Shown here piece after piece: positions 1 to 64,000 of a stretch of 64,000 bases of DNA. Made by a program: the position numbers and the translations under genes. The stretch covers positions 1 through 64,000 of the forward strand of contig JAVJQW010000070.1 in assembly GCA_040218735.1 (NCBI GenBank). Reading direction: 5' to 3'. This DNA is from Deltaproteobacteria bacterium (GTDB lineage Bacteria; Myxococcota; Kuafuiibacteriia; Kuafuiibacteriales; Kuafuiibacteriaceae). The notes under the pieces were generated by a model. It made no database searches, was not told where the DNA came from, and worked only from the letters and a program-made list of their open reading frames with translations. Every line of letters begins with the position of its first letter. Within the stretch, counting starts at the first letter, position 1.

Positions 1-287
1 TTGCCGCCCTCGTACCCGTCCTCGCGAGCGCGCCTCAGGAGCTCCAACGTCATCACGTCGGGGTCCTTCTCCAGCCACGCTGCGACCGTCCCCTCGAACG
101 CCGCGACCTTCGACGGGCGCCCAACGCCACGCTTCCGAACCGCGCTGGCGTCGTCGAAGCCCTCGACCCGCTCCTCGCCTTCGATCCGACGAACCGAGCG
201 CTCCGACACACTCTCCGCGACCTCTCGCTGCTTGTGCCCCGCTGAACGGAGCAGTTGGACCTCATGTCTCTTCATCTGGCCGTGCAT
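1..287 (-). CDS. istA: IS21-family transposase IstA, 5' part (runs off window start)
   Basis: Manual translation from ATG at 287: MHGQMKRHEVQLLRSAGHKQREVAESVSERSVRRIE...GRPSKV...LELLRRAREDGYEGG. HTH start plus the 'GYxG' motif of IstA; GGAGG upstream. Not in the ORF track. Confidence 0.85.
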   Translation of the reverse strand, partial: MHGQMKRHEVQLLRSAGHKQREVAESVSERSVRRIEGEERVEGFDDASAVRKRGVGRPSKVAAFEGTVAAWLEKDPDVMTLELLRRAREDGYEGG

Positions 288-406
288 CCTTCGCTCGCCC
301 TCCGCGCTTCGCAGCGCCGGGGACGTCGGGTTTATCCCCGGAAGCCTCAGCCTCCGATCGGCCAGATTTTCCGGAACGCGACCGGCCAGAATTTCCGGAA
401 CTCACA
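1..406 (-). mobile_element. IS21-family insertion sequence, left end
   Basis: Minus strand begins TGTGAG at 406 and carries two ~18-nt repeats (plus strand ggccagattttccggaac 360-377 and ggccagaatttccggaac 384-401), typical of IS21 multi-repeat ends; precedes istA. Confidence 0.85.
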
Positions 407-897
407 CCGGGCGCTTCCGGGAGGATCTCTTCTTTCGACTCAACGCATTTCCGATTCGACTCCCTCCGCTATTCGATCGGATCGGCGATATTCCACAGCT
501 TTCGGCGGAACTCGTTGGTCGGCACGCCGACGCTTTCGGGATTCAGCCGCTTCCGCTGTCGATGCGTGCGACGTGCTGGCTCATGGCGCAGAGTTGGCCT
601 GGCAACGTTCGCGAACTGGAGAACGCGCTGGGGGTGCTGCGCTTGTTCGCGCGCATGGCGACGGCGCAGAGGGGATCGAGCCGCGTCACCTGGCCGGCGC
701 TCAGAGGAGCGCGACGGGCTCATCAGGTTCGTATCGCGAGGCCATGGCTTCGTTCCAGCGCGAGATCATTCGAAGCGCGCTCGGCGAGACCCAAGGGTGC
801 GTGCGTGTGGCGGCTCGACGCCTTCGAATCTCCCGAGCGCATCTACTATTCGTTGATGGATAAGCACGACCTGAGGGGAGAACCCGAGTGCTGGTAG
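407..897 (+). pseudogene. 3' remnant of a sigma54-dependent (NtrC/Fis) activator, IS-interrupted and frameshifted
   Basis: GRFREDLFFRLN..PPL and WPGNVRELEN in frame 1; the Fis HTH part (FQREIIRSALGETQGCVRVAARRLRISRAHL) is in another frame and returns to frame 1 at YSLMDKH. Begins immediately after the IS end. Confidence 0.85.
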
Positions 898-961
898 TCA
901 TTCCGCCTCGGCCGCCAGCGACCGTCGGCCTACGAAGTGCTCACCTCACCAAAAGAGCGTC

Positions 962-1996
962 TCAGGGCGACAAGACGACGCTGGACTGCGCGGGGTCGAG
1001 CGCAACAACGGGCTCCAACCCTTTGCTGCGCTTGAACCGCATCGCGTGGACGAACGTCGAAACCACGTCGGAGGCATCGGCCCGGACAAAGTTGATGCGA
1101 CTCATCGGGGCCCGGACGCAGAAGACCGACAGAATCACGCGGGGCTCTTCGTGCCCGGTCGCGGTGTTGAGCATCGAGGTCGTTACGTTTGACAGGACGG
1201 TCTCGATGGGGAGCACCGCGAGCAGCTCTCGAGCGGCGCGTAGCGCCGCACCGCAAACGAAGTCTTGGTAAGTCTCCCAGAAGAGCCCCTGCGGCATCTT
1301 CTTCGTGGAGAGCTTGCCGGCCTTGGTCAGTGACTTCACCTGGGTCGGGACGACTTCCGACCCCTGAATGTCGAGCGTGACGACGGCAATGTCGCTGTCG
1401 TGCCATGAGACCGCGAGGCGACACCCGAGGTCGGTGAGTTCCTGCAAGGCCTCCGTCTCATCGATCACCCGGTTGTAGGCGTCGGTGTCCTTTGCGAGAA
1501 CGCCACGGGCGAGCTCGACGGTGGACTGCCAGTCCTCGAGCGCCGCCCGGTGCTCTTCTCCCACGCGGCGGCGTTGAGCATCCTCCGTCGCGAGTGCTTC
1601 TTGAAGGTCGGCGTTCATTCGCGCGAGCTTCTTCTTGGCGCCACCAAACAGCTTTTGAAGGCCCGTCGGTCGGAAGCTCTGGATCGCCTCGTTCAGTTCT
1701 TCGCTCACCGTCGTGTTCACGCTCGCCATCGTGGGCGCCGGGCTGGACGCCACCGAATCCCACACGATCGGCGCCGTTGCGTCCTGGTGCACAGACGTCA
1801 GCAGGGACATGTGGTTCTCGTAGACGTTGACCTCGTAGCGGGCGTCGCGCTTGGCCTGGTCGCGCTCCTGCGCCTGTCGCGCCCGCGCAAAGTCTCGGCG
1901 CTCGCGCTCGAGTTCACGCTGCCGACGCTTCTGAGCGCGCTCCGCCTCGCGTCCGGCCCGCTCAAGCTCCGCAAAGAACCCTCGACGTCGTCCCAT
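962..1996 (-). CDS. Hypothetical protein with N-terminal coiled coil and a conserved C-terminal domain (seen in DUF4236-type/Mrr-associated proteins); candidate defence partner
   Basis: 344-aa ORF with AGAGGAGG RBS; motif YQDFVCGAALRAARELLAVLP; co-oriented 35 nt downstream of the DUF4041 gene. Confidence 0.65.
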   Translation of the reverse strand: MGRRRGFFAELERAGREAERAQKRRQRELERERRDFARARQAQERDQAKRDARYEVNVYENHMSLLTSVHQDATAPIVWDSVASSPAPTMASVNTTVSEELNEAIQSFRPTGLQKLFGGAKKKLARMNADLQEALATEDAQRRRVGEEHRAALEDWQSTVELARGVLAKDTDAYNRVIDETEALQELTDLGCRLAVSWHDSDIAVVTLDIQGSEVVPTQVKSLTKAGKLSTKKMPQGLFWETYQDFVCGAALRAARELLAVLPIETVLSNVTTSMLNTATGHEEPRVILSVFCVRAPMSRINFVRADASDVVSTFVHAMRFKRSKGLEPVVALDPAQSSVVLSP

Positions 1997-2031
1997 AGCT
2001 GCCTCCTCTTGGTCGACTCGCCCAGCCGACC

Positions 2032-3375
2032 TCAGACGACCTCGACCGCATCGGGCCGCGTCGCTTCCTCTTCGATGGCGAGTGTCTTGCGAAACTGCTC
2101 CGCCTCCGGCGTGAGCACGAACGTGATGATGCCGAAGTGCCGCGCGACAGCCTGGCGGATCTCTTCCAGCGTGACCCGGAAGTACTCCTTGCGGTTGTTC
2201 ACCTTGTTCACGCGGCGCGCATCGAACTCGCGATGCAGCGCCGCTTCCAGGGCCGGAGCGTCTTCGCTGTAGATGACGGCGTGCACGTCGAACGGGAAGG
2301 GTACGGATGCGTCCCCGAGCTCCTTGACGCGCACGAGAGGATCGAACCGACGCGTCAGACCGATCTTGTAGACGCCATCGCCGAATGAACCGATATTCGA
2401 GATGACGTACACGTGACCCGAGCGGGTGAGCTGCGCGCGTGCGATGGCCTTGGCCTTGCGGTCAATCGCTGCGCTGAGCTCGGACTCGAGCTTCGCCACT
2501 GCAGTCTGTAGGCGTTCGTGCTGCTCCGCGGTCGCGGCCGCGAGCTCGGCGCGCGCGGCTTCGAGCGCCTCCTGGCGCAATCGCTCATCTTTTTCAGCGT
2601 CTTCGGTCGCCCTCTTCAGTTCCTTCTCGGCCTTCTGCTCCTCGCGCATCTGCTCTCGGAGCTCACGCTGGACCTCCTTCTCTTCCTCGACCTTCTCGCG
2701 GTGCTCGTGAACCAAGCGGAGCTCGTCGAGCTTGGCGCGCAGATAATTGCTCGTGATGGAGACCTGCTTGGAGGCCCCCAACGTGTTGATCGCATCGAAG
2801 GACTTCTCGACGCGACTCTGCAGCTTCGTGATGTTGTTGTACTTGACCTTCGTGACGGCCGCATCGCACTCGCCGTTGAAGGCGCGGAGCATTAGCTTCG
2901 ATTGCTCGCGCACCATCTTGCGCCCACGCGCCGCGCTCCCGTCGACGACCACGTTCGTCGGACATTCGGTCGCGTTCCCCTCCTTGATGAGGCGCTTCTG
3001 CTCCGCGCGCACCTCGTCGAGACGCGCCTTGTACTGGCTACTGTCGTCGAAGTCGTAGGTCGGGCGATAGAAGCCAAAGGACTGGACTTCGAGCTCCTCC
3101 TCCACGGCCACGAGCGTCGTGCGTAGCTCATCGAGTCGACGCTCCATGTCCTGCAACTCGCTCCGCTTCGACGTAAGGACCGCGTCGAGCGTGGCCGCTT
3201 CGCCGGACGCCTGCGCGACCTTGGGTGCCTGCGAGACGTGCTCCTGCAGCGCACGACTCTGATTCTCCAGATCGACTTCGAGAGCGCGAACACGAGCGGA
3301 TGCCCGGAAGTAGAGAATGCTGAAGCCAAAGGCTCCAAGAGCCATCGCGGCGGTGAGAACAACCCAGACTGACAC
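2032..3375 (-). CDS. Membrane-anchored DUF4041 + GIY-YIG (T5orf172) nuclease, SNIPE/PD-lambda-1-like anti-phage protein
   Basis: N-terminal TM helix, coiled coil, KLMLRAFNGECD (DUF4041), GHVYVISNIGSFG..YKIGLTRR..ELGDASVPFPFDVHA..RVNKVNNRKEYF. Confidence 0.85.
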   Translation of the reverse strand: MSVWVVLTAAMALGAFGFSILYFRASARVRALEVDLENQSRALQEHVSQAPKVAQASGEAATLDAVLTSKRSELQDMERRLDELRTTLVAVEEELEVQSFGFYRPTYDFDDSSQYKARLDEVRAEQKRLIKEGNATECPTNVVVDGSAARGRKMVREQSKLMLRAFNGECDAAVTKVKYNNITKLQSRVEKSFDAINTLGASKQVSITSNYLRAKLDELRLVHEHREKVEEEKEVQRELREQMREEQKAEKELKRATEDAEKDERLRQEALEAARAELAAATAEQHERLQTAVAKLESELSAAIDRKAKAIARAQLTRSGHVYVISNIGSFGDGVYKIGLTRRFDPLVRVKELGDASVPFPFDVHAVIYSEDAPALEAALHREFDARRVNKVNNRKEYFRVTLEEIRQAVARHFGIITFVLTPEAEQFRKTLAIEEEATRPDAVEVV

Positions 3376-3476
3376 GAACTACGGCATCGTAACGGTGCCG
3401 TCGTCTCGATCGCACCTGCACGAGAGGACAGGTTGGATTTAGTTGGCCCACTCTGCCGAGACCGGCGATCACAGGA

Positions 3477-4196
3477 GTGATGCTTCGCGCACGGGTTCGG
3501 CGTCTCGTCGACGGTACCGGTCCAACCGGACGGCTGTTCGACCTCTTCTTTCAAGCGCTCATCGTTGCCTCGATGATCGCGTTCGTCGTCGAGACAGAGC
3601 CGGAACTCGAACCCGACGTCCGCGCGGCGTTTCAGGTCTTCGAAGTCGCCACGGTTGTAGCGTTCACGCTCGAGTACCTCCTGCGTCTGTGGGCGGCGCC
3701 ACGAGCGCTCGGATTCGTGTTCAGCTTCTGGGGAGTCGTCGACCTGGTGGCGATCCTACCGTTCTTTCTCGGCACAGCCGTGGACCTTCGCTCGATTCGG
3801 ATCCTGCGCCTGCTTCGACTCGTTCGACTGCTCAAACTCGCGCGCTACACATCGGCGGTCGCGCGATTCCGACGCGCCTTCGTTTCGATGCGCGCCGAAC
3901 TGACGCTGTTCCTCGTGACGAGCGGGATCCTCATCTACATCGTCTCGGTCGGCATCTACTACTGCGAGCGCGATGCGCAGCCGGACGTGTTCGGCTCGAT
4001 CGGCGCGTGTATCTGGTGGTCGATCGTGACGCTGACGACCGTCGGGTACGGAGATGCGTATCCGATCACCGCGGGAGGTAGAATCTTCACGACGGTCGTC
4101 CTGGTGATTGGGCTTGGCGTTGTTGCGATCCCTTCCGGGATGGTTGCGAGTGCCCTAACAACAGCGACGCAGCCGGAAGAAGACGAGGAGCTTTGA
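3477..4196 (+). CDS. Voltage-gated potassium channel (6TM ion transporter)
   Basis: S4 motif LRSIRILRLLRLVRLLKLARY; selectivity filter TTVGYGD; AGGAG RBS. Confidence 0.92.
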   Translation: MMLRARVRRLVDGTGPTGRLFDLFFQALIVASMIAFVVETEPELEPDVRAAFQVFEVATVVAFTLEYLLRLWAAPRALGFVFSFWGVVDLVAILPFFLGTAVDLRSIRILRLLRLVRLLKLARYTSAVARFRRAFVSMRAELTLFLVTSGILIYIVSVGIYYCERDAQPDVFGSIGACIWWSIVTLTTVGYGDAYPITAGGRIFTTVVLVIGLGVVAIPSGMVASALTTATQPEEDEEL

Positions 4197-4291
4197 CCCG
4201 TACCTGAGGCTCTTGGAGTCAGCGGCCCCGGAAGCGTGATAGTCCGGTCCCACGTCGACGGTCGCAGATCCGAGGCTGCGTCGTCAGCGCG

Positions 4292-6235
4292 TCAGAGCTC
4301 GGCGACGGGGAGTGTCACCTCGACGGCCGTACCGACGTCGACCTCGCTCGTCACGCGCACCGTGCCCCCGGCGCCCTTCACGACGCCGGCGACGATCGAC
4401 AAACCCAGCCCCGTCCCGCGGTCGCGTTTGCTGGTGTAGAACGGGTCGAAGATACGCTCGATGGTCTCCGGCGGAACTCCGACGCCCGCATCGTGCACGC
4501 CGAGGCGGACGAAGGTCTCTTGGCCCGTCCGTTCGACGGAGGTCGCCACCCGGATGGCGCCTTCGCGCCCTTGCATCGCGTGGACGGCGTTGGTGACGAG
4601 GTTGACCACGACTTGTTGCAGACGCGTGGCGTCGATCCGCACGCCGTGCGCGCCGCTGGCGAAGTCGAGCTCGAGGGGGATGCCAGCCGCCGCGCGGCGA
4701 AGGAGCGGTGCCGAGCGGTGAAGCTGCTCGTCGACCTGCACGATCTGAGCGTCCGGTGTGCCGCTCTTCGAGTACGCGAGCAACGTGCTCGTCAGGCTCT
4801 CCACCTGGGCCAGCGCGGCTCGCTGGTCCTCGACCGCCTCGGCGAGATCCTCCAGGCCGAACCCAGCGATCTCCTCGGTGGTGTTGCTCAGGACCTGGAG
4901 GGTGTTGCGGACGTCGTGCGCGACACCCGCGGCGAGCATCCCGAGGCTCTGGAGTCGCTGCGCGTGGTAGCGCCGGGCCTCCTCGCGGTCACGATCCGTC
5001 AGATCGACGCCGAGGCGCGTGAGTCCCTCCGGGTCACCGCGTGCGTCCCGAAGCACGACGTTCGACCACAGAAAGCGCCTCAGCTCGCCGGACGCGGTTC
5101 GGATCTCCTCCTCCTCGCGCATCGGGATGTCGCCACCCACGATGCGCTCCGCGTACGCACTCCGCGCGCACTCGACGTCGCTCGGGGGCACGACGACCTC
5201 GAACCACGAGCGCCCCTCTAGACCCTCGCCGCCGACGACCCGGTCGAACGCCGCGTTGGCGAACGTGACGTTCCCGGTCACGTCGAGCATCACGGCGTTG
5301 AGGTCCGGGCTGTCGAGCACCGCACGAAACCGTCGCGCGAGCTCGGCGTTTTGCTGCTTCACGATGTGTTCGTCGGTGACGTCCGTGAGCATCCCGTGGA
5401 GGGCGACGGGGGCCCCGTCCGCGTCCAGCACGAGGTTACATCGGTCTCGGATGACGCGTTCACGCCCGTTCGGGAGCATCAGCCGGTAGGTCACGTCCGG
5501 ATCGAACTTGCCTTCGAGCGCGCCCCGAAAACGTTCGATGACGGGACCACGGTCTTCGGGGTGGATGCAGTCGACCCACTTCTTCACCCCACCGGACGAC
5601 AGCCACGCATCACGCGTCATCCCGCCGAGCTGCTCGATGTTCGAGCTGATGTACTGCAGCACACCCGAGCGTGTGTCGAACGAGTAGATGGTCACCGGCA
5701 GCGACTCGACGAGGTGCGCGTAGCGGGCTTCGCTCCACTCCGCGCGGACGTCCGCGAGGACGCGTCGTTCGCTCTCGATCGGATTGAGGAGGATCGTCCC
5801 GACGAAGTCGGCGAAGAACCGCTCGTCGTCCGACCAGTGGCGTTCCCCGCCGTCGGTCTCGTGGCGCACGACGCCGAGGAGCCGCCCGCCCGAAGCGAGG
5901 GGTACGTCCAACACCGCGCCCGGCGCTTCGAGGGCCACGGGGTGACCGACCTTCAGGCGATCGACGTGAGGCCACGCCACGACCGGGACGGACGCCGGGA
6001 GCGCCTCGGGTGATCCGTCGTCACCGCCGACGGACGCGATGCGTTCCATGGCCTCCCCCTCGACCATCCACACACTGATCCGTGTCACCGCGAGCGCGCG
6101 CTTCGCGACGCGGAGCATCGGTTCGAGCGTCTTCTCGATCGCGGCGAGCTGGAGCCGTTCGTTGCGGGCGATCCGCAGGATCTCGGCGGTGGCAGCTCTC
6201 AGCGAGATCGATTTATCGTTGCGTTCGGAGAGCAT
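4292..6235 (-). CDS. Cytoplasmic GAF-PAS-PAS sensor histidine kinase (no receiver domain)
   Basis: H-box LAAGVAHDVRN, N-box QVVVNLVTNA, DAGVG, FDPFYTSK, GTGLGL; PAS motif IHPEDR. Confidence 0.9.
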   Translation of the reverse strand: MLSERNDKSISLRAATAEILRIARNERLQLAAIEKTLEPMLRVAKRALAVTRISVWMVEGEAMERIASVGGDDGSPEALPASVPVVAWPHVDRLKVGHPVALEAPGAVLDVPLASGGRLLGVVRHETDGGERHWSDDERFFADFVGTILLNPIESERRVLADVRAEWSEARYAHLVESLPVTIYSFDTRSGVLQYISSNIEQLGGMTRDAWLSSGGVKKWVDCIHPEDRGPVIERFRGALEGKFDPDVTYRLMLPNGRERVIRDRCNLVLDADGAPVALHGMLTDVTDEHIVKQQNAELARRFRAVLDSPDLNAVMLDVTGNVTFANAAFDRVVGGEGLEGRSWFEVVVPPSDVECARSAYAERIVGGDIPMREEEEIRTASGELRRFLWSNVVLRDARGDPEGLTRLGVDLTDRDREEARRYHAQRLQSLGMLAAGVAHDVRNTLQVLSNTTEEIAGFGLEDLAEAVEDQRAALAQVESLTSTLLAYSKSGTPDAQIVQVDEQLHRSAPLLRRAAAGIPLELDFASGAHGVRIDATRLQQVVVNLVTNAVHAMQGREGAIRVATSVERTGQETFVRLGVHDAGVGVPPETIERIFDPFYTSKRDRGTGLGLSIVAGVVKGAGGTVRVTSEVDVGTAVEVTLPVAEL

Positions 6236-6237
6236 GC

Positions 6238-8676
6238 TCACCGCTGGGGGTAGAAGAACCTCAGCGTCGGGTTGTTCGATGCGTTACACACCACCGCCAG
6301 GTCCGTCGTCTGGTTCCCGTCGAAGTCACCCGCCGCGAACTCCGACAGCGGTGAGCACGTGTCCGATCTCCGGACCGCGCACTCTTCGACGACGATCCCC
6401 GTCTCCGACTCACCCAGGGCCGCGTTACTCGCGCCCAGCCAGATGTGCATCTCACCGCTCGTCCTGTACAGGACCGCCGCGTCGAGGTGCTGGTCGCCGT
6501 TGAAGTCACCCAGGCGCACGCGCTGGGGGTCACGGGGCTCGTCGCGGCCGTCGATCTCCCGTGGCTCCAACAACAGGCGGACGCCCGGGCGCTTCAGGGG
6601 GTCGTTGTCGCCCGAGCTCAGGTCCTCCGGGGAGCCGTAGATCAGACGCACCACGCCCGGATCGTCCGGGCCGCCGCCGGTGATGTTCTTCGCGGCGACC
6701 GTGAAGACGTCGTCGTAGACGTTGCAGGTCGGGTCGTTGATCGGGCACGAGAACGCACCCGCCGCGACGTCGCGCACCGACATGCCGTCGCGCAGCGAGC
6801 GGACGCCGCCGCACTGCAACGTCGAGCGGCCGTTCTCCAGGCGCGTCGCGTAACGCAGGTAACTCCCGCCCGTGGCGCCGATGAAGAGGTCCGGGCGCGT
6901 CGGGTCGGGGGCGTCGCCGCCGAACGTACCCATCGCGATTGCGTTCGGGGTCTGACCGTAACGGCCGCACTCGCAGTCGCTGCCGTACATCGAACCCACC
7001 TGCGCCGTCGAAGTCAGGTGCAAGAGCATCTCCGCGCGGATCTCCGTCGCGACCGTCAGGTCCGCGAGGCCGTCGTCGTCGCGGTCGCGCGCCACGAACG
7101 CGACACGCGTCTGGAAGCCAACGCCGTCGATCTCACACTGACAGCCCGCCGGCGCCGGACACATCGCCGAGACGTCCTCGGCCGTCTCGACACACATGCC
7201 CTCGTAACACGTGTACCCATCGGCGCACGTGCCGTTCGTGCACGTACCCTGCTCCTGACAGAACCAACCACCACACCGCGTCGGCAACTCACCCGTGCCG
7301 CCGTCGTGCGGGATGAGTTGCCCGTCGCGGAATTCGAACACGTAGATGCGCAATTTCGTGTCGTTGTTCATCCCGCGACCACTCACCGCGACGGCCACCA
7401 TCGGACGCGCCGGCGGGCCACCCAACCCATCCGGCTCCTCATAGTAATAACCGTGCACCGCGACCGCCGTGCGCTCGGCGAAGGTCTGCACGATCGGGTC
7501 GAGGCGGTCCGGGTGCCACAGCTCGAGCCGCGTCTGCATCGTGTCGTCCCGCAGAATCGCCACGTGCGCGCACGCATCGACGTTCCCCGGCGAACACTGC
7601 CCGTCGATCCCCGGCACCGTGCTCACCGACTCCGGCATGAACTGCTCACCGAGCTGAATGTCCGCCTCGCAGGAGAACGACTCGATCGCCTCCACGCACT
7701 CCAACGTGTACTCGACCGGCGGCGTCGAACGCCCGAGGACCTGCGCGGTCACTCGAATGTCCGCCGTGCAATCGTCGAGATCGATCGGCGCCTGCGCCCG
7801 ACCCGTTTCGTCCGTCAACACGACTTGCCGCGCCGGGCCCGCGTTGCCACCGACCTGGTCCACCGCGAACACGATCGGGACGTTCGACACGTTGTCACAC
7901 TGCGAAGAGGGCTGCTGGCAGTCGAAGCAGTCCCCTCCCCCGCCCTGCACGTTGTCGCAGCTGACCGCGTCCAGGCACACCGCCGGACCGGGCGCGAGCT
8001 CCTGACCCTTCGCACCCGCCAACGCGCCACGTCCGTCGCACGGCGCGAGCTTGAACTCCGTCGGCGCGACCGGGAGGAGCTCCACACTCACGACCTCGCC
8101 GTCACCCTCCGGATCCGCGAGCAGTCGACAGGCACGCTTCACCGCCTTGTCGAGGTTGCTGTCCGGGTGTGACGCCTCCTTCGTGCGCACGCACGTGCTG
8201 CCCGCGAGGAGCGTCGCCGTCGTCAACGACGCCTTCTTGTCCGGCGTCCGCGCCTCACCGCGCGCCTCGATGTAGAGCATCGCCGCGCCCCACGGGTTGT
8301 TCGGGTCACCGGTGTCGGGCTGGCCGAACTCCATGACCCAGCTCGCGTCCTCGAAAGGATACGGCTGCTTGCTCCGAAACCGCAGGACCGTGCCGAGGTT
8401 CGGGAAGGTCTGGATCGTCTCGGGGTCGATCATCCGCGTCGGCGGAAACACACCGACCATCGCACCCGGCACGAAGTTCGGGGTGTCCGAGTCCTCCGGC
8501 GTCTGCAGCGGGACGAACGCCGTCACCGCGATCTCCGACGTGGACTCCAACGCCGCCTGCGACGGGAACGTGATCGAAAACTCGTCCTCCACCGGCGCAC
8601 ACGCCACGGCGACGACTGCGAGCAACCCGAGCTGCGCTTTCGACTGCATCACGAAGCGAATATTGGCGCGATTCAC
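6238..8676 (-). CDS. Large Cys-rich lipoprotein with FG-GAP/VCBS repeats
   Basis: Lipobox LLAVVAVAC; repeats DRDDDGLADL, GDFNGDQHLD, GDFDGNQTTDL; many Cys. Start may be the ATG at 8649. Confidence 0.8.
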   Translation of the reverse strand: MNRANIRFVMQSKAQLGLLAVVAVACAPVEDEFSITFPSQAALESTSEIAVTAFVPLQTPEDSDTPNFVPGAMVGVFPPTRMIDPETIQTFPNLGTVLRFRSKQPYPFEDASWVMEFGQPDTGDPNNPWGAAMLYIEARGEARTPDKKASLTTATLLAGSTCVRTKEASHPDSNLDKAVKRACRLLADPEGDGEVVSVELLPVAPTEFKLAPCDGRGALAGAKGQELAPGPAVCLDAVSCDNVQGGGGDCFDCQQPSSQCDNVSNVPIVFAVDQVGGNAGPARQVVLTDETGRAQAPIDLDDCTADIRVTAQVLGRSTPPVEYTLECVEAIESFSCEADIQLGEQFMPESVSTVPGIDGQCSPGNVDACAHVAILRDDTMQTRLELWHPDRLDPIVQTFAERTAVAVHGYYYEEPDGLGGPPARPMVAVAVSGRGMNNDTKLRIYVFEFRDGQLIPHDGGTGELPTRCGGWFCQEQGTCTNGTCADGYTCYEGMCVETAEDVSAMCPAPAGCQCEIDGVGFQTRVAFVARDRDDDGLADLTVATEIRAEMLLHLTSTAQVGSMYGSDCECGRYGQTPNAIAMGTFGGDAPDPTRPDLFIGATGGSYLRYATRLENGRSTLQCGGVRSLRDGMSVRDVAAGAFSCPINDPTCNVYDDVFTVAAKNITGGGPDDPGVVRLIYGSPEDLSSGDNDPLKRPGVRLLLEPREIDGRDEPRDPQRVRLGDFNGDQHLDAAVLYRTSGEMHIWLGASNAALGESETGIVVEECAVRRSDTCSPLSEFAAGDFDGNQTTDLAVVCNASNNPTLRFFYPQR

Positions 8677-8758
8677 CCCTACGCGTCACCCCTGCCGCGC
8701 CGAGACCGCGAGAATCCTCCGGGGCGCCGCAGCGGTCGCCTTCGGACCCCGCCGCGAT

Positions 8759-9556
8759 TCAGGCGGCTTCGGAGAGGAACTCGTTGTTCTGCTCGACGCG
8801 CCGCTCGCGCCAGATGGCGCGCGAGCGCTCGAAGATGCGGCGGCTCTTCACGGGGTTCTCGACGCGACGAACCTTGCGGCTCTCGCTCTTCATCTCGAGA
8901 TAGCCGCTGTCCTTCACGTGACAGAGGAACGCGCGGCGCAGGCGCGCCTCGAGCTTGCGGACGCGGGCGCGGTTCCAACCCATCTTGCGGGCCGTGATCT
9001 CCTGCGAGCACTGACCGAGGAAGCGGAACCGGAAGAAGCGGCGATCCTCTTCGGTCTGCGCCTCGAGGAAGCCCATCAGCAGGCCGTAGATCTCGAGACC
9101 CTCGACGCGCTCTTCGCTGCTGACGTCCTGCTCCTCGCCGAACGCCGCGCGCTGCGACAGGACCCAGCTCTCGAGCGGCGACAGCTCCTCGGAGGGGGCA
9201 TCACGCATGAGCGCCTCGCCGACCGGTATCTGGCGCCGACGCGCCGACAGATCCGTGATCACGCAGTTGCGCGCGATCGTGAAGAGGTAGTTCTTGTAGG
9301 GGCGGACGCCGTCGTAGGACTGGCGGGCCTTCGCGCCGAACGCGCGGCGGAAGGTCTCCTGAATGATGTCTTCGAGATCGTGCTCGGTGCCGAGGCCCGA
9401 GAAGTACATCTGACGGCCGTCGCTCTTGAACGCGAACCCTCGGAGCACGAAGTTCTTCAGGGGCCGCTCGTAGATCCGATACACCTGCGCGAGCGTCTCT
9501 TCGTCGCCCTCTCGGAACTTGGCCAGGAACTTCGCGTTCTTCAGGAAAGGATCCAC
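8759..9556 (-). CDS. ECF-type RNA polymerase sigma factor with C-terminal extension
   Basis: Region 2 EDIIQETFRRAF..YLFTIARN; region 4 SQEITARKMGWNRARVRKLE. Start uncertain (GTG 9556; ORF open to 9691). Confidence 0.8.
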   Translation of the reverse strand: MDPFLKNAKFLAKFREGDEETLAQVYRIYERPLKNFVLRGFAFKSDGRQMYFSGLGTEHDLEDIIQETFRRAFGAKARQSYDGVRPYKNYLFTIARNCVITDLSARRRQIPVGEALMRDAPSEELSPLESWVLSQRAAFGEEQDVSSEERVEGLEIYGLLMGFLEAQTEEDRRFFRFRFLGQCSQEITARKMGWNRARVRKLEARLRRAFLCHVKDSGYLEMKSESRKVRRVENPVKSRRIFERSRAIWRERRVEQNNEFLSEAA

Positions 9557-9807
9557 GGGACCCAAGTGTTTCCAAGCACCGTGCCAGAGCGCACGAACCC
9601 GGGGGTTTTCGAGTCTTCTCGGGCGTTTGCCGAACACGAACGAAATCCGGAGCGATTTCGACGCGATGCGTTGCAGCGCAGATCGCGACATCGGTGTCAG
9701 GGGCCGTTCGGAATCTTCTACCGGGTTGGCCCGGCACCGGGTGCGGAACGATTTCCGCAGGGTTCGTGTTTGACCCGGCCCGGGCGCGCGCTCAACGTGG
9801 ACGGGCG

Positions 9808-10119
9808 ATGGCCGAGCTGACCGACCGCATCCTCCTCGACATCCGCGACGACCTCCGCGGCGTCCGCGATGAGGTCCGCGGCCTCCGCGAAGACGTGACC
9901 GGGCTCCGCGAGGACACGAACCGCCGCTTCGCCGAGACCCACGAGCGCATCGATGACACCAACGCGCGCCTCGGCATCCTCGCCCAGCTCACCCGAAGCA
10001 TCGACACGCGCCTTCAGAAGATCGAAGACCGCGAGCCGGATCGGCTCTTCCTCCCGCGCCGCGTCGACGTGCTCGAGGAACGCATGGATCGGGTCGAGGA
10101 CCGACTCGACCCGAAGTGA
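9808..10119 (+). CDS. Small coiled-coil hypothetical protein
   Basis: Heptads LRGVRDEVRGLREDVTGLRED; host-like codon usage. Confidence 0.7.
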   Translation: MAELTDRILLDIRDDLRGVRDEVRGLREDVTGLREDTNRRFAETHERIDDTNARLGILAQLTRSIDTRLQKIEDREPDRLFLPRRVDVLEERMDRVEDRLDPK

Positions 10120-11265
10120 TCAGTCGACGCTGATCCCCTGCCCGTAGCGCAGCGCGATGAACGCGCCCTGGTTCGAGAGCACCAGCAGCTCCGGGTCCCG
10201 GTAGGCCGGCGGCACCGAGATCCCGCCGCCCAATGAGAACAGCTGCTTCGGGCGCCCCGTGTCGACCTCCAGGAACGCGATCGGCCCGCCCGAGCTGCCG
10301 ACCGCCACGAGCTGACGCCCGACCGAGACCGGCGCCGTCGGCGAACCGTGTTTGAGGCGATATCGCCAGCGCACCGTCCCCGTCGCGCGGTACAGCCCGA
10401 CGACCTGCCCGTCACCGTCGGACGCGACGAGGAGCCCGGAGCCCACGTCCTCGATCCCGGTGATGCGCATCTGCTCCTGCTTCCACTGCGTGCGGCCGGT
10501 TTCGGCGTCGAGCTTGTACAGGCCCCCGTTGTAGCTCGCCGCGATCAGCGCCTTTCCGCCGTCCACGATCAGCGGCGCCGCGTCGACGTCCGCGAAGAAC
10601 TCGCGCGACTTCCCGAGCACCGAAGTCCAGCGCTCCTCGCCCGTCTTCGCGTCGAGCGCCATGAGCGCGCCGTCGGAGTAACCGACGTAGATCACCCCGC
10701 GCGCCGCATCGAGGACCGGCTTGGCCTGCCCGCGCACGGAGATGCCCTCCGGCGTCGCGCGCTTCTTCCGCCACAGCTCCTTCTTGTCGACGAGGTCCAC
10801 CGCGACGAGCACGTTCGGCCGCACCGGTACGTAGGCGACCGTCCCGCTCAGGGTCATGGGCCCGCCCATGCGACCGCCGACAGCGATCGAAAACCGCGTC
10901 TCGCCGATCTGCTGGTCGACCGCGATCAGGTCCTGGTCGGACCCGAGCACCAAGAGCCCGCGAAACTCGGCCATCTCCCAGCCGATTTCGCCGAGGCCCT
11001 TGCGCTCGAAGAGCGTCTCACCCGAGTGCAGGTCGACGCCGTAGAGGGTCCCGGTCCGTGCCCCCGCAAACGCGCGCGCGCCGTCCTCACTGACATACGG
11101 CCGCGACCACTCTTCGGGGTGACTACCGAGGAGCTGAAACTCCGCGACGTTGATCTTCCAACGCGCGCCGAAGATCACCGAGAGCGAACCGGTCTCCGGC
11201 TCGACCCAGTGTCCGGTGTTGGGTGCGGCGGACGCGAGGGACGCCGCCAAGACGAGCGAGATCAC
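10120..11265 (-). CDS. bamB: BamB-like PQQ-repeat beta-propeller
   Basis: Repeated ALDAKTGEERW / KLDAETGRTQW motifs; downstream of a YfgM-like gene. Confidence 0.75.
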   Translation of the reverse strand: MISLVLAASLASAAPNTGHWVEPETGSLSVIFGARWKINVAEFQLLGSHPEEWSRPYVSEDGARAFAGARTGTLYGVDLHSGETLFERKGLGEIGWEMAEFRGLLVLGSDQDLIAVDQQIGETRFSIAVGGRMGGPMTLSGTVAYVPVRPNVLVAVDLVDKKELWRKKRATPEGISVRGQAKPVLDAARGVIYVGYSDGALMALDAKTGEERWTSVLGKSREFFADVDAAPLIVDGGKALIAASYNGGLYKLDAETGRTQWKQEQMRITGIEDVGSGLLVASDGDGQVVGLYRATGTVRWRYRLKHGSPTAPVSVGRQLVAVGSSGGPIAFLEVDTGRPKQLFSLGGGISVPPAYRDPELLVLSNQGAFIALRYGQGISVD

Positions 11266-12002
11266 CTGAGCGTCTCGAGCCGCTCCTCGGCGAACGACTT
11301 GAGCGGCGTCTTCTTCGCCGGCTCGCCGTCCTTCGCCTCCGCGCGCGGATCGTCCATGTCGACGAGCGCCTGGTAGGTCGCGATCGCGCCCGCCTTGTCG
11401 CCCTTCTTCATCAGGACGCGCGCTTTGTGTTTGAACGCGTAGTCCTTGTAGAACGGCTGCTCGGACGCGAGCTGCTCGTACTTCGCGAGGGCGTCGTCCA
11501 GCTTGGTCTCGGCCTCGTAGGCGTACCCCGCCCCTTCGAGCGCCATGAAGCGCAGCGGCGCCGACTTCTGCGTCTTCGAGAGGTACTCCTCGAACAACGA
11601 CTGCGCCTTCGCGGGCTCCCCGAGGCGCCGCGCGAGCTCACCCTCGTACACGGCCGCGATCGCCGCCGCCGCGTGCCCGGAGTGTTTGCTGCGGAACGCG
11701 GTGAACTTTTCGCGCGCCGCCTTGTACTGCCCGGCGGGCGCGGTCGACGTCAGGACGGTCTGCAGGCTCGTGGCCTCTTCGAACGACTCGACGGCTTCGG
11801 CGAGCTCCATCGTGACGGCCGACTTGCCACGATCGCCCTCACTCATCATCACCTGCGCGCCGATGATTCCACCCAGTCCGACCACCAAGACGCCGATGAC
11901 GGTCTTGATGTTCTTCTCGAGCCAGTTCATCCCGCTCGTGGCCTTCTCCATGAAGGGATCGGGCGCCAGAAGCTCCTGCGCTTCTTGCTTCTTGCGAGCC
12001 AT
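11262..12002 (-). CDS. YfgM-like TM + TPR protein
   Basis: MARKKQ..PDPF..WLEKN, single TM helix, TPR helices; overlaps the bamB start. Confidence 0.78.
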   Translation of the reverse strand: MARKKQEAQELLAPDPFMEKATSGMNWLEKNIKTVIGVLVVGLGGIIGAQVMMSEGDRGKSAVTMELAEAVESFEEATSLQTVLTSTAPAGQYKAAREKFTAFRSKHSGHAAAAIAAVYEGELARRLGEPAKAQSLFEEYLSKTQKSAPLRFMALEGAGYAYEAETKLDDALAKYEQLASEQPFYKDYAFKHKARVLMKKGDKAGAIATYQALVDMDDPRAEAKDGEPAKKTPLKSFAEERLETLR

Positions 12003-12092
12003 TAGGGGCGCCTTTTCCTCGCGGCGAAGCACCGAAGTCAAGCGAGCAGTTGACCGGGACGTCGGCCGGGGACAGCGTCCGGCCGACCCGTC

Positions 12093-12587
12093 ATGCGCCG
12101 CCTCGCCCTCGCCCTGCTCCTCACGCTCGTCAGCGCCACCGCGAACGCGGCGGAAGACGAGCTCGTCCTCGCCGTCGAGCCCGGGTGGGCCCTCCTGACG
12201 ACCGACCCCGTGGAGCAGCACGGCGGCGGCGGCGGGCTCTCCGCCTGGCTCGGGCTGAACGACGAGCTGTGGCTCGCGCTCTCGGCCGGGGCCTCGGCCG
12301 TCCCCGCGCGTGACCCGCTCCCGTCCGCCGTCCTCTACGAGGCCTTCGGGGGGATCGTCGCCGCGCTCGACGTCTTCTCGACCATCCCGTTCCTCGAAGC
12401 CCAGGCCGGCTTCGTCGCGACGAAGGACGCGGTGTCCCCGACCATCCGGTTCGGAGTCGGCGCCGACTACTTCATCACCCGCACGATCACCGTCGGCGCC
12501 GTCGTGCGCGTGCGCCCCGTCGACGAAGCCATCGGCGGCACGTTGGTCTCCGCAGGCGCGCGCCTCGCCCTTCGACTCGAGCTGTAA
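12093..12587 (+). CDS. Small outer-membrane beta-barrel protein
   Basis: Signal peptide, amphipathic strands (PFLEAQAG, FGVGADYF). Confidence 0.7.
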   Translation: MRRLALALLLTLVSATANAAEDELVLAVEPGWALLTTDPVEQHGGGGGLSAWLGLNDELWLALSAGASAVPARDPLPSAVLYEAFGGIVAALDVFSTIPFLEAQAGFVATKDAVSPTIRFGVGADYFITRTITVGAVVRVRPVDEAIGGTLVSAGARLALRLEL

Positions 12588-12637
12588 TCCGTAGGGCGCG
12601 TTTCCCTCATCCGGGCGTTTCGTGTATCAGACCGCCC

Positions 12638-14326
12638 GTGCAGGTCCTGGAAACGGTCGTCGAGGTCGCCAACGAGCTGGTCTGGGCGACCCCCACCCAG
12701 CTCCCCTGGCTCGTCGCCCTCCTCCTCGGCACGGGCTTCTACGTTACGGTCCGGCTGGGGTTCATCCAGCTTCGCCACGTCCGGCACGCGTTCCGTGTCG
12801 TGGCCGGCAAATACGACGATCCCAACGACGAAGGCGACATCAGCCACTTCGCGGCGCTGTCCACCGCGCTGTCGGCCACCGTCGGGATCGGGAATATCGC
12901 CGGCGTCGCCACCGCCATCCACTACGGCGGGCCCGGCGCCATGTTCTGGATGTGGCTCACCGCCCTGTTCGGCATGGCCCTCAAGTACGCGGAATGCACG
13001 CTGTCGATGCAGTACCGCGTCTTCGACGACAACGGCGACGCAGCCGGCGGCCCGATGTACTACATCGAGAAGGGCCTCGGCTCGAAGTGGAAGCCCCTGG
13101 CGATCCTGTTTGCGTTCTGCGGCGTCGTCGCGAGCTTCGGCGGCGGCAACATGAACCAGGCGAACAGCGTCGCGGTCTCCGCCGTCACCGAGTTCTCCTG
13201 GGACCCCTACGTCGTCGGCGTGGTCCTCGCGGTGATGGTCGGCGCCACGGTCCTCGGCGGCATCCGCCGCATCGCGAGCGTCTCCAGCAAGCTCGCCCCG
13301 AGCATGGCCGCCCTGTACGTGCTGGCCGCGCTCGTCATCCTCGTCCTCAACGCCGGCGAGATCCCCGGCGCGTTCTTCACCATCGTGACCGACGCCTTCA
13401 ACCCCAAGGCGAGCCTCGGCGGCTCCGTCGCCGGCACGTTCGCGGTGACGCTGCTGTGGGGCGTGAAGCGCGGCCTGTTCTCCAACGAGGCCGGTCAGGG
13501 TAGCGCCCCGATCGCCCACGCGGCGGCCAAGACCGACGAACCCGTCCGCGAGGGCGCCGTCGCGATGCTCGGGCCGCTGATCGACACGCTGATCATCTGC
13601 ACGATGACCGGCCTGGTCATCACGATCACCGGCGTGTGGGATCAGAAGACCGACGGCCTCGGTTTGGTCGAGCACTCCACCGCGATCCCCGCGCAGCTGT
13701 TGAACGCCGACAGCCCCACGGAGTCCGTGCGGGTCGGCGAGGCGCTCGCGGCCGTGGAGGCCGGCGTTTCCAAGCAGTCGTTCGAGGTGCGCGACGGCGA
13801 GGTCACCGGCCTCGCGTTTGTCTTCAACGACGCGCTCGTCGACGGCGCCAAGCTCTACGACGACGACCAGAAGCTGTTCACCGGCACCGTCGAGTTCGAC
13901 GGCCTCGGCCACGTCACCCCCGGGAACCTGTGGCTGCGCGGCGACCGCCTCTACAACAGCTCGGCGCTCACCGCGCTCGCGTTCGACCGCGGCCTCAAAC
14001 CCATCGGGAACTTCGGCAGCCTGATCGTCACGCTGTGTGTCTTCCTGTTCGCGGTCTCCACGATGATCTCGTGGTCGTACTACGGCGACCGCTGCGTGAC
14101 TTACCTGTGGGGGAGTAAGTTCGTCCTCCCCTACCGCGTGATCTTCACGCTGTTCGTCTTCCTGGGATCCATCCTCGCGCTCGAAGTGGTCTGGGCCTAC
14201 GGCGACCTCGCGCTCGGCTTGATGTCGGTGCCGAACCTCATCGCCGTCGTGCTCCTGCTGCCGAAGCTGCTCGGCGCCACGAAGGACTACTTCGATCGCA
14301 TGAAGGTGGAGGACGCCAAGTCATGA
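12638..14326 (+). CDS. Na+:alanine/glycine symporter (AGCS family)
   Basis: ATVGIGNIAGVATAI..GGPGAMFWMW, GGPMYYI, RGLFSNEAGQGSAP. Confidence 0.95.
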   Translation: MQVLETVVEVANELVWATPTQLPWLVALLLGTGFYVTVRLGFIQLRHVRHAFRVVAGKYDDPNDEGDISHFAALSTALSATVGIGNIAGVATAIHYGGPGAMFWMWLTALFGMALKYAECTLSMQYRVFDDNGDAAGGPMYYIEKGLGSKWKPLAILFAFCGVVASFGGGNMNQANSVAVSAVTEFSWDPYVVGVVLAVMVGATVLGGIRRIASVSSKLAPSMAALYVLAALVILVLNAGEIPGAFFTIVTDAFNPKASLGGSVAGTFAVTLLWGVKRGLFSNEAGQGSAPIAHAAAKTDEPVREGAVAMLGPLIDTLIICTMTGLVITITGVWDQKTDGLGLVEHSTAIPAQLLNADSPTESVRVGEALAAVEAGVSKQSFEVRDGEVTGLAFVFNDALVDGAKLYDDDQKLFTGTVEFDGLGHVTPGNLWLRGDRLYNSSALTALAFDRGLKPIGNFGSLIVTLCVFLFAVSTMISWSYYGDRCVTYLWGSKFVLPYRVIFTLFVFLGSILALEVVWAYGDLALGLMSVPNLIAVVLLLPKLLGATKDYFDRMKVEDAKS

Positions 14327-15696
14327 CCCAACGCGGACAGTGGGGCTCACGCCTCGGATTCGTGCTCGCCGCGGCCGGCAGCGCCGTCGGCCTCGGCAAC
14401 ATCTGGAAGTTCCCATACATCACCGGCGAAAACGGCGGCGGCCTCTTCGTGCTCATCTACCTGGTGTGCATCGTGGTCGTGGGCCTGCCGATCATGATCG
14501 CCGAGGTCCTCCTCGGTCGCGCGACGCAGCAGTCACCCGTGCCCGCGTTCGCCGGGGACAGCGGTAAGTCCGCCTGGCAGATCGTCGGCGTGATGGGGGT
14601 GATCACCGGCTTCGTGATCCTCAGCTACTACAGCGTGGTCGCGGGCTGGTCGCTGCACTACGTGGTGCTGTCGATCCTCGGCACGTTCAACGGGATGCCG
14701 GTGGAGGACATCGGCAAGACGTTCGGCGCGGTCTATCAGGACCCGACGATCAACCTCGGCTGGCACGTCGCGTTCATGGGCGCGACGATCGGCATCGTCT
14801 ACACCGGCGTCGGCAAGGGCATCGAAGCCGCCGCGAAGATACTCATGCCCGCCCTGTTCGTACTCATGGGTGGCCTGCTGATCGACGCGTTCTTCCAGCC
14901 TGGGTTCGGCAAGGCGTTCGACTTCCTCTTCAAACCCCACACCGAAAAACTCACCGCCGCCGGCGTGCTCGAGGCCCTCGGTCACTCGTTCTTCACGCTG
15001 TCCCTCGGTATGGGCGCGATGCTCACGTACGGCAGCTACCTCGGTAAGAAGGACGACGCCGTCTCGGCCTCCGGACTCATCTCCCTGCTCGACACCGGCG
15101 TTGCGCTCGTCGCGTGCCTCATCCTCTTCCCGATCACCTTCTCGTTCGGGATGGAGGCGGAGGCCGGTCCGGGGTTGGTGTTTGTGTCGATCCCCGTCGC
15201 GCTGTCGCAGATGACGGGCGGTCAGTTCCTGTCGATCGCCTTCTTCTTCATGCTGTTCTTCGCGGCGCTGTCGTCGGGCATCTCGTTGCTCGAGGTCGTC
15301 GTGAGTACCTGCATCGACAAGTTCGGGTGGACGCGCGCCAAGGCGGCGGTCTCCATGGGCGCGGCGATCTTCCTGTTCGGCATCCCCTCCGCGCTGTCGG
15401 GCGCCGAGGAAGGTCCGTTCTCGACCGGCTGGAAGAGTGTGTTCGGCAAGAACTTCTTCGACAGCTTCGACTACCTCGCGTCGAACTGGTTCCTCCCGCT
15501 CGGCGGGCTCCTGATCGCGGTCTACGTAGGCTGGGTCATGCCGGACCAGCGGCGCCGCGCCGAGTTCGAGTCGGGCTCGCGCTTCGCGTCGTTCTACGGG
15601 GTGTGGCTCGTGTTCCTGCGCTTCGTCGCGCCCATCGCCATCATCATCCTCTTCCTCTATTCGATCGGCGTGATCGACAAAGCCTGGCTGAGTTAG
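14323..15696 (+). CDS. Sodium-dependent transporter, NSS/SNF family
   Basis: RGQWGSRLGFVLAAAGSAVGLGNIWKFPY; FFTLSLGMG. Confidence 0.95.
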   Translation: MTQRGQWGSRLGFVLAAAGSAVGLGNIWKFPYITGENGGGLFVLIYLVCIVVVGLPIMIAEVLLGRATQQSPVPAFAGDSGKSAWQIVGVMGVITGFVILSYYSVVAGWSLHYVVLSILGTFNGMPVEDIGKTFGAVYQDPTINLGWHVAFMGATIGIVYTGVGKGIEAAAKILMPALFVLMGGLLIDAFFQPGFGKAFDFLFKPHTEKLTAAGVLEALGHSFFTLSLGMGAMLTYGSYLGKKDDAVSASGLISLLDTGVALVACLILFPITFSFGMEAEAGPGLVFVSIPVALSQMTGGQFLSIAFFFMLFFAALSSGISLLEVVVSTCIDKFGWTRAKAAVSMGAAIFLFGIPSALSGAEEGPFSTGWKSVFGKNFFDSFDYLASNWFLPLGGLLIAVYVGWVMPDQRRRAEFESGSRFASFYGVWLVFLRFVAPIAIIILFLYSIGVIDKAWLS

Positions 15697-15788
15697 TGCT
15701 GACGGTCTTCGTCCTGTCGACGTTCGTCCCGTACTTCGCGGTGACGATCTGGTTCTTCGTGAAGACGACGCGGGGCCAGAAGAAGTGA
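15696..15788 (+). CDS. 30-aa single-pass membrane peptide, MetS-like NSS small subunit candidate
   Basis: GTG start overlaps the upstream TAG and its TGA overlaps the putP GTG; MLTVFVLSTFVPYFAVTIWFFVKTTRGQKK; GC3-rich codons. Confidence 0.7.
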   Translation: MLTVFVLSTFVPYFAVTIWFFVKTTRGQKK

Positions 15789-17323
15789 TCTGGAAGGTCA
15801 CGATCCTGGTCCTCTACCTGATCGCGCTCGCGGCGATCGGGGTCATCGCGAGCCGGAAGGTCGACGACATCAGCGACTACTTCGTCGGCGGCAAGAAGCT
15901 CGGCTACTGGCTCGTCTCGTTCTCGTCGCGCGCGACGGGTGAGAGCGGCTGGCTCCTCCTCGGACTCACCGGAATGGGTTACCTCATCGGCGCCCAAGCG
16001 TTCTGGATCGTCATGGGGGAGATGTTCGGCGTGACCGTGTGCTGGGTGGTCATGACTCAGCGCTTCAAGGCGCTGACGGATCGCTACGACTCCATCACCA
16101 TCCCGGACTACCTCGAGAGCCGCTTCGGCGACGTCGGGAACGCGCTCCGGATCGTCTCCGCCGTGGTGCTCGCGGTGTTCGTCACGGCCTACGTCTCCGC
16201 GCAGTTCAACGCGGCGGGCAAGGCGTTCGAGGGGTTCCTCGACATCCCGTACCAGTGGGGCGTCGTCCTCGGGCTGGTGGTGGTCGCGTTCTACTCGGTG
16301 GCGGGTGGGTTCGTCGCCGTGGCGTGGTCGGATCTGTTGCAGGGCGTACTCATGTTGCTCGGCCTGGTCGTCGTGCCCGTCGCCGGTCTCATCGCAGTCG
16401 GCGGCATCGACGCGCTCGGCGTGAAGCTCGGTGCGATCGATCCGAACCTGCTGTCGGTGTTCGGCGAGGGCGGCGCCAACGCGCGAAACGTGGTGGGTGC
16501 GCTGGGCTCGCTTGCGATCGGTTGGGCGTACCTCGGCTCGCCGCAGCTGTTCGTCCGGTTCATCTCCATCGCCGACCAAAAGGAGATCCCGCGGGGCGCC
16601 CTGGTCGCGGTCGCGTACACCGCGCTGGTCGGCCTCGGCGCCGTCGTCACCGGGATGTGCGGCCGCGTGCTGCTCGGCTCCCTCGCCGACCACGAGCTGG
16701 TCCTGCCGGAGCTGTCCGAGGCGCTCCTCCCCACGTTCGCGGTGGGCTTCCTCGTCGCGATCGTGCTCGCCGCGATCATGTCGACGGCGGACTCGCTCTT
16801 GGTGCTCGCGGCGTCGGCGCTGGTCCGTGACCTCTACCAGAAGGTCTTCCGCCCGAAGACGCCGGACGTCGCGCTGACGAAGGCGTCGCGGTGGATGACC
16901 ATCGCGCTCGCCCTGTTCGCGCTCGCGTTCGCGCTGACCGAATCGCGCGTCGTCTTCTTCTTCGTGCTGTTCGCCTGGGCGGGGATCGGCTCGGCGTTCT
17001 GCCCGGTGATCTTCCTGTCGCTGTTCTGGCGCCGCCTCACCCGCCAGGGCGCGCTCGCCGCGATGATCACCGGCTTCGCGGTCACGATCTTCTGGAAGCT
17101 CGCCCCCGCCGCGTGGCTCGGCCAGAGCCTGATCGACACCCTCGCCCCGCCCGACAAAGCCGTCGGGGAGCTCGTCGCGGGCGACCTCGTGTACGAGATG
17201 ATTCCGGCCTTCGTCCTCGCGACGGTCGTCGCGGTTGTCGTCAGCCTGCTGACCCCCGAACCGGCGAACGCAGCGGCGGATCTCGAAGCGACCAAGGCCG
17301 AAGTCATCGACCTGTGGTCGTAG
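15785..17323 (+). CDS. putP: Sodium/proline symporter (SSS family)
   Basis: DYFVGGKKLG, ESGWLLLGLTG, YLGSPQLFVRF, AAIMSTADS, YEMIPAF. Confidence 0.88.
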   Translation: MIWKVTILVLYLIALAAIGVIASRKVDDISDYFVGGKKLGYWLVSFSSRATGESGWLLLGLTGMGYLIGAQAFWIVMGEMFGVTVCWVVMTQRFKALTDRYDSITIPDYLESRFGDVGNALRIVSAVVLAVFVTAYVSAQFNAAGKAFEGFLDIPYQWGVVLGLVVVAFYSVAGGFVAVAWSDLLQGVLMLLGLVVVPVAGLIAVGGIDALGVKLGAIDPNLLSVFGEGGANARNVVGALGSLAIGWAYLGSPQLFVRFISIADQKEIPRGALVAVAYTALVGLGAVVTGMCGRVLLGSLADHELVLPELSEALLPTFAVGFLVAIVLAAIMSTADSLLVLAASALVRDLYQKVFRPKTPDVALTKASRWMTIALALFALAFALTESRVVFFFVLFAWAGIGSAFCPVIFLSLFWRRLTRQGALAAMITGFAVTIFWKLAPAAWLGQSLIDTLAPPDKAVGELVAGDLVYEMIPAFVLATVVAVVVSLLTPEPANAAADLEATKAEVIDLWS

Positions 17324-17342
17324 GCACCATCCCCCGACCGGC

Positions 17343-19925
17343 CTAGAACTGCCCCTTCATTCCGAAGATCGGGAGCAGCGGTAGCCCCGAGACGTTCTCC
17401 TGCTTCGTGTAGTCATAGTTGTAACCCACGTCCTCCGCGTTGGCGCGGTTGTAGACGTTGCTGAGGCTCAGGTACGCGGTGAGTTGCCAGACGTCGAAGA
17501 CCCATCGTTTATCCACCCGCAGATCCAGCTGGTGAAACGCCGGGAGGCGCGATGAGTTCACAGCGCCGGGGATGGCTTCGAAGCTGTCACGTTCCGCGCG
17601 CCACACACCGCCGAGCAGCGGCGTCATCGGGCGGCCGCTCACGTAGCGCCACCGCGCGCCCACCGACCACGTCGGTCCGAAGTGATACGTGCCGACCATC
17701 GTGAGGATATGCGTCTGGTCGTAGTCGAACAGGCGCGAGGATCCCGTGCCGCCGTCGGTACGCTCCGCGCGGCTCAGCGTGTACGAGAGCCAGCCTTCGA
17801 AGCCGCGGTGACGCTCGGCGCGGATCAGGACCTCGGCGCCGTAGGCTCGGCCGCGGCCGTCGTTGTCGTAGACGCGGGGGGTCGCCACGCCGTCCACGAC
17901 GTCGACCTCCTCGGTGCCCGCGACGACGTCCTGCAGGTCCTTGTAGAACAGCGTGAGGTCGGCGGAGAGGAAGTCGTACGGCTTGTACGCCGCGCCCACC
18001 GCGTAGTGGTTCGCGGCGATCAGCGACAGGTTCGGGTTGCCGTACGGCCGGACCGTCTCGTCGAGCTCCGGCTGTTGGTGCACACGCCCCACGCCCGCCC
18101 GCAGCGTGAGCGCGTCGGTCCACGCGAAGCGCGCCGTGATGCGCGGGTCGAAGCCGACCTCCTCCACGAGTGAGAAGTAGTCGGCGCGAACGCCCGGGAC
18201 GAGCGTCAGCCGGTCCACGACCTCCAGCTCTGCTTCGACGTAGAGCGCCGAGACCGACGACACCAGGCCCTCCCCACGAGCGACGAGCGTGGCCTGGTCG
18301 AAGTTCTCCAGCGACTGCCCCTCCTTCGGCGGCCGCGGCGCGGTGATGTCGAAGTTGACGACCTGGTGGTGCACGTCGAGCCCACCGATGAGTCGAACGC
18401 CCTTCGTGACCCGGACGTCGAGCTCGTCGCGGACGTAGAGGTTGTCGAGCCGCGCCGTGAAGTCGAACCGGCCGAAGGCCACGGTCCTCACGTCGTCGCG
18501 TCCGATCGCGACGAGCGCCTCGTTCTCGATCTTGGCGCTCGGGCGGAAGCGGTGGCGCGCGCTGACGCGGTGGAAGGTGTTCGAGCTCTCCAGGGCGCTC
18601 CCGGTCGCGCGGCTGTCCACGCTCGCGACGTCGTCGAACAACAGCGACATGCGTTCGTCGGAGCCCAGATAGAACAGCTCGAAGTCGTGCGCGCGCGTCG
18701 GGCGCCAGGAGATCATCGACTGCACATCGTAGTAACGAGGGGCGGCGACGAAGCGCAGCCCTCCGTCCTCCGGGAGCGCCGCGAGGATGCCGTCGACGTG
18801 ACTTCGACGCGCCCCGAACGCGATCGCGAGCTCGTCGGTGATCGGCGCCTCCACGTACAGGCCGACGTCGAGCATGCTCACGTCCAGCTCGCCGTGCACC
18901 TGGTCCGGCGCGAGCCGTTTCAACCGAACGTCGACGATGCCGCCGGTGCGGCGTCCGTAGCGCACCGAGAAGTTGCCGGGGACGAAGTCGATGCGGTCGA
19001 CGAGCTGCGGCGCGACCACGCCGCGCAGCCCGAAGTGGGTCTCGATCAACACCGGGATGTTCTCGACCATGGTGAGTGAGTCCTGCGGCGACGAGCCCCG
19101 GACCGCGTTGCCGCCGCCGAGACCGGTGCGGGCGACGCCCGGGAGGTTCTCGACGACCAACACGGGGTCGCCGAGTGTGCCGGGGACGCGGACGATCGCC
19201 TCCGTCGCGAGCGCCCGCCGCGTGACCTCGCGCTGGACGCGCTGCGCCTCGACGATGACGTCGTAGCCGTCGGTGTCGGAGCGCTCGAGGTAGTAGGTCA
19301 CCTCGGTGATGGCGTCGGCGACCACCTCCTCTTCGCTCTCGGCGAGGGTGTAGCCGGCGAGATCGATCTGCACGATCCACGCGCCGGGCTCGAGGTCGAA
19401 GAAGACAAACGCGCCGTCACCGTCGGTGACCGCTTCGTAGGCCTCGTCGGCGAGTGACGCGGTGACCAACGCACCCGCGAGGCGCTTGCGCCGCCCCGCC
19501 TCTCGCACCACGCCGCGCAAGCGAACCTGCGCCTGCGGCCGCGGCTCGTCGCGCGTGATCACCGGTGGCGGCAGCGGCGGCAGCGTGAAGTGGTAGGTGT
19601 AGTCGAGGACGAACGGGACCGGGGTGCCGTCGACGAACGCCTGTGAGAACCGCAGCCGTCGCGCCGCGGCGCTCGCCGCCTCCGCGAAGGACGCGGTGAC
19701 GGAGGACGTCGCCACCCGCGTGGGATCTTCGGCGACGGTCGCGGTCGAGACGACGGTGACGGCTTCGACGCGCCCATCGACGTCCACGTCGAGGCGCAAC
19801 TCCACCGTCGCGGCGATGCGATCGGCGAGCGCCTGCGCGGGGTACGTGGGCTCGGCGGGTTCGATGAGGCGCGGCGCCTGCGTGGCGAGGTTCGCGGCGG
19901 CGAGGAGGAGCAGGAGCGCGTTCAC
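17343..19925 (-). CDS. TonB-dependent receptor with N-terminal TonB-C and carboxypeptidase-regulatory-like domains (myxobacterial type)
   Basis: Signal peptide at GTG 19925, YPAQALAD TonB-C, plug VPGTLGDP..VENLPGVA, RLPAFHQLDLRVDK, C-terminal F. Confidence 0.9.
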   Translation of the reverse strand: MNALLLLLAAANLATQAPRLIEPAEPTYPAQALADRIAATVELRLDVDVDGRVEAVTVVSTATVAEDPTRVATSSVTASFAEAASAAARRLRFSQAFVDGTPVPFVLDYTYHFTLPPLPPPVITRDEPRPQAQVRLRGVVREAGRRKRLAGALVTASLADEAYEAVTDGDGAFVFFDLEPGAWIVQIDLAGYTLAESEEEVVADAITEVTYYLERSDTDGYDVIVEAQRVQREVTRRALATEAIVRVPGTLGDPVLVVENLPGVARTGLGGGNAVRGSSPQDSLTMVENIPVLIETHFGLRGVVAPQLVDRIDFVPGNFSVRYGRRTGGIVDVRLKRLAPDQVHGELDVSMLDVGLYVEAPITDELAIAFGARRSHVDGILAALPEDGGLRFVAAPRYYDVQSMISWRPTRAHDFELFYLGSDERMSLLFDDVASVDSRATGSALESSNTFHRVSARHRFRPSAKIENEALVAIGRDDVRTVAFGRFDFTARLDNLYVRDELDVRVTKGVRLIGGLDVHHQVVNFDITAPRPPKEGQSLENFDQATLVARGEGLVSSVSALYVEAELEVVDRLTLVPGVRADYFSLVEEVGFDPRITARFAWTDALTLRAGVGRVHQQPELDETVRPYGNPNLSLIAANHYAVGAAYKPYDFLSADLTLFYKDLQDVVAGTEEVDVVDGVATPRVYDNDGRGRAYGAEVLIRAERHRGFEGWLSYTLSRAERTDGGTGSSRLFDYDQTHILTMVGTYHFGPTWSVGARWRYVSGRPMTPLLGGVWRAERDSFEAIPGAVNSSRLPAFHQLDLRVDKRWVFDVWQLTAYLSLSNVYNRANAEDVGYNYDYTKQENVSGLPLLPIFGMKGQF

Positions 19926-20821
19926 GACGCACCCCCTTCGACGACGGCGCGTCGCACCAGCCAGCTCACCCCGCCACGGTCGTCGCGGAGGACGAGGTAC
20001 AGCGTGACGTCGCGCGGCGCGGTCGGGAGCGTCCAGGCGTTGCGGGTCAGCGCGGCGAACGTCGCGGCGGCGTCGCCCGGAATGAACACCGTCCGCATCG
20101 CGTCCGTCTCGCCGCCGGTGACGAACCAGGTCGCGCGGAGGATCTCGCGGTCGTCCGCGTTGGTGCCGTAGGTCTCGGCCGCGGCCTCGGGGACGAGGAG
20201 CTCGAGCTGCACCTCGCCGTCGATCCGCGCGCCTTCGATCGGCTTCATCGCGCCCGCCACCTCGACCCGAACGTCGTCGAGGTGAGGGTTCAAGTTGCGG
20301 GGGGCATCGTCGAGCACGAGCGGCAGCGCGTGCAGCGCGATGACGCGCTCCCCCGCGGCCGACTCGATCTCGAGCCGAACGTAGAGCTCGGGGCGATCGC
20401 TCGCGCAGTCCAGGCGCGGCGCGCCGTTGGGTGCCTCGCGTTGGGCGGCGACGTCGCAGAACGCGTCGGTGACGCTCGGGTCCGCCGGCCACGCGAACGT
20501 GGCGGACGTGGACGTGGAGAGCAGCGCGTTCGGGAGCTCAGATTCGATCTCCCCGTCTTGGATAGCGCAGGTATGCCGCTCGCCGGGGCCGCGCGTGACG
20601 GCGCACCAGCGCCACGTGAAGCGCGGCGCGTCGTCACCGACGACCAGCGCGGTCAGCTCGACCCGTTCGCCGGGCCGAAGCTCGGGCGGGGTCGCCTGGA
20701 TCGCGAGGAGCCGAAAGCCCTCGACTTCGTTGTACGGGCTGAAGTCGTCCCCGCACCCGCCGCACAGGGCGAACGTCGCCAGGACGAGGCCCAAGGGGGC
20801 CACGTGGGTGGAGTGGTTCAT
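19922..20821 (-). CDS. Lipoprotein associated with the TBDR
   Basis: Lipobox ALCGGC, RLLAIQATPPE, VLRDDRGGVSW. Confidence 0.8.
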   Translation of the reverse strand: MNHSTHVAPLGLVLATFALCGGCGDDFSPYNEVEGFRLLAIQATPPELRPGERVELTALVVGDDAPRFTWRWCAVTRGPGERHTCAIQDGEIESELPNALLSTSTSATFAWPADPSVTDAFCDVAAQREAPNGAPRLDCASDRPELYVRLEIESAAGERVIALHALPLVLDDAPRNLNPHLDDVRVEVAGAMKPIEGARIDGEVQLELLVPEAAAETYGTNADDREILRATWFVTGGETDAMRTVFIPGDAAATFAALTRNAWTLPTAPRDVTLYLVLRDDRGGVSWLVRRAVVEGGAS

Positions 20822-20846
20822 GTCGAGCGTCCTTCCTCGGTCGTCG

Positions 20847-21767
20847 TCAGGTGGAGAGCCGGAAGTGGTAGGTGAATCGGAGCACGTATGGGATCGGGGC
20901 GCCGCCGCGGATCGCGGGTCGGAAGCGCTCGCGCTCGGCCGCGTCGCGGGCCGCGTCGTTGAACGCTTCGTGCTCGGAGCGGACCACGAGCCGCACGTTG
21001 TGCGCGGCGCCGTCCTCGCCGACCGTGAGCTCCACGGTCACGCGATCCTCGAGGCCGCGCTCCCGGTAGACCTCGGGGTACGGCGGCGCGCGGCGGCGGA
21101 GGCGACGCGGCGGCTCGACGTCGTCGTCACCGGTTCGTGGGCCGCGGTACCGCGCGCGTCGGTTCGCGGGGGGCGGCGCCTTCGCAGCGACGGGCGCATC
21201 GGCCACGGGCGCCGACGCCACGCGCTCGGTGGCGCCGAGCCGGGTGTTGCCGACCGCGAACGCGGGGCCGGCGCCGCCGGGGACGGTCGAAGAGAGGCGG
21301 AGCCCGACACGGAGCCGGGGCGGCGCGTCCGCGACCGCCGGCTTCGACTCGGCGGAGCGCGGCGGCGCGGTCTCGGTGCGCTTCGGCTTCGAGGGCTTCG
21401 GATCTAGGGCCTTCGCCTTCGCGCGCCGCGGCTTCGACGGCTTCGGCTTGGTGCGCTTCGCCTTCGCGCGCTTCGGCGCTTCGGGCGTCACGACCTCCTC
21501 CGCCGCCGCGACGACGCGCGGAGCCTTCGCCCGCAGCGTCACCTCCACCGGCGCCCGCTTCGGCTTCACCGCGCCGCGCGACGCCTGCGTCGTCCCCGCC
21601 GCCAGCAACCCGTGCGCGAGCACCGCGGCCACGAGGTACGGAGCGAGCGCCCAGCGCCGCCGCCGCGTCGCCAACGGATCCCGCGTCAGCGCCGGGAGCC
21701 GAATCCAACGCGCCGCGGGGGACGCCGTCCACCGACGCCGACGCGCTCGCCGCTTCGCCCGACTCAT
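20847..21767 (-). CDS. tonB: Energy transducer TonB
   Basis: TM helix with AHG, Lys/Pro-rich linker, PPYPEVYRERGLE..FRPA. Confidence 0.85.
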   Translation of the reverse strand: MSRAKRRARRRRWTASPAARWIRLPALTRDPLATRRRRWALAPYLVAAVLAHGLLAAGTTQASRGAVKPKRAPVEVTLRAKAPRVVAAAEEVVTPEAPKRAKAKRTKPKPSKPRRAKAKALDPKPSKPKRTETAPPRSAESKPAVADAPPRLRVGLRLSSTVPGGAGPAFAVGNTRLGATERVASAPVADAPVAAKAPPPANRRARYRGPRTGDDDVEPPRRLRRRAPPYPEVYRERGLEDRVTVELTVGEDGAAHNVRLVVRSEHEAFNDAARDAAERERFRPAIRGGAPIPYVLRFTYHFRLST

Positions 21768-22035
21768 CGCTCTGCCTCCCCGCGCATCACGTCGAGCGCG
21801 AGCGGCGCGACGCGCTGCTTAAGGGCCCGGCTCGTCATCGCGTGCTCCACGTCGAAGGCAAGCCGCGCAATGCGCTGCTTCGTGGCGTGACGCATCGCAC
21901 CGCGCTCCCCGTCGCGATTGCGCGGCGTGAGGACGCTCTGCCTCACCATGGTGATCGCACCCCGGTCCGCGTCGAGCGCGGAACTCCCCGCGCGACTCAT
22001 CGCTCCGCCTCCCCGCGCTCCACGTCGAGCGCGAA
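21760..22035. repeat. Degenerate ~60-nt tandem repeat (about 5 units) at the exbD-tonB junction
   Basis: cgcgcatcacgtcgagcgcg (21781), cgtgctccacgtcgaaggca (21841), cgcgctccccgtcgcg (21901), cccggtccgcgtcgagcgcg (21961), cgcgctccacgtcgagcgcg (22014). Confidence 0.75.
21764..22000 (-). CDS. 78-aa ORF built from degenerate duplications of the exbD 3' end
   Basis: ATGA-coupled at both ends; ends ALDVMRGEAER like ExbD's ALDVERGEAER. Confidence 0.4.
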   Translation of the reverse strand: MSRAGSSALDADRGAITMVRQSVLTPRNRDGERGAMRHATKQRIARLAFDVEHAMTSRALKQRVAPLALDVMRGEAER

Positions 22036-22413
22036 CTGTGTGACGCCGTTCTGCTTCACCGTGTCGATCGCGGCGACGACGCCGCGGTAGGGCGCCTCCG
22101 CGTCCGCGGAGATCACGGCCCGGACCCCCGGGTGCTCGGCCGCCACCGCGCGCGTCCGCAGTCCGAGCTGCGCCGCGTCGACGGCTTCCCCGTCGAGCCA
22201 CAGCGTCCCGTCGGCGCGCACCACGACGTTGAGCGTCCGCTCCACGCCCTCCCCGGCGCTCGCGGCGCGCGGGAGGTCGACCGCGATCGACGCGTTCGCA
22301 ATCGCCGTCGAGGTCACCATCAAGATGATCAGCAGCACCAACACCACGTCCACGAACGGCGTCACGTTGATGGCGGCGATCGGACCACCGTCGCTCGGCG
22401 TCGAAGCAGCCAT
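21997..22413 (-). CDS. exbD: Biopolymer transport protein ExbD/TolR
   Basis: INVTPFVDVVLVLLIILMV; ISADAEAPY. Confidence 0.92.
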   Translation of the reverse strand: MAASTPSDGGPIAAINVTPFVDVVLVLLIILMVTSTAIANASIAVDLPRAASAGEGVERTLNVVVRADGTLWLDGEAVDAAQLGLRTRAVAAEHPGVRAVISADAEAPYRGVVAAIDTVKQNGVTQFALDVERGEAER

Positions 22414-23051
22414 CACGCCACCTCCCGCGTCGCCTGGCTGTCGAGCTCGCTCAGCAGCACCTTCGCGAGCGTCGATGCGCCCGCGACCGCCGCGCTGACC
22501 CGCGCCGACAGGACGTTGTAGGCCACCACCGCCGGCACCGCGACGAGCAGTCCCACCGCCGTCGCGATCAGCGCCTCCGAGATCCCCGACATGACCGACC
22601 CGCTCGCCTGCGAGAGATCCCCCGACAGGTCCGCGAACGCCCGGATGATGCCGAGGACCGTCCCGAACAACCCCACGAACGGCGCGTTGCTCCCGACCGT
22701 CGCGAGGAACCCGAGCCGTCGCCCGTACCGCAGCCGCTCGTGCTCTGTCGCGCCCTCGATCAGGTGCTCGACCGCGTCCGGCCCCTTGTGGTGCGCGCGG
22801 AGCCCGAACAGGACCACGTTCGTCTCGAGCGCGTCGTGCCGCGCGAGCAGCTCCGCCGCGCGAGCGATCTGCCCGTTCTCCAGCAGCTGCGACAGCTCGC
22901 CGCGGAGCTCGTCCAGGTCCACGCGGCGACGAAAGAGGAACACCCACCGCTCGAACGCGATCGCGATCGAGGCGGCGGAGAGGCCGATCAGGAGCCAGAG
23001 CACCCATTCGGCTTCGAAGAGGGGGAGCGACATCAGTTGCGTCGTGTTCAC
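22413..23051 (-). CDS. exbB: ExbB/TolQ proton channel
   Basis: FLATVGSNAPFVGLFGTVLGII; GISEALIATAVGLLVAVPA. Confidence 0.92.
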   Translation of the reverse strand: MNTTQLMSLPLFEAEWVLWLLIGLSAASIAIAFERWVFLFRRRVDLDELRGELSQLLENGQIARAAELLARHDALETNVVLFGLRAHHKGPDAVEHLIEGATEHERLRYGRRLGFLATVGSNAPFVGLFGTVLGIIRAFADLSGDLSQASGSVMSGISEALIATAVGLLVAVPAVVAYNVLSARVSAAVAGASTLAKVLLSELDSQATREVA

Positions 23052-23056
23052 GGCCC

Positions 23057-23150
23057 TTCGAACACCGGCGCGCCCGCCAGGTGTCACCGCAATCGTCACG
23101 AATCTTTTTTTCGATCCGAGGTGACAGATCCGTCGGCCCGCGGTTTTGAA
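23057..23150. promoter_or_regulatory. Divergent pair of similar putative ECF promoters (GTGACA-N16-GT(G/T)TT..GAA)
   Basis: Plus: GTGACA-gatccgtcggcccgcg-GTTTTGAA before the sigma gene; minus: GTGACA-cctggcgggcgcgccg-GTGTTCGAA before exbB. Confidence 0.5.
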
Positions 23151-23162
23151 TCGACGGCGAGC

Positions 23163-23663
23163 GTGGAAGTCGAGGTCGAGGACTGGTACCGGCGCTTCGG
23201 ACCGATGGTGCTCCGTCGGTGCCGACGTCTGCTCGCCGACGAAGAACAGGCGGTCGACGCGATGCACGACGTTTTCGTACAGCTCCTGAGGAACGAGGAT
23301 CGGCTCGACGGCAGCGCGCCGTCGTCGCTGCTCTTTCGGATGGCCACCAACGTGTGCCTGAACAAGATCCGCACGAAGAAGCGGCACCCCGAGGACAAAC
23401 AAGCCGAGCTCCTCGACGCCCTCGCGGCGCTCGACGATCCCGAAGCCCGCACCGGTGCTGCGCGGTTCCTCAGCAACCTCTTCGGACGCGAGCAGCCCTC
23501 CACCGCGACCATCGCCGTCCTCCACCTACTGGACGGCATGACCCACGAAGAGGTCGCCGAGGTCGTGGGGCTGTCGGTCTCCGGCGTCCGCAAACGGCTG
23601 CGGGTGCTGCGCGCCAACGCCCTGACCCTCGCCGCACTCGAGGCACGAGAGGAGCGCGCATGA
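23163..23663 (+). CDS. ECF sigma factor
   Basis: AVDAMHDVFVQLL, LLFRMATNVCLN, MTHEEVAEVVGLSVSGVRKRL. Confidence 0.9.
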   Translation: MEVEVEDWYRRFGPMVLRRCRRLLADEEQAVDAMHDVFVQLLRNEDRLDGSAPSSLLFRMATNVCLNKIRTKKRHPEDKQAELLDALAALDDPEARTGAARFLSNLFGREQPSTATIAVLHLLDGMTHEEVAEVVGLSVSGVRKRLRVLRANALTLAALEAREERA

Positions 23664-24364
23664 CCGAGCCGAAGAACGACCTGTGGTACGAGCGCGTCGC
23701 GCTCGGGGAGATCACGCCGGACGAGCTGACGGCGGAGGAGCGCGAGCGCGTCGACGCCATCGTCGCCTCTAACGCCGCGATCCTCGAACACCTCCCGCCG
23801 GCCGGCGTGCGACGCGAGGTCGAGCGCCGCTCCGCCACCACACCCACGAAGAAGCGCTGGCCGCTCCTCCTCGTCCCGACCTTCGCCGCGGCGGCGGCGC
23901 TGGCGCTGGTGTTCGTCGGCGAGTCCCCCACGGAGCGCACCAAGGGCGACGCCCGCCTCGTCGTACACGAGAAGACCGCGACGGGGATCGAGCAAGTCCG
24001 CGCCGGCGACGCGCTGGAACGCGGCGCGCTCCTCCAGGTCGGCTACACGCCGGGCGGCAATGGGTATGGCGCGGTGGTTTCGATCGACGGGCGCGGCGTC
24101 GTCACGCTGCACTGGCCCGCGAGCCCCTCGGCCTGGTCACCGACGGTCGAGACGGAGGGCGGGACGCTCCCGTCCGCCTATGAGCTCGACGACGCCCCGC
24201 GCTTCGAGCGGTTCTTCCTCGTCACCTGCGCCGAGCGCTTCTTGGCGCGCGACGTCGTGGATGCGGCGGAGTCCCTCGAAGATCCCGAGGCGGGCGCCCT
24301 CGCGGTGAAGGACGGTTGCCGGACCCACAGCCTCGCGTTCAAGAAGAAGGAGCCGACCCGATGA
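23660..24364 (+). CDS. Anti-sigma-like TM protein (ActD-like/DUF4384-like periplasmic domain)
   Basis: ERVALGEI N-terminus, one TM helix, RTKG, AYELDDAPRFERFF; ATGA-coupled to the sigma gene. Confidence 0.75.
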   Translation: MTEPKNDLWYERVALGEITPDELTAEERERVDAIVASNAAILEHLPPAGVRREVERRSATTPTKKRWPLLLVPTFAAAAALALVFVGESPTERTKGDARLVVHEKTATGIEQVRAGDALERGALLQVGYTPGGNGYGAVVSIDGRGVVTLHWPASPSAWSPTVETEGGTLPSAYELDDAPRFERFFLVTCAERFLARDVVDAAESLEDPEAGALAVKDGCRTHSLAFKKKEPTR

Positions 24365-26430
24365 GCGCCACCCTCGCCTTGCTCCTCGCTCTGTCCGGCG
24401 CCGCCGACGCGGACCGCGTCGTGGTCCGCCGCTTTGCCCTGATCGCCGCGGCCAACGACGGCGGACGCGAACGTCCGCGCCTTCGCTACGCAGTCACCGA
24501 CGCACGCGCACTCGCAGGCGTGCTCGAAGAGCTCGGCGGCGTCGCGCCCGAGGACCGCGTAATGGTCGTCGAGCCGACGCGCGACGAGCTGCTCGCGAGC
24601 ATCGACGCCCTCGAAGACCGCCTGCAGGCCGCGCGCGCCGAACGTCCGGCGCGGTTGGAGCTGGTGTTCTACTACTCGGGCCACAGCGACGAGACCGGGC
24701 TGCTCCTCGGCGAGGAGGCCCTCCCCTACGGGACGCTGCGCGGGCGCCTCGACGGCCTCGCGGCGGACGTCCGCATCGCGATCCTCGACAGCTGCGCGTC
24801 CGGTGCGATCACCCGCAAGAAGGGCGGCAAGCTCCGCCCGCCGTTCCTCGTGGACCGCTCCTCTCAGGTGAAGGGCTTTGCGGTGCTCACCTCGAGCTCC
24901 GAGAACGAAGCGGCGCAGGAGTCCGACCGCATCCGCGGCTCGTTCTTCACGCACTACCTCGTGAGCGGGCTGCGCGGCGCGGCCGACGTGACGACGGACG
25001 GGCGCGTCACGTTGAACGAAGCCTACGCATTTGCGTTCCACGAGACGCTGCGCCGCACCGAGAAGACACTCGGCGGCGCGCAGCACGCGGCGTACGACAT
25101 CCAGCTCGCGGGCAGCGGCGACCTCGTGATGACCGACGTGAACGCGACGAGCGCGACGCTCGGCCTCCCCGAGTCGCTCGGCGCGCGGGTGTTCGTGCGC
25201 GACGAGCGCGGGAAGCTGGTCGCCGAGCTCGACAAACCCGGCGGCCGGCGCGTCGAGCTGGGCCTCGCGCCGGGGCAGTACGAGATCACGCTCGAGTCGA
25301 AGCGAACGTTCAGGCGGAGCGACGTCGCGCTCGTCGAGGGCAAGACGATGGAGCTCGACCCGGCCGCGATGACGCTGGTCGAGGGCGAAGAGACGTTCCT
25401 GCGCGGCGACGACGAACCCGACGACTTCGTGCTCCTCGACTTTGGCGTCCTCCCGGCGCTGTCGCTCAACGGCAACGACGCCAGACGCAAAGTCGAGAAC
25501 CACGTGATGATCAGCCTCGGCTGGGGGCACGCCTACCGCCTCTCGGGCGCCGCGCTCGCGCTGGGGGCGGCGAGCACGTCCGAGAACATGACGGGCGTGC
25601 AGCTCGCGGTCGGGGTCACGAGCGTCGGCGGCTACGCGAAGGGCGCGCAGCTCTCGGCGGGCGTGAACTACGCATCGGTGATGGACGGTTTGCAGGCGAC
25701 CGCCGGCGTCAACGTGGCGGGACGCTTCCTCGGCGCGCAGCTCACGAGCGGTGTGAACTTCGCGCAGCAGCTCACGGGCCTGCAGATGGCGGCGGGCCTC
25801 AACGTGGTCGACGAGGGGCGCGGCGCCCAGCTCGCGATCGTGAACGCGGCGCAGCGCTTCGTCGGGTTGCAGCTCGGGCTCGTGAACCTCGCCAGCCACA
25901 ACGACGGGCTGCAGCTCGGGCTGCTGAACCTGTCGGACTCGAACGACGGAGAGAGCATCGGCCTGCTCAGCTACTCGCTGGAGGACGGGATCCTGCGGCC
26001 GTCCGTCTTCAGCAGCGACGTCGGGCTCGCGAGCGTGGGCCTGTCGATCGGCACCGGCCACCTCTACACGCTGTTCTTCGCCGGCACCGGTTCGATCGCC
26101 AAGCGGGAGTCGGTGTCCTTCGGGCTCGGGCTCGGCGCGACGTTCCCGGTCGGCGAGCACTTCCGCGTCGACGTCGACGTGCGCAGTGGCACCGCGTGGG
26201 CGACGCAACAGCTCGACCGTCCCTCTCAGCTCCTCAGCACCGCGCGCGTGCGCCTGGGGTGGCGGGTGCTGCCGTGGCTCACGCTGTTCGCGGGCCCCGC
26301 GTACCACGTCGCGGTCGACTCCGAGGTCATGACGGACGAGGACCGCATCGCGCCGAGCTACGCGTGGGCCCACGGAGACGACGTGCGCTCGTGGCTGGGC
26401 GGGTCGGTCGGCGTCGAACTTTTTCGCTGA
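24361..26430 (+). CDS. Secreted caspase-family (peptidase C14) protein with Gly-Gln-Asn solenoid repeats and a C-terminal beta-barrel
   Basis: Signal peptide; catalytic FYYSGHSD and ILDSCASG; repeats GxQLxxGxN; barrel-like strands at the C-terminus. Confidence 0.85.
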   Translation: MSATLALLLALSGAADADRVVVRRFALIAAANDGGRERPRLRYAVTDARALAGVLEELGGVAPEDRVMVVEPTRDELLASIDALEDRLQAARAERPARLELVFYYSGHSDETGLLLGEEALPYGTLRGRLDGLAADVRIAILDSCASGAITRKKGGKLRPPFLVDRSSQVKGFAVLTSSSENEAAQESDRIRGSFFTHYLVSGLRGAADVTTDGRVTLNEAYAFAFHETLRRTEKTLGGAQHAAYDIQLAGSGDLVMTDVNATSATLGLPESLGARVFVRDERGKLVAELDKPGGRRVELGLAPGQYEITLESKRTFRRSDVALVEGKTMELDPAAMTLVEGEETFLRGDDEPDDFVLLDFGVLPALSLNGNDARRKVENHVMISLGWGHAYRLSGAALALGAASTSENMTGVQLAVGVTSVGGYAKGAQLSAGVNYASVMDGLQATAGVNVAGRFLGAQLTSGVNFAQQLTGLQMAAGLNVVDEGRGAQLAIVNAAQRFVGLQLGLVNLASHNDGLQLGLLNLSDSNDGESIGLLSYSLEDGILRPSVFSSDVGLASVGLSIGTGHLYTLFFAGTGSIAKRESVSFGLGLGATFPVGEHFRVDVDVRSGTAWATQQLDRPSQLLSTARVRLGWRVLPWLTLFAGPAYHVAVDSEVMTDEDRIAPSYAWAHGDDVRSWLGGSVGVELFR

Positions 26431-26532
26431 CGCGTGCATCCGTTCGCTCCTCGCCGTCGAAGGCACTGAGGGGGAGCGGTACGGCGTCCGCGCTCCTTCG
26501 ACCGAAGTGTCTCGGACGCCAAGGAGCACAGG

Positions 26533-26967
26533 ATGTCCTCGACCTCGAAGTGGCTCGCGCCACTCCTCCTCACGCTAGGGCTCGCGCCGTCGGTGTCGCT
26601 GGCGGAAACCGCATCCGACGACACATCGCAGTGCGTCGAATGCACCGACCGGACCGGAAAACACGAAGCCAACGACACGAAGGACTACTGCTGGCGCCTC
26701 GGCAACGTCCGCGAGCCCGACGCGCAGGGGCGCTGCCCCACGGGGTGGCGTAAGTCGACGATCGGCGCCGAGAGCCGGCATCAGAACCGGCACCTCGACA
26801 AGTGTGAGGTCGCGGCGGCGCTCGCGGAGCCTCCCCAGTGCGAGGCCGGGTGTGACGGCAGCGCGAGCATCACGCGACGGCGCGTTACGGCAACGAGCTG
26901 CCTCATCGAAAAGAAGCGCGACTGCGCCCCCATCGCCGCGTGTGCCAACGAGAGGAGCCCGTCGTGA
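26533..26967 (+). CDS. Secreted Cys-rich small protein
   Basis: AAGGAG RBS, signal peptide, 10 Cys. Confidence 0.7.
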   Translation: MSSTSKWLAPLLLTLGLAPSVSLAETASDDTSQCVECTDRTGKHEANDTKDYCWRLGNVREPDAQGRCPTGWRKSTIGAESRHQNRHLDKCEVAAALAEPPQCEAGCDGSASITRRRVTATSCLIEKKRDCAPIAACANERSPS

Positions 26968-27425
26968 AGATCATCACTGCATGCTGCCTTGCGCTGCTCC
27001 TCACCGCTTGCCACGTCGACCCCCAAGAGCCGGGCGCCACCGTGGACCAGGCCGTTCGATACGAGACCGAGTGCGTGGGCGCCGACTGTGACGACGTCGA
27101 AGGGTCGGCGACGTTCTGCGGAGGGGACCTCGTCTGCCATCGCCCAACCCAGGGGTACCGGCTCCCGACGGTGATGCCGAACGGACAGCGCTCCTGCCCG
27201 CCGGGCTTTGCGTTGACCCTGGTGGGTGCGCCGAACCAACGCAACCACGGCGCGTGTGACGTCGCGAGGGCGTTCGCCTGGCCGCAGCCCTGCGAGGTGG
27301 GGTGCCAGGGCGACGTTCGCCTGCCGGTCACCCCGGCCGTCGCCAACGGGTGCTGCACCTTCGACTTCACGCGCGACTGCGACCCGGCCCCCATGTGCTC
27401 CGCCGACGAGGACGAAGCCCGCTAG
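26964..27425 (+). CDS. Cys-rich lipoprotein, paralogue of the upstream gene
   Basis: GAGGAG RBS, GTGA coupling, lipobox LLLTAC; shared Cys pattern. Confidence 0.7.
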   Translation: MKIITACCLALLLTACHVDPQEPGATVDQAVRYETECVGADCDDVEGSATFCGGDLVCHRPTQGYRLPTVMPNGQRSCPPGFALTLVGAPNQRNHGACDVARAFAWPQPCEVGCQGDVRLPVTPAVANGCCTFDFTRDCDPAPMCSADEDEAR

Positions 27426-27490
27426 CAGATCGGCGGCCGAGAACACGGGTGAGGTGCCCCCACGCCCGACCCGTGTTAAACACCCGACCT

Positions 27491-28696
27491 GTGCGGCCTC
27501 GTGTGCTCGCGATCGCCCTGCTCACGCTGAGCGTCTCTGCGCCGGCGTGGGCGCAAGACGTTCCGATCGCGGCGGAGGACGACGCCGTGGAGCCCGGCTT
27601 CGAGGAGGAGAGCGCACCGCCGCCTCCGCCACCCAGACGCCGACGAAGACGGCGCCCCTCGGACTACGAGGCGGTGGACGCCTCGGATCCTGGGCGCAAC
27701 GAACAGTTCGTCGAGCTCATCAACGCCACGCGCGGGGAGATCTCCCTCGGCGAGCTGATCGAGGAGGTCCTCGCAGACGTGATGGCCGAGCTCGACCGGC
27801 GCCCCGTCCAGCGGATGTCGCCGATGGCGATCCGGGAGATCAGCCTCGGCGCCAACGTGAAGAGCAGCTATCGAAAGAAGCTCGAGGCACAGCTCGTCGC
27901 GGCGATGCACGCCGGCACCGACATCGACCTCGTCGAGTGCATCGAGTGCAAGGCGACGCGCACCCGCATCGAGGACGGCAAGTGGATCGTCACGCGCGGC
28001 CTCGTCACCACCGACCAGATGCGTGAGGCCGGCGCGCGGCTCGGGGCGAAGACGTTCCTGGACGTCGCGTTCGGGTTCGATCCGGAGAGCGGCACCGTCG
28101 AGATGAGCTTCACGGTGATCCGCGCCCGCGACGCGCAGATCATGTGGGCCGAGACGTTCCGCGCCGACGAGAGCACGCCGATGTTGATGCGCGCCTCCGA
28201 GGCGCCCGTGAAGCGCAGCGATCGCCTGCGCGACCTGGAGATGCTCCTCGAAGGGCGCCCGTTCTACGGGTACATGGCGTCGGGCGGCTTCGCGCTGCTC
28301 CCGTACGACGACCCGATGCTCGGCGACATCAGCGGCGCCACCGCGGGTTACCGGATCTACGAGCGCTTCGGCGAGGACCGCAACGTCATGTTCGGCCTCG
28401 ACCTCATGGCGTTCTTCAACCCGGATCGTCTCTCGGGCGGTATCCTCTCGGCGGGGTCGTGGTGGGTTCCGATTCGCCCGGACCTGGTGAACCCGGAGCT
28501 GCGCATCGGCGCGAAGGCGGGGGCGTTCATCGCGGGGCCGGAAGGGAACGCCGCGATCTTCCAGCTCGGCGCGGAGGTCCTGCTTCGCTATCGCTTCGGG
28601 CTCTACGCGTACGTGCTGTTCATGACGAAGTCCGCGTTCAACGACAACCACCTCGGCGGGGTCGGCTTCTCCGCGGGCATCTCGTTCAACTGGTGA
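27491..28696 (+). CDS. Outer-membrane protein with a periplasmic alpha/beta (CsgG/FlgO-like?) domain and C-terminal beta-barrel
   Basis: Signal peptide APAWA, CxxC (ECIEC), AGARLGAKTFL..IMWAETF, strands ending GISFNW. Confidence 0.7.
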   Translation: MRPRVLAIALLTLSVSAPAWAQDVPIAAEDDAVEPGFEEESAPPPPPPRRRRRRRPSDYEAVDASDPGRNEQFVELINATRGEISLGELIEEVLADVMAELDRRPVQRMSPMAIREISLGANVKSSYRKKLEAQLVAAMHAGTDIDLVECIECKATRTRIEDGKWIVTRGLVTTDQMREAGARLGAKTFLDVAFGFDPESGTVEMSFTVIRARDAQIMWAETFRADESTPMLMRASEAPVKRSDRLRDLEMLLEGRPFYGYMASGGFALLPYDDPMLGDISGATAGYRIYERFGEDRNVMFGLDLMAFFNPDRLSGGILSAGSWWVPIRPDLVNPELRIGAKAGAFIAGPEGNAAIFQLGAEVLLRYRFGLYAYVLFMTKSAFNDNHLGGVGFSAGISFNW

Positions 28697-28701
28697 CCCC
28701 C

Positions 28702-29319
28702 ATGCGTAGCGTCTCGATCCTCGCCCTGGCCCTCGCGCTGTTCGCCTGCTCCGGGAACCAGCGGACCATTCGCATCCCGGACAGCGTCGTCGCGGATCCG
28801 AAGAAGGCGAAGACCACCCAGGAGCGGGTCGCGCAGCCGTACGTCGTGAAGATGTCGGACGGTAAACGGACCTGGCAGATCGAGATCCCGGTGAACGAGG
28901 GCTCGCCGACGTTCTCAGCGGCCATCCCCCTCGACCTCGGGCAGATCGCCCAGGACCCGCCCGACATGCCGCCGACCGAGGCGGACCGCGAGGTCATCGA
29001 GGCCAAGCGCGCCGCGGGCGAGCCGATCGCGGAGCCGAAGCCGGGGGAGTCGCCCAAGGCGCAGAGTTACCTCGCGACGCTCGCGCGCGTCCGCGAGCTG
29101 TACAAACGCCGCCAGTACGAGCTGGCGCTCGTCGACCTCGTGAACCTCGATCGTCAGTACCCCGACGACGAGCGGATCCTGGCGATGAAGGGCACCCTGT
29201 ACCGAAAGCTGGGCCGACGGGACGAGGCCAAGCGCGCCTGGGAGCGCGTCCTCGCGCTCAACCCCGACAACGCCATGGTCGGGCGCGCGCTGGAGCAGCT
29301 CTTGGAGGAGACCGAATAG
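28702..29319 (+). CDS. TPR lipoprotein
   Basis: Lipobox LALFAC; TPR MKGTLYRKLGRRDEAKRAWERVLALNPDN. Confidence 0.85.
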   Translation: MRSVSILALALALFACSGNQRTIRIPDSVVADPKKAKTTQERVAQPYVVKMSDGKRTWQIEIPVNEGSPTFSAAIPLDLGQIAQDPPDMPPTEADREVIEAKRAAGEPIAEPKPGESPKAQSYLATLARVRELYKRRQYELALVDLVNLDRQYPDDERILAMKGTLYRKLGRRDEAKRAWERVLALNPDNAMVGRALEQLLEETE

Positions 29320-30117
29320 ATGCACGTCTTCGTCGGGTTCGCCGTCATCGTCTTCGCCTTCGTGGCGAGTAAGTACACCTCGGAGGCGCTCGCGTTCGGC
29401 GGGCTGCTCAACCCCCCGGCCCTCGTGCTCCTGGCGCTCGGTCCGCTCGGTGCGTCGCTGGTCGCGCACCCGTTCTCGGAGTGGAAGCGGAACCTCGCGG
29501 TGCTGCTACGGGCGTTCCGGCACGACAAACGAACGAACTTCCTCGTCGCGTCCCGCGAGATGGAAGCCATCGCGCGCGCGGTGCGTGAGTCGCGCTGGCA
29601 GGACGCCGAGGACGTCGTCGCGCGCGCCGAGTCGGAGCAGGTGAAGGCGATCGCGCCGCACCTCCTCGCGCGCCTCGAGCTCGACGCATTGCACGAGGCC
29701 ATCGCGAGCACGTCGTTCGGGTGGATGGTCGAGGTGAAGGCCGCCGACGACTTCATGCAGGGCCTCGCCCGCTTCTCTCCCGCGTTCGGGATGATCGGCA
29801 CCATCATGGGGCTGGTCGATCTGTTCAAGAACATGCGCGACAGCGCGAGCCTCGGGCCGGGCATGGCGATGGCCCTCCTCGCCACGCTGTACGGCTTGAT
29901 CCTCTGCTACATCTTCTACATGCCGCTCGCGCAGCGGATCCGCACGTACCTCGTCGCGGGCGCGCACGAGCAGCGCGTGATCGAGCGCGCGGTGAACATG
30001 ATCATCGCGGGCCGCCCGGTCGGTGAGGTGAAGACCGCGGTGCTCGACGGCGCGAGCGAGAGCAACGGACACTCGGCGGCGGCCTCGGTCGGCGCGCCGG
30101 AGCAGTCGCGAGGCTGA
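29320..30117 (+). CDS. motA: MotA/PomA-type stator subunit A
   Basis: 4 TM helices; SPAFGMIGTIMGL, LGPGMAMALLATLYG, FYMPLA; cytoplasmic R-x7-E (VRESRWQDAE). Confidence 0.88.
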   Translation: MHVFVGFAVIVFAFVASKYTSEALAFGGLLNPPALVLLALGPLGASLVAHPFSEWKRNLAVLLRAFRHDKRTNFLVASREMEAIARAVRESRWQDAEDVVARAESEQVKAIAPHLLARLELDALHEAIASTSFGWMVEVKAADDFMQGLARFSPAFGMIGTIMGLVDLFKNMRDSASLGPGMAMALLATLYGLILCYIFYMPLAQRIRTYLVAGAHEQRVIERAVNMIIAGRPVGEVKTAVLDGASESNGHSAAASVGAPEQSRG

Positions 30118-30118
30118 C

Positions 30119-30781
30119 GTGGCCAACGGTCGTGGCAGCGGTGTCGAGGCGGCGCAAGACCTCCTCGCGAAGGCGGAAGACCAGGAGGATCCGTGGCTGA
30201 TCAGCTACGCGGACCTGGTGACGAACCTCCTCGCGTTCATGGTGCTGCTGGTGTCGATGGCGGGGATCTCGTTCGAGTCGATCGAGGCGATCCCGGGCGT
30301 GTTCGCCTCCGACAAGGAGCCCGCACCGCTCAAGACGTTGTCCGCGGAGATCATGAAGCTCGCGGAAGAGGAAGGCCTGAAGGGGCGCGTCGCGACGGAC
30401 GTGGACGCCGAGGGCCTCGCGATCCAGCTCGAGGATCGCATCCTCTTCCCGTCGGGCGTCGCGTCGCTGACGTCCGAGGGTGGCGCGCTCGTCGACAAAC
30501 TCGCGCGGCTGTTCTCCAAGATGGAGGACCGCTATCGCGTCCGCGTGGAGGGGCACACCGACGACGTGCCGATCTCCACGGCGAAGTTCCGCGACAACTG
30601 GGACCTGTCCGCGGGCCGCGCGCTCGAAGTGCGCGGACGGCTCGCGTCGGCGGGGGTGGACGAGTCGCGTTTGTCGATCGTCGCGTACGCCGATCAGCGG
30701 CCGGCGAAGGTGCCGCAGGGGCTCTCGATCGACGAGGTGCGCGCGCGCAACCGGAGGGTGGTGATCCGTGTTTTCTACTGA
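30119..30781 (+). CDS. motB: MotB/PomB-type stator subunit B with OmpA-like peptidoglycan-binding domain
   Basis: WLISYADLVTNLLAF (catalytic Asp); VEGHTDDVPI..NWDLSAGRA..RARNRRVVI. Confidence 0.92.
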   Translation: MANGRGSGVEAAQDLLAKAEDQEDPWLISYADLVTNLLAFMVLLVSMAGISFESIEAIPGVFASDKEPAPLKTLSAEIMKLAEEEGLKGRVATDVDAEGLAIQLEDRILFPSGVASLTSEGGALVDKLARLFSKMEDRYRVRVEGHTDDVPISTAKFRDNWDLSAGRALEVRGRLASAGVDESRLSIVAYADQRPAKVPQGLSIDEVRARNRRVVIRVFY

Positions 30782-32453
30782 GGTCCTGATCGCGGCGCTC
30801 ATGCTCACGGCGCAGGCGTCGAGCGTCACCGTCGACTCCGTGCGAACGCAGACGCGGATGCTGCTGCAGTCGATGTGTGACGACCGCTGCGACGTCGTCG
30901 ACGTGCAGATCAAGAAGCGCCGACGCGCGCCGGTGGGAGGTGTCGAGCCGGGCTTCGACGACGCGCCGCAGCTCGCGCCGGTGCCTTCGGAGATCGCGCT
31001 GACGCTGCTGTTCGACAGTAAGATCACCAAGGCGCACCGCGCGTTCATCAGCGACCGCGTCAAACATCGCATCTCGGAGATGGGCCTGCCGGTGCTCGTC
31101 ACCGAGAACGTGCGGCCGTTCCCGGATCCGCTCCCCTTCCCCGAAGAACCGCAGCCCGCGATCCCGCCGCCGCCTCCGCCGGCTGCGCCGGTGATCGTTC
31201 AGCCGCCGGCCCCCGCGGCGCCCGCGCCGGCGCCCGTCGCGGCGAAGGCGGACCTCGAGGAGACGTTCTGGCTGGAGATGATCAAGTTCCTCCCGGTGCT
31301 GCTGATGTTCCTGCTGCTCGGGTGGTTCCTGATGCGGGTCCTGAAGCGCATGGAGAACCTCACCTACGCGCGCGGGTACGAGGAGGAGCCGGAGCACAAC
31401 CTCACGGTGACGCCGGAGGTGATCGAGGACCGCACGGGCATGCCGGTGACGGCGCAGCCGCTGCCGCCGCCGCGCTCCGACGAGCTGGTCGAGGACCTGA
31501 GGATGTACCGCGGGAGCACGCGCCGGATCTTCCGGCGGCTCCTCGTGCAGGGCGACCACGACACGGTCGCGCGGTCCGTCGCGTTGCTCGGGGACTTCGT
31601 GGTGCAGGACCTGTCGCACGACCCCGACGTGAAGAAGGCGCTCGGCGCCGCCGGCGCGAGGACGTCGGAGATCCTGCGTTCGCCGATCACCGACGAGGAG
31701 CGCGAGGATCTGCTGCGCACCGTGCAGGCCGAGCTGGTCGCGGACCGCGTCGCGAACCGCGCCGAGGACGTGCGCGAGGAGTTCGAGCAGCTGCTGGGCT
31801 GGGGCCCGGAGGCGTTCGCCGCGCTGTTGTCGCGGCTCGACGAGCGGCTGGAGGTCATCATGCTCCGCCACGCGCCGGGGCACCTCACGGAGAGCTACCT
31901 GCGCGGCATGTCGCCCTCCACGCGTGCGGCGGTGGTGCGCAAGCTCCTGGAGGCGCCTGCGGCCGAGCCCTCGGAGATCGAGGTGCTCGCGGCGGCGATC
32001 GAGACCCAAGCGCAGGCGGCGCTGGTCGGCGGCTACGAGGCCGACCACATCGTCGACCTGCTCGACTCGCTGCCGGCGTCGGAGCAGGAGTCGGTGGTCT
32101 CGGACCTGGAGTCGACCCGCCCCGACTACGTGCGGCGAAACCTCGGGCAGCTCCCGGTCGAGTCGGCGCTGCTGCGGGTCCCGGACGAGGCGCTCGCGGC
32201 GGCGTGGGCGAAGGTGCCGTTCGAGGACTGGCTCGCGTATCTGCGCGTGGCGCCCCAGGACATCCGCGCGCGTGCGCTGCACGTGTGCCCGGCGCGCCTG
32301 CGGGAGTCGGTGACCGAGGAGCTCACGCTGCGCGTCGCGGGCGACCCGGTCGCGGGGACGCGCGCGCGCCGCAAGATCATCCAGGCGGCGCTCGGCGCCG
32401 TCCCGAGCGGCGCGCTCCTCGACGCACCGCTCCAGGTCCCCGCGAAGACCTGA
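30768..32453 (+). CDS. Membrane-anchored FliG-like rotor protein with a FliF-like periplasmic domain (putative FliF-FliG fusion)
   Basis: Signal peptide, periplasmic domain ending VTENVRPF, Pro linker, TM helix, then FliG-M-like FEQLLGWGPEAFAALL.., GG hinge, FliG-C-like helices with CPARLRESVTEEL. Confidence 0.75.
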   Translation: MFSTEVLIAALMLTAQASSVTVDSVRTQTRMLLQSMCDDRCDVVDVQIKKRRRAPVGGVEPGFDDAPQLAPVPSEIALTLLFDSKITKAHRAFISDRVKHRISEMGLPVLVTENVRPFPDPLPFPEEPQPAIPPPPPPAAPVIVQPPAPAAPAPAPVAAKADLEETFWLEMIKFLPVLLMFLLLGWFLMRVLKRMENLTYARGYEEEPEHNLTVTPEVIEDRTGMPVTAQPLPPPRSDELVEDLRMYRGSTRRIFRRLLVQGDHDTVARSVALLGDFVVQDLSHDPDVKKALGAAGARTSEILRSPITDEEREDLLRTVQAELVADRVANRAEDVREEFEQLLGWGPEAFAALLSRLDERLEVIMLRHAPGHLTESYLRGMSPSTRAAVVRKLLEAPAAEPSEIEVLAAAIETQAQAALVGGYEADHIVDLLDSLPASEQESVVSDLESTRPDYVRRNLGQLPVESALLRVPDEALAAAWAKVPFEDWLAYLRVAPQDIRARALHVCPARLRESVTEELTLRVAGDPVAGTRARRKIIQAALGAVPSGALLDAPLQVPAKT

Positions 32454-32462
32454 GCGCCGACC

Positions 32463-32485
32463 GTTCGAACGTTCGAACGTTCGAA
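32463..32485. repeat. Palindromic 8-nt tandem repeat (GTTCGAAC, about 3 copies) after the FliG-like gene; possible hairpin
   Basis: gttcgaacgttcgaacgttcgaa. Confidence 0.6.
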
Positions 32486-32629
32486 GTCTCATCCCCCGGC
32501 CCTGATTTCGGCGCGCCGGCTCTCTTTTTCCCGGTCTGTGACTTTCGTTACGCGCAGGCCCGCCGATTCCAGTGACGAATGGCCCGTGACGTCACCAACC
32601 TGCGCGCCCGCGTGGTACAACAAGAGGTG

Positions 32630-33649
32630 ATGCAGCGGCTCGCACCCCTCCTGCTCCTCGCCGCCGGCTGCACGATCATCATCAAGCCCAACATCGGGGA
32701 CACGCCGGTGCCGGTGCCCATCCCGCTGGTGTGCGCGCCGAGTGAGACCGCGCCGAAGGCGCACATCATCTTCACGATGCGCGTCGAGAAGACGACGGTG
32801 AACCTCGCCGAGCACTACGGGCAGTTCATGGTGAACACCACGCTCATGCTCGCGGGGGCCGGGCTGCAGCCGACGTCCGCGGTGCTGCTGCGCGCCGACG
32901 AGCGCCCCATCCCGAACGAGGTGATGGGCGCGTGGGGCTGCGACGTCGAGGAGACGCCCGAGTCGCTCCCGCCGACGCAGGTGATTCGGCACTACGCGAT
33001 CAACGCGCCGCTCGAGCCCTCGCCGCTCGGGTGCGCGACCGACAGCGTGCTGAAGGCCGGCGCGTCGATGACCGACGTCCTCACCCAGTACCCGCCGGAG
33101 CTCGGCGGTGAAGACGGCCTGCGTGTGTTCCCGCGCGGCACGCCCGACGTCCTGTTGGTCGTCCACCTCGACGGCCTCCCGCGCCGCACCGGCCTGAACG
33201 ACACCGAGTGCGCCGAAGCCCCGAAGCTCGCGTCCGCGAGCCCCGACGGCGCCGCCGGCTGGGTGGTCTACAACGACGGCGGCATCGCGATGGACCGCGT
33301 CGTCCACTGGTTCATCGCGACCGACGAAGCGATGGACCGCGCGACGTTCGTCGAGCAGTGCCGGCGCTTCGAAGCGTTCCCGACGGACGTCCTCGACGTC
33401 CTCGAGCCCTCGCCTCGCCTTCTGTACGCGCCGATCGCGGAGCAAATCGCAGGCAACGGCGGCCACGCGACCTTCCTCCCCCTGTGCGAGATGCTCGGCG
33501 CGGACGCCGGCTTCTTCAAGGAGCAGGGCGCGCTCATCGGCGGCATCGTCGGCCTCGAGGTCGACCCGGACAAGGTCATCGAAGTCATCGAAAACGGCGG
33601 CGTCGTCCCCGAAGGTGAGATCCCCGACGGCCTCCGTCCGCCGGGCTGA
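32630..33649 (+). CDS. Hypothetical lipoprotein
   Basis: GAGGTG RBS; MQRLAPLLLLAAGC lipobox; paired Cys. Confidence 0.75.
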   Translation: MQRLAPLLLLAAGCTIIIKPNIGDTPVPVPIPLVCAPSETAPKAHIIFTMRVEKTTVNLAEHYGQFMVNTTLMLAGAGLQPTSAVLLRADERPIPNEVMGAWGCDVEETPESLPPTQVIRHYAINAPLEPSPLGCATDSVLKAGASMTDVLTQYPPELGGEDGLRVFPRGTPDVLLVVHLDGLPRRTGLNDTECAEAPKLASASPDGAAGWVVYNDGGIAMDRVVHWFIATDEAMDRATFVEQCRRFEAFPTDVLDVLEPSPRLLYAPIAEQIAGNGGHATFLPLCEMLGADAGFFKEQGALIGGIVGLEVDPDKVIEVIENGGVVPEGEIPDGLRPPG

Positions 33650-33652
33650 TTC

Positions 33653-34243
33653 GTGCCCGCCCCGAAGCGACCGCGGCGTCCGCCTCGGCGCCTCGCCCGC
33701 CGCCCCCGACGTCCGCCGCGTGAGCCCACGCGGTGGCCGCTCTTCGCGCTGCTGCTCCTCGTGCCGCTCGCGTTCTACGCCGGCCGAACGACCGCCCCCT
33801 CGCCCGAGATCCCGCCGCCGCCCGAGCCCTCGCCCGAGCCCCCCGCGCTCGCGGTCTCGACGTCGACGGCGGGCCTCTGCCCCTGCCCGAAACCGCCGCC
33901 GCCGCGGAAGCCGGCGAAGCCGAAGAAGCTCACGAAGAAGGCGCCGCCGCCCGTCGTCACGCCGGACTTCGAGCGCGCCGACCCCACGAAGGAGACGGCC
34001 GCGTACCTCAAACGCGCGAGCCGTCGCCTGGCGAAGTGCGCCCCCGCGCACGGCGCGCAGACCCGGGTGCACCTGGAGGTCACGGTCGAACCGAGCGGGA
34101 CGATCACCGTCGTTCACATCACCAACGTCGACCCGGTGCCGGGCGCGATCGCGACGTGCGTCGACCGTGAGATGAAAGCGCTCACGCCCCCCGCGTTCGA
34201 CGCGACCGAGCCCGCGACGTTCGGCCTCACCGTCGTGCTCTGA
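33653..34243 (+). CDS. TM + Pro/Lys linker + TonB-C/AgmX(GltJ)-C-like domain protein
   Basis: Basic N-terminus, TM helix, PPPPEP/KPAKPKK linker, LAKC..VHLEVTVEPSGTI..ATCV..LTPPAF. Confidence 0.7.
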   Translation: MPAPKRPRRPPRRLARRPRRPPREPTRWPLFALLLLVPLAFYAGRTTAPSPEIPPPPEPSPEPPALAVSTSTAGLCPCPKPPPPRKPAKPKKLTKKAPPPVVTPDFERADPTKETAAYLKRASRRLAKCAPAHGAQTRVHLEVTVEPSGTITVVHITNVDPVPGAIATCVDREMKALTPPAFDATEPATFGLTVVL

Positions 34244-34272
34244 GTGACGCGTCGGTGTTAGAGTCCATCGCC

Positions 34273-35892
34273 GTGCGAGCTGTCGTCGCCGCGTTGCTGC
34301 TGTCGATCACGACCGGCTGCGCCCAGGTCGCGTTCGTCGACCCCGACGCCGACCTCAAGGCGCAGCTCGTGATCGAAGAGGCCCAGCGTCTGACCGTGAC
34401 CGACGACCCGCGCGTCTACTTCTTCGTGCGCATCCGCGGGCGCGCCGGCGAGGATCTGATTCGCCTCTCCGCGTCGGGGCCGGACGGCGCGTTCGCCCTG
34501 CCCCTCGACGACGCGCTGCGCCAGGACTGCGGCGTCGGGCAGCGCTGCCTGTCGATCACGCTGCCGCCGGGCATCCCGTCGGGCCTCACCGCGCTGACGC
34601 TGGAGGCCCCCGCGATCGGGCACCGCGACACCACGCAGATCGAAGAGCGCAACCTCAACGCCTATCAGCTCGTCGCGGAGCCCCTCGCCGGCAACGAACA
34701 GGTGCGCCTGCAGATCAACGACCCGATCCGCGCGGCGTTCCCCAACACGGAGCTCGTCGACGGCGAGCGTCAGGTCGAGCTGTTCCCGCGGAAGTTCGAG
34801 ACGATCTGGCGCCCGGGCCCCTGCGGCGATCCGTTCGACGCCACCGCGGACACGTGGAAGGAGGCCGCCGCCCTCCCCGTCACGCTCTCGGCCACCTTCA
34901 GCGAGGACGAAGACCCGTCGGTCTGCCTCGGCGTCCGTCCGAACGCGCCCGACGGCGGGGACACCGTCGCGACGCGCACCGTGGGCGCCCGCGCGGTCAT
35001 CACGACGTTCGACCACACCTACGTGCCACCGACCGAATCGAGCCCGCTGGTCTACCTCACGGTGTTCAACCTGGAGCTGCCGAGCGAAGCGCGCTGCACC
35101 GAGGCGCAGGCGCAGGTGTCCGCGGCGATCCGCGACGCCGCGATCGACATCGCCGCGTCCCTGGAGGGGGCGCCGGTGCTCGAGCTGTCACCGCTCGACC
35201 TCGCGGACCTCGACGGGGAGCCGTGCCGCCAGTACGACGAGCCGTCCTTGGCCGCCGACATCCTGTTCGATCGCATCCGCGCCGACGTCGAGACGGAGTA
35301 CGGCCCGACCCGTCAGGTGCGCGCCGTGATCGTCTACGTGACGAACCTCCGTATCGAGATGCCGGAGGGGCTCTCGCAGGACTTCGCCCAGCTGAGGAAC
35401 CAGTTCGATCTGTCCGACACGATGCGCGACTTCGTCGTCGCGATCGCACCGATGGAGGCCCACGAGGGCCTCGACACCGACGAGACGCTCCCCTGGCTCG
35501 CCACCGAGGAGCCGACGTTCCGCACGTCGATCCGGAGCCTCCTCGCGACGTCGTGGCCGTTCAAGACGATGATCCACTCGCAGAACACCATCGTCCCGCT
35601 CACCGGCGAAGACGACGCGACGCGCTTTCAGTACTACCGCGTCTGCCAAGCGAGCGTCGGTGCGCTGTTCCCGCTCGGCGAGCCGCTCCCCGACGCCAAC
35701 GCGCTGATCCCGCCCCCGAGCGGGCCGGCCTACCGCGTCGACCTCCCCGGGCAGACGCTCGAGCCCGCCATCGACTATACGTCGCCGATCATCGCGTTGA
35801 GGTGGCAGGGCTGCGAGGCGCTCTGCGACCGTCCGCCCCCCTCCGCGCTCCCCGGCAACGACACGGCGTGGCTACTCCAGGAGGGGTGTTGA
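34273..35892 (+). CDS. Large hypothetical lipoprotein
   Basis: Lipobox ITTGC; long ORF, TGATG-coupled to the next gene. Confidence 0.75.
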   Translation: MRAVVAALLLSITTGCAQVAFVDPDADLKAQLVIEEAQRLTVTDDPRVYFFVRIRGRAGEDLIRLSASGPDGAFALPLDDALRQDCGVGQRCLSITLPPGIPSGLTALTLEAPAIGHRDTTQIEERNLNAYQLVAEPLAGNEQVRLQINDPIRAAFPNTELVDGERQVELFPRKFETIWRPGPCGDPFDATADTWKEAAALPVTLSATFSEDEDPSVCLGVRPNAPDGGDTVATRTVGARAVITTFDHTYVPPTESSPLVYLTVFNLELPSEARCTEAQAQVSAAIRDAAIDIAASLEGAPVLELSPLDLADLDGEPCRQYDEPSLAADILFDRIRADVETEYGPTRQVRAVIVYVTNLRIEMPEGLSQDFAQLRNQFDLSDTMRDFVVAIAPMEAHEGLDTDETLPWLATEEPTFRTSIRSLLATSWPFKTMIHSQNTIVPLTGEDDATRFQYYRVCQASVGALFPLGEPLPDANALIPPPSGPAYRVDLPGQTLEPAIDYTSPIIALRWQGCEALCDRPPPSALPGNDTAWLLQEGC

Positions 35893-36557
35893 TGCGGGGG
35901 GTGATCGTCGCGGGTGTCACGCTCCTCGCGTCGACGGCGTCGGCCGCACCGCCGCCCGTGCCCTGGGAGGTGACCGGCACGTCGTCGACCGCGGCGGTCT
36001 CGGTGGAGCCGGACACCGCGCACCGTGTCGAGCGTCGTTTCTTCGAGAAGCAGGATCACTTCCTGGTGAAGACCGGCTTTTCGTACCTGTCGCGGGGGGA
36101 CTTCTATTCGAACCCCGGCGTCTCGATCGATCTGTCCTGGTACCCGCTGGAGTTCTTCGCGATCGACTTCGTGTCCTCGACGATCTTCTTCTCGCAGCTC
36201 AACAACACCGCCACCGAGCTCCGCGAGACGTTCGGTCTGCTTCCCGACAGCCAGAAGCCATACGCACGCGTGACGGCAGGCGGGCGGTTTGCGTTTGCCT
36301 ACGGCAAGGTCCTCATCGAGGAGCTCGGCGAAGTCGTCCACCTCGACGCGAGCGTCGGACTCCACCTCGGCGTCCTCGCGACCGACCGCGCGGTGAACCT
36401 CGGCGGCGACACCGGCCTCACGTTCCAGGCCGCTGTGTTCGAGCGGTTCGTGGTGTGGTTCGACTTCTCGTGGTTCCTCAGCTTCGAGGAGCGCTCCGAC
36501 GAAGGGACCGTCGCGTCCGGCCCGATGGGCACGGTGGGGTTGGGTCTGAAGCTTTGA
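35892..36557 (+). CDS. Outer-membrane beta-barrel protein resembling myxobacterial GltA/B/H-type barrels
   Basis: Signal peptide; VERRFFEKQDHF, DFYSNP, FAFAYGK motifs. Confidence 0.7.
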   Translation: MRGVIVAGVTLLASTASAAPPPVPWEVTGTSSTAAVSVEPDTAHRVERRFFEKQDHFLVKTGFSYLSRGDFYSNPGVSIDLSWYPLEFFAIDFVSSTIFFSQLNNTATELRETFGLLPDSQKPYARVTAGGRFAFAYGKVLIEELGEVVHLDASVGLHLGVLATDRAVNLGGDTGLTFQAAVFERFVVWFDFSWFLSFEERSDEGTVASGPMGTVGLGLKL

Positions 36558-38422
36558 TCGCGTTGTGGGTCACGCTCGTAGCCGCGAGCCCGGTCGGCGG
36601 CGTGAGCACACCGACCGACGACGTCACGGTCGTGGAGCGCTTCCTCGCCGGGGATCTCGTCACGCTCCGCCGGGCCACCGTGTTGCGCGCGGCGGCCGGA
36701 GAGCGCGTGGACGTGGGGCTCCTCGCGCTCCTCAACGACTACGCGCGGCTCGTGCGCTGTCGCCCGATCGATCCCCTGCCCGCGGACGAACGTGAGCCGT
36801 ACCGGACCGTGCGCAAGCTCGTGCGGTTGGAGCGCGTGCGGCTCGAACGCCTCGTCCGCGACCGCGCGCACCGCGGCTCGACGCTCGTGCACCTGCTGGG
36901 GCCCGAGCGGCTCTATCAGCTCGCCGAGGCCGAGGACCGGCGCGTGATTCGGTGGCCGATCGAAGCCGAGACCTGGCCCGGAGAGATCCTCGCGCCGACC
37001 TCCGCGGAGCCCGACTGCCCCTCGATCGCCGGTGGGAAGAAGGAGCGCCCGGAGGCGGTGCACCGGGAGCACCGCCGGCTCCGCATCAACGCGGAGCGGA
37101 GCGGCGTGGCCGACCTGCTCGACCACTTCGACCAGCTCCCCGATCGCACCGCGTCGCGCGTCGCGCTGACGTACCTCGCCGACGCCGAGGGGGTGGCGGG
37201 GTTCGCGATCAACGCGCGCTGGCGGCGCGTGCTGGAGGCGACCGTGGCGCGGAGCCCGGACGACGTGCGTCCCGCCGCGCGGTTGTTACTCGCGAAGATC
37301 GCAGAGCGCAGTAACGACGGCGCGGAGGTGGAGCGCCTCTATCGCGCGTTGCTCGCGGACCCCGCCCGGAGCGCCGCGCAGGACAGCCGCGCGCGGGTGC
37401 GTCTGGTTAAACGACTCGAGCCGCAGTGGACGGCGATCCTCGACGTCATCCGCGGCGCCGAGAAGATCCGGCCGGCGGACGAACCGGTGCTGATCAACGC
37501 GGAGGCGCGTGCGCTCTACAGTCTGGGGGAGACGGAGCAGCTCATGACGCTCGGCCGACGCCTCGTGCAGCGTGAGGATCTATGGCGGGGAGCGAACGAC
37601 GGACAGCTCGGGCCGTTCATCCTGCAGACCAACGAGCTGCTCACGCTCCTCGCGCTGGACCTGTCGCCGTCGCGCGCGATCGCGTGGCTGGACGAGATCG
37701 CGATCGCCGGAGACGAAGCGCGGTCGGAGCGGCTGGAGCAGCTCGCGGAGCGCGCGCGCGAGCGTCGGGACTTCGAGCTCGCCGTGGCGCTGTACGATCG
37801 GCGCCGAGCCGAGGTCCTCGAAGGCCTCACGCGGCGCGGCCCCCGCGCGGCGGCGAAGGACGCGGAGCTGATCGGGCGGCGTGCGTATATCGAGTACGAC
37901 CGCGAGGACGTCGAGGCGTTCGCGGGGTTCGTCGACGCGCTGGTCGGGCTCGCGACCACCGAGCAGGGACGACCGATCGCGAGGTACGCGCCGCACAAGG
38001 CGATCGCGCGGCTGACACAGGACCTCCTCGGGCGCCTCACCGACGACGTGAAGGATGATCCAGAACGTGAGAAGTTCGCTGCGGTTCTGCTCGACGCGGG
38101 CACGAAGCTCACGGTGCAGCCGTCGCGCTATCGGCGCGTGCTGGAGCGCTTCCAACCGGACCTGATTCGCCTCGCAGGGAAGTGGGCCCAGGGCCGCGTC
38201 GCGAAGCCGGACGCGAAGAAGACCAAACGCAAGAAGGCCAAGCCGGTGAAGCAGCTCGGGCAGGTCGTGGTGCAGCGCCTCCCGCCGAGCCTCGAAGCCC
38301 CGGACCACGCGACGCCCGTGCCTGCGGTCGCGACGTTCCTCATGTACCCGACCCCCGAGGGCGCGTGGCGTGAAGGTGCGCCGTGGATGTCGCTCGTGCC
38401 CAAGAAGAAGAAGTCGAGGTGA
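36554..38422 (+). CDS. Exported all-helical/TPR-like protein
   Basis: TTG start overlapping the upstream TGA, signal-like N-terminus, TPR-like helices. Confidence 0.65.
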   Translation: MIALWVTLVAASPVGGVSTPTDDVTVVERFLAGDLVTLRRATVLRAAAGERVDVGLLALLNDYARLVRCRPIDPLPADEREPYRTVRKLVRLERVRLERLVRDRAHRGSTLVHLLGPERLYQLAEAEDRRVIRWPIEAETWPGEILAPTSAEPDCPSIAGGKKERPEAVHREHRRLRINAERSGVADLLDHFDQLPDRTASRVALTYLADAEGVAGFAINARWRRVLEATVARSPDDVRPAARLLLAKIAERSNDGAEVERLYRALLADPARSAAQDSRARVRLVKRLEPQWTAILDVIRGAEKIRPADEPVLINAEARALYSLGETEQLMTLGRRLVQREDLWRGANDGQLGPFILQTNELLTLLALDLSPSRAIAWLDEIAIAGDEARSERLEQLAERARERRDFELAVALYDRRRAEVLEGLTRRGPRAAAKDAELIGRRAYIEYDREDVEAFAGFVDALVGLATTEQGRPIARYAPHKAIARLTQDLLGRLTDDVKDDPEREKFAAVLLDAGTKLTVQPSRYRRVLERFQPDLIRLAGKWAQGRVAKPDAKKTKRKKAKPVKQLGQVVVQRLPPSLEAPDHATPVPAVATFLMYPTPEGAWREGAPWMSLVPKKKKSR

Positions 38423-39021
38423 GCCGCGCGCACCCGACCTCCCCGCGCTGCGTGGGGTGCCGGATGGTCGTGGGGTACTGCATCTGCGACGCCATCGTCC
38501 CGATCGAGACCGAGACGCGCGTCGTGCTGATCGTCCACTGGATGGAGTGGAACAAGACGACGACCACCTCCGCGCTGCTGAACCGCGTGCTCGTCGACGC
38601 CGAGGTGAAGAAACGTGGCCACCGCGAAGCGCCGCTCGACCTCTCGGAGGTCCTCGACGATCCGACGCGGCGCGCCGTGTTGCTCTACCCCAGCGAGGAC
38701 GCCGTCCCCCTCGACGCCTTCGAACACGACGGCCCCCTGACCCTGATCGTCCCGGACGGCACGTGGCGCCAGGCCCGCAAGGTGCGGTCGCGGGTGCCAC
38801 GCCTCGACACGGTCCCGGCCGTCACGCTCCCGATCGGGGCGGCCTCGGGTTATCGGGTCCGCAAGAACGTCCGGGGGGACTTCGCGCTGTCCACGGCGGA
38901 GGCCGTGGCGCGGGCGCTCGGGATCTTGGAGGGGGCGGCGGTGGAGGCGGCCGTGATGCAGCCGTTCTCGCAGATGGTCGAGCAGACGATGCGGATGCGC
39001 GGCCGTGAACTTCGCGAGTGA
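38419..39021 (+). CDS. tapT: tRNA-uridine aminocarboxypropyltransferase (DTW domain)
   Basis: CxxC..CxC, IVH..E..KTTT, LIVPDGTWRQARK, LSTAEA. Confidence 0.9.
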   Translation: MSRAHPTSPRCVGCRMVVGYCICDAIVPIETETRVVLIVHWMEWNKTTTTSALLNRVLVDAEVKKRGHREAPLDLSEVLDDPTRRAVLLYPSEDAVPLDAFEHDGPLTLIVPDGTWRQARKVRSRVPRLDTVPAVTLPIGAASGYRVRKNVRGDFALSTAEAVARALGILEGAAVEAAVMQPFSQMVEQTMRMRGRELRE

Positions 39022-39749
39022 CACCCGAACGTTTCGAAGGTAGGATATTTACACACGTGGCCGTCACCGGGTTGTCGAAGTACCTGTTCCGTCCGGTCGA
39101 AGACGTCGTCCGCGACCTCTCCGCGCTCCCCGTCGCCGAGCAGGAAGCGACGATCGCCCAGCTCCTGGAGGCCAGCGAGCACACCGCGGAGATCGGCGAA
39201 GTCGCGATGAGCGCCCTCGGGCTCGACGACGGCAAGCTCCTGGAGCTCGCGCTGGAGGAGCCGTGGCGGTCGGGGGTGATCGGGGAGCGCTCCCTGGTCG
39301 GCGTTCGGACCGCGCAGAACGCCGCCGCGACCCTCACGAAGGCGCAGGAGGCGCAGCTTCTCTCCCTCGGCGTCGGCAAACACGACTTCGGGCTGTTCCT
39401 CATGGGGCGCCCGGTCCTCTTCGAGATGCCGGCGGTGACCGATACCCAGGAGGCGCTCGGCGGGTTCGTGAAGCTCACGGACGACGCCATCGCGAGCGGC
39501 ATCATCCTGGTGAAGGACCAGGGTGGCGGCGCCACGTCGTTGTTTGCGTTCCGGAAGCGGACGTTCGAGGTCGCCCGCGCCTTCGACCGCCCCCACGTCG
39601 ACTTCCTCGGCTGTGAGATCAAGAATCATCGCCTAGGAAGGCTTCTGGCTCGCCAGGGGTTCGAACCGGCGACGGTCGACGTCCCCGAAGATCTCGGCGG
39701 GGGCACGATGGCCGTCATGCACAAGCGCTACGATACGAGGGACTCATGA
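39018..39749 (+). CDS. Hypothetical protein (possible toxin-like C-terminal domain)
   Basis: 243-aa ORF coupled at both ends. Confidence 0.6.
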   Translation: MTPERFEGRIFTHVAVTGLSKYLFRPVEDVVRDLSALPVAEQEATIAQLLEASEHTAEIGEVAMSALGLDDGKLLELALEEPWRSGVIGERSLVGVRTAQNAAATLTKAQEAQLLSLGVGKHDFGLFLMGRPVLFEMPAVTDTQEALGGFVKLTDDAIASGIILVKDQGGGATSLFAFRKRTFEVARAFDRPHVDFLGCEIKNHRLGRLLARQGFEPATVDVPEDLGGGTMAVMHKRYDTRDS

Positions 39750-39988
39750 GCTACGACCGCAGACGCTACGAAAAGCTCATAGCCGGCGGCGCCGACGCCG
39801 CGGCGGTCTACCGCGTGGCGCGCGCCGACGGTCTCGCGACCGGCCCCTGCATGCGGCTCCTGCGCGAGCTGTTCGATCTCGGCGTGGGCGACGCGAAGGA
39901 AGTCATGCTGGTCGCCGACGGCGTCGCCGCCTCGCGTGACGCCCACGAAGGCCGCATCGCCGACGCCCTCGAGAAGGCGTTCGACTGA
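39746..39988 (+). CDS. Small hypothetical helical protein (possible immunity protein)
   Basis: ATGA-coupled; LRELFDLGVGDAKEV (L7/L12-CTD-like motif). Confidence 0.6.
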   Translation: MSYDRRRYEKLIAGGADAAAVYRVARADGLATGPCMRLLRELFDLGVGDAKEVMLVADGVAASRDAHEGRIADALEKAFD

Positions 39989-39994
39989 CGCCGC

Positions 39995-42232
<2,238 letters not shown>

Positions 42233-42234
42233 GG

Positions 42235-42870
42235 TCAGGTCAGGTCCGACACGTCACCGGCACCCTCGCGGATGACGACAGGTGCGTCGTCTGACCAGTC
42301 GATGACGCTCGACGACGTCACGGGCACCAGCCCCGCGTCCACCACGACCCCGATCCCCGCGGCTGAAAAGGCCTGAGCGAGCTCGGCGGGATCCGAGATC
42401 GCCCCTTCGTCCTCCCCCGGCGGGATCGCGCTGGTCGACAGCATCGGCCGCCCGAGCGCCTCCACGAGCGCGAGCGCGACCGGGTGGTTCGGCATCCGGA
42501 CGCCGACGGTGCGCCGCTTCGACTGGCCCAGGCGCGGCGCCTCCCGCGTCGCCCGCAGGATGAACGTGTAGGGTCCCGGCAGCACCCGGCGCATGAAGCG
42601 GTGACACTCGTCGTCGACGATCGCGTACTGGCTCACCTGCGACAGGCTCGAACAGATCAGCGACAGCGGCTTCTTCTTGTCGAGTCGACGCATCGAGTAC
42701 ATCCGCTCGACCGCCGCGCGTTCGTCGAGGGCGGCGCCCAACCCGTAGACCGTGTCCGTCGGGTAGATGATGACCTGCCCCGAATCGAGGAGCGCCACCG
42801 CCGACTTCAAGCGGTTCGGCTCCGGCCGTTCGGGGTGCACCTCGACGCGTGTGACTCGTGACTTCGCCAA
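42235..42870 (-). CDS. Sua5/YciO/YrdC family protein
   Basis: IYPTDTVYGLG, KKPLS, PGPYTFIL, VGVRMP, STSA, IREGAG. Start approximate. Confidence 0.9.
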   Translation of the reverse strand: MAKSRVTRVEVHPERPEPNRLKSAVALLDSGQVIIYPTDTVYGLGAALDERAAVERMYSMRRLDKKKPLSLICSSLSQVSQYAIVDDECHRFMRRVLPGPYTFILRATREAPRLGQSKRRTVGVRMPNHPVALALVEALGRPMLSTSAIPPGEDEGAISDPAELAQAFSAAGIGVVVDAGLVPVTSSSVIDWSDDAPVVIREGAGDVSDLT

Positions 42871-42972
42871 GAACGGCGCGGCGTTAGCACACCGTAGGGC
42901 CCGTGGCGAGCCTGCACGACGTCTTGACACAAGGGCCGCCGAATCCCTACAAAGCCTACCTTAGCGGGGACG

Positions 42973-43191
42973 ATGGACGGGCTGGGAGCAATGCTGGAGG
43001 TCATGACGTCGAAGACGACGGCCTCGGAGCGCTACGTCGACCCGACGGTGCGTGTCAGCACCGACCTCCTCCGCGAGGCGAGCCGCCTCTGCCCGGACGC
43101 CGACGCCGACACGGTCGTGCGGCGCGCGCTCGAGGAGTTCATCGAGCGGCAGCGCTTCCTCAGCTGGGTCGCCGCACACGAAGACAGCTGA
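42973..43191 (+). CDS. VapB-like ribbon-helix-helix antitoxin/regulator (orphan)
   Basis: TVRVSTDLLREA..DTVVRRALEEFIER. Confidence 0.55.
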   Translation: MDGLGAMLEVMTSKTTASERYVDPTVRVSTDLLREASRLCPDADADTVVRRALEEFIERQRFLSWVAAHEDS

Positions 43192-43258
43192 CCCGTCGGC
43201 GAACTTGCCTTCGCCACCCCTTGACCCCGACCCCGATCGAGAGTGTTTACGTCGACCC

Positions 43259-44311
43259 ATGCCGGGCGGCCTCACTTACAAAGACGCAGGCGTCGACATC
43301 GAACGCGGTGACGCGCTCGTCGAGCGGATCAAGACCGCCGCGGCGCGAACGCGTGGACCGGAGGTGCTCGAGGGCATCGGCGGGTTCGCGGCGCTCGTTC
43401 AGCTCAAGCCGATCCTCGAGGCGGCCGGCGGCATGGACGACCCGCTGCTGGTCTCCGGCACCGACGGCGTGGGCACCAAGCTCGCCGTCGCGTTCGCGAT
43501 GAACCGGCACGACTTCATCGGGCAGGACCTCGTCGCGATGTGCGTGAACGACGTCCTCACCACGGGCGCCCGCCCGCTGTTCTTCCTCGACTACTTCGCG
43601 ACCGGCGGCCTCGACCTCGACGTCGCGGCTGAGGTCGTCGAAGGCATCGCGCGCGCCTGCACGAACGCTGGGTGCTCCCTGGTCGGCGGCGAGACCGCGG
43701 AGATGCCGGGCCTGTACCAGCCGGGCGAGTACGACCTCGCGGGCTTCGCGGTGGGCATCGTGGATCGGAAGAACCTGATCGCCGGGCAGGACGTGAAGGC
43801 CGGCGACGCGATCGTGGGCGTGGCCTCCACCGGCATTCACAGCAACGGCCTGTCGCTCGCCCGCAAGGTCTTCGTCGACCACGCGGGGCTCGACTACAAG
43901 GACACCGTCGACGAGATCGGCACGACGATCGGCGACGCCCTCCTCGTCCCGACCGCGCTCTACACGGACACCGTCCACCGCATGATCGCGAAGGCGGCCC
44001 CCAAGGCGCTCGCCCACATCACGGGCGGCGGCATCCCCGGCAACCTCCCGCGCGTGCTCCCGGACGCGCTCGGCGCGCGCATCGACAAGTCGACGTTCGC
44101 GGTGCCCGGCATCCTCCGCGCGCTGCAGCGGCTCGGCGGCGTGGACGAAGCCGAGATGTTCTCGACCTTCAACATGGGCCTGGGCCTGATGGCCGTCGTG
44201 GACCCGGCCAACGCAGACGCCGCGGTCGAAGCGGCCCGCGCCGCAGGTCACGAGGCGTCGGTGGTCGGCGAGATCACGGACGTCCCCGGTGTGACGATCG
44301 AAGGAGCCTGA
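43259..44311 (+). CDS. purM: Phosphoribosylformylglycinamidine cyclo-ligase
   Basis: TYKDAGVDI, GTDGVGTK, GGETAEMPG, HITGGG, TFNMG. Confidence 0.97.
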   Translation: MPGGLTYKDAGVDIERGDALVERIKTAAARTRGPEVLEGIGGFAALVQLKPILEAAGGMDDPLLVSGTDGVGTKLAVAFAMNRHDFIGQDLVAMCVNDVLTTGARPLFFLDYFATGGLDLDVAAEVVEGIARACTNAGCSLVGGETAEMPGLYQPGEYDLAGFAVGIVDRKNLIAGQDVKAGDAIVGVASTGIHSNGLSLARKVFVDHAGLDYKDTVDEIGTTIGDALLVPTALYTDTVHRMIAKAAPKALAHITGGGIPGNLPRVLPDALGARIDKSTFAVPGILRALQRLGGVDEAEMFSTFNMGLGLMAVVDPANADAAVEAARAAGHEASVVGEITDVPGVTIEGA

Positions 44312-44314
44312 GCC

Positions 44315-44959
44315 GTGGTGCGAATCGGCGTGCTCGCCTCCGGTTCGGGGACCAACTTCCAGGCGCTCCTCGACGCCGACCTCGGCCCCGGGACGATCGC
44401 CGTCCTAGTCGTGAACAAACCCGGCGCCCAAGCGATCCAACGCGCCGAAGCCGCCGGCGTGCCGCACGTGGTAGTGCCGCACCGCGCGTTCGCGGACCGC
44501 GCCGCGTTCGACGCCCGGCTCGTCGAAGTGCTGCGTGAGCACGACGTCGAGTGGGTCGTCCTCGCGGGGTTCATGCGTGTCCTGACGCCGGTGTTCCTCG
44601 ACGCCTTCGCGCCGCGGGTCGTGAACGTGCACCCCGCGCTGCTGCCGTCGTTCCCCGGCGTGGACGGTCAGCGCCAAGCGCTGGAGGCGGGGGTCGCGAT
44701 CGCGGGGTGTACGGTGCACCTCGTGGACCACGGCGTCGACACCGGCCCCATCCTCGCGCAGGCCGCCGTCGGTGTGCACCCCACGGACGATCTGGACGGG
44801 CTTCGGCGCCGCATCCTCCGCGAAGAGCACCGGCTCCTCCCCGGTGTCGTGCGCGCGATCTGCGAGGGGCGCCTGGTGATGTCACCACGTCCGCACCTCA
44901 CCGGGTTCGACGGGGCGATGTCGTCGCTCGTGAACCCGCCGGTGGGAGATCCGCGGTGA
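44315..44959 (+). CDS. purN: Phosphoribosylglycinamide formyltransferase
   Basis: SGSGTNFQA, LAGFMR, NVHPALLPSF, GCTVHLV..DTGPI. Confidence 0.97.
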   Translation: MVRIGVLASGSGTNFQALLDADLGPGTIAVLVVNKPGAQAIQRAEAAGVPHVVVPHRAFADRAAFDARLVEVLREHDVEWVVLAGFMRVLTPVFLDAFAPRVVNVHPALLPSFPGVDGQRQALEAGVAIAGCTVHLVDHGVDTGPILAQAAVGVHPTDDLDGLRRRILREEHRLLPGVVRAICEGRLVMSPRPHLTGFDGAMSSLVNPPVGDPR

Positions 44960-46449
44960 GTCGGCACTACGACGTCGTGGTGGTGGGCGGGAACACGGCG
45001 GCGGTCGTGGCCGCGGCGCTCCTCGCGAAGCGCGGGATGCGCGGGTTGCTGATCGACCAGGGCGAGCTCGCGTCGACAGACGCCAACCTCCTGCCGGACC
45101 TCGTCCTCTCCGACGAGGCGTCACCGGTGATGCGACACGTCCACTCGGAGCTGGGCGTCGCGGACCAGGTGTCGAAGCGGACGCGTGTAGATCGGCCGCT
45201 GCTCCAGGCGATCTATCCCGACCAGCGCTTCGATCTGTTCGTGGATCCGATCGAGCGTCAGCGCGAGGTCGAGCGGGTCTTCGGCTCCAAGTGCAACGCG
45301 GCGTTGGCGATCACGACCACGCAGATCACGAACGGCGAAGCCGAGGCCGGTCTGTTCCTCGAAGAGGCGGGCGAGCTCCCCGCGACGGGGTTCTTCGGGC
45401 GGCGCGCGTCGGCGAGCGCGCAGCGGAAACACGAGTCGTTGGGGCGGACGATGAGCGTCGGCGCGGCGACGGACGACCTCCCCGTCGAGCTCACGGAGAT
45501 CTTCGTCGCGATGCTGCCGTTCCTCGGTTACTTCGACGCGCGGAGCCCGACCGACGTCACGATGGCGCGTTTCTCGCGCCTCACGGCGCGTTTCATGCGG
45601 GGGCTGTTCGGGCTCCCGGACCGCAGGCCGCTGCGCGAGCTCTTCTTGTCGGTGGCGGAGCAGCGGGCGTTCGAGGTGATGCGTACGGCGGTGGAGTCGA
45701 TCGATCCCAGCGGCAAGGTGGTGAACCTGACGGCGGCGGGTCAGCGCGATCCGATCACGGCGGACGCAGTGATCGACGCGTCGTGGGATCTGTCCGGCCT
45801 CGACACCATCCCCCACAAACGCCAGAAGAAGGACCTCGCGCTCACGCTGCAGAACGCCAAGCCGCGCGGGTTCCTGCACGCGCTCGGCATCGAGGTGGAC
45901 GCCGCCGTCCTCCCGCCCGGGATGGCGGAGCACCTGCTGCTGTTGAACGGCCGCCGCGACCCGGATCGCGTCGACGCCGAGGACCCGGACAGCGCGGACC
46001 GGGCGATCTGGATCTCGCAGCGCCCCGGTCACGCCTCGGAGCGCGTCCAGCTCGTCGCGGCGCAGGCGGTGTCCTCGGTGCGGGCGCACGCGCAAGGTAC
46101 GGACGAGCTCGAAGAGGTCATGCGCGCGCGCATCGAGCGCCTCGCGCCCTTCCTGATGGACGGCGCGCCGGAGTTCTCGTCGCTGTCCGGCCGCGGCGCG
46201 ACGAAGAGTGAGCGCTCGCTCCTGACGCACCCCCTCTACGACCCCGAGCTCGACCCGGTGCTCGGGCTCACCGGCATCAGCATGCGCACGCCCTACAAGC
46301 AGCTGTTCTGTGCGGGGCCCGCGGTCCTCCCGGGGCTCGGCGCGGAGGGCGCCTACCTGTCCGCGCTGCAGGCCGCGGACGCGGCCGAGACGTTGCTCAA
46401 GAAGACGAAGCGCCCGAAGACGCTCGGCGCTCGCCTCAAGGCCGGTTAG
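44956..46449 (+). CDS. FAD-dependent oxidoreductase-like (phytoene desaturase-related)
   Basis: YDVVVVGG Rossmann start; TPYKQLFCAGPAVLPGLG. Confidence 0.75.
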   Translation: MSRHYDVVVVGGNTAAVVAAALLAKRGMRGLLIDQGELASTDANLLPDLVLSDEASPVMRHVHSELGVADQVSKRTRVDRPLLQAIYPDQRFDLFVDPIERQREVERVFGSKCNAALAITTTQITNGEAEAGLFLEEAGELPATGFFGRRASASAQRKHESLGRTMSVGAATDDLPVELTEIFVAMLPFLGYFDARSPTDVTMARFSRLTARFMRGLFGLPDRRPLRELFLSVAEQRAFEVMRTAVESIDPSGKVVNLTAAGQRDPITADAVIDASWDLSGLDTIPHKRQKKDLALTLQNAKPRGFLHALGIEVDAAVLPPGMAEHLLLLNGRRDPDRVDAEDPDSADRAIWISQRPGHASERVQLVAAQAVSSVRAHAQGTDELEEVMRARIERLAPFLMDGAPEFSSLSGRGATKSERSLLTHPLYDPELDPVLGLTGISMRTPYKQLFCAGPAVLPGLGAEGAYLSALQAADAAETLLKKTKRPKTLGARLKAG

Positions 46450-46456
46450 GCCTCGC

Positions 46457-46843
46457 CTACTTCACGGCGATTGCGTCGATCTCGACCTGCGCGCCCGCGG
46501 GCAGCGCCGCCACCGCCACCGCCACGCGCGCCGGCGGCTTCCCGGCGAAGTGCTCGGCGTAGATCGCGTTGACCTTCGGGTAGTCGGCCATGTCCACGAG
46601 GTAGATCGTCGCCTTGACGATGTCCGTCATCTGCATCCCGGCGGCACCGAGGACCGCGGTGAGGTTCTTCATCACGCAGCGCGCCTCGGCCTCGACGCCC
46701 CCCTCCACGATCTTCATCGTGGCCGGGTCGAGCCCGACCTGCCCCGAGCAGTAGAGGGTCTGGGTCGGCTGCTCCACGAGGACGGCCTGGCTGTAGGGGC
46801 CGATGGCGGCGGGGGCGGACGGGGTCGCGATGGTGCGGTTCAT
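46457..46843 (-). CDS. ridA: RidA/YjgF enamine deaminase
   Basis: APAAIGPYSQA, SGQ, PARVAV, VEIDAIA. Confidence 0.93.
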   Translation of the reverse strand: MNRTIATPSAPAAIGPYSQAVLVEQPTQTLYCSGQVGLDPATMKIVEGGVEAEARCVMKNLTAVLGAAGMQMTDIVKATIYLVDMADYPKVNAIYAEHFAGKPPARVAVAVAALPAGAQVEIDAIAVK

Positions 46844-46935
46844 GGGCGGGTCATGCCAGCCGCCCGCCGCGACCGGCAAGCCCGAAAAATCGACGTCGCT
46901 TCGCGAATAAACCGACGCCTCACCAGTAAGGAGGG

Positions 46936-47184
46936 GTGAAGGGAGTGATGACGATGATGATTCGCCAGTACGACGTGCAGGGCCGCTTCTTGGGGATCCC
47001 GTACGACTGGAGGCTGCCGCGGCTGCAGAAGGTGAAGGACCGCGTCTGGAACGAGCGCGGCGCCCTCTTCCCGCCGAAGGTCTTCGGCTGGGGGTGGACC
47101 ATCAACCTGAAGCACCCGGGCGCGAAGTGGCTCTTCGCGGGGCTGTTCGGCCTGATGGCCGTGCTGGCGCTGTTCGTCGGGTGA
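46936..47184 (+). CDS. DUF5808-like small membrane protein
   Basis: GIPYDWR..WN..LFPPKVFGWGWTIN; TAAGGAGG RBS. Confidence 0.75.
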   Translation: MKGVMTMMIRQYDVQGRFLGIPYDWRLPRLQKVKDRVWNERGALFPPKVFGWGWTINLKHPGAKWLFAGLFGLMAVLALFVG

Positions 47185-47696
47185 CGAGCGTGCCAGCGTT
47201 GGCGACGGCGATGGCCGAAGGGCTCGACCGAGACGTCCTCACGGCCGCCACGCGGCGAGGCTTCGTGGCGGCGCTGAGGATCCTGAAGAACCGCGACGAG
47301 GCGGAGGAGGCCTGTCAGGAGGCCGCGGCGAGGGCGTGGGCGGCGCGCGATCGGTACGATCCGTCGCGGCCGTTCTACGCCTGGTACCACCGCATCCTGA
47401 AGAACCTGTGCCTCGACCGCCTCGCTTCGCGGAACAACAAACCCGCGGACCCGGAGGCGGCGGAGCAGCTGCCGAGCGAGGCGACGCAGGAGTCGTCGAT
47501 GCTCGCGGCCGAGGACGAGCGCCGCGTACACGCTGCGATCGAAGCGCTGCCGGAAGACCTGCGCGCGGTGATCGAGCTGCGGCACTTCGAGGACGCGAGC
47601 TACGCGGAGATGGCGGACATCTTGGAGATCCCGATCGGGACCGTGATGAGTCGCCTCTACCGCGCACGCAAGACGCTGAAGGAGGCGCTGTCATGA
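47181..47696 (+). CDS. ECF sigma factor
   Basis: EAEEACQEA, FYAWYHRILKNLCLD, IPIGTVMSRLYRARK. Confidence 0.92.
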   Translation: MTSVPALATAMAEGLDRDVLTAATRRGFVAALRILKNRDEAEEACQEAAARAWAARDRYDPSRPFYAWYHRILKNLCLDRLASRNNKPADPEAAEQLPSEATQESSMLAAEDERRVHAAIEALPEDLRAVIELRHFEDASYAEMADILEIPIGTVMSRLYRARKTLKEALS

Positions 47697-48136
47697 CGGT
47701 CAAAGACGAAGCCTACTTCGAGGCGCTGATGATGAAGGCGGTCGACGGGTTCCTCGATCGCGCGGAGGCGGAGGAGCTGGATCGATGGCTCGCCGCGAAC
47801 CCGGACCGCGCCGCGGAGCTGGAAGAGATGACGTCGATCAAGGAGGTGACGGATCAGATGCGACAACGATTGATGGCCGACGCACGTATCGAGCCCTTCC
47901 GAGAGGACGGCGGCGCCCGCGCGATGTCGTGGCTGCTGTTCACGCTGATCTTCGCGGGGCTCGCGCTGTTGTGCGGGTTCGGCGTGGTGCAGATGTTGTC
48001 GAACCCCGAGGTCCCCGGCGCGGTGCGTTGGGGCGCGGGGCTGGCGACGGCGGGGACCCTCGGGCTGTTCGCTCGGGTGTTGTGGACGCGGATTCGGTCG
48101 TTGGGATCGGATCCGTACGAGGAGATCGATCGATGA
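47693..48136 (+). CDS. Membrane anti-sigma factor
   Basis: VDGFLD..ELDRWL N-terminus, two TM helices, DPYEEIDR end. Confidence 0.75.
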   Translation: MTVKDEAYFEALMMKAVDGFLDRAEAEELDRWLAANPDRAAELEEMTSIKEVTDQMRQRLMADARIEPFREDGGARAMSWLLFTLIFAGLALLCGFGVVQMLSNPEVPGAVRWGAGLATAGTLGLFARVLWTRIRSLGSDPYEEIDR

Positions 48137-48507
48137 GTGCACTGATTCACGCCAAGACCGGCGAAGTGACGGGCATGCGACGCCAGGTCCTGATCGTCAC
48201 GACCGACGAGGCCCCCGGCCGCGAGATCGTCGAAGTCTTCGGTCTCGTCCGCGGCAACACGATCCGCGCGCGCCACCTCGGGCGCGACATCGGCGCGCTG
48301 CTCAAGAACCTCGTCGGCGGCGAGATCCGCGAGTACACCAAGCTCATGGGCGAGAGCCGCGAGCAGGCCCTCGACCGCATGGCCGAGCAGGCGGTCGACC
48401 TCGGCGCCAACGCCGTGGTCGGCGTGCGCTTCACGACGAGCATGCTCATGGGCGGCGCCGCGGAGCTGCTGGCGTACGGGACCGCGGTGAAGCTCGCCGA
48501 GGTTTGA
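48133..48507 (+). CDS. ybjQ: YbjQ/UPF0145 family protein
   Basis: GLVRGNT, LKNLVGGE, GANAVVGVRF, LAYGTAV. Confidence 0.9.
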   Translation: MSALIHAKTGEVTGMRRQVLIVTTDEAPGREIVEVFGLVRGNTIRARHLGRDIGALLKNLVGGEIREYTKLMGESREQALDRMAEQAVDLGANAVVGVRFTTSMLMGGAAELLAYGTAVKLAEV

Positions 48508-48516
48508 GAGCAGCCG

Positions 48517-49275
48517 CTACGCGACGCGACGCGCGCGCGGGTCGCGTTCGCGCGCACGCTTCACGAAAGCGGTCGGCGTGAGGCCGACGAGATCTCGGAA
48601 GTCGGCGATCAGGTGGGCCTGGTCGTAGTAACCAGCCTCCACCGCGACGCGCGCCCAGTCGGCGCAGGTCTCGGCGATTCGTACCGCGCGCTGGAGGCGC
48701 ATCGCGCGCGCGAACGACTTGGGCGACACACCCACGTGCTCGGCGAACACGCGGCGAAGGTGACGCGTCGACACGCCCAGTCGATCCGCAACGTGCTGGA
48801 CGCGGGCGCCGTCCGTCCGGATCGACGTCAAGGCGCGCCGTGCGAGGCGCGCCGACGCGGGCTCGTTCAGTGTGACGCCGCGCCGACGCACGGCCTTGTC
48901 GAACCGCTCGAGCACCTCGGCAGCATCTTCGGCGTGGAGGACGTCGCCCACGAGGTCCTCGCTCTCGGGCCCCCAGAGCGACTCGAGATCCACGAACGTG
49001 TTGGTCAGCGCGCTCGCGGGAACGCCGAGCACCGGGCCCGACCACCCGGGTGCCAGCTCGATCTCGACCGCATGAGAGAAGTGCGTCGCGTCCTTGAGCA
49101 GCGCGCGGGTACGCGGCCCCACGACGGTGATGTCAGCGCGTCGCCCCTGCTCCACCACGCGGAAGATCAGCGCCGTCCTCCCGTCGGGAAGACGGTCGAC
49201 CCGGCTCGCTCGCCCTCGGGTACGGGACACACTTCGCACGGTCCCCACGTATCCGGCGCGCTCGAGCCTCGGCAT
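48517..49275 (-). CDS. AraC-family transcriptional regulator
   Basis: LPDG N-domain; VSTRHLRRVFAEHVGVSPK, GYYDQAHLIADF. Confidence 0.9.
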   Translation of the reverse strand: MPRLERAGYVGTVRSVSRTRGRASRVDRLPDGRTALIFRVVEQGRRADITVVGPRTRALLKDATHFSHAVEIELAPGWSGPVLGVPASALTNTFVDLESLWGPESEDLVGDVLHAEDAAEVLERFDKAVRRRGVTLNEPASARLARRALTSIRTDGARVQHVADRLGVSTRHLRRVFAEHVGVSPKSFARAMRLQRAVRIAETCADWARVAVEAGYYDQAHLIADFRDLVGLTPTAFVKRARERDPRARRVA

Positions 49276-49363
49276 CCCCCAGCATTGTCCTCGCCGCGCC
49301 GCCGAGATTCCAACGTCCGGTTCTTCCAATCGCCGAGACCCCGCGGCGCGGTACCACCCGCCC

Positions 49364-50350
49364 ATGGCACACCACCAACACCCCATCCCCTCCGGCTTCT
49401 CCCCGGCCACGACCGCGGACGAGGTCCTGGCCGGGCTCGACCTGTCCGGCCGAAACATCGTCGTCACCGGGGGACACTCCGGGCTCGGCCTCGAGACGAC
49501 CCGCGCCCTCGCTCGCGCAGGGGCCTCCGTCTTCGTGGCATCGCGCAGTGTCGAACGCGCCGAAGCCGCCGTCGCCCAGCTCGAAGGTCGCGTCGTCGTC
49601 GAACAGCTCGATCTCGTCGACCCCGGCTCCATCGACGCATTCGTGAATCGCTGGCGGGCATCGGAACGCCCCCTCCATGTCCTCGTGAACAACGCGGCCG
49701 CGACGTCGTCGAAGACGGTGGTCCGCGACGAGCGCGGCTACGAGCGTCAGTTCTCGACGAGTCACCTCGGCCACTTCCAGCTCACCCTCGGACTGCGACC
49801 CGCGCTTGTCGCCGCCGACGGGGCACGCGTCGTCATGGTGTCGTCCGGCGCGCAGCGCTTCGGTCGAATCCGCTGGGACGACCCCAACTTCGAGAAGGAG
49901 TACGACGGGTCTGCCGCCTACGGTCAGGCCAAGAAGGCCAACGTGCTCTTCGCGGTGGAGCTGGATCGTCGCTGGGCCGCGGACGGAATTCGAGGCTTCG
50001 CTCTCCATCCTGGGGTTGTCGTCGGCACGACCTTGAACAGCGCCGTCGGCGACGCCGCGTTGCGCTCGATGGGTTTGATCGACGAAGCCGGTCGCCCGAT
50101 CATCGATCCCGAGCGGGGGAAGAAGACCCCTCGCCAAGGCGCCAGCACGATCGTCTTCGCGGCCGCGAGCCCACGCCTCGACGGCTACGGTGGCGTCTAC
50201 CTGCTGAACAGCGACATCTCTCCTCTCGACGACACCTCGAGATCCCTCAGCTCGGATTCGATCCCCGCCGAGGCGACATCCTCGTCTATCGACCCGGACG
50301 CCGCGCGGCGCCTCTGGGTGATGAGCGAGCGGCTCGTCGCCCCGGCCTAG
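49364..50350 (+). CDS. Short-chain dehydrogenase/reductase
   Basis: TGGHSGLG, LVNNA, YGQAK, LHPG. Confidence 0.93.
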   Translation: MAHHQHPIPSGFSPATTADEVLAGLDLSGRNIVVTGGHSGLGLETTRALARAGASVFVASRSVERAEAAVAQLEGRVVVEQLDLVDPGSIDAFVNRWRASERPLHVLVNNAAATSSKTVVRDERGYERQFSTSHLGHFQLTLGLRPALVAADGARVVMVSSGAQRFGRIRWDDPNFEKEYDGSAAYGQAKKANVLFAVELDRRWAADGIRGFALHPGVVVGTTLNSAVGDAALRSMGLIDEAGRPIIDPERGKKTPRQGASTIVFAAASPRLDGYGGVYLLNSDISPLDDTSRSLSSDSIPAEATSSSIDPDAARRLWVMSERLVAPA

Positions 50351-50378
50351 GGCACCCGCGTCGGGATCGCCACCAGCG

Positions 50379-52541
50379 TCAGGCGCCGACGCGTTCGACG
50401 GAGTGGACGCCCGCGAGGTTGCGGATCTCCTTCATCACCTCGCGCAGCTGGCCCGCGTCCTTCACCGTCACCATGAACATGTTGATCGCGCGGCTGTCCT
50501 TCCGCGCGCGGCAGTTGGCGTTGAGGATGTTGACGCCGGCGCCGGAGAAGGCCTGCGACATCGTCGCGAGGATGCCGGGTTTGTCGTCCGTGATGACCTT
50601 GAGCTGAACGGAGCGCGGTGCGCTGCCCTTCTTGTCCCAGCTGACTTCGACCTTGCGCTCGGGATCCAGCTGCAGGGCCTTCGGGCACGCCATCGCGTGG
50701 ACCGTGATGCCTCGCCCGCGCGTGACGAACCCCATGATCGGGTCGCCCGGCACGGGCGAGCAACACTTCGCGAAGCGCACGAGCATCTCGTCGATGCCCT
50801 GCACCGTCACGCCGGACTGGCTCTTGGTCTTCTTCGCGACCGCCTCGATGAACTGGCCGAAGCGGGTCTTCGGCTCCTTGTTGTCCTTCGGGCCCTTCTC
50901 GAGGACCTCCTCCGGGAGGATCTTCTCGAGGATGTCGATCGCCTTGATCTTGCCGTAGCCGAGCGCGGCCACGAGGTCCTCGCCCTTTTGGTAGCGGGTG
51001 TTCTGCGCCGCCTTGTCGAGCGCCCCGCCCTTGATGAGCTTCGCGAGCGAGCGGCCGTAGCGCTTCGCCTCCTTGTCGAGGATCTCGCGGCCCATCGCGA
51101 CCGCGCGCCGACGCTGCTCCTTACGCAGGTACGCGTTGATGCGTGTCTTCGCGCGCGCCGTCTTGACGAAGTTGAGCCAGTCCTTGTTCGGGCGCTGGGT
51201 CGGCGACGTCATGATCTCGATCGTGTCGCCGTTCTTGAGTCGGTAGCGCAGCGGGACGATGCGTCCGTTCACACGCGCGCCCACGCAGTGGTGACCGACT
51301 TCGGTGTGGATGAGATACGCGAAGTCGATCGGTGTGGAGCCGCGCTTGAGCTCCTTCACCTCCCCCTTTGGGGTGAAGACGTAGACCTCGTCGGAGAACA
51401 GGTCGACCTTGACGGTGGAGATGAAGTCGGTCGGGTCCTTCAGCTCCCGTTGCCACTCCATGAGCTGACGCAGCCACGCGAATTGTTCGTCGTGCGCCGA
51501 CAGCCCCGGCTTGCCCTCCTTGTAGGCCCAGTGCGCCGCGATGCCCTGCTCCGCGATCTCGTTCATCTGCTCCGTGCGCATCTGAATCTCGATGCGTTGC
51601 ACGTCGGGTCCGATCACCGTGGTGTGCAGCGACTGGTAGCCGTTCGGCTTCGGCATCGCGATGAAGTCCTTGAAGCGCCCCGGCACCGGGCGCCACGTCG
51701 CGTGGCAGATCCCGAGCGCCTGGTAGGTGTGCGCGACGTCCTTCGTGATGATGCGGAACGCGATGATGTCGTTGACCTCTTCGAACTCGATGTCCTGGGC
51801 CTTCAACTTCCGCCAGATGCTGTACGTGTGTTTGACGCGCCCCTTCACGCGGCACTCGACGCCGCCCTCCTTCATCTTGTCGAGGAGGATGGACTGCACC
51901 TGCTCGATGTAACCCTCGCGCATCTTCGCGCTCTTCTCGAGCTTGCTCGTGAGGTCCGCGTAGTCCTTCGGATAGAGGTAGCGCAGGCAGAGGTTCTCGA
52001 GCGCCGCCTTCATCCAGTAGATGCCGAGGCGGTTCGCGAGCGGCGCGTAGATCTCGAGCGTCTCCTTCGCGATCTTCTCCTGCTTCTCGGACTTCATGTG
52101 CTCGAGCGTCCGCATGTTGTGCAGGCGGTCCGCGAGCTTCACGAGGATGACGCGTATGTCCTTGGCCATCGCGACGAGCATCCGGCGGAAGTTCTCCGCC
52201 TGTTTCTCGAACGCGGTATTGAATGGAATGTTGAGCTTGGTGACGCCGTCGACGATGTCGGCGACCTCCTGCCCGAACAGCGACGCGATCTCCTCCGACG
52301 TCGCCGCCGTGTCCTCGACCGTGTCGTGCAAGATGCCCGCGCTGATCGCGTACTCGTCGAGCTTCATGTCGGCGAGCAAGCCGGCGACCTCGAGCGGGTG
52401 CATGAGGTACGGCTCACCGGATTTGCGCACCTGTCCCTGATGCGCGCGTGCGGAGTAGACGTACGCCTTCTTGATGAGGTCGACGTCGGCCCCCGGGTGG
52501 TACTGCTGGACCCGATCGATGATGTCGTTGAGGCGAAGCAT
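50379..52541 (-). CDS. rel: Bifunctional (p)ppGpp synthetase/hydrolase Rel
   Basis: HD domain LHDTVED, KLADRLHNMRT, PKPNGYQSLH, TGS and ACT domains. Confidence 0.96.
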   Translation of the reverse strand: MLRLNDIIDRVQQYHPGADVDLIKKAYVYSARAHQGQVRKSGEPYLMHPLEVAGLLADMKLDEYAISAGILHDTVEDTAATSEEIASLFGQEVADIVDGVTKLNIPFNTAFEKQAENFRRMLVAMAKDIRVILVKLADRLHNMRTLEHMKSEKQEKIAKETLEIYAPLANRLGIYWMKAALENLCLRYLYPKDYADLTSKLEKSAKMREGYIEQVQSILLDKMKEGGVECRVKGRVKHTYSIWRKLKAQDIEFEEVNDIIAFRIITKDVAHTYQALGICHATWRPVPGRFKDFIAMPKPNGYQSLHTTVIGPDVQRIEIQMRTEQMNEIAEQGIAAHWAYKEGKPGLSAHDEQFAWLRQLMEWQRELKDPTDFISTVKVDLFSDEVYVFTPKGEVKELKRGSTPIDFAYLIHTEVGHHCVGARVNGRIVPLRYRLKNGDTIEIMTSPTQRPNKDWLNFVKTARAKTRINAYLRKEQRRRAVAMGREILDKEAKRYGRSLAKLIKGGALDKAAQNTRYQKGEDLVAALGYGKIKAIDILEKILPEEVLEKGPKDNKEPKTRFGQFIEAVAKKTKSQSGVTVQGIDEMLVRFAKCCSPVPGDPIMGFVTRGRGITVHAMACPKALQLDPERKVEVSWDKKGSAPRSVQLKVITDDKPGILATMSQAFSGAGVNILNANCRARKDSRAINMFMVTVKDAGQLREVMKEIRNLAGVHSVERVGA

Positions 52542-52687
52542 CTGTTCGCTCGTCGTGGGGCCCTCAGAAGCTAACACCGTGCGTCAAAGGCGCCAATCCC
52601 GGCGAACGTACGGTGCGTCCTTTCGAACCGAGGGCGATCGAGCGATTGTCCCGGCCGTCGGGGATCGCTAGGGTGCCAACGCAGACG

Positions 52688-54574
52688 ATGTCCTCGGGAC
52701 CGCCACCATCGTCCGAACCGTCGGGCGCCGCGGAAGACGACGCGACCTCGCAGTCCGAGACGGTCCGCCCCTCGGCCTTCACGCCCGAGGAGGACGCGCT
52801 CACGGATCCTCCGCACGCGCGCATCGAGGCGCTCGGCGGCACGATACGCACGATCCCCGCCGGCGCCGCGCCGAGCGACGCGATGGACGCCGAGGGGGAT
52901 ACCCGCGCGGACGACTCCCCGTTCGCCGGGCTCCTCGCGGAGGCCAAGTCCGAGACGGACATGACGCCGCAGCCGGAGGACGAGGAGGAGGAGAAGACGG
53001 ACGGACCGCACACCAAGCGGATCCGCCCCGAGCTGGAACCCGACGAGCCGCTCCCGCGCGCCGTGGCCGACACCGTCGCGGAGCAGCCGGCGATGACCGA
53101 GCGCCGCGTCGGCCCCTACCGGGTGCTCGAGGAGCTCGGCTCCGGCGGCATGGCGGTCGTCTACAAGGCGGTGCAGCCCGCGTTGGATCGCCTCGTCGCG
53201 ATCAAGGAGCTGCGCGCCGAGTACGTGCACGACAAACAGATCGCGACGCGCTTCGAACGCGAAGCGACGAGCCTCGCGACGCTGCAACACGGCAACATCG
53301 TCCACGTCTACGACTACCTCAAGGACCTCGAGAGCGCGTACATCGTGATGGAGTACGTCGACGGGATCGACCTGTTCGACGTGCTCGCCGAGTCGGACAA
53401 GGTCCCGCCGGACATCGCGGCGATCGTCGCGGCCGAGGTCGCCGAGGGGCTCGAGTACGCGCACTACCGCGGCATCGTTCACCGCGACATCAAGCCGTCG
53501 AACATCCTCCTGTCGAAGCGCGGCGAGGTGAAGATCATGGACTTCGGGATCGCGCGTGATCCCGGAAAGAGCGAGCTGACGCAGGTCGGCCTCGCCGTCG
53601 GGACGCCGGCGTACATGGCGCCCGAACAGATCCGCGGCGACACCATCGACTTCCGCACCGACGTCTTCGCGCTCGGCATCTGCCTGTACGAGATGCTCTC
53701 CGGCCACAAACCGTGGCCAGAGGAGGAAGGCCGCAGCGTCACCGTCAAGGTGCTCGACGAACCCTACGTCCCGCTGGAGAAGACCGCGCCGGGGGTGCCG
53801 CCGGAGCTGTCGCAGATCGTGTCGCGCTGCCTCGCGAAGGATCCGGGTCGGCGCTTCGCCACGACCTACGAGCTGCGCTCCGCGCTCGAGAGCTACGCGA
53901 CGCGCGAGGTCCGCTCGGACCCCCGCACGCGTATCGCGCTGTACCTCAGGAACCGCGGCTTCATCTCCGACGCCGAGGCCGCCAACTTCGTCGACACCAC
54001 GCTGCTCAACGATGCTTCGATGCGCCGGCGCGACGAAGGCATCCCGCTGCCCCCGGCCGACGTGCTCCTGAAGCCGGTCGGTCTCGCGCACGCGTTGGCG
54101 CTCGCGGTCATCGTGATCGCGGGGCTGCTGGCGGTGTTCTTCCCGATCGGACAGTCGCTGGAGGGCACCGCGCGCGCCGCGCCCGACACCGGCGCGGCCG
54201 CACCGCCGGTGGACGTGGAGGCGGTCGTCGCCCAGCGTGTCGCGGAGGAGCTCGCGAAGCGGCCCACCCCCAAGGCGGCGCCGTCCCGGGGGGCGCTGGG
54301 TAAGAACGCGGCCCCGCGCGCCCCGCTGAACGGGGACGAAGGCTTCGTGCGCGTCGTCGTCAAACCGTGGGCGCGGGTGTTCGTCGACGGTGACTTCTAC
54401 GACTACACGCCGTTCGCCAACGCGATCCCGCTCGGGCCCGGGCGTCACCGCATCGGCCTGCGCAACCCGTACTACGAGGGCGTCGATCGGTACGTCGAGG
54501 TCGAGACCGGCAAGACCCAGACCGTGAAGATCAGCCTGATCGCGAAGGACCAGGCGGAGACCGCGGACCGATGA
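52688..54574 (+). CDS. Ser/Thr protein kinase with acidic N-terminal extension, TM helix and PEGA domain
   Basis: LGSGGMAVVY, HRDIKPSN, DFG, GTPAYMAPEQ. Start approximate. Confidence 0.93.
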   Translation: MSSGPPPSSEPSGAAEDDATSQSETVRPSAFTPEEDALTDPPHARIEALGGTIRTIPAGAAPSDAMDAEGDTRADDSPFAGLLAEAKSETDMTPQPEDEEEEKTDGPHTKRIRPELEPDEPLPRAVADTVAEQPAMTERRVGPYRVLEELGSGGMAVVYKAVQPALDRLVAIKELRAEYVHDKQIATRFEREATSLATLQHGNIVHVYDYLKDLESAYIVMEYVDGIDLFDVLAESDKVPPDIAAIVAAEVAEGLEYAHYRGIVHRDIKPSNILLSKRGEVKIMDFGIARDPGKSELTQVGLAVGTPAYMAPEQIRGDTIDFRTDVFALGICLYEMLSGHKPWPEEEGRSVTVKVLDEPYVPLEKTAPGVPPELSQIVSRCLAKDPGRRFATTYELRSALESYATREVRSDPRTRIALYLRNRGFISDAEAANFVDTTLLNDASMRRRDEGIPLPPADVLLKPVGLAHALALAVIVIAGLLAVFFPIGQSLEGTARAAPDTGAAAPPVDVEAVVAQRVAEELAKRPTPKAAPSRGALGKNAAPRAPLNGDEGFVRVVVKPWARVFVDGDFYDYTPFANAIPLGPGRHRIGLRNPYYEGVDRYVEVETGKTQTVKISLIAKDQAETADR

Positions 54575-55557
54575 GAGCGCTCGTCGTCCTGCTCGCGCTG
54601 ACCCCCGCGCTGGTACCGGCGACCGCGATCGCGAAGGGACCGATCCTCCACAAGGTGCGCTCGACGCAGGAGACGTACGCCGCCCTCGCGGATCACTACT
54701 ACGGCAAGCGGTACCTCGAACGGCACCTCCGGCTGTTCAACCGCAAGTCCGAGCCGCTCGCGAAGGGCACCACGATCCTGATCCCCACCTACCGCTTCAT
54801 CGCCGCGAAGCCGGGGCAGAGCCTCGCCGACTTCGCGCGCACGTACCTCAATGACGAAGGCCGCGCGCCCTACCTCGCAGCGATCCACGGCCTCAAACGC
54901 GGGCGCATCCCGCGCGGGAAGCGCCTCAAGGTCGTGCAGTCGCTGGGGCACGTCGTACGGCCCGGGGAGTCGCTGAAGGCGATCGCGCGGACGTATTACC
55001 GGGAGACGAACCCGAACCGGCTGCGATTGTTGATGCTCTACAACAAACTCGAGACCGCGCGCGTACGGGTCGGCATGACGCTCCGGATCCCGCTGGACAG
55101 CAAGGAGTTCTCGCACCGCCGCGTCGCGGAGCGCGCCGAGGAGCAGTTCGATCTGCGCGGCGAGGTCGAGGCGAAGGTCGTCAGCGGCCCCGTCGGGCCG
55201 CCCGTCATCAAGGGCAAGCGCCGGATCGTCCGCAAGGAGCGCCGCGAGCGCGCCGCGGCGGACCTCGAACGCATCGAAGCCAACCTCGAGACCGCCGAGC
55301 GCCTCTACGACGACGGCGAGTACACCGACTGCGCGAAGCTCACCGCCGAGGCGTTGGCGACCGTCGGTACCGCACCGAAGGCCACACGCGCCGAGCTCAT
55401 GCGGGTGTCCGCGTTCGCGCTGGTCGCGCTCGGCGAGTACGGCGAGGCGCGCGCGCGCTTCGTGGAGCTGTTGTCGGTGGAGCCGAAATACGAGCTCGAC
55501 CTGTACCAGACGTCGCCGAAGATCCTCGACGTCTTCCAGTCCGTCGCCGAACGCTGA
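54571..55557 (+). CDS. Secreted LysM-repeat + TPR protein
   Basis: Signal peptide; three LysM-like units (HKVRSTQETY, AKPGQSL, HVVRPGESL); C-terminal TPR. Confidence 0.8.
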   Translation: MRALVVLLALTPALVPATAIAKGPILHKVRSTQETYAALADHYYGKRYLERHLRLFNRKSEPLAKGTTILIPTYRFIAAKPGQSLADFARTYLNDEGRAPYLAAIHGLKRGRIPRGKRLKVVQSLGHVVRPGESLKAIARTYYRETNPNRLRLLMLYNKLETARVRVGMTLRIPLDSKEFSHRRVAERAEEQFDLRGEVEAKVVSGPVGPPVIKGKRRIVRKERRERAAADLERIEANLETAERLYDDGEYTDCAKLTAEALATVGTAPKATRAELMRVSAFALVALGEYGEARARFVELLSVEPKYELDLYQTSPKILDVFQSVAER

Positions 55558-55593
55558 CCTCGAGGGCGGGACCGGCGCCGGGGCGCGCGATCC

Positions 55594-58428
55594 TCAGGAC
55601 GACGGGGCGTCCGGCTCGAAGGGATCGACGTCCGCCTTCTTGGCGGCGGTCTTCTTCGCCGCCGTCTTCTTGGCGGCGGTCTTCTTCTTGGTCGTCGTCT
55701 TCTTCGCGGTCGTCTTCTTGGCGGCGGTCTTCTTCTTGGTCGTCGTCTTCTTCTTCGAAGCCGTCTTCTTGGTGGTCTTCTTCTTCGTGGCCTTCTTCTT
55801 CGTCGCCTTCTTCTTGCCGCCGCCCTCGCCGCGCGGGGGGAACTCGAAGCCGTGGCGGCCGTTTTCCTTGAGGTGCAGCGTCGCCACGAACGGGCGCCCG
55901 CGGCGCGAAGTGAACTCCTGGAGCAACGGGGTCTGCCCGTCCTTCACGAACGACGTCGCCTCGTCCCGCGTGATCTCGCGCTTGCACACCGTGCGCGGCA
56001 GCAGGAACGGGCAGTACGTCATCTCCTCCGGGATCTCCTTCTTCTTCACCGGGAAGAGCGTGGTGTCGTCGCGCTCGAGCGCGCGGAGCACCTTCAGGCC
56101 GCTCTCGCAGATGAACGTCGACCGCGTCTCGACGACGTTCGCCTCCTTGCACTGCGGGCACTGGCCCAGCGGAGAATCGTCGACCTCGTACTCCGGCATC
56201 CCGAGGTCGTCGGCGCTCTCGCCGCCAGCGACGCGCTTGAGCTGCACCTCGCCGTCCGCGATCTCCAGCTCGCCGCGGTAGGTGCGGCCCTGGCGCGTCA
56301 TGAACCCGTCGAGGATGCGCGACTTCCCGTCCGCGAGCAGCTCACGCACCGTGCGCCGATCCACGTAGCGCCCCGACTTGTCCTTCCAGATGCGGAACGG
56401 GCAATCGACGATCTCGGGGACCTCGTTCGGATCCTCGCCGGCCTTCTTCTTGGCCTTCTTCAGCTTGCGCGCCGCCTCCAGGCCCTCCGGCTCCTTGCAC
56501 CGGTAGAACCAGGAGCGCTCGTAGACGTCCTTGCTGCACAGCGGGCACTTCCCGAGCGACTCGTCGTCCGGGAACAGATCCACGAACTCGAAGCCCTTCG
56601 TGAGCTCCACGATCTCCTTCGTGTAGTCGTAGACCTCCTTCATGAAGTGGTCCGACTTCAACGACCGGTGCTCGACCTCCGACAGCTGCTTTTCGAGCTG
56701 CCCGGTCAGCGCCGGCGACGCGAGCCGATCCGCGTTCATGCGCCGCAGGATGTCGATGAGCCGCAGCCCCTTCACGCTCGGCCGCAGCACGCGGCCCGCG
56801 CGCAGGACGTACGCCTTGGAGATCAGGTTCTCGATCGTGTCGGCGCGCGTGGCCGGCGTCCCGATCCCGGAGTCCTTCATCGCCTCCGCGTAGTCCTCGT
56901 CGTCGACGGCCTTCCCCGCGTTCTCCATCAGCGAGAGGAGCCGCGCTTCCGTGATCCGCGGCGGCGGCTTGGTCTCGTCGGCTTCGACCTCCGTCTCGCC
57001 CGGCCCCACCGGCACGTCGTTCGCCTCGTCGCCGTCAGCGAGCGGCGGGAGCTTCATCGACGATCCCGCGTCGGGATCGGGGAGCACCTCGCGCCAGCCG
57101 GGGATCTGCAGCACCTTCTCACGCGACCGGAAGTGCTCCTCCTCGACCACCGTGGTCCGCTCGACGCGGGACCAGATGGCCGGCGGGTGGAACGCGCCCA
57201 TGAAGCGCCGCGCGACGAGGTCGAAGAGGCGCCCGTCGTCACCACCGAGGTCGGCGACGATCGTCCCCGTGGGCACGATCGCGAAGTGGTCGGTGACCTT
57301 CGCGTCGTCGAAGATCTTCTCCGTGTTGAGGAGGCCGTCCTTGGCGAGGCGCGCGCTGGCGGCGGCGAAGCGCTCGTCCGCGCCGAGCTGGACGATGACC
57401 TCCTCGACCACCGCGCGGTAGTCGTTCGGGAGCGCCCGCGTATCGGTACGCGGGTAGGTGAGGACCTTGTGCGCTTCGTAGCAGCGCTGCGCCGCGTTCA
57501 GCGTGCGGCGCGCCGACCAGCCGAAGCGACGGTTCGCCTCCCGCTGCAGGGACGTGAGGTCGAACAGCGGCGGGGCCGCCTCGCGGGACGGCTTGCGGGT
57601 CTCGGAGGCCAGCGCCGGCTTGCCTTTGACCTTCTCGAGGATCGCGTTGGCGCGAGCCTCCTCGAAGATCCGATCCTCCTTGTCGTCGTCGTTCTCCGCC
57701 TTGAAGTTGGGATCGAACCAGACCGCGTCGTAGGGCGTGCCGGCCTGGTCGAAGGTCGCCTTGATGCGCCAGTAAGGTATGGGAGAGTGCTCGAGGACCT
57801 CGAGCTCTCGATCCACCAGCATCCCGAGCGTCGGCGTCTGGACGCGGCCGGCGCTCCAGGCCTGGTTCTCGCTGCGGCTCTTGAGGCGACGGGTCAACGC
57901 GCGCGTCGCGTTCATGCCGATCAGCCAGTCCGAGTAGTTGCGGCAGTGCGCGGCCTCGGACAGCCCGTCGAACTTGGTGCCGTCCGTCAGCTTGGAGAAG
58001 CCGTCGGTGATGGCCTTCTTGGTCATCGACTGGAGCCACAGGCGCTCGATCGGCTTGGCCGACTCGAGGTACTCGACCACCTCGCGGAAGATCAGCTCCC
58101 CCTCGCGCCCGGCATCGCAGGCGTTCACGACGTTTTCGACGTCGTCGCGGTGCAGGAGCTTCTTGATGGTACGGAGGCGGTCCCGGGTGCCCTCTTTGGG
58201 CTTTAGGGGGAACCGCTCAGGCAGGATCGGGAGCGTGTCCAGCGTCCACCGCTTGTACTTCTCGTCGATGTCCTCGGGGGCGACCAGCTCGAGGAGGTGA
58301 CCGACGGCGAACGTGACGATGTAGTCGTCACTCTCCCAGAAGCCCTCTTCCTCGGTGAAACCCCCCAGCGCGCCCACGATGTCGCGTGCGACGCTGGGTT
58401 TCTCAGTGATGACCAGCCGCTTGCCCAC
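55594..58428 (-). CDS. topB: DNA topoisomerase III with Zn-ribbon repeats and a Lys-rich tail
   Basis: ITEKPSVA, NACDAGREGELIF, SAGRVQTPT, LTYPRTD, GIGTPATRA. Confidence 0.92.
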   Translation of the reverse strand: MGKRLVITEKPSVARDIVGALGGFTEEEGFWESDDYIVTFAVGHLLELVAPEDIDEKYKRWTLDTLPILPERFPLKPKEGTRDRLRTIKKLLHRDDVENVVNACDAGREGELIFREVVEYLESAKPIERLWLQSMTKKAITDGFSKLTDGTKFDGLSEAAHCRNYSDWLIGMNATRALTRRLKSRSENQAWSAGRVQTPTLGMLVDRELEVLEHSPIPYWRIKATFDQAGTPYDAVWFDPNFKAENDDDKEDRIFEEARANAILEKVKGKPALASETRKPSREAAPPLFDLTSLQREANRRFGWSARRTLNAAQRCYEAHKVLTYPRTDTRALPNDYRAVVEEVIVQLGADERFAAASARLAKDGLLNTEKIFDDAKVTDHFAIVPTGTIVADLGGDDGRLFDLVARRFMGAFHPPAIWSRVERTTVVEEEHFRSREKVLQIPGWREVLPDPDAGSSMKLPPLADGDEANDVPVGPGETEVEADETKPPPRITEARLLSLMENAGKAVDDEDYAEAMKDSGIGTPATRADTIENLISKAYVLRAGRVLRPSVKGLRLIDILRRMNADRLASPALTGQLEKQLSEVEHRSLKSDHFMKEVYDYTKEIVELTKGFEFVDLFPDDESLGKCPLCSKDVYERSWFYRCKEPEGLEAARKLKKAKKKAGEDPNEVPEIVDCPFRIWKDKSGRYVDRRTVRELLADGKSRILDGFMTRQGRTYRGELEIADGEVQLKRVAGGESADDLGMPEYEVDDSPLGQCPQCKEANVVETRSTFICESGLKVLRALERDDTTLFPVKKKEIPEEMTYCPFLLPRTVCKREITRDEATSFVKDGQTPLLQEFTSRRGRPFVATLHLKENGRHGFEFPPRGEGGGKKKATKKKATKKKTTKKTASKKKTTTKKKTAAKKTTAKKTTTKKKTAAKKTAAKKTAAKKADVDPFEPDAPSS
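55630..55815 (-). repeat. KK(T/A)(T/A)(A/K) histone H1-like low-complexity repeat in the topB tail
   Basis: KKATKKKATKKKTTKKTASKKKTTTKKKTAAKK... Confidence 0.9.
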
Positions 58429-58474
58429 GGCGGGAGAAAAGACACACCGGCCGGGGTCTTGGCAAGGGTGCGGT

Positions 58475-60073
58475 TCAGTCAGCGCGCTTCTTCGACACGT
58501 GGATGATCTGCGTGTCGGCGTCGACCGAGACGATCACGACGGTCATGAAGTGGCCCGCCTTGACCGCCGTGGTGAGATCCACGGGGCCCGCCTGGTACTC
58601 GTCCGCGGCGAGCGTCCCCTCGATGCCCGGCTCGAGCTCGAGGTACGCCTCGTCGCGCTGGACCTTCAGCACGCGGGCATCGACCTGCGAGCCCGGCGCG
58701 AAGCGGTCCGGCATCGCGCGCCACGGATCGTCCGTGAGCTGCTTGATGCCGAGCGAGAAGCGCTCGTTTTCGACGTCGATGTTCAGGACCACCGCCTCCA
58801 CATCGAGCTCCTCTTCGTACAGCTCGGCGGGGTGCTTGAAGCGGCCCGACCACGACAGGTCGCTGATGTGGACGAGGCCGTCGATGCCCTCTTCCACGCC
58901 GACGAAGATGCCGAAGTCCGTGATGTTGCGGATCGGCCCCCGGATGACGGTGCCGACCGGGTACTTCTTCGACAGGAGCGTCCACGGGTTCGGCTCGGTC
59001 TGCTTGATGCCGAGCGAGATCCGCTTCTGCGAGATGTCGATGTCCAGGACCATCGCCTGCACTTCGTCCCCGATGGCGTACAGCTTCGAGGGGTGCTTGA
59101 CGCGCTTCGTCCAGGACATCTCGGTGATGTGGACGAGGCCCTCGATGCCGGGCTCGAGCTCCACGAACGCGCCGTAGTCGGTCAGGCTGACCACGGTGCC
59201 CGTGACGCGGGTGCCGGTCGGGTACTTCTTGTCCGCCTCGATCCACGGGTCGTCCTGGATCTGCTTGAGGCCCAGCGACACACGCTCCGTACCGGGATCG
59301 AACTTGAGGACCTTCACGCGGACCTCGTCGCCGACCTTGAACATGTCGGAGGGGTGGTTCAGGCGCCCCCAACTCATGTCCGTGATGTGGAGCAGGCCGT
59401 CGATGCCGCCGAGGTCGATGAACGCGCCGTACTCGGTGATGTTCTTGACCACGCCGTCGAGGATCGCGCCCTCGGTGAGCTTTTCGAGCGTCTCGGCCTT
59501 CTGCTTCTCGCGCTCCTGCTCGAGGACGAGGCGCCGCGACAGGACGATGTTGTTCCGCCGCTTGTTGAACTTGATGACCTTGAACCGGAACTTCTCGTTG
59601 ATGAGCTTGTCGAGGTTCCGGATCGGCCGCAGATCCACCTGCGAGCCGGGGAGGAACGCCTTCACGCCGATATCGACCTGAAGGCCACCCTTCACGCGGG
59701 CGATGATCGTGCCCTCGATGGTCGACTCTTCCTCGTAGGCCTTCGCGATGTCGTCCCAGATTCGCATCCGGTCGGCCTTTTCCTTGGACAGGACACAGAG
59801 GCCGTCTGCGTTTTCGCGTTTGCTCTCGATGAAGACGTTGATCACGTCGCCGACCTTGACGGTGGTGTCGCCGTCTTCGGTCTTGGGGAATTCCTTGAGG
59901 TCGACCACGCCTTCGGACTTGAATCCGAAGTCGATGATCGCCTGGTCCTTGCGGAGCGCGACGACCGTCCCTTTGACGATATCGCCCTCACGGGTCTCGT
60001 CTTCGCGGAGCGACTGCTCCAGAAGATCGCCGAAGGACATCTCCTCGTTCGTGTGTGTGTTGGTTTCGGACAT
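58475..60073 (-). CDS. rpsA: 30S ribosomal protein S1
   Basis: Six S1 domains: AFLPGSQVD, GAFIDLGGIDGLLHITDMSW, etc. Confidence 0.97.
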   Translation of the reverse strand: MSETNTHTNEEMSFGDLLEQSLREDETREGDIVKGTVVALRKDQAIIDFGFKSEGVVDLKEFPKTEDGDTTVKVGDVINVFIESKRENADGLCVLSKEKADRMRIWDDIAKAYEEESTIEGTIIARVKGGLQVDIGVKAFLPGSQVDLRPIRNLDKLINEKFRFKVIKFNKRRNNIVLSRRLVLEQEREKQKAETLEKLTEGAILDGVVKNITEYGAFIDLGGIDGLLHITDMSWGRLNHPSDMFKVGDEVRVKVLKFDPGTERVSLGLKQIQDDPWIEADKKYPTGTRVTGTVVSLTDYGAFVELEPGIEGLVHITEMSWTKRVKHPSKLYAIGDEVQAMVLDIDISQKRISLGIKQTEPNPWTLLSKKYPVGTVIRGPIRNITDFGIFVGVEEGIDGLVHISDLSWSGRFKHPAELYEEELDVEAVVLNIDVENERFSLGIKQLTDDPWRAMPDRFAPGSQVDARVLKVQRDEAYLELEPGIEGTLAADEYQAGPVDLTTAVKAGHFMTVVIVSVDADTQIIHVSKKRAD

Positions 60074-60223
60074 CAGTTCTTGGTTGGTCGGACCTGTCGG
60101 TCCGAGTTCCTTTCGCCGCGCATCACCACGCGCGCCTCGGGCTAGCGGTTTCGTCGTTTCCCAGCTTTTGGGTTGGATGAAGCGGCCCCCGGACGGCGTC
60201 GCCTGGCTCGTCGGCAGGGCGGG

Positions 60224-60252
60224 AACCTAAGGGTGCGATCCAATGATGTCAA
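60224..60252 (-). promoter_or_regulatory. Sigma70 promoter for rpsA
   Basis: Minus strand TTGACA (60252-60247), 17-nt spacer, TAGGTT (60229-60224). Confidence 0.75.
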
Positions 60253-60542
60253 AGGGGATTTTGCGGGCTGTCGACGTTCAACCTCGGCCCATCCCGACCG
60301 ATGTGTTGGGGGGATGGAAGCGACCTTTCGGAGGACTCGGCGGTTCGCCGGGGACTCGACGGATCTCCCCCTCCACACCGGCACGATCGGCTGCGTCCGA
60401 TCCGCGATCCGATCCGCGTCGGAGGATGTGTGGATCCGGCGCGCACCGCGCGTCGAGCGACGAAAGTTTCGGCGGGGATCGGTTCGCCGCGTGCCGCCGA
60501 TGCGGCCTTCGAAATGCGCACTGCGAGGCAGATCTGCGCGGT

Positions 60543-60571
60543 TTGACAGGCGAGCGACGGGCGGCTAGATT
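60543..60571 (+). promoter_or_regulatory. Sigma70 promoter for the tolQ-tolR-tolR operon
   Basis: TTGACA (60543-48), 17-nt spacer, TAGATT (60566-71). Confidence 0.75.
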
Positions 60572-60697
60572 CGCGGCGCTTTTGACGCCAGGGGCGTATC
60601 CTCGGGTGCGCGTCCGGCCAGAACGACAAGCGATAGCCGACACAACGAACGACAGTAATTCGGACAGTAGTACGGGCTAGGGGAAGCGAAAGCGGCA

Positions 60698-61336
60698 ATG
60701 GCAGAACTCGGGCACATCATCGAGACCGGCGGTCTCCCGATGATCTTCAACATCTTCTTCTTGATGGTCTCCATCGCCATCATCATCGACCGAACGATCG
60801 CGGTCTTCTTCCAGCTCAACCTCAACGGTGAGCGGTTCATGGCGCAGATCGAGAAGCTGGTGGTCAGCGACAACATCGACAAGGCCGTCAAGCTGTGCAA
60901 CGCGGCGCCGAAGGCCGCTCTGGCCCGTGTGCTCCGCGCCGGGCTGACGCGCGCCAACCGCGGCGTCCTCGAGATCGGCAACGCCATCGAGGAAGAGACG
61001 CTGGCGGTCACGCCGCAGGTGACCAAGCGGGTCTCCGCGCTGTGGTCGCTCGCGAACATCGCGGTCCTCGTCGGCCTGTTCGGCACGGTCCTCGGGCTGA
61101 TTCGCGCGTTCAAGGCGATCGGCTTCGCGGCGCCGGAGCAGAAGCAGGCGCTCCTGACGGCCGGTATCTCCGAGGCGCTGAACAACACGGCGTTCGGGCT
61201 GATGATCGCCGTCGTCTGCATCGTCGGGCACCTCGTGGTGAGCACCCAGGCGAAGCGCATCGTCGAGGACATCGAGCTGCACAGCCTCAAGCTGGAGAAC
61301 ATGCTCGCTCGGCGCGCCGTCGCCGAAGACCGCTGA
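60698..61336 (+). CDS. TolQ/ExbB-family channel (AglR-like)
   Basis: LANIAVLVGLFGTVLGLI; GISEALNNTAFGL. Confidence 0.9.
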   Translation: MAELGHIIETGGLPMIFNIFFLMVSIAIIIDRTIAVFFQLNLNGERFMAQIEKLVVSDNIDKAVKLCNAAPKAALARVLRAGLTRANRGVLEIGNAIEEETLAVTPQVTKRVSALWSLANIAVLVGLFGTVLGLIRAFKAIGFAAPEQKQALLTAGISEALNNTAFGLMIAVVCIVGHLVVSTQAKRIVEDIELHSLKLENMLARRAVAEDR

Positions 61337-61346
61337 GTCCTGATCC

Positions 61347-61979
61347 GTGGCGAGCTCGGACAACAAAAAGGGGTATCAGCGCGCTGATGCCACCGGGACG
61401 GGGACCTACTCCCACCAGGACTTCACGTTCGTCCGGAAGAAGCGCGGCAAGATCCACCATGACATGGGCGAGGAAGAGGGTGGTGAGCTCAACATCATCC
61501 CGTACCTCGACATCATCATCAATCTCATCATGTTCCTCCTGGTCGCGCAGGCGACCCTGGTCTCGCTCGGCATGATCGACGTGACCGCACCGAGCTACTC
61601 GATCGCGGGTCCCGCCGGTGGAGCCGGGGAGAAGACGGAGAAGCCGCTGCGGCTGACCGTCGGGATCGGTGGAGATGGGTTCTACGTCGCGGCTTCGGGC
61701 GGTGTCTTGGGGAACGAGGAAGGCACGGGTGAGCTGACGCCGGACGGCGTGGAGCGCACCAAGCCGACGATCCCGATGAAGGCGGACGGATCGTTCGACT
61801 ACCCGGCGCTCGCGCGGAAGCTGCGGGCGATCAAGAACAGCTTCCCGAAGACGACGTCGGTGTATGTGGCGGCGGACGAGAACATCCCGTACGAGGTGAT
61901 CGTGAAGACGCTGGACGCGTCCCGTGAGGACGCCAGCGGGCAGCTCTTCCCGAACGTCGCCTTCACCCAGATCAACTGA
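61347..61979 (+). CDS. ExbD/TolR-family protein (AglQ/S-like)
   Basis: ELNIIPYLDIIINLIMFLL; AADENIPY. Confidence 0.9.
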   Translation: MASSDNKKGYQRADATGTGTYSHQDFTFVRKKRGKIHHDMGEEEGGELNIIPYLDIIINLIMFLLVAQATLVSLGMIDVTAPSYSIAGPAGGAGEKTEKPLRLTVGIGGDGFYVAASGGVLGNEEGTGELTPDGVERTKPTIPMKADGSFDYPALARKLRAIKNSFPKTTSVYVAADENIPYEVIVKTLDASREDASGQLFPNVAFTQIN

Positions 61980-61987
61980 GCGAGCGC

Positions 61988-62554
61988 ATGACGAAGCAGG
62001 AATCCCAGCCGACCCAGCAGGCCATGTACGACGCTTCGCGGAAGCGTCGCGTCGGCAAGCGTCGCAACCGCGACCACGGCGAGGACATCACGTACCTCAA
62101 CATCACCCCGATGTTGGACATGATGACGATCCTCCTGGTCTTCCTGATCAAGAGCTTCGCGTCGTCCTCCGCGGACGTGAACGTCGCGAACCTCACCCTG
62201 CCCCACTCGACGACCAAGCTGGAGATCAGCGAGGCGTTGCAGCTGATGATCACGCCGAACGAGATCCTGCTCGACCAGAAGGTCGTCACGCAGCTCACGA
62301 ACGGCACCATCAACGCCGAGGACCTCCCCGAGGGGGCCAACGGGTACCTGATCAAGCCGCTGTACGACGTGCTCTCGTCGCGCGCCGACTACTTCAAGAA
62401 GATCGAAGAGTTCGGCGGCTCGCAGTTCGTCGGGAAGGTCGCGGTCATCGCGGACAAGACGATCAGCTACAAGACCCTCTTCAAGGTCTTGTACACCGCG
62501 GGCCGCGCCGAGTTCGGGTACTTCAAGCTCTTCGTCCAAAAGCCGAAGGCGTAG
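61988..62554 (+). CDS. ExbD/TolR-family protein (AglQ/S-like)
   Basis: LNITPMLDMMTILLVFL; IADKTISY. Confidence 0.9.
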   Translation: MTKQESQPTQQAMYDASRKRRVGKRRNRDHGEDITYLNITPMLDMMTILLVFLIKSFASSSADVNVANLTLPHSTTKLEISEALQLMITPNEILLDQKVVTQLTNGTINAEDLPEGANGYLIKPLYDVLSSRADYFKKIEEFGGSQFVGKVAVIADKTISYKTLFKVLYTAGRAEFGYFKLFVQKPKA

Positions 62555-62641
62555 CCCTTCTCAGAAAAGCCGAAGGCCTAGCCTTCTCAGAGAAACCGAA
62601 GGCGTAGCCTTCTCAGAGAAGCCGAAGGCGTTAGCCTTCTC
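62540..62641. repeat. Four ~26-nt tandem hairpin units between convergent genes (terminator- or REP-like)
   Basis: aagccgaaggcgtagcccttctcagaa / aagccgaaggcctagccttctcagag / aaaccgaaggcgtagccttctcagag / aagccgaaggcgttagccttctc. Confidence 0.85.
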
Positions 62642-62646
62642 CCCGC

Positions 62647-63303
62647 TCACGCCGTCTTGCGGCGCACGATCCCCACGATCTCCTCGACCACCTGGCGCTT
62701 CGTCTTCCCCGTGGAGTCGACGATCGCAGCGTCCTCGGCCGGGCGCAGCGGCGCGACCTCGCGGCTCTCGTCGTAGGCGTCCCGACGTCGGATGTCGGCG
62801 AGGACCTCTTCGAAGTCGGCGTCCGAGGATTCGTCGTCCTCGAGGCGGCGGCGTGCGCGCTCCTCCGCGGAGGCGGTGAGGAAGACCTTCACATCGGCGT
62901 CCGGGAACACGACGGTGCCGATGTCGCGCCCTTCGAGCACGGCGCCTTCGGGGTGTGCGCGGGCGAGCGTCCGCTGCATCTGGAGCAGGCCCTCCCGCAC
63001 GGCGCCGATCGCCGAGATGCGGCTGACGGCCTTCGTGACGGCGGCGGTGCGGATGTCGGAGGAGATGTCGCGGTCCCCCAGGTAGACGGTCCGACCCTCG
63101 AAGCGGAGCGCCTCGAGCTCAGGGAGCAGCGCCACCACCTGCCCGTCGTCGTCCCCGACGCCGCGCTCGAGCGCCAGGAGCGTGAGGGCGCGATAGATGG
63201 CCCCGGTGTTCACGCGCGTCAGGCCCAGCGACTGCGCGCACAGCTCGGCGATGGTGCTCTTTCCCGCGCCCGCAGGGCCGTCGATCGCAACGATGATCGG
63301 CAT
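62647..63303 (-). CDS. cmk: Cytidylate kinase
   Basis: IDGPAGAGKST, TGAIYR, EGRDIGTVVFPDA, RRDAYD..PL. Confidence 0.97.
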   Translation of the reverse strand: MPIIVAIDGPAGAGKSTIAELCAQSLGLTRVNTGAIYRALTLLALERGVGDDDGQVVALLPELEALRFEGRTVYLGDRDISSDIRTAAVTKAVSRISAIGAVREGLLQMQRTLARAHPEGAVLEGRDIGTVVFPDADVKVFLTASAEERARRRLEDDESSDADFEEVLADIRRRDAYDESREVAPLRPAEDAAIVDSTGKTKRQVVEEIVGIVRRKTA

Positions 63304-63479
63304 CGCCCGCTCGTTGTCGAACGCGGTGCGCGGGGGATCAAGCGCTTTCGGCCGCGATGCGTCGGGGGTGGCGCCAGGCCTCTGCGCTTCGTTCGTGAGG
63401 CCGTGGGGGATCAACAAGGAGGCGAAGAGACGGGGAGATGCTCCGCGCCCAACCGCCCGTCGATACGCCCACGACGGCG

Positions 63480-64000
63480 CTAGCGAATCAGGTTCACGCG
63501 CCGCGTGATGCGCTGATTCGGACCGACGTCGACCTCGAGCTCGCGCCTCAGGTTCAGCCGATCGTTCGACACCAGGATGACGTGTCGACCCGGTACGACC
63601 TTCCGGAACTCCACGGGGAGCGGCAGGCGCTTTCCATTCAAACGAACCACACTCCCCTGCGAAGGCACCGGGCGCACCGTGAGGTAGCCGAACACCTTGG
63701 GTGACAGCGCAAACGAGACCCGCGCGTTGTCGTTGGTTCCGACCGAGACGATGCGTGTGTCGTCGCCGTAGTTTTCACACTCGACCTTCACGGTGTGCGT
63801 CCCCGCCTTCGCCTCGTAGCCGGAGAGCGGCGACGTGCCGACGTAGGCGCCGTCCACGAAGACCGAGCACCCCGTCGGGGACGTGTCGACCTGGATGCGT
63901 CCGGGGGCGATCTGTCGTTCGTCGATCGGGAGATCGAAGAGGACGTCGCGGGTCTCGCCGTCCTGCACCACCACGACCTTGCTCTGCGCGAGGTGGCCCT
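63480..64000 (-). CDS. PEGA-domain protein, C-terminal part (probably a kinase; start outside window)
   Basis: VDTSPTGCSVFVDG..GTSPL; GRHVILVSN. Confidence 0.75.
   Translation of the reverse strand, partial: GHLAQSKVVVVQDGETRDVLFDLPIDERQIAPGRIQVDTSPTGCSVFVDGAYVGTSPLSGYEAKAGTHTVKVECENYGDDTRIVSVGTNDNARVSFALSPKVFGYLTVRPVPSQGSVVRLNGKRLPLPVEFRKVVPGRHVILVSNDRLNLRRELEVDVGPNQRITRRVNLIR

Follow-up and report, generated by a model that had tools for sequence, protein, structure and literature searches.

The window, the whole 64,000-nucleotide stretch of DNA that was analysed, carries the following features, given with the evidence on which each assignment is based.

27491..28696, plus strand: g1, secreted outer-membrane protein with an LpoB-like domain and an 8-strand beta-barrel (AF2 model, VIA)
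28702..29319, plus strand: g2, lipoprotein with C-terminal TPR repeats (Pfam TPR_2/TPR_1, lipobox LFAC)
29320..30117, plus strand: motA, MotA-type stator A subunit, 265 aa (PF01618)
30119..30781, plus strand: motB, MotB-type stator B subunit, 220 aa (MotB_plug and OmpA)
30768..32453, plus strand: g5, 561-aa bitopic protein with a cytoplasmic FliG-like region (AF2, Foldseek, VIA, Pfam)
32462..32485, unstranded: tandem repeat, three copies of CGTTCGAA (read directly)
32579..33649, plus strand: g6, 356-aa Cys-rich lipoprotein, lipobox AAGC (translation, tblastn synteny)
33653..34243, plus strand: g7, 196 aa, TonB/AgmX-like architecture (translation, alignment)
34255..35892, plus strand: g8, 545-aa Cys-rich lipoprotein, lipobox TTGC (translation)

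The tightly coupled five-gene run reported in the first-pass annotation, g1-g2-motA-motB-g5, is real: the five plus-strand reading frames follow one another with gaps of 5, 0 and 1 nt and then a 14-nt overlap, and all have the GC3 pattern of genuine genes. They are conserved as a unit, as proposed, and that unit is larger than was first described, extending past g5 into three further genes, the lipoproteins g6 and g8 and the TonB-like g7; g6 is always there, g7 and g8 in near relatives. The gap between g5 and g6 measures 125 nt and holds the three tandem CGTTCGAA copies.

MotA, MotB and the FliG-like protein g5

What kind of motor do motA and motB encode? The sequence comparisons support a stator of the flagellar MotA/MotB type, as first assigned, rather than of the TolQR/ExbBD type. 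MotA scores 63.5 bits on PF01618 (cut-off 22.9), and its closest PDB sequences are the flagellar MotAs 8ucs, 6ysf and 8gqy (E ~1e-17, within a range of 1e-17 to 1e-10 for flagellar MotA/PomA), against only 5e-3 for ExbB. In a tree, the module MotAs and the genome's canonical MotA are split from 17 Exb/Tol-like paralogues with an SH-aLRT of 99. MotB is composed of a transmembrane helix with Asp32, a plug and an OmpA-like peptidoglycan-binding domain, and exceeds the Pfam cut-offs for both MotB_plug (39.8 bits) and OmpA (54 bits). The top NCBIfam models for the stator are flagellar motor proteins, those for MotB being MotD, MotB and MotS, each of which it scores under the cut-off; all flagellar equivalog cut-offs are missed. 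Of the residues singled out earlier, the catalytic Asp of ISYADL in MotB is kept in 14/14 sequences, and the MotA prolines P154 (SPAFG) and P202 (YMPLA) are invariant in 13/13 aligned MotAs. The R-x7-E motif fared less well: VRESRWQDAE is present and R89 is invariant in 19/19 module MotAs, across clades, but the acidic residue stands at +8 in the near clade only (5/6) and at +6, +9 or +13 in the alignments of other clades, so the exact spacing is not a family trait.

The g5 protein begins with a signal peptide, continues with a periplasmic alpha-beta-beta-alpha-beta domain (residues 22-116), a proline-rich linker (117-160) and a transmembrane helix (163-200), and ends in a cytoplasmic FliG-like region (237-544). 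The proposal that it carries FliG-like domains was confirmed. All 13 best Foldseek matches of its AF2 model (pLDDT 82.4) are FliG; VIA alignments to FliG reach Z 11.7-12.6, the highest spanning FliG residues 104-322, and the FliG_C part matches FliG_C bound to MotAB (8ucs_H) with Z 10.4 and an rmsd of 2.6 Å, 87/88 residues being aligned. Pfam gives 31.8 bits for FliG_C (cut-off 23.3), a six-frame search of the genome gave 22.8 bits, slightly below the cut-off, and hhalign between g5 and the genome's own FliG returned a probability of only 10%. The periplasmic domain, which carries conserved CxxxC and PGF motifs, had been called FliF-like, and this label is not borne out: C-terminal domains of CDF transporters fit it slightly better (VIA Z ~10, rmsd ~2 Å) than FliF RBM3 does (Z 9.2-9.4, rmsd 4-7 Å), and Pfam yields no YscJ_FliF match in g5.

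Is g5 driven by the stator, or does it control it? A score of 32.9 bits for MgtE_N, slightly above that for FliG_C, would suit a protein that regulates or scaffolds the MotAB ion channel, its MgtE_N/FliG-like repeats sensing a cytoplasmic signal (Mg2+, nucleotide) and gating or localizing a stator that does its work through MotB or periplasmic partners. MgtE and FliG N-domains have related folds, and the wider g5 family is most strongly conserved in the periplasmic domain (C37, C41, P61, G62, F63, D83), not in the cytoplasmic part. We nevertheless leave this reading only a small chance, as structure comparison points to the M and C domains of FliG and not to MgtE, distant relatives of g5 exceed the cut-offs for FliG_M (5/8) and FliG_C (6/8), and the sole cytoplasmic residue kept in 21/21 sequences across clades, E518, aligns with D289 of the FliG torque helix. 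Whether BLASTP, hhalign or the Pfam model is used, R510/E517/E518 align with the R/D/D of that helix in the genome's own FliG; in several clades, S or K stands in place of R510, or the residue is displaced by 2-4 positions. By alignment, MotA R89 and g5 E518 occupy the places of the torque pair MotA R90 and FliG D289 (numbering as in the available part of PMC12505986). An assembly resembling the C-ring is unlikely, because g5 shows no visible FliM-binding EHPQR motif at the corresponding position (hhalign to the genome's own FliG).

Outer-membrane and lipoprotein companions

The AF2 model of g1 (pLDDT 72.5) consists of a low-complexity N-terminus, an LpoB-like periplasmic domain (~86-233) and a C-terminal 8-strand beta-barrel (257-401), in agreement with its original description as an outer-membrane barrel. 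In a wide VIA search, the barrel matched NspA (Z 17.1), OmpW (16.3) and the OprF barrel (16.2), and the periplasmic domain matched the LpoB C-domain (4q6l_A; Z 11.9, rmsd 3.5, 129 aligned). Pfam and NCBIfam profile searches with g1 gave no match; LpoB/CsgG/TolB_N are present in its Atlas neighbours, and both a CxEC in the LpoB-like domain and the terminal Trp of the barrel are invariant in the orthologue alignment. The TPR lipoprotein recognized in g2 likewise stands, with TPR_2 (30.7 bits) and TPR_1 (29.7 bits) above the Pfam cut-off, and the gene adjoins g1 and motA in every locus long enough to show it.

Downstream of g5, tblastn synteny places g6 in near and distant loci alike, although Pfam and NCBIfam gave it no family and the Atlas no usable match. 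The g7 protein combines an Arg-rich N-terminus, a transmembrane helix, a proline-rich spacer and, at the C-terminus, a domain in which two Cys are conserved, an architecture that may be TonB/AgmX-like; the family match is weak because it scores 15.3 bits on the AgmX/PglI C-terminal model (cut-off 40) and 13.4 bits on tonB_Cterm. Beyond near relatives, it was seen at a single distant locus only. In near loci, the homologues of g8, for which Pfam and NCBIfam searches gave no family, are found downstream; in 3/6 distant genome loci they stand upstream of the module, at a distance of a few kb.

Occurrence with and without a flagellum

The module occurs in 20 of the 301 Myxococcota genomes searched, with the conserved synteny that had been expected: the order g1-g2-motA-motB-g5-g6 is found in all genome loci of sufficient length, near or distant (6/6 of the latter). 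Among 12 metagenome loci (GC 0.37-0.74), motB directly precedes g5 in 11 and the twelfth begins at g5. Could this be a decaying relic of an ancestral flagellum, functionless in non-flagellated lineages? The phylum does hold both flagellated and non-flagellated members. Such decay is very unlikely, with next to no chance of being correct, given open reading frames, the invariant MotB Asp, MotA R89 and two MotA prolines, non-flagellar partners, and a six-gene order held at 20-45% protein identity across the whole GC range of 0.37-0.74.

Does the module instead serve the flagellum of its own cell? A genome-wide family search found no window match for FliM, Flagellin_N, FHIPEP or, besides g5 itself, FliG_C, in line with the first-pass annotation for FliM, filament and export genes. 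This absence is no argument for independence, because the same genome has a full flagellar system elsewhere: a survey located FlgBC, FliFGHI, FlgE, FliM and FlhA on contig C59, flagellins on C41 and a separate PomA-like MotAB on C66. The module could then consist of accessory flagellar parts, an alternative stator and a FliG paralogue, as in multi-stator bacteria. Full-length FliM in 5/20 carriers would fit, as would the 1-4 motAB pairs reported for predatory BALO genomes (in the available part of PMC11323537) and the g1 Atlas neighbours, which are most frequent in Myxococcota and Bdellovibrionota. Against this stand four carriers of 97-100% completeness (G217, G188, G110, G266) without FliG_N, Flagellin_N and full-length FliM, two of which (G188, G266) also miss the FHIPEP export gate. 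The module MotB is the sole MotB_plug match in 5/5 genomes, these four and a fifth carrier in which FliG_N and flagellin were not among the markers checked. Full-length FliM is missing from 15/20 carriers; FliM alone misclassifies flagellation, because G112, first counted as non-flagellated by this marker, has flagellin and FliG_N. Eight flagellated genomes from the same family as that of the window carry full FliM without the module, the module never adjoins flagellar genes in the loci read, and its constant outer-membrane companions are without flagellar counterpart. The membrane anchor of g5, which shows no EHPQR, also speaks against a flagellar accessory, as might the C66 stator, a better candidate for the flagellum than the module MotAB (it scores 270 bits with the PomA model, whereas the module MotA reaches 79 with its own best model). 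We give the accessory reading a slim chance. Independence from the flagellum, claimed from the start, holds on comparative grounds, because the module is also carried by genomes that lack flagellar markers, as far as such markers can tell. It is a self-contained envelope-spanning module, outside the flagellum and any type III secretion system.

A proposed envelope machine and its relatives

A literature search found no description of the module in print. Because it is also found in bacteria without a flagellum, the cluster probably powers an envelope machine not yet described. With moderate confidence, we favor a MotAB-driven machine that acts through the FliG-like g5 and is linked to the outer-membrane set of g1 (barrel and LpoB-like domain), g2 (TPR lipoprotein) and g6 (lipoprotein). 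MotB would tether a flagellar-type MotA/MotB complex, of 5:2 stoichiometry if it follows its homologues, to the peptidoglycan, and ions would pass its Asp32. The cytoplasmic face of the stator may act on the FliG_C-like domain of g5 via the charge pair of the flagellar motor, in which MotA Arg89 would face g5 Glu517/Glu518; close relatives would have a second pair, MotA Glu97 and g5 Arg510. By anchoring itself in the inner membrane, g5 would make FliF dispensable, and its periplasmic N-domain, on a proline-rich tether of ~45 residues, would be placed to reach g1, g2 and g6. Ion flow would then set g5 in motion, whether as a rotating ring or as units that are displaced, and the movement would be passed to the outer membrane. 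Candidate tasks may include motility on surfaces, handling of the outer membrane or cell wall, and secretion.

How does this design relate to known systems? Like flagellar MotA5B2/FliG (8ucs), the module has a stator with a plug, an OmpA-like anchor, a transmembrane Asp and two prolines, facing a protein of FliG M+C fold, with MotA Arg and g5 Glu at the R90/D289 places by alignment. Unlike it, the module extends to genomes without flagellar markers, would not need FliF, FliM/N, rod, hook, filament or export gate, and is tied to outer-membrane proteins while missing the flagellar equivalog cut-offs; g5, unlike FliG, spans the membrane and has a periplasmic domain of its own. FliF-FliG fusions, engineered or mutant, serve the study of MS/C-rings (available parts of PMC10941966 and PMC11481574). 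As in these, a periplasmic alpha/beta domain, a transmembrane helix and a cytoplasmic FliG-like region share one chain in g5, which is natural, however, and has one small domain on a long tether rather than three ring-building motifs.

Non-flagellar use of a stator-like, ion-driven complex is also seen in the 5:2 motors GldLM/PorLM (T9SS) and ZorAB (Zorya defence), and GldL is described in the available part of PMC13104615 as resembling MotAB stator units, yet non-homologous. Unlike the module, these systems have no partner resembling FliG, and they differ from it in the A subunit, ZorA being long with a tail. The Ton (ExbBD-TonB), Tol (TolQRA-Pal) and Myxococcus Agl-Glt/Nfs systems share with the module an ion-driven inner-membrane motor and a proline-rich periplasm-spanning protein, together with TPR lipoproteins and small outer-membrane barrels, a likeness to which the possibly TonB/AgmX-like g7 would add; NCBIfam and profile searches matched none of the module proteins to Glt or Nfs families. 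The module motor differs from theirs in being of the MotAB type, with a plug and an OmpA-like anchor, rather than of the TolQR/ExbBD type, and g5 would be engaged from the cytoplasm through its FliG-like domain instead of by a transmembrane helix inside the motor.

Gene order and conservation of the module

Five plus-strand genes, g1, g2, motA, motB and g5, follow one another almost without gaps, and reading of the open frames confirmed the place that the first-pass annotation had given for them. Three more, g6, g7 and g8, are closely packed and start after a gap of 125 nt 3' of g5.

Genes of the module, in window coordinates
27491-28696, plus strand: g1, outer-membrane barrel with LpoB-like domain
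28702-29319, plus strand: g2, TPR lipoprotein
29320-30117, plus strand: MotA (PF01618)
30119-30781, plus strand: MotB, with MotB_plug and OmpA domains
30768-32453, plus strand: g5, FliG-like putative partner of the stator
32579-33649: g6, lipoprotein with lipobox
33653-34243: g7, TM helix, Pro-rich spacer and two-Cys C-terminal domain
34255-35892: g8, lipoprotein with lipobox

The 125-nt gap is the sole sizeable one of the cluster and contains a repeat: the octamer CGTTCGAA, which includes a palindrome, occurs there three times in exact tandem at window positions 32462-32485, just past the g5 stop codon. Between 26400 and 36600, a search yielded no promoter-like site and no excess of terminator-like sites over shuffled sequence; those on the plus strand lay only 3' of g8. 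Upstream of the module, minus-strand genes encode a 370-aa MotA_ExbB-family protein (22413-23525, 110 bits) and a 1064-aa TonB-dependent receptor with a TonB_C segment near its N-terminus (17343-20537), which together make up a Ton-type system distinct from the module. A gene for a 704-aa protein (24316-26430, plus strand) sits between this system and the module; the protein combines a Peptidase_C14 (caspase) domain with a surface repeat of the LA_2272 type.

Is the cluster a unit? A g5 profile was run against 301 genomes chosen to sample the phylum and found the gene in 20: the window's own family contributes 8 of its 20 genomes, family f9 contributes 9 of 115 and family f30 three of seven. 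The cluster proved to be conserved as a unit, which the reading of the first-pass annotation required: the order g1-g2-motA-motB-g5-g6 is kept in each of the six distant genome loci and in every near locus that reaches far enough. Several of the carriers are complete single-contig genomes. Searched against 1.84 billion representative sequences, the g5 profile matched 320 proteins at E <= 1e-3, 108 at <= 1e-10 and 41 at <= 1e-30. Many of these proteins are 540-620 aa long and are covered by the match over their full length, and others, of 720-850 aa, are extended at the N-terminus. A metagenome scan with a distant-clade alignment (A6) as query returned 12 loci with a GC content of 0.37 to 0.74. 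The motB gene directly precedes g5 in 11 of them, the twelfth beginning at g5; motA was seen in nine, g1 in seven and g6 in six, and the missing genes lie mostly beyond contig ends. At two loci, L037 and L038, no g6 match was found in the roughly 1.5 kb downstream of g5. To the reading of the module as a decaying relic, with the six-gene order kept in near and distant loci, we give almost no credence. The g1 orthologue of one relative (L009:4669-5851) was matched in two pieces overlapping by a few bases, which suggests a frameshift or assembly error there.

The stator and its putative FliG-like partner

An AlphaFold2 model of g5, a 561-aa bitopic protein, was built from a 38-row alignment of near relatives (mean pLDDT 82.4). 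A hydrophobic helix at the N-terminus precedes an alpha-beta-beta-alpha-beta domain (22-116, pLDDT >90); a Pro-rich stretch, modelled as disordered, leads from there to a TM helix (163-200), and a second disordered segment links that helix to an all-helical region (237-544). Because the charges flanking the TM helix are acidic before and basic after it, and because the N-terminal domain has a conserved CxxxC, the predicted topology is one in which this domain should lie in the periplasm and the helical region in the cytoplasm.

The FliG-like fold that the first-pass annotation had proposed for the C-terminal part of g5 was recovered by Foldseek, VIA-align and the Pfam FliG_C profile in agreement. 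The first 13 Foldseek matches in the PDB are all FliG (best E 3e-5). VIA-align places g5 336-550 on residues 104-322 of FliG chains with Z scores of 11.7-12.6, to be read with the tool's own caveat that helical repeats can reach Z of about 13 through arrangement alone; one alignment places g5 262-547 on FliG 5-318, and for MotAB-bound FliG_C (8ucs_H), Z is 10.4 and rmsd 2.6 Å, with 87 of 88 residues aligned. Given that caveat, the fold call leans on the whole picture, in which the top matches are consistent, Pfam detects FliG_C, and distant relatives carry both FliG_M and FliG_C. The FliG_C match in g5 scores 31.8 bits against a cut-off of 23.3 (22.8 in the six-frame search), and among eight distant relatives FliG_M exceeds its cut-off in five and FliG_C in six. 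The Pfam FliG_N and FliG_M profiles found no match in g5 itself, and at the place aligned with the EHPQR FliM-binding motif, in an alignment of low probability, g5 reads LDER, not EHPQ.

The first-pass annotation had also called g5 FliF-like. The alpha-beta-beta-alpha-beta topology of its N-terminal domain does fit the ring-building motif, a common fold. VIA-align against FliF RBM3 gives Z of 9.2-9.4 at an rmsd of 4-7 Å, slightly worse than against the C-terminal domains of CDF transporters (Z about 10, rmsd about 2 Å), and Pfam reports no YscJ_FliF match in residues 1-200. Since the CDF domains fit slightly better, "FliF-like" can denote topological resemblance only.

What kind of stator accompanies this protein? 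MotA matches PF01618 at 63.5 bits (Pfam cut-off 22.9), its prolines P154 and P202 are invariant in 13 of 13 aligned module MotAs, and the TM Asp of MotB is kept in 14 of 14; in E. coli, these residues are numbered P173 and P222 in MotA and D32 in MotB. The module MotB scores 39.8 bits on MotB_plug (Pfam cut-off 24) and 54 on OmpA (27.2). In the passages of PMC12505986 on flagellar (FIT) stators, a plug with linker and an OmpA-like domain are traits of the B subunit in which generic ion transporters differ. In phmmer searches of PDB sequences, module MotA matched flagellar MotA/PomA at E of 1e-17 to 1e-10, but ExbB no better than 5e-3. A MotA tree of the 20 MotA/ExbB-family paralogues of the same genome and 10 module orthologues was computed by a quick method and rooted at the midpoint purely for display; one branch, supported by an SH-aLRT value of 99%, separates the module MotAs, the canonical MotA of contig C66 and a MotA of contig C23 from 17 Exb/Tol-like proteins. 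As far as sequence can tell, module MotA is closer to flagellar MotA/PomA than to ExbB/TolQ. The top NCBIfam models for both module proteins are flagellar motor proteins; both fall below every NCBIfam flagellar cut-off, at best 79.2 against 237 for MotA and 129.4 against 283 for MotB, and the C66 MotA itself reaches 270 bits on the PomA model against a cut-off of 341.

At the putative stator-partner interface, R510, E517 and E518 of g5 fall on the R/D/D of the FliG encoded in the same genome by BLASTP, hhalign and the Pfam model alike, with a pairwise BLASTP E of 0.006 and an hhalign probability of only 10%. This trio corresponds to R281, D288 and D289 of E. coli FliG, quoted in a passage of PMC12505986 as partners of MotA E98 and R90. 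All 21 g5 sequences compared, drawn from three clades, have Glu518, and all 19 module MotAs have Arg89. R510 does not vary among the 38 rows of the near family; further out it gives way to S, K or an Arg 2-4 residues later. The MotA acidic residue stands at +8 in five of six near orthologues and at other offsets elsewhere, in a loop of uncertain alignment; the exact R-x7-E spacing on which the first-pass annotation had dwelt does not appear to be conserved beyond the near orthologues. Because Arg89 and Glu518 are kept throughout while the second pair varies, the conserved pair, judged from these alignments, is the one matching R90-D289, and the second is looser. A predicted complex of two MotA chains with g5 440-555, run without folded controls, scored 0.01 against a mark of 0.32 and is evidence neither way. 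That g5 serves instead as a sensor or scaffold for the stator, for which the conservation of its periplasmic domain might be adduced and against which the FliG fold and the charge pair can be set, we regard as unlikely.

On the outer-membrane side, the g1 model (from 9 sequences, pLDDT 72.5) combines an 8-strand barrel (NspA Z 17.1, OmpW 16.3, OprF barrel 16.2) with an LpoB-like periplasmic domain (4q6l_A, Z 11.9, 129 aligned), and its Atlas neighbours carry LpoB, CsgG or TolB_N. No family match was found for g1, g6 or g8 in Pfam (E up to 10) or NCBIfam, and Atlas gave no usable match for g6. The g7 protein resembles TonB/AgmX-type transducers only in architecture (TM helix, Pro-rich spacer, two-Cys C-terminal domain), its matches staying below cut-off at 15.3 bits against 40 for the AgmX/PglI C-terminal domain and 13.4 against 27.1 for tonB_Cterm.

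Relation to the flagellum

The Myxococcota genome from which the window comes (contig C61, positions 1-64000) measures 11.6 Mb in 70 contigs at about 70% GC and has a complete-looking flagellar gene set. Contig C59 (about 374-410 kb) encodes FlgB/C, FliF, FliG (FliG_C at 138 bits), FliH, FliI, FlgE, FliM and FlhA, C41 (352-357 kb) two flagellins, and C66 (131-132.6 kb) a PomA-like MotA/MotB pair. The earlier argument from the absence of flagellar genes in the window therefore fails, and it is comparative data that set the module apart from the flagellum. Among the 20 module carriers, full-length FliM matches were found in five and none in 15; the FliM tallies take in G195, a genome flagged as unpublished, on which nothing claimed here depends. 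Four carriers that are 97-100% complete (G217, G188, G110 and G266) have no FliG_N or Flagellin_N match and no full FliM; in these and in G204, the only MotB_plug match per genome is the module's MotB. G188 and G266 also lack a FHIPEP gene, and with it any kind of type III export gate. The converse is seen within the window's own family, where eight genomes with full FliM lack the module. Could the module nevertheless supply accessory flagellar parts? The flagellar set of its own genome would allow it; with the carriers and non-carriers just described, we hold it to be quite improbable.

FliM alone proved an unsafe test for non-flagellated genomes: G112 is misclassified by it, having FliG_N and flagellin despite no full FliM match, and weak FliM-family matches are widespread in the phylum. 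Such matches have E values of about 1e-12, cover profile positions of about 27-185 and lie in open frames that mostly run to about 420-560 aa, some being longer. They were found in 104 of 115 genomes of the largest family sampled and also in the window's genome (C23:303504-304010), and may be SctQ-like parts of non-flagellar type III secretion systems. The same genome has seven FHIPEP (FlhA/SctV) matches, six of them full length (C23:323 kb, C59:396 kb, C41:146 kb, C70:144 kb, C38:16 kb, C9:331 kb and C16:73 kb), which implies that, its flagellum aside, it has several systems resembling type III secretion. It also has a third MotA/MotB pair with plug and OmpA domains, on C23 at about 398.0-403.2 kb (L005:6026-11214), followed by 597-aa and 680-aa proteins without family, the former with a weak MgtE_N match (E 0.0085). 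The 597-aa protein was rejected as a g5 relative, having no BLAST similarity and remaining unmatched by the near-family g5 profile in this genome; the C23 pair may represent a further stator that has a partner to itself.

Readings and comparison with known systems

What might the module do? We consider it probable, on comparative and sequence grounds, that its flagellar-type stator acts on the self-anchored, FliG-like g5 in a stand-alone, flagellum-independent, ion-driven envelope module, where the tethered periplasmic domain of g5 would meet the outer-membrane set. More tentatively, it could be an autonomous rotary motor, in which g5 subunits, self-anchored and FliF/FliG-like, form a ring that flagellar-type stators turn; this ring would in turn drive an assembly that spans the periplasm and is linked to the outer membrane, in carriers that include some with neither flagellum nor type III export gate. 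If this rotary reading were true, the module would stand to the flagellar motor core as a sister or as a precursor that has survived, and the MotA-FliG torque interface would exist, and perhaps have arisen, apart from secretion and filament. How that core arose is a long-standing question, which a stator-plus-FliG unit working without an export apparatus would make testable. Genetics and cryo-tomography should be feasible if cultured strains exist among the carriers.

In the literature searched, we found no description of a module that joins MotAB to a membrane-anchored FliG-like protein, although supplementary stator tables may list such pairs uncommented. Passages of PMC12505986, PMC12248157, PMC13104615 and PMC11323537 describe no such module; the stator lists of PMC12505986 and PMC11323537 may include such MotAB pairs.

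Compared with FliG, which is soluble, cytoplasmic and held by the FliF C-terminus, g5 has a predicted signal peptide, a periplasmic domain and its own TM segment (163-200). It is like FliG in its FliG_C profile match, its M+C fold and its torque-helix charges (R510/E517/E518), and unlike it in the absence of FliG_N and FliG_M profile matches and of a visible EHPQR at the aligned place. The stator shares with flagellar FIT MotA/MotB the channel prolines, the MotB TM Asp, the plug and the OmpA-like domain, and differs in occurring in G217, G188, G110 and G266 without flagellar markers. To our knowledge, the MotA-FliG torque interface is used nowhere but in the flagellum, and other ion-driven motors of 5:2 stoichiometry (Ton, Tol, Agl, Gld, Zor) act on partners of quite another sort. 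A conserved module that retains a flagellar-type stator, a FliG-fold partner and the key charge pair in bacteria without flagella or type III export would add a class to the stator-driven machines.
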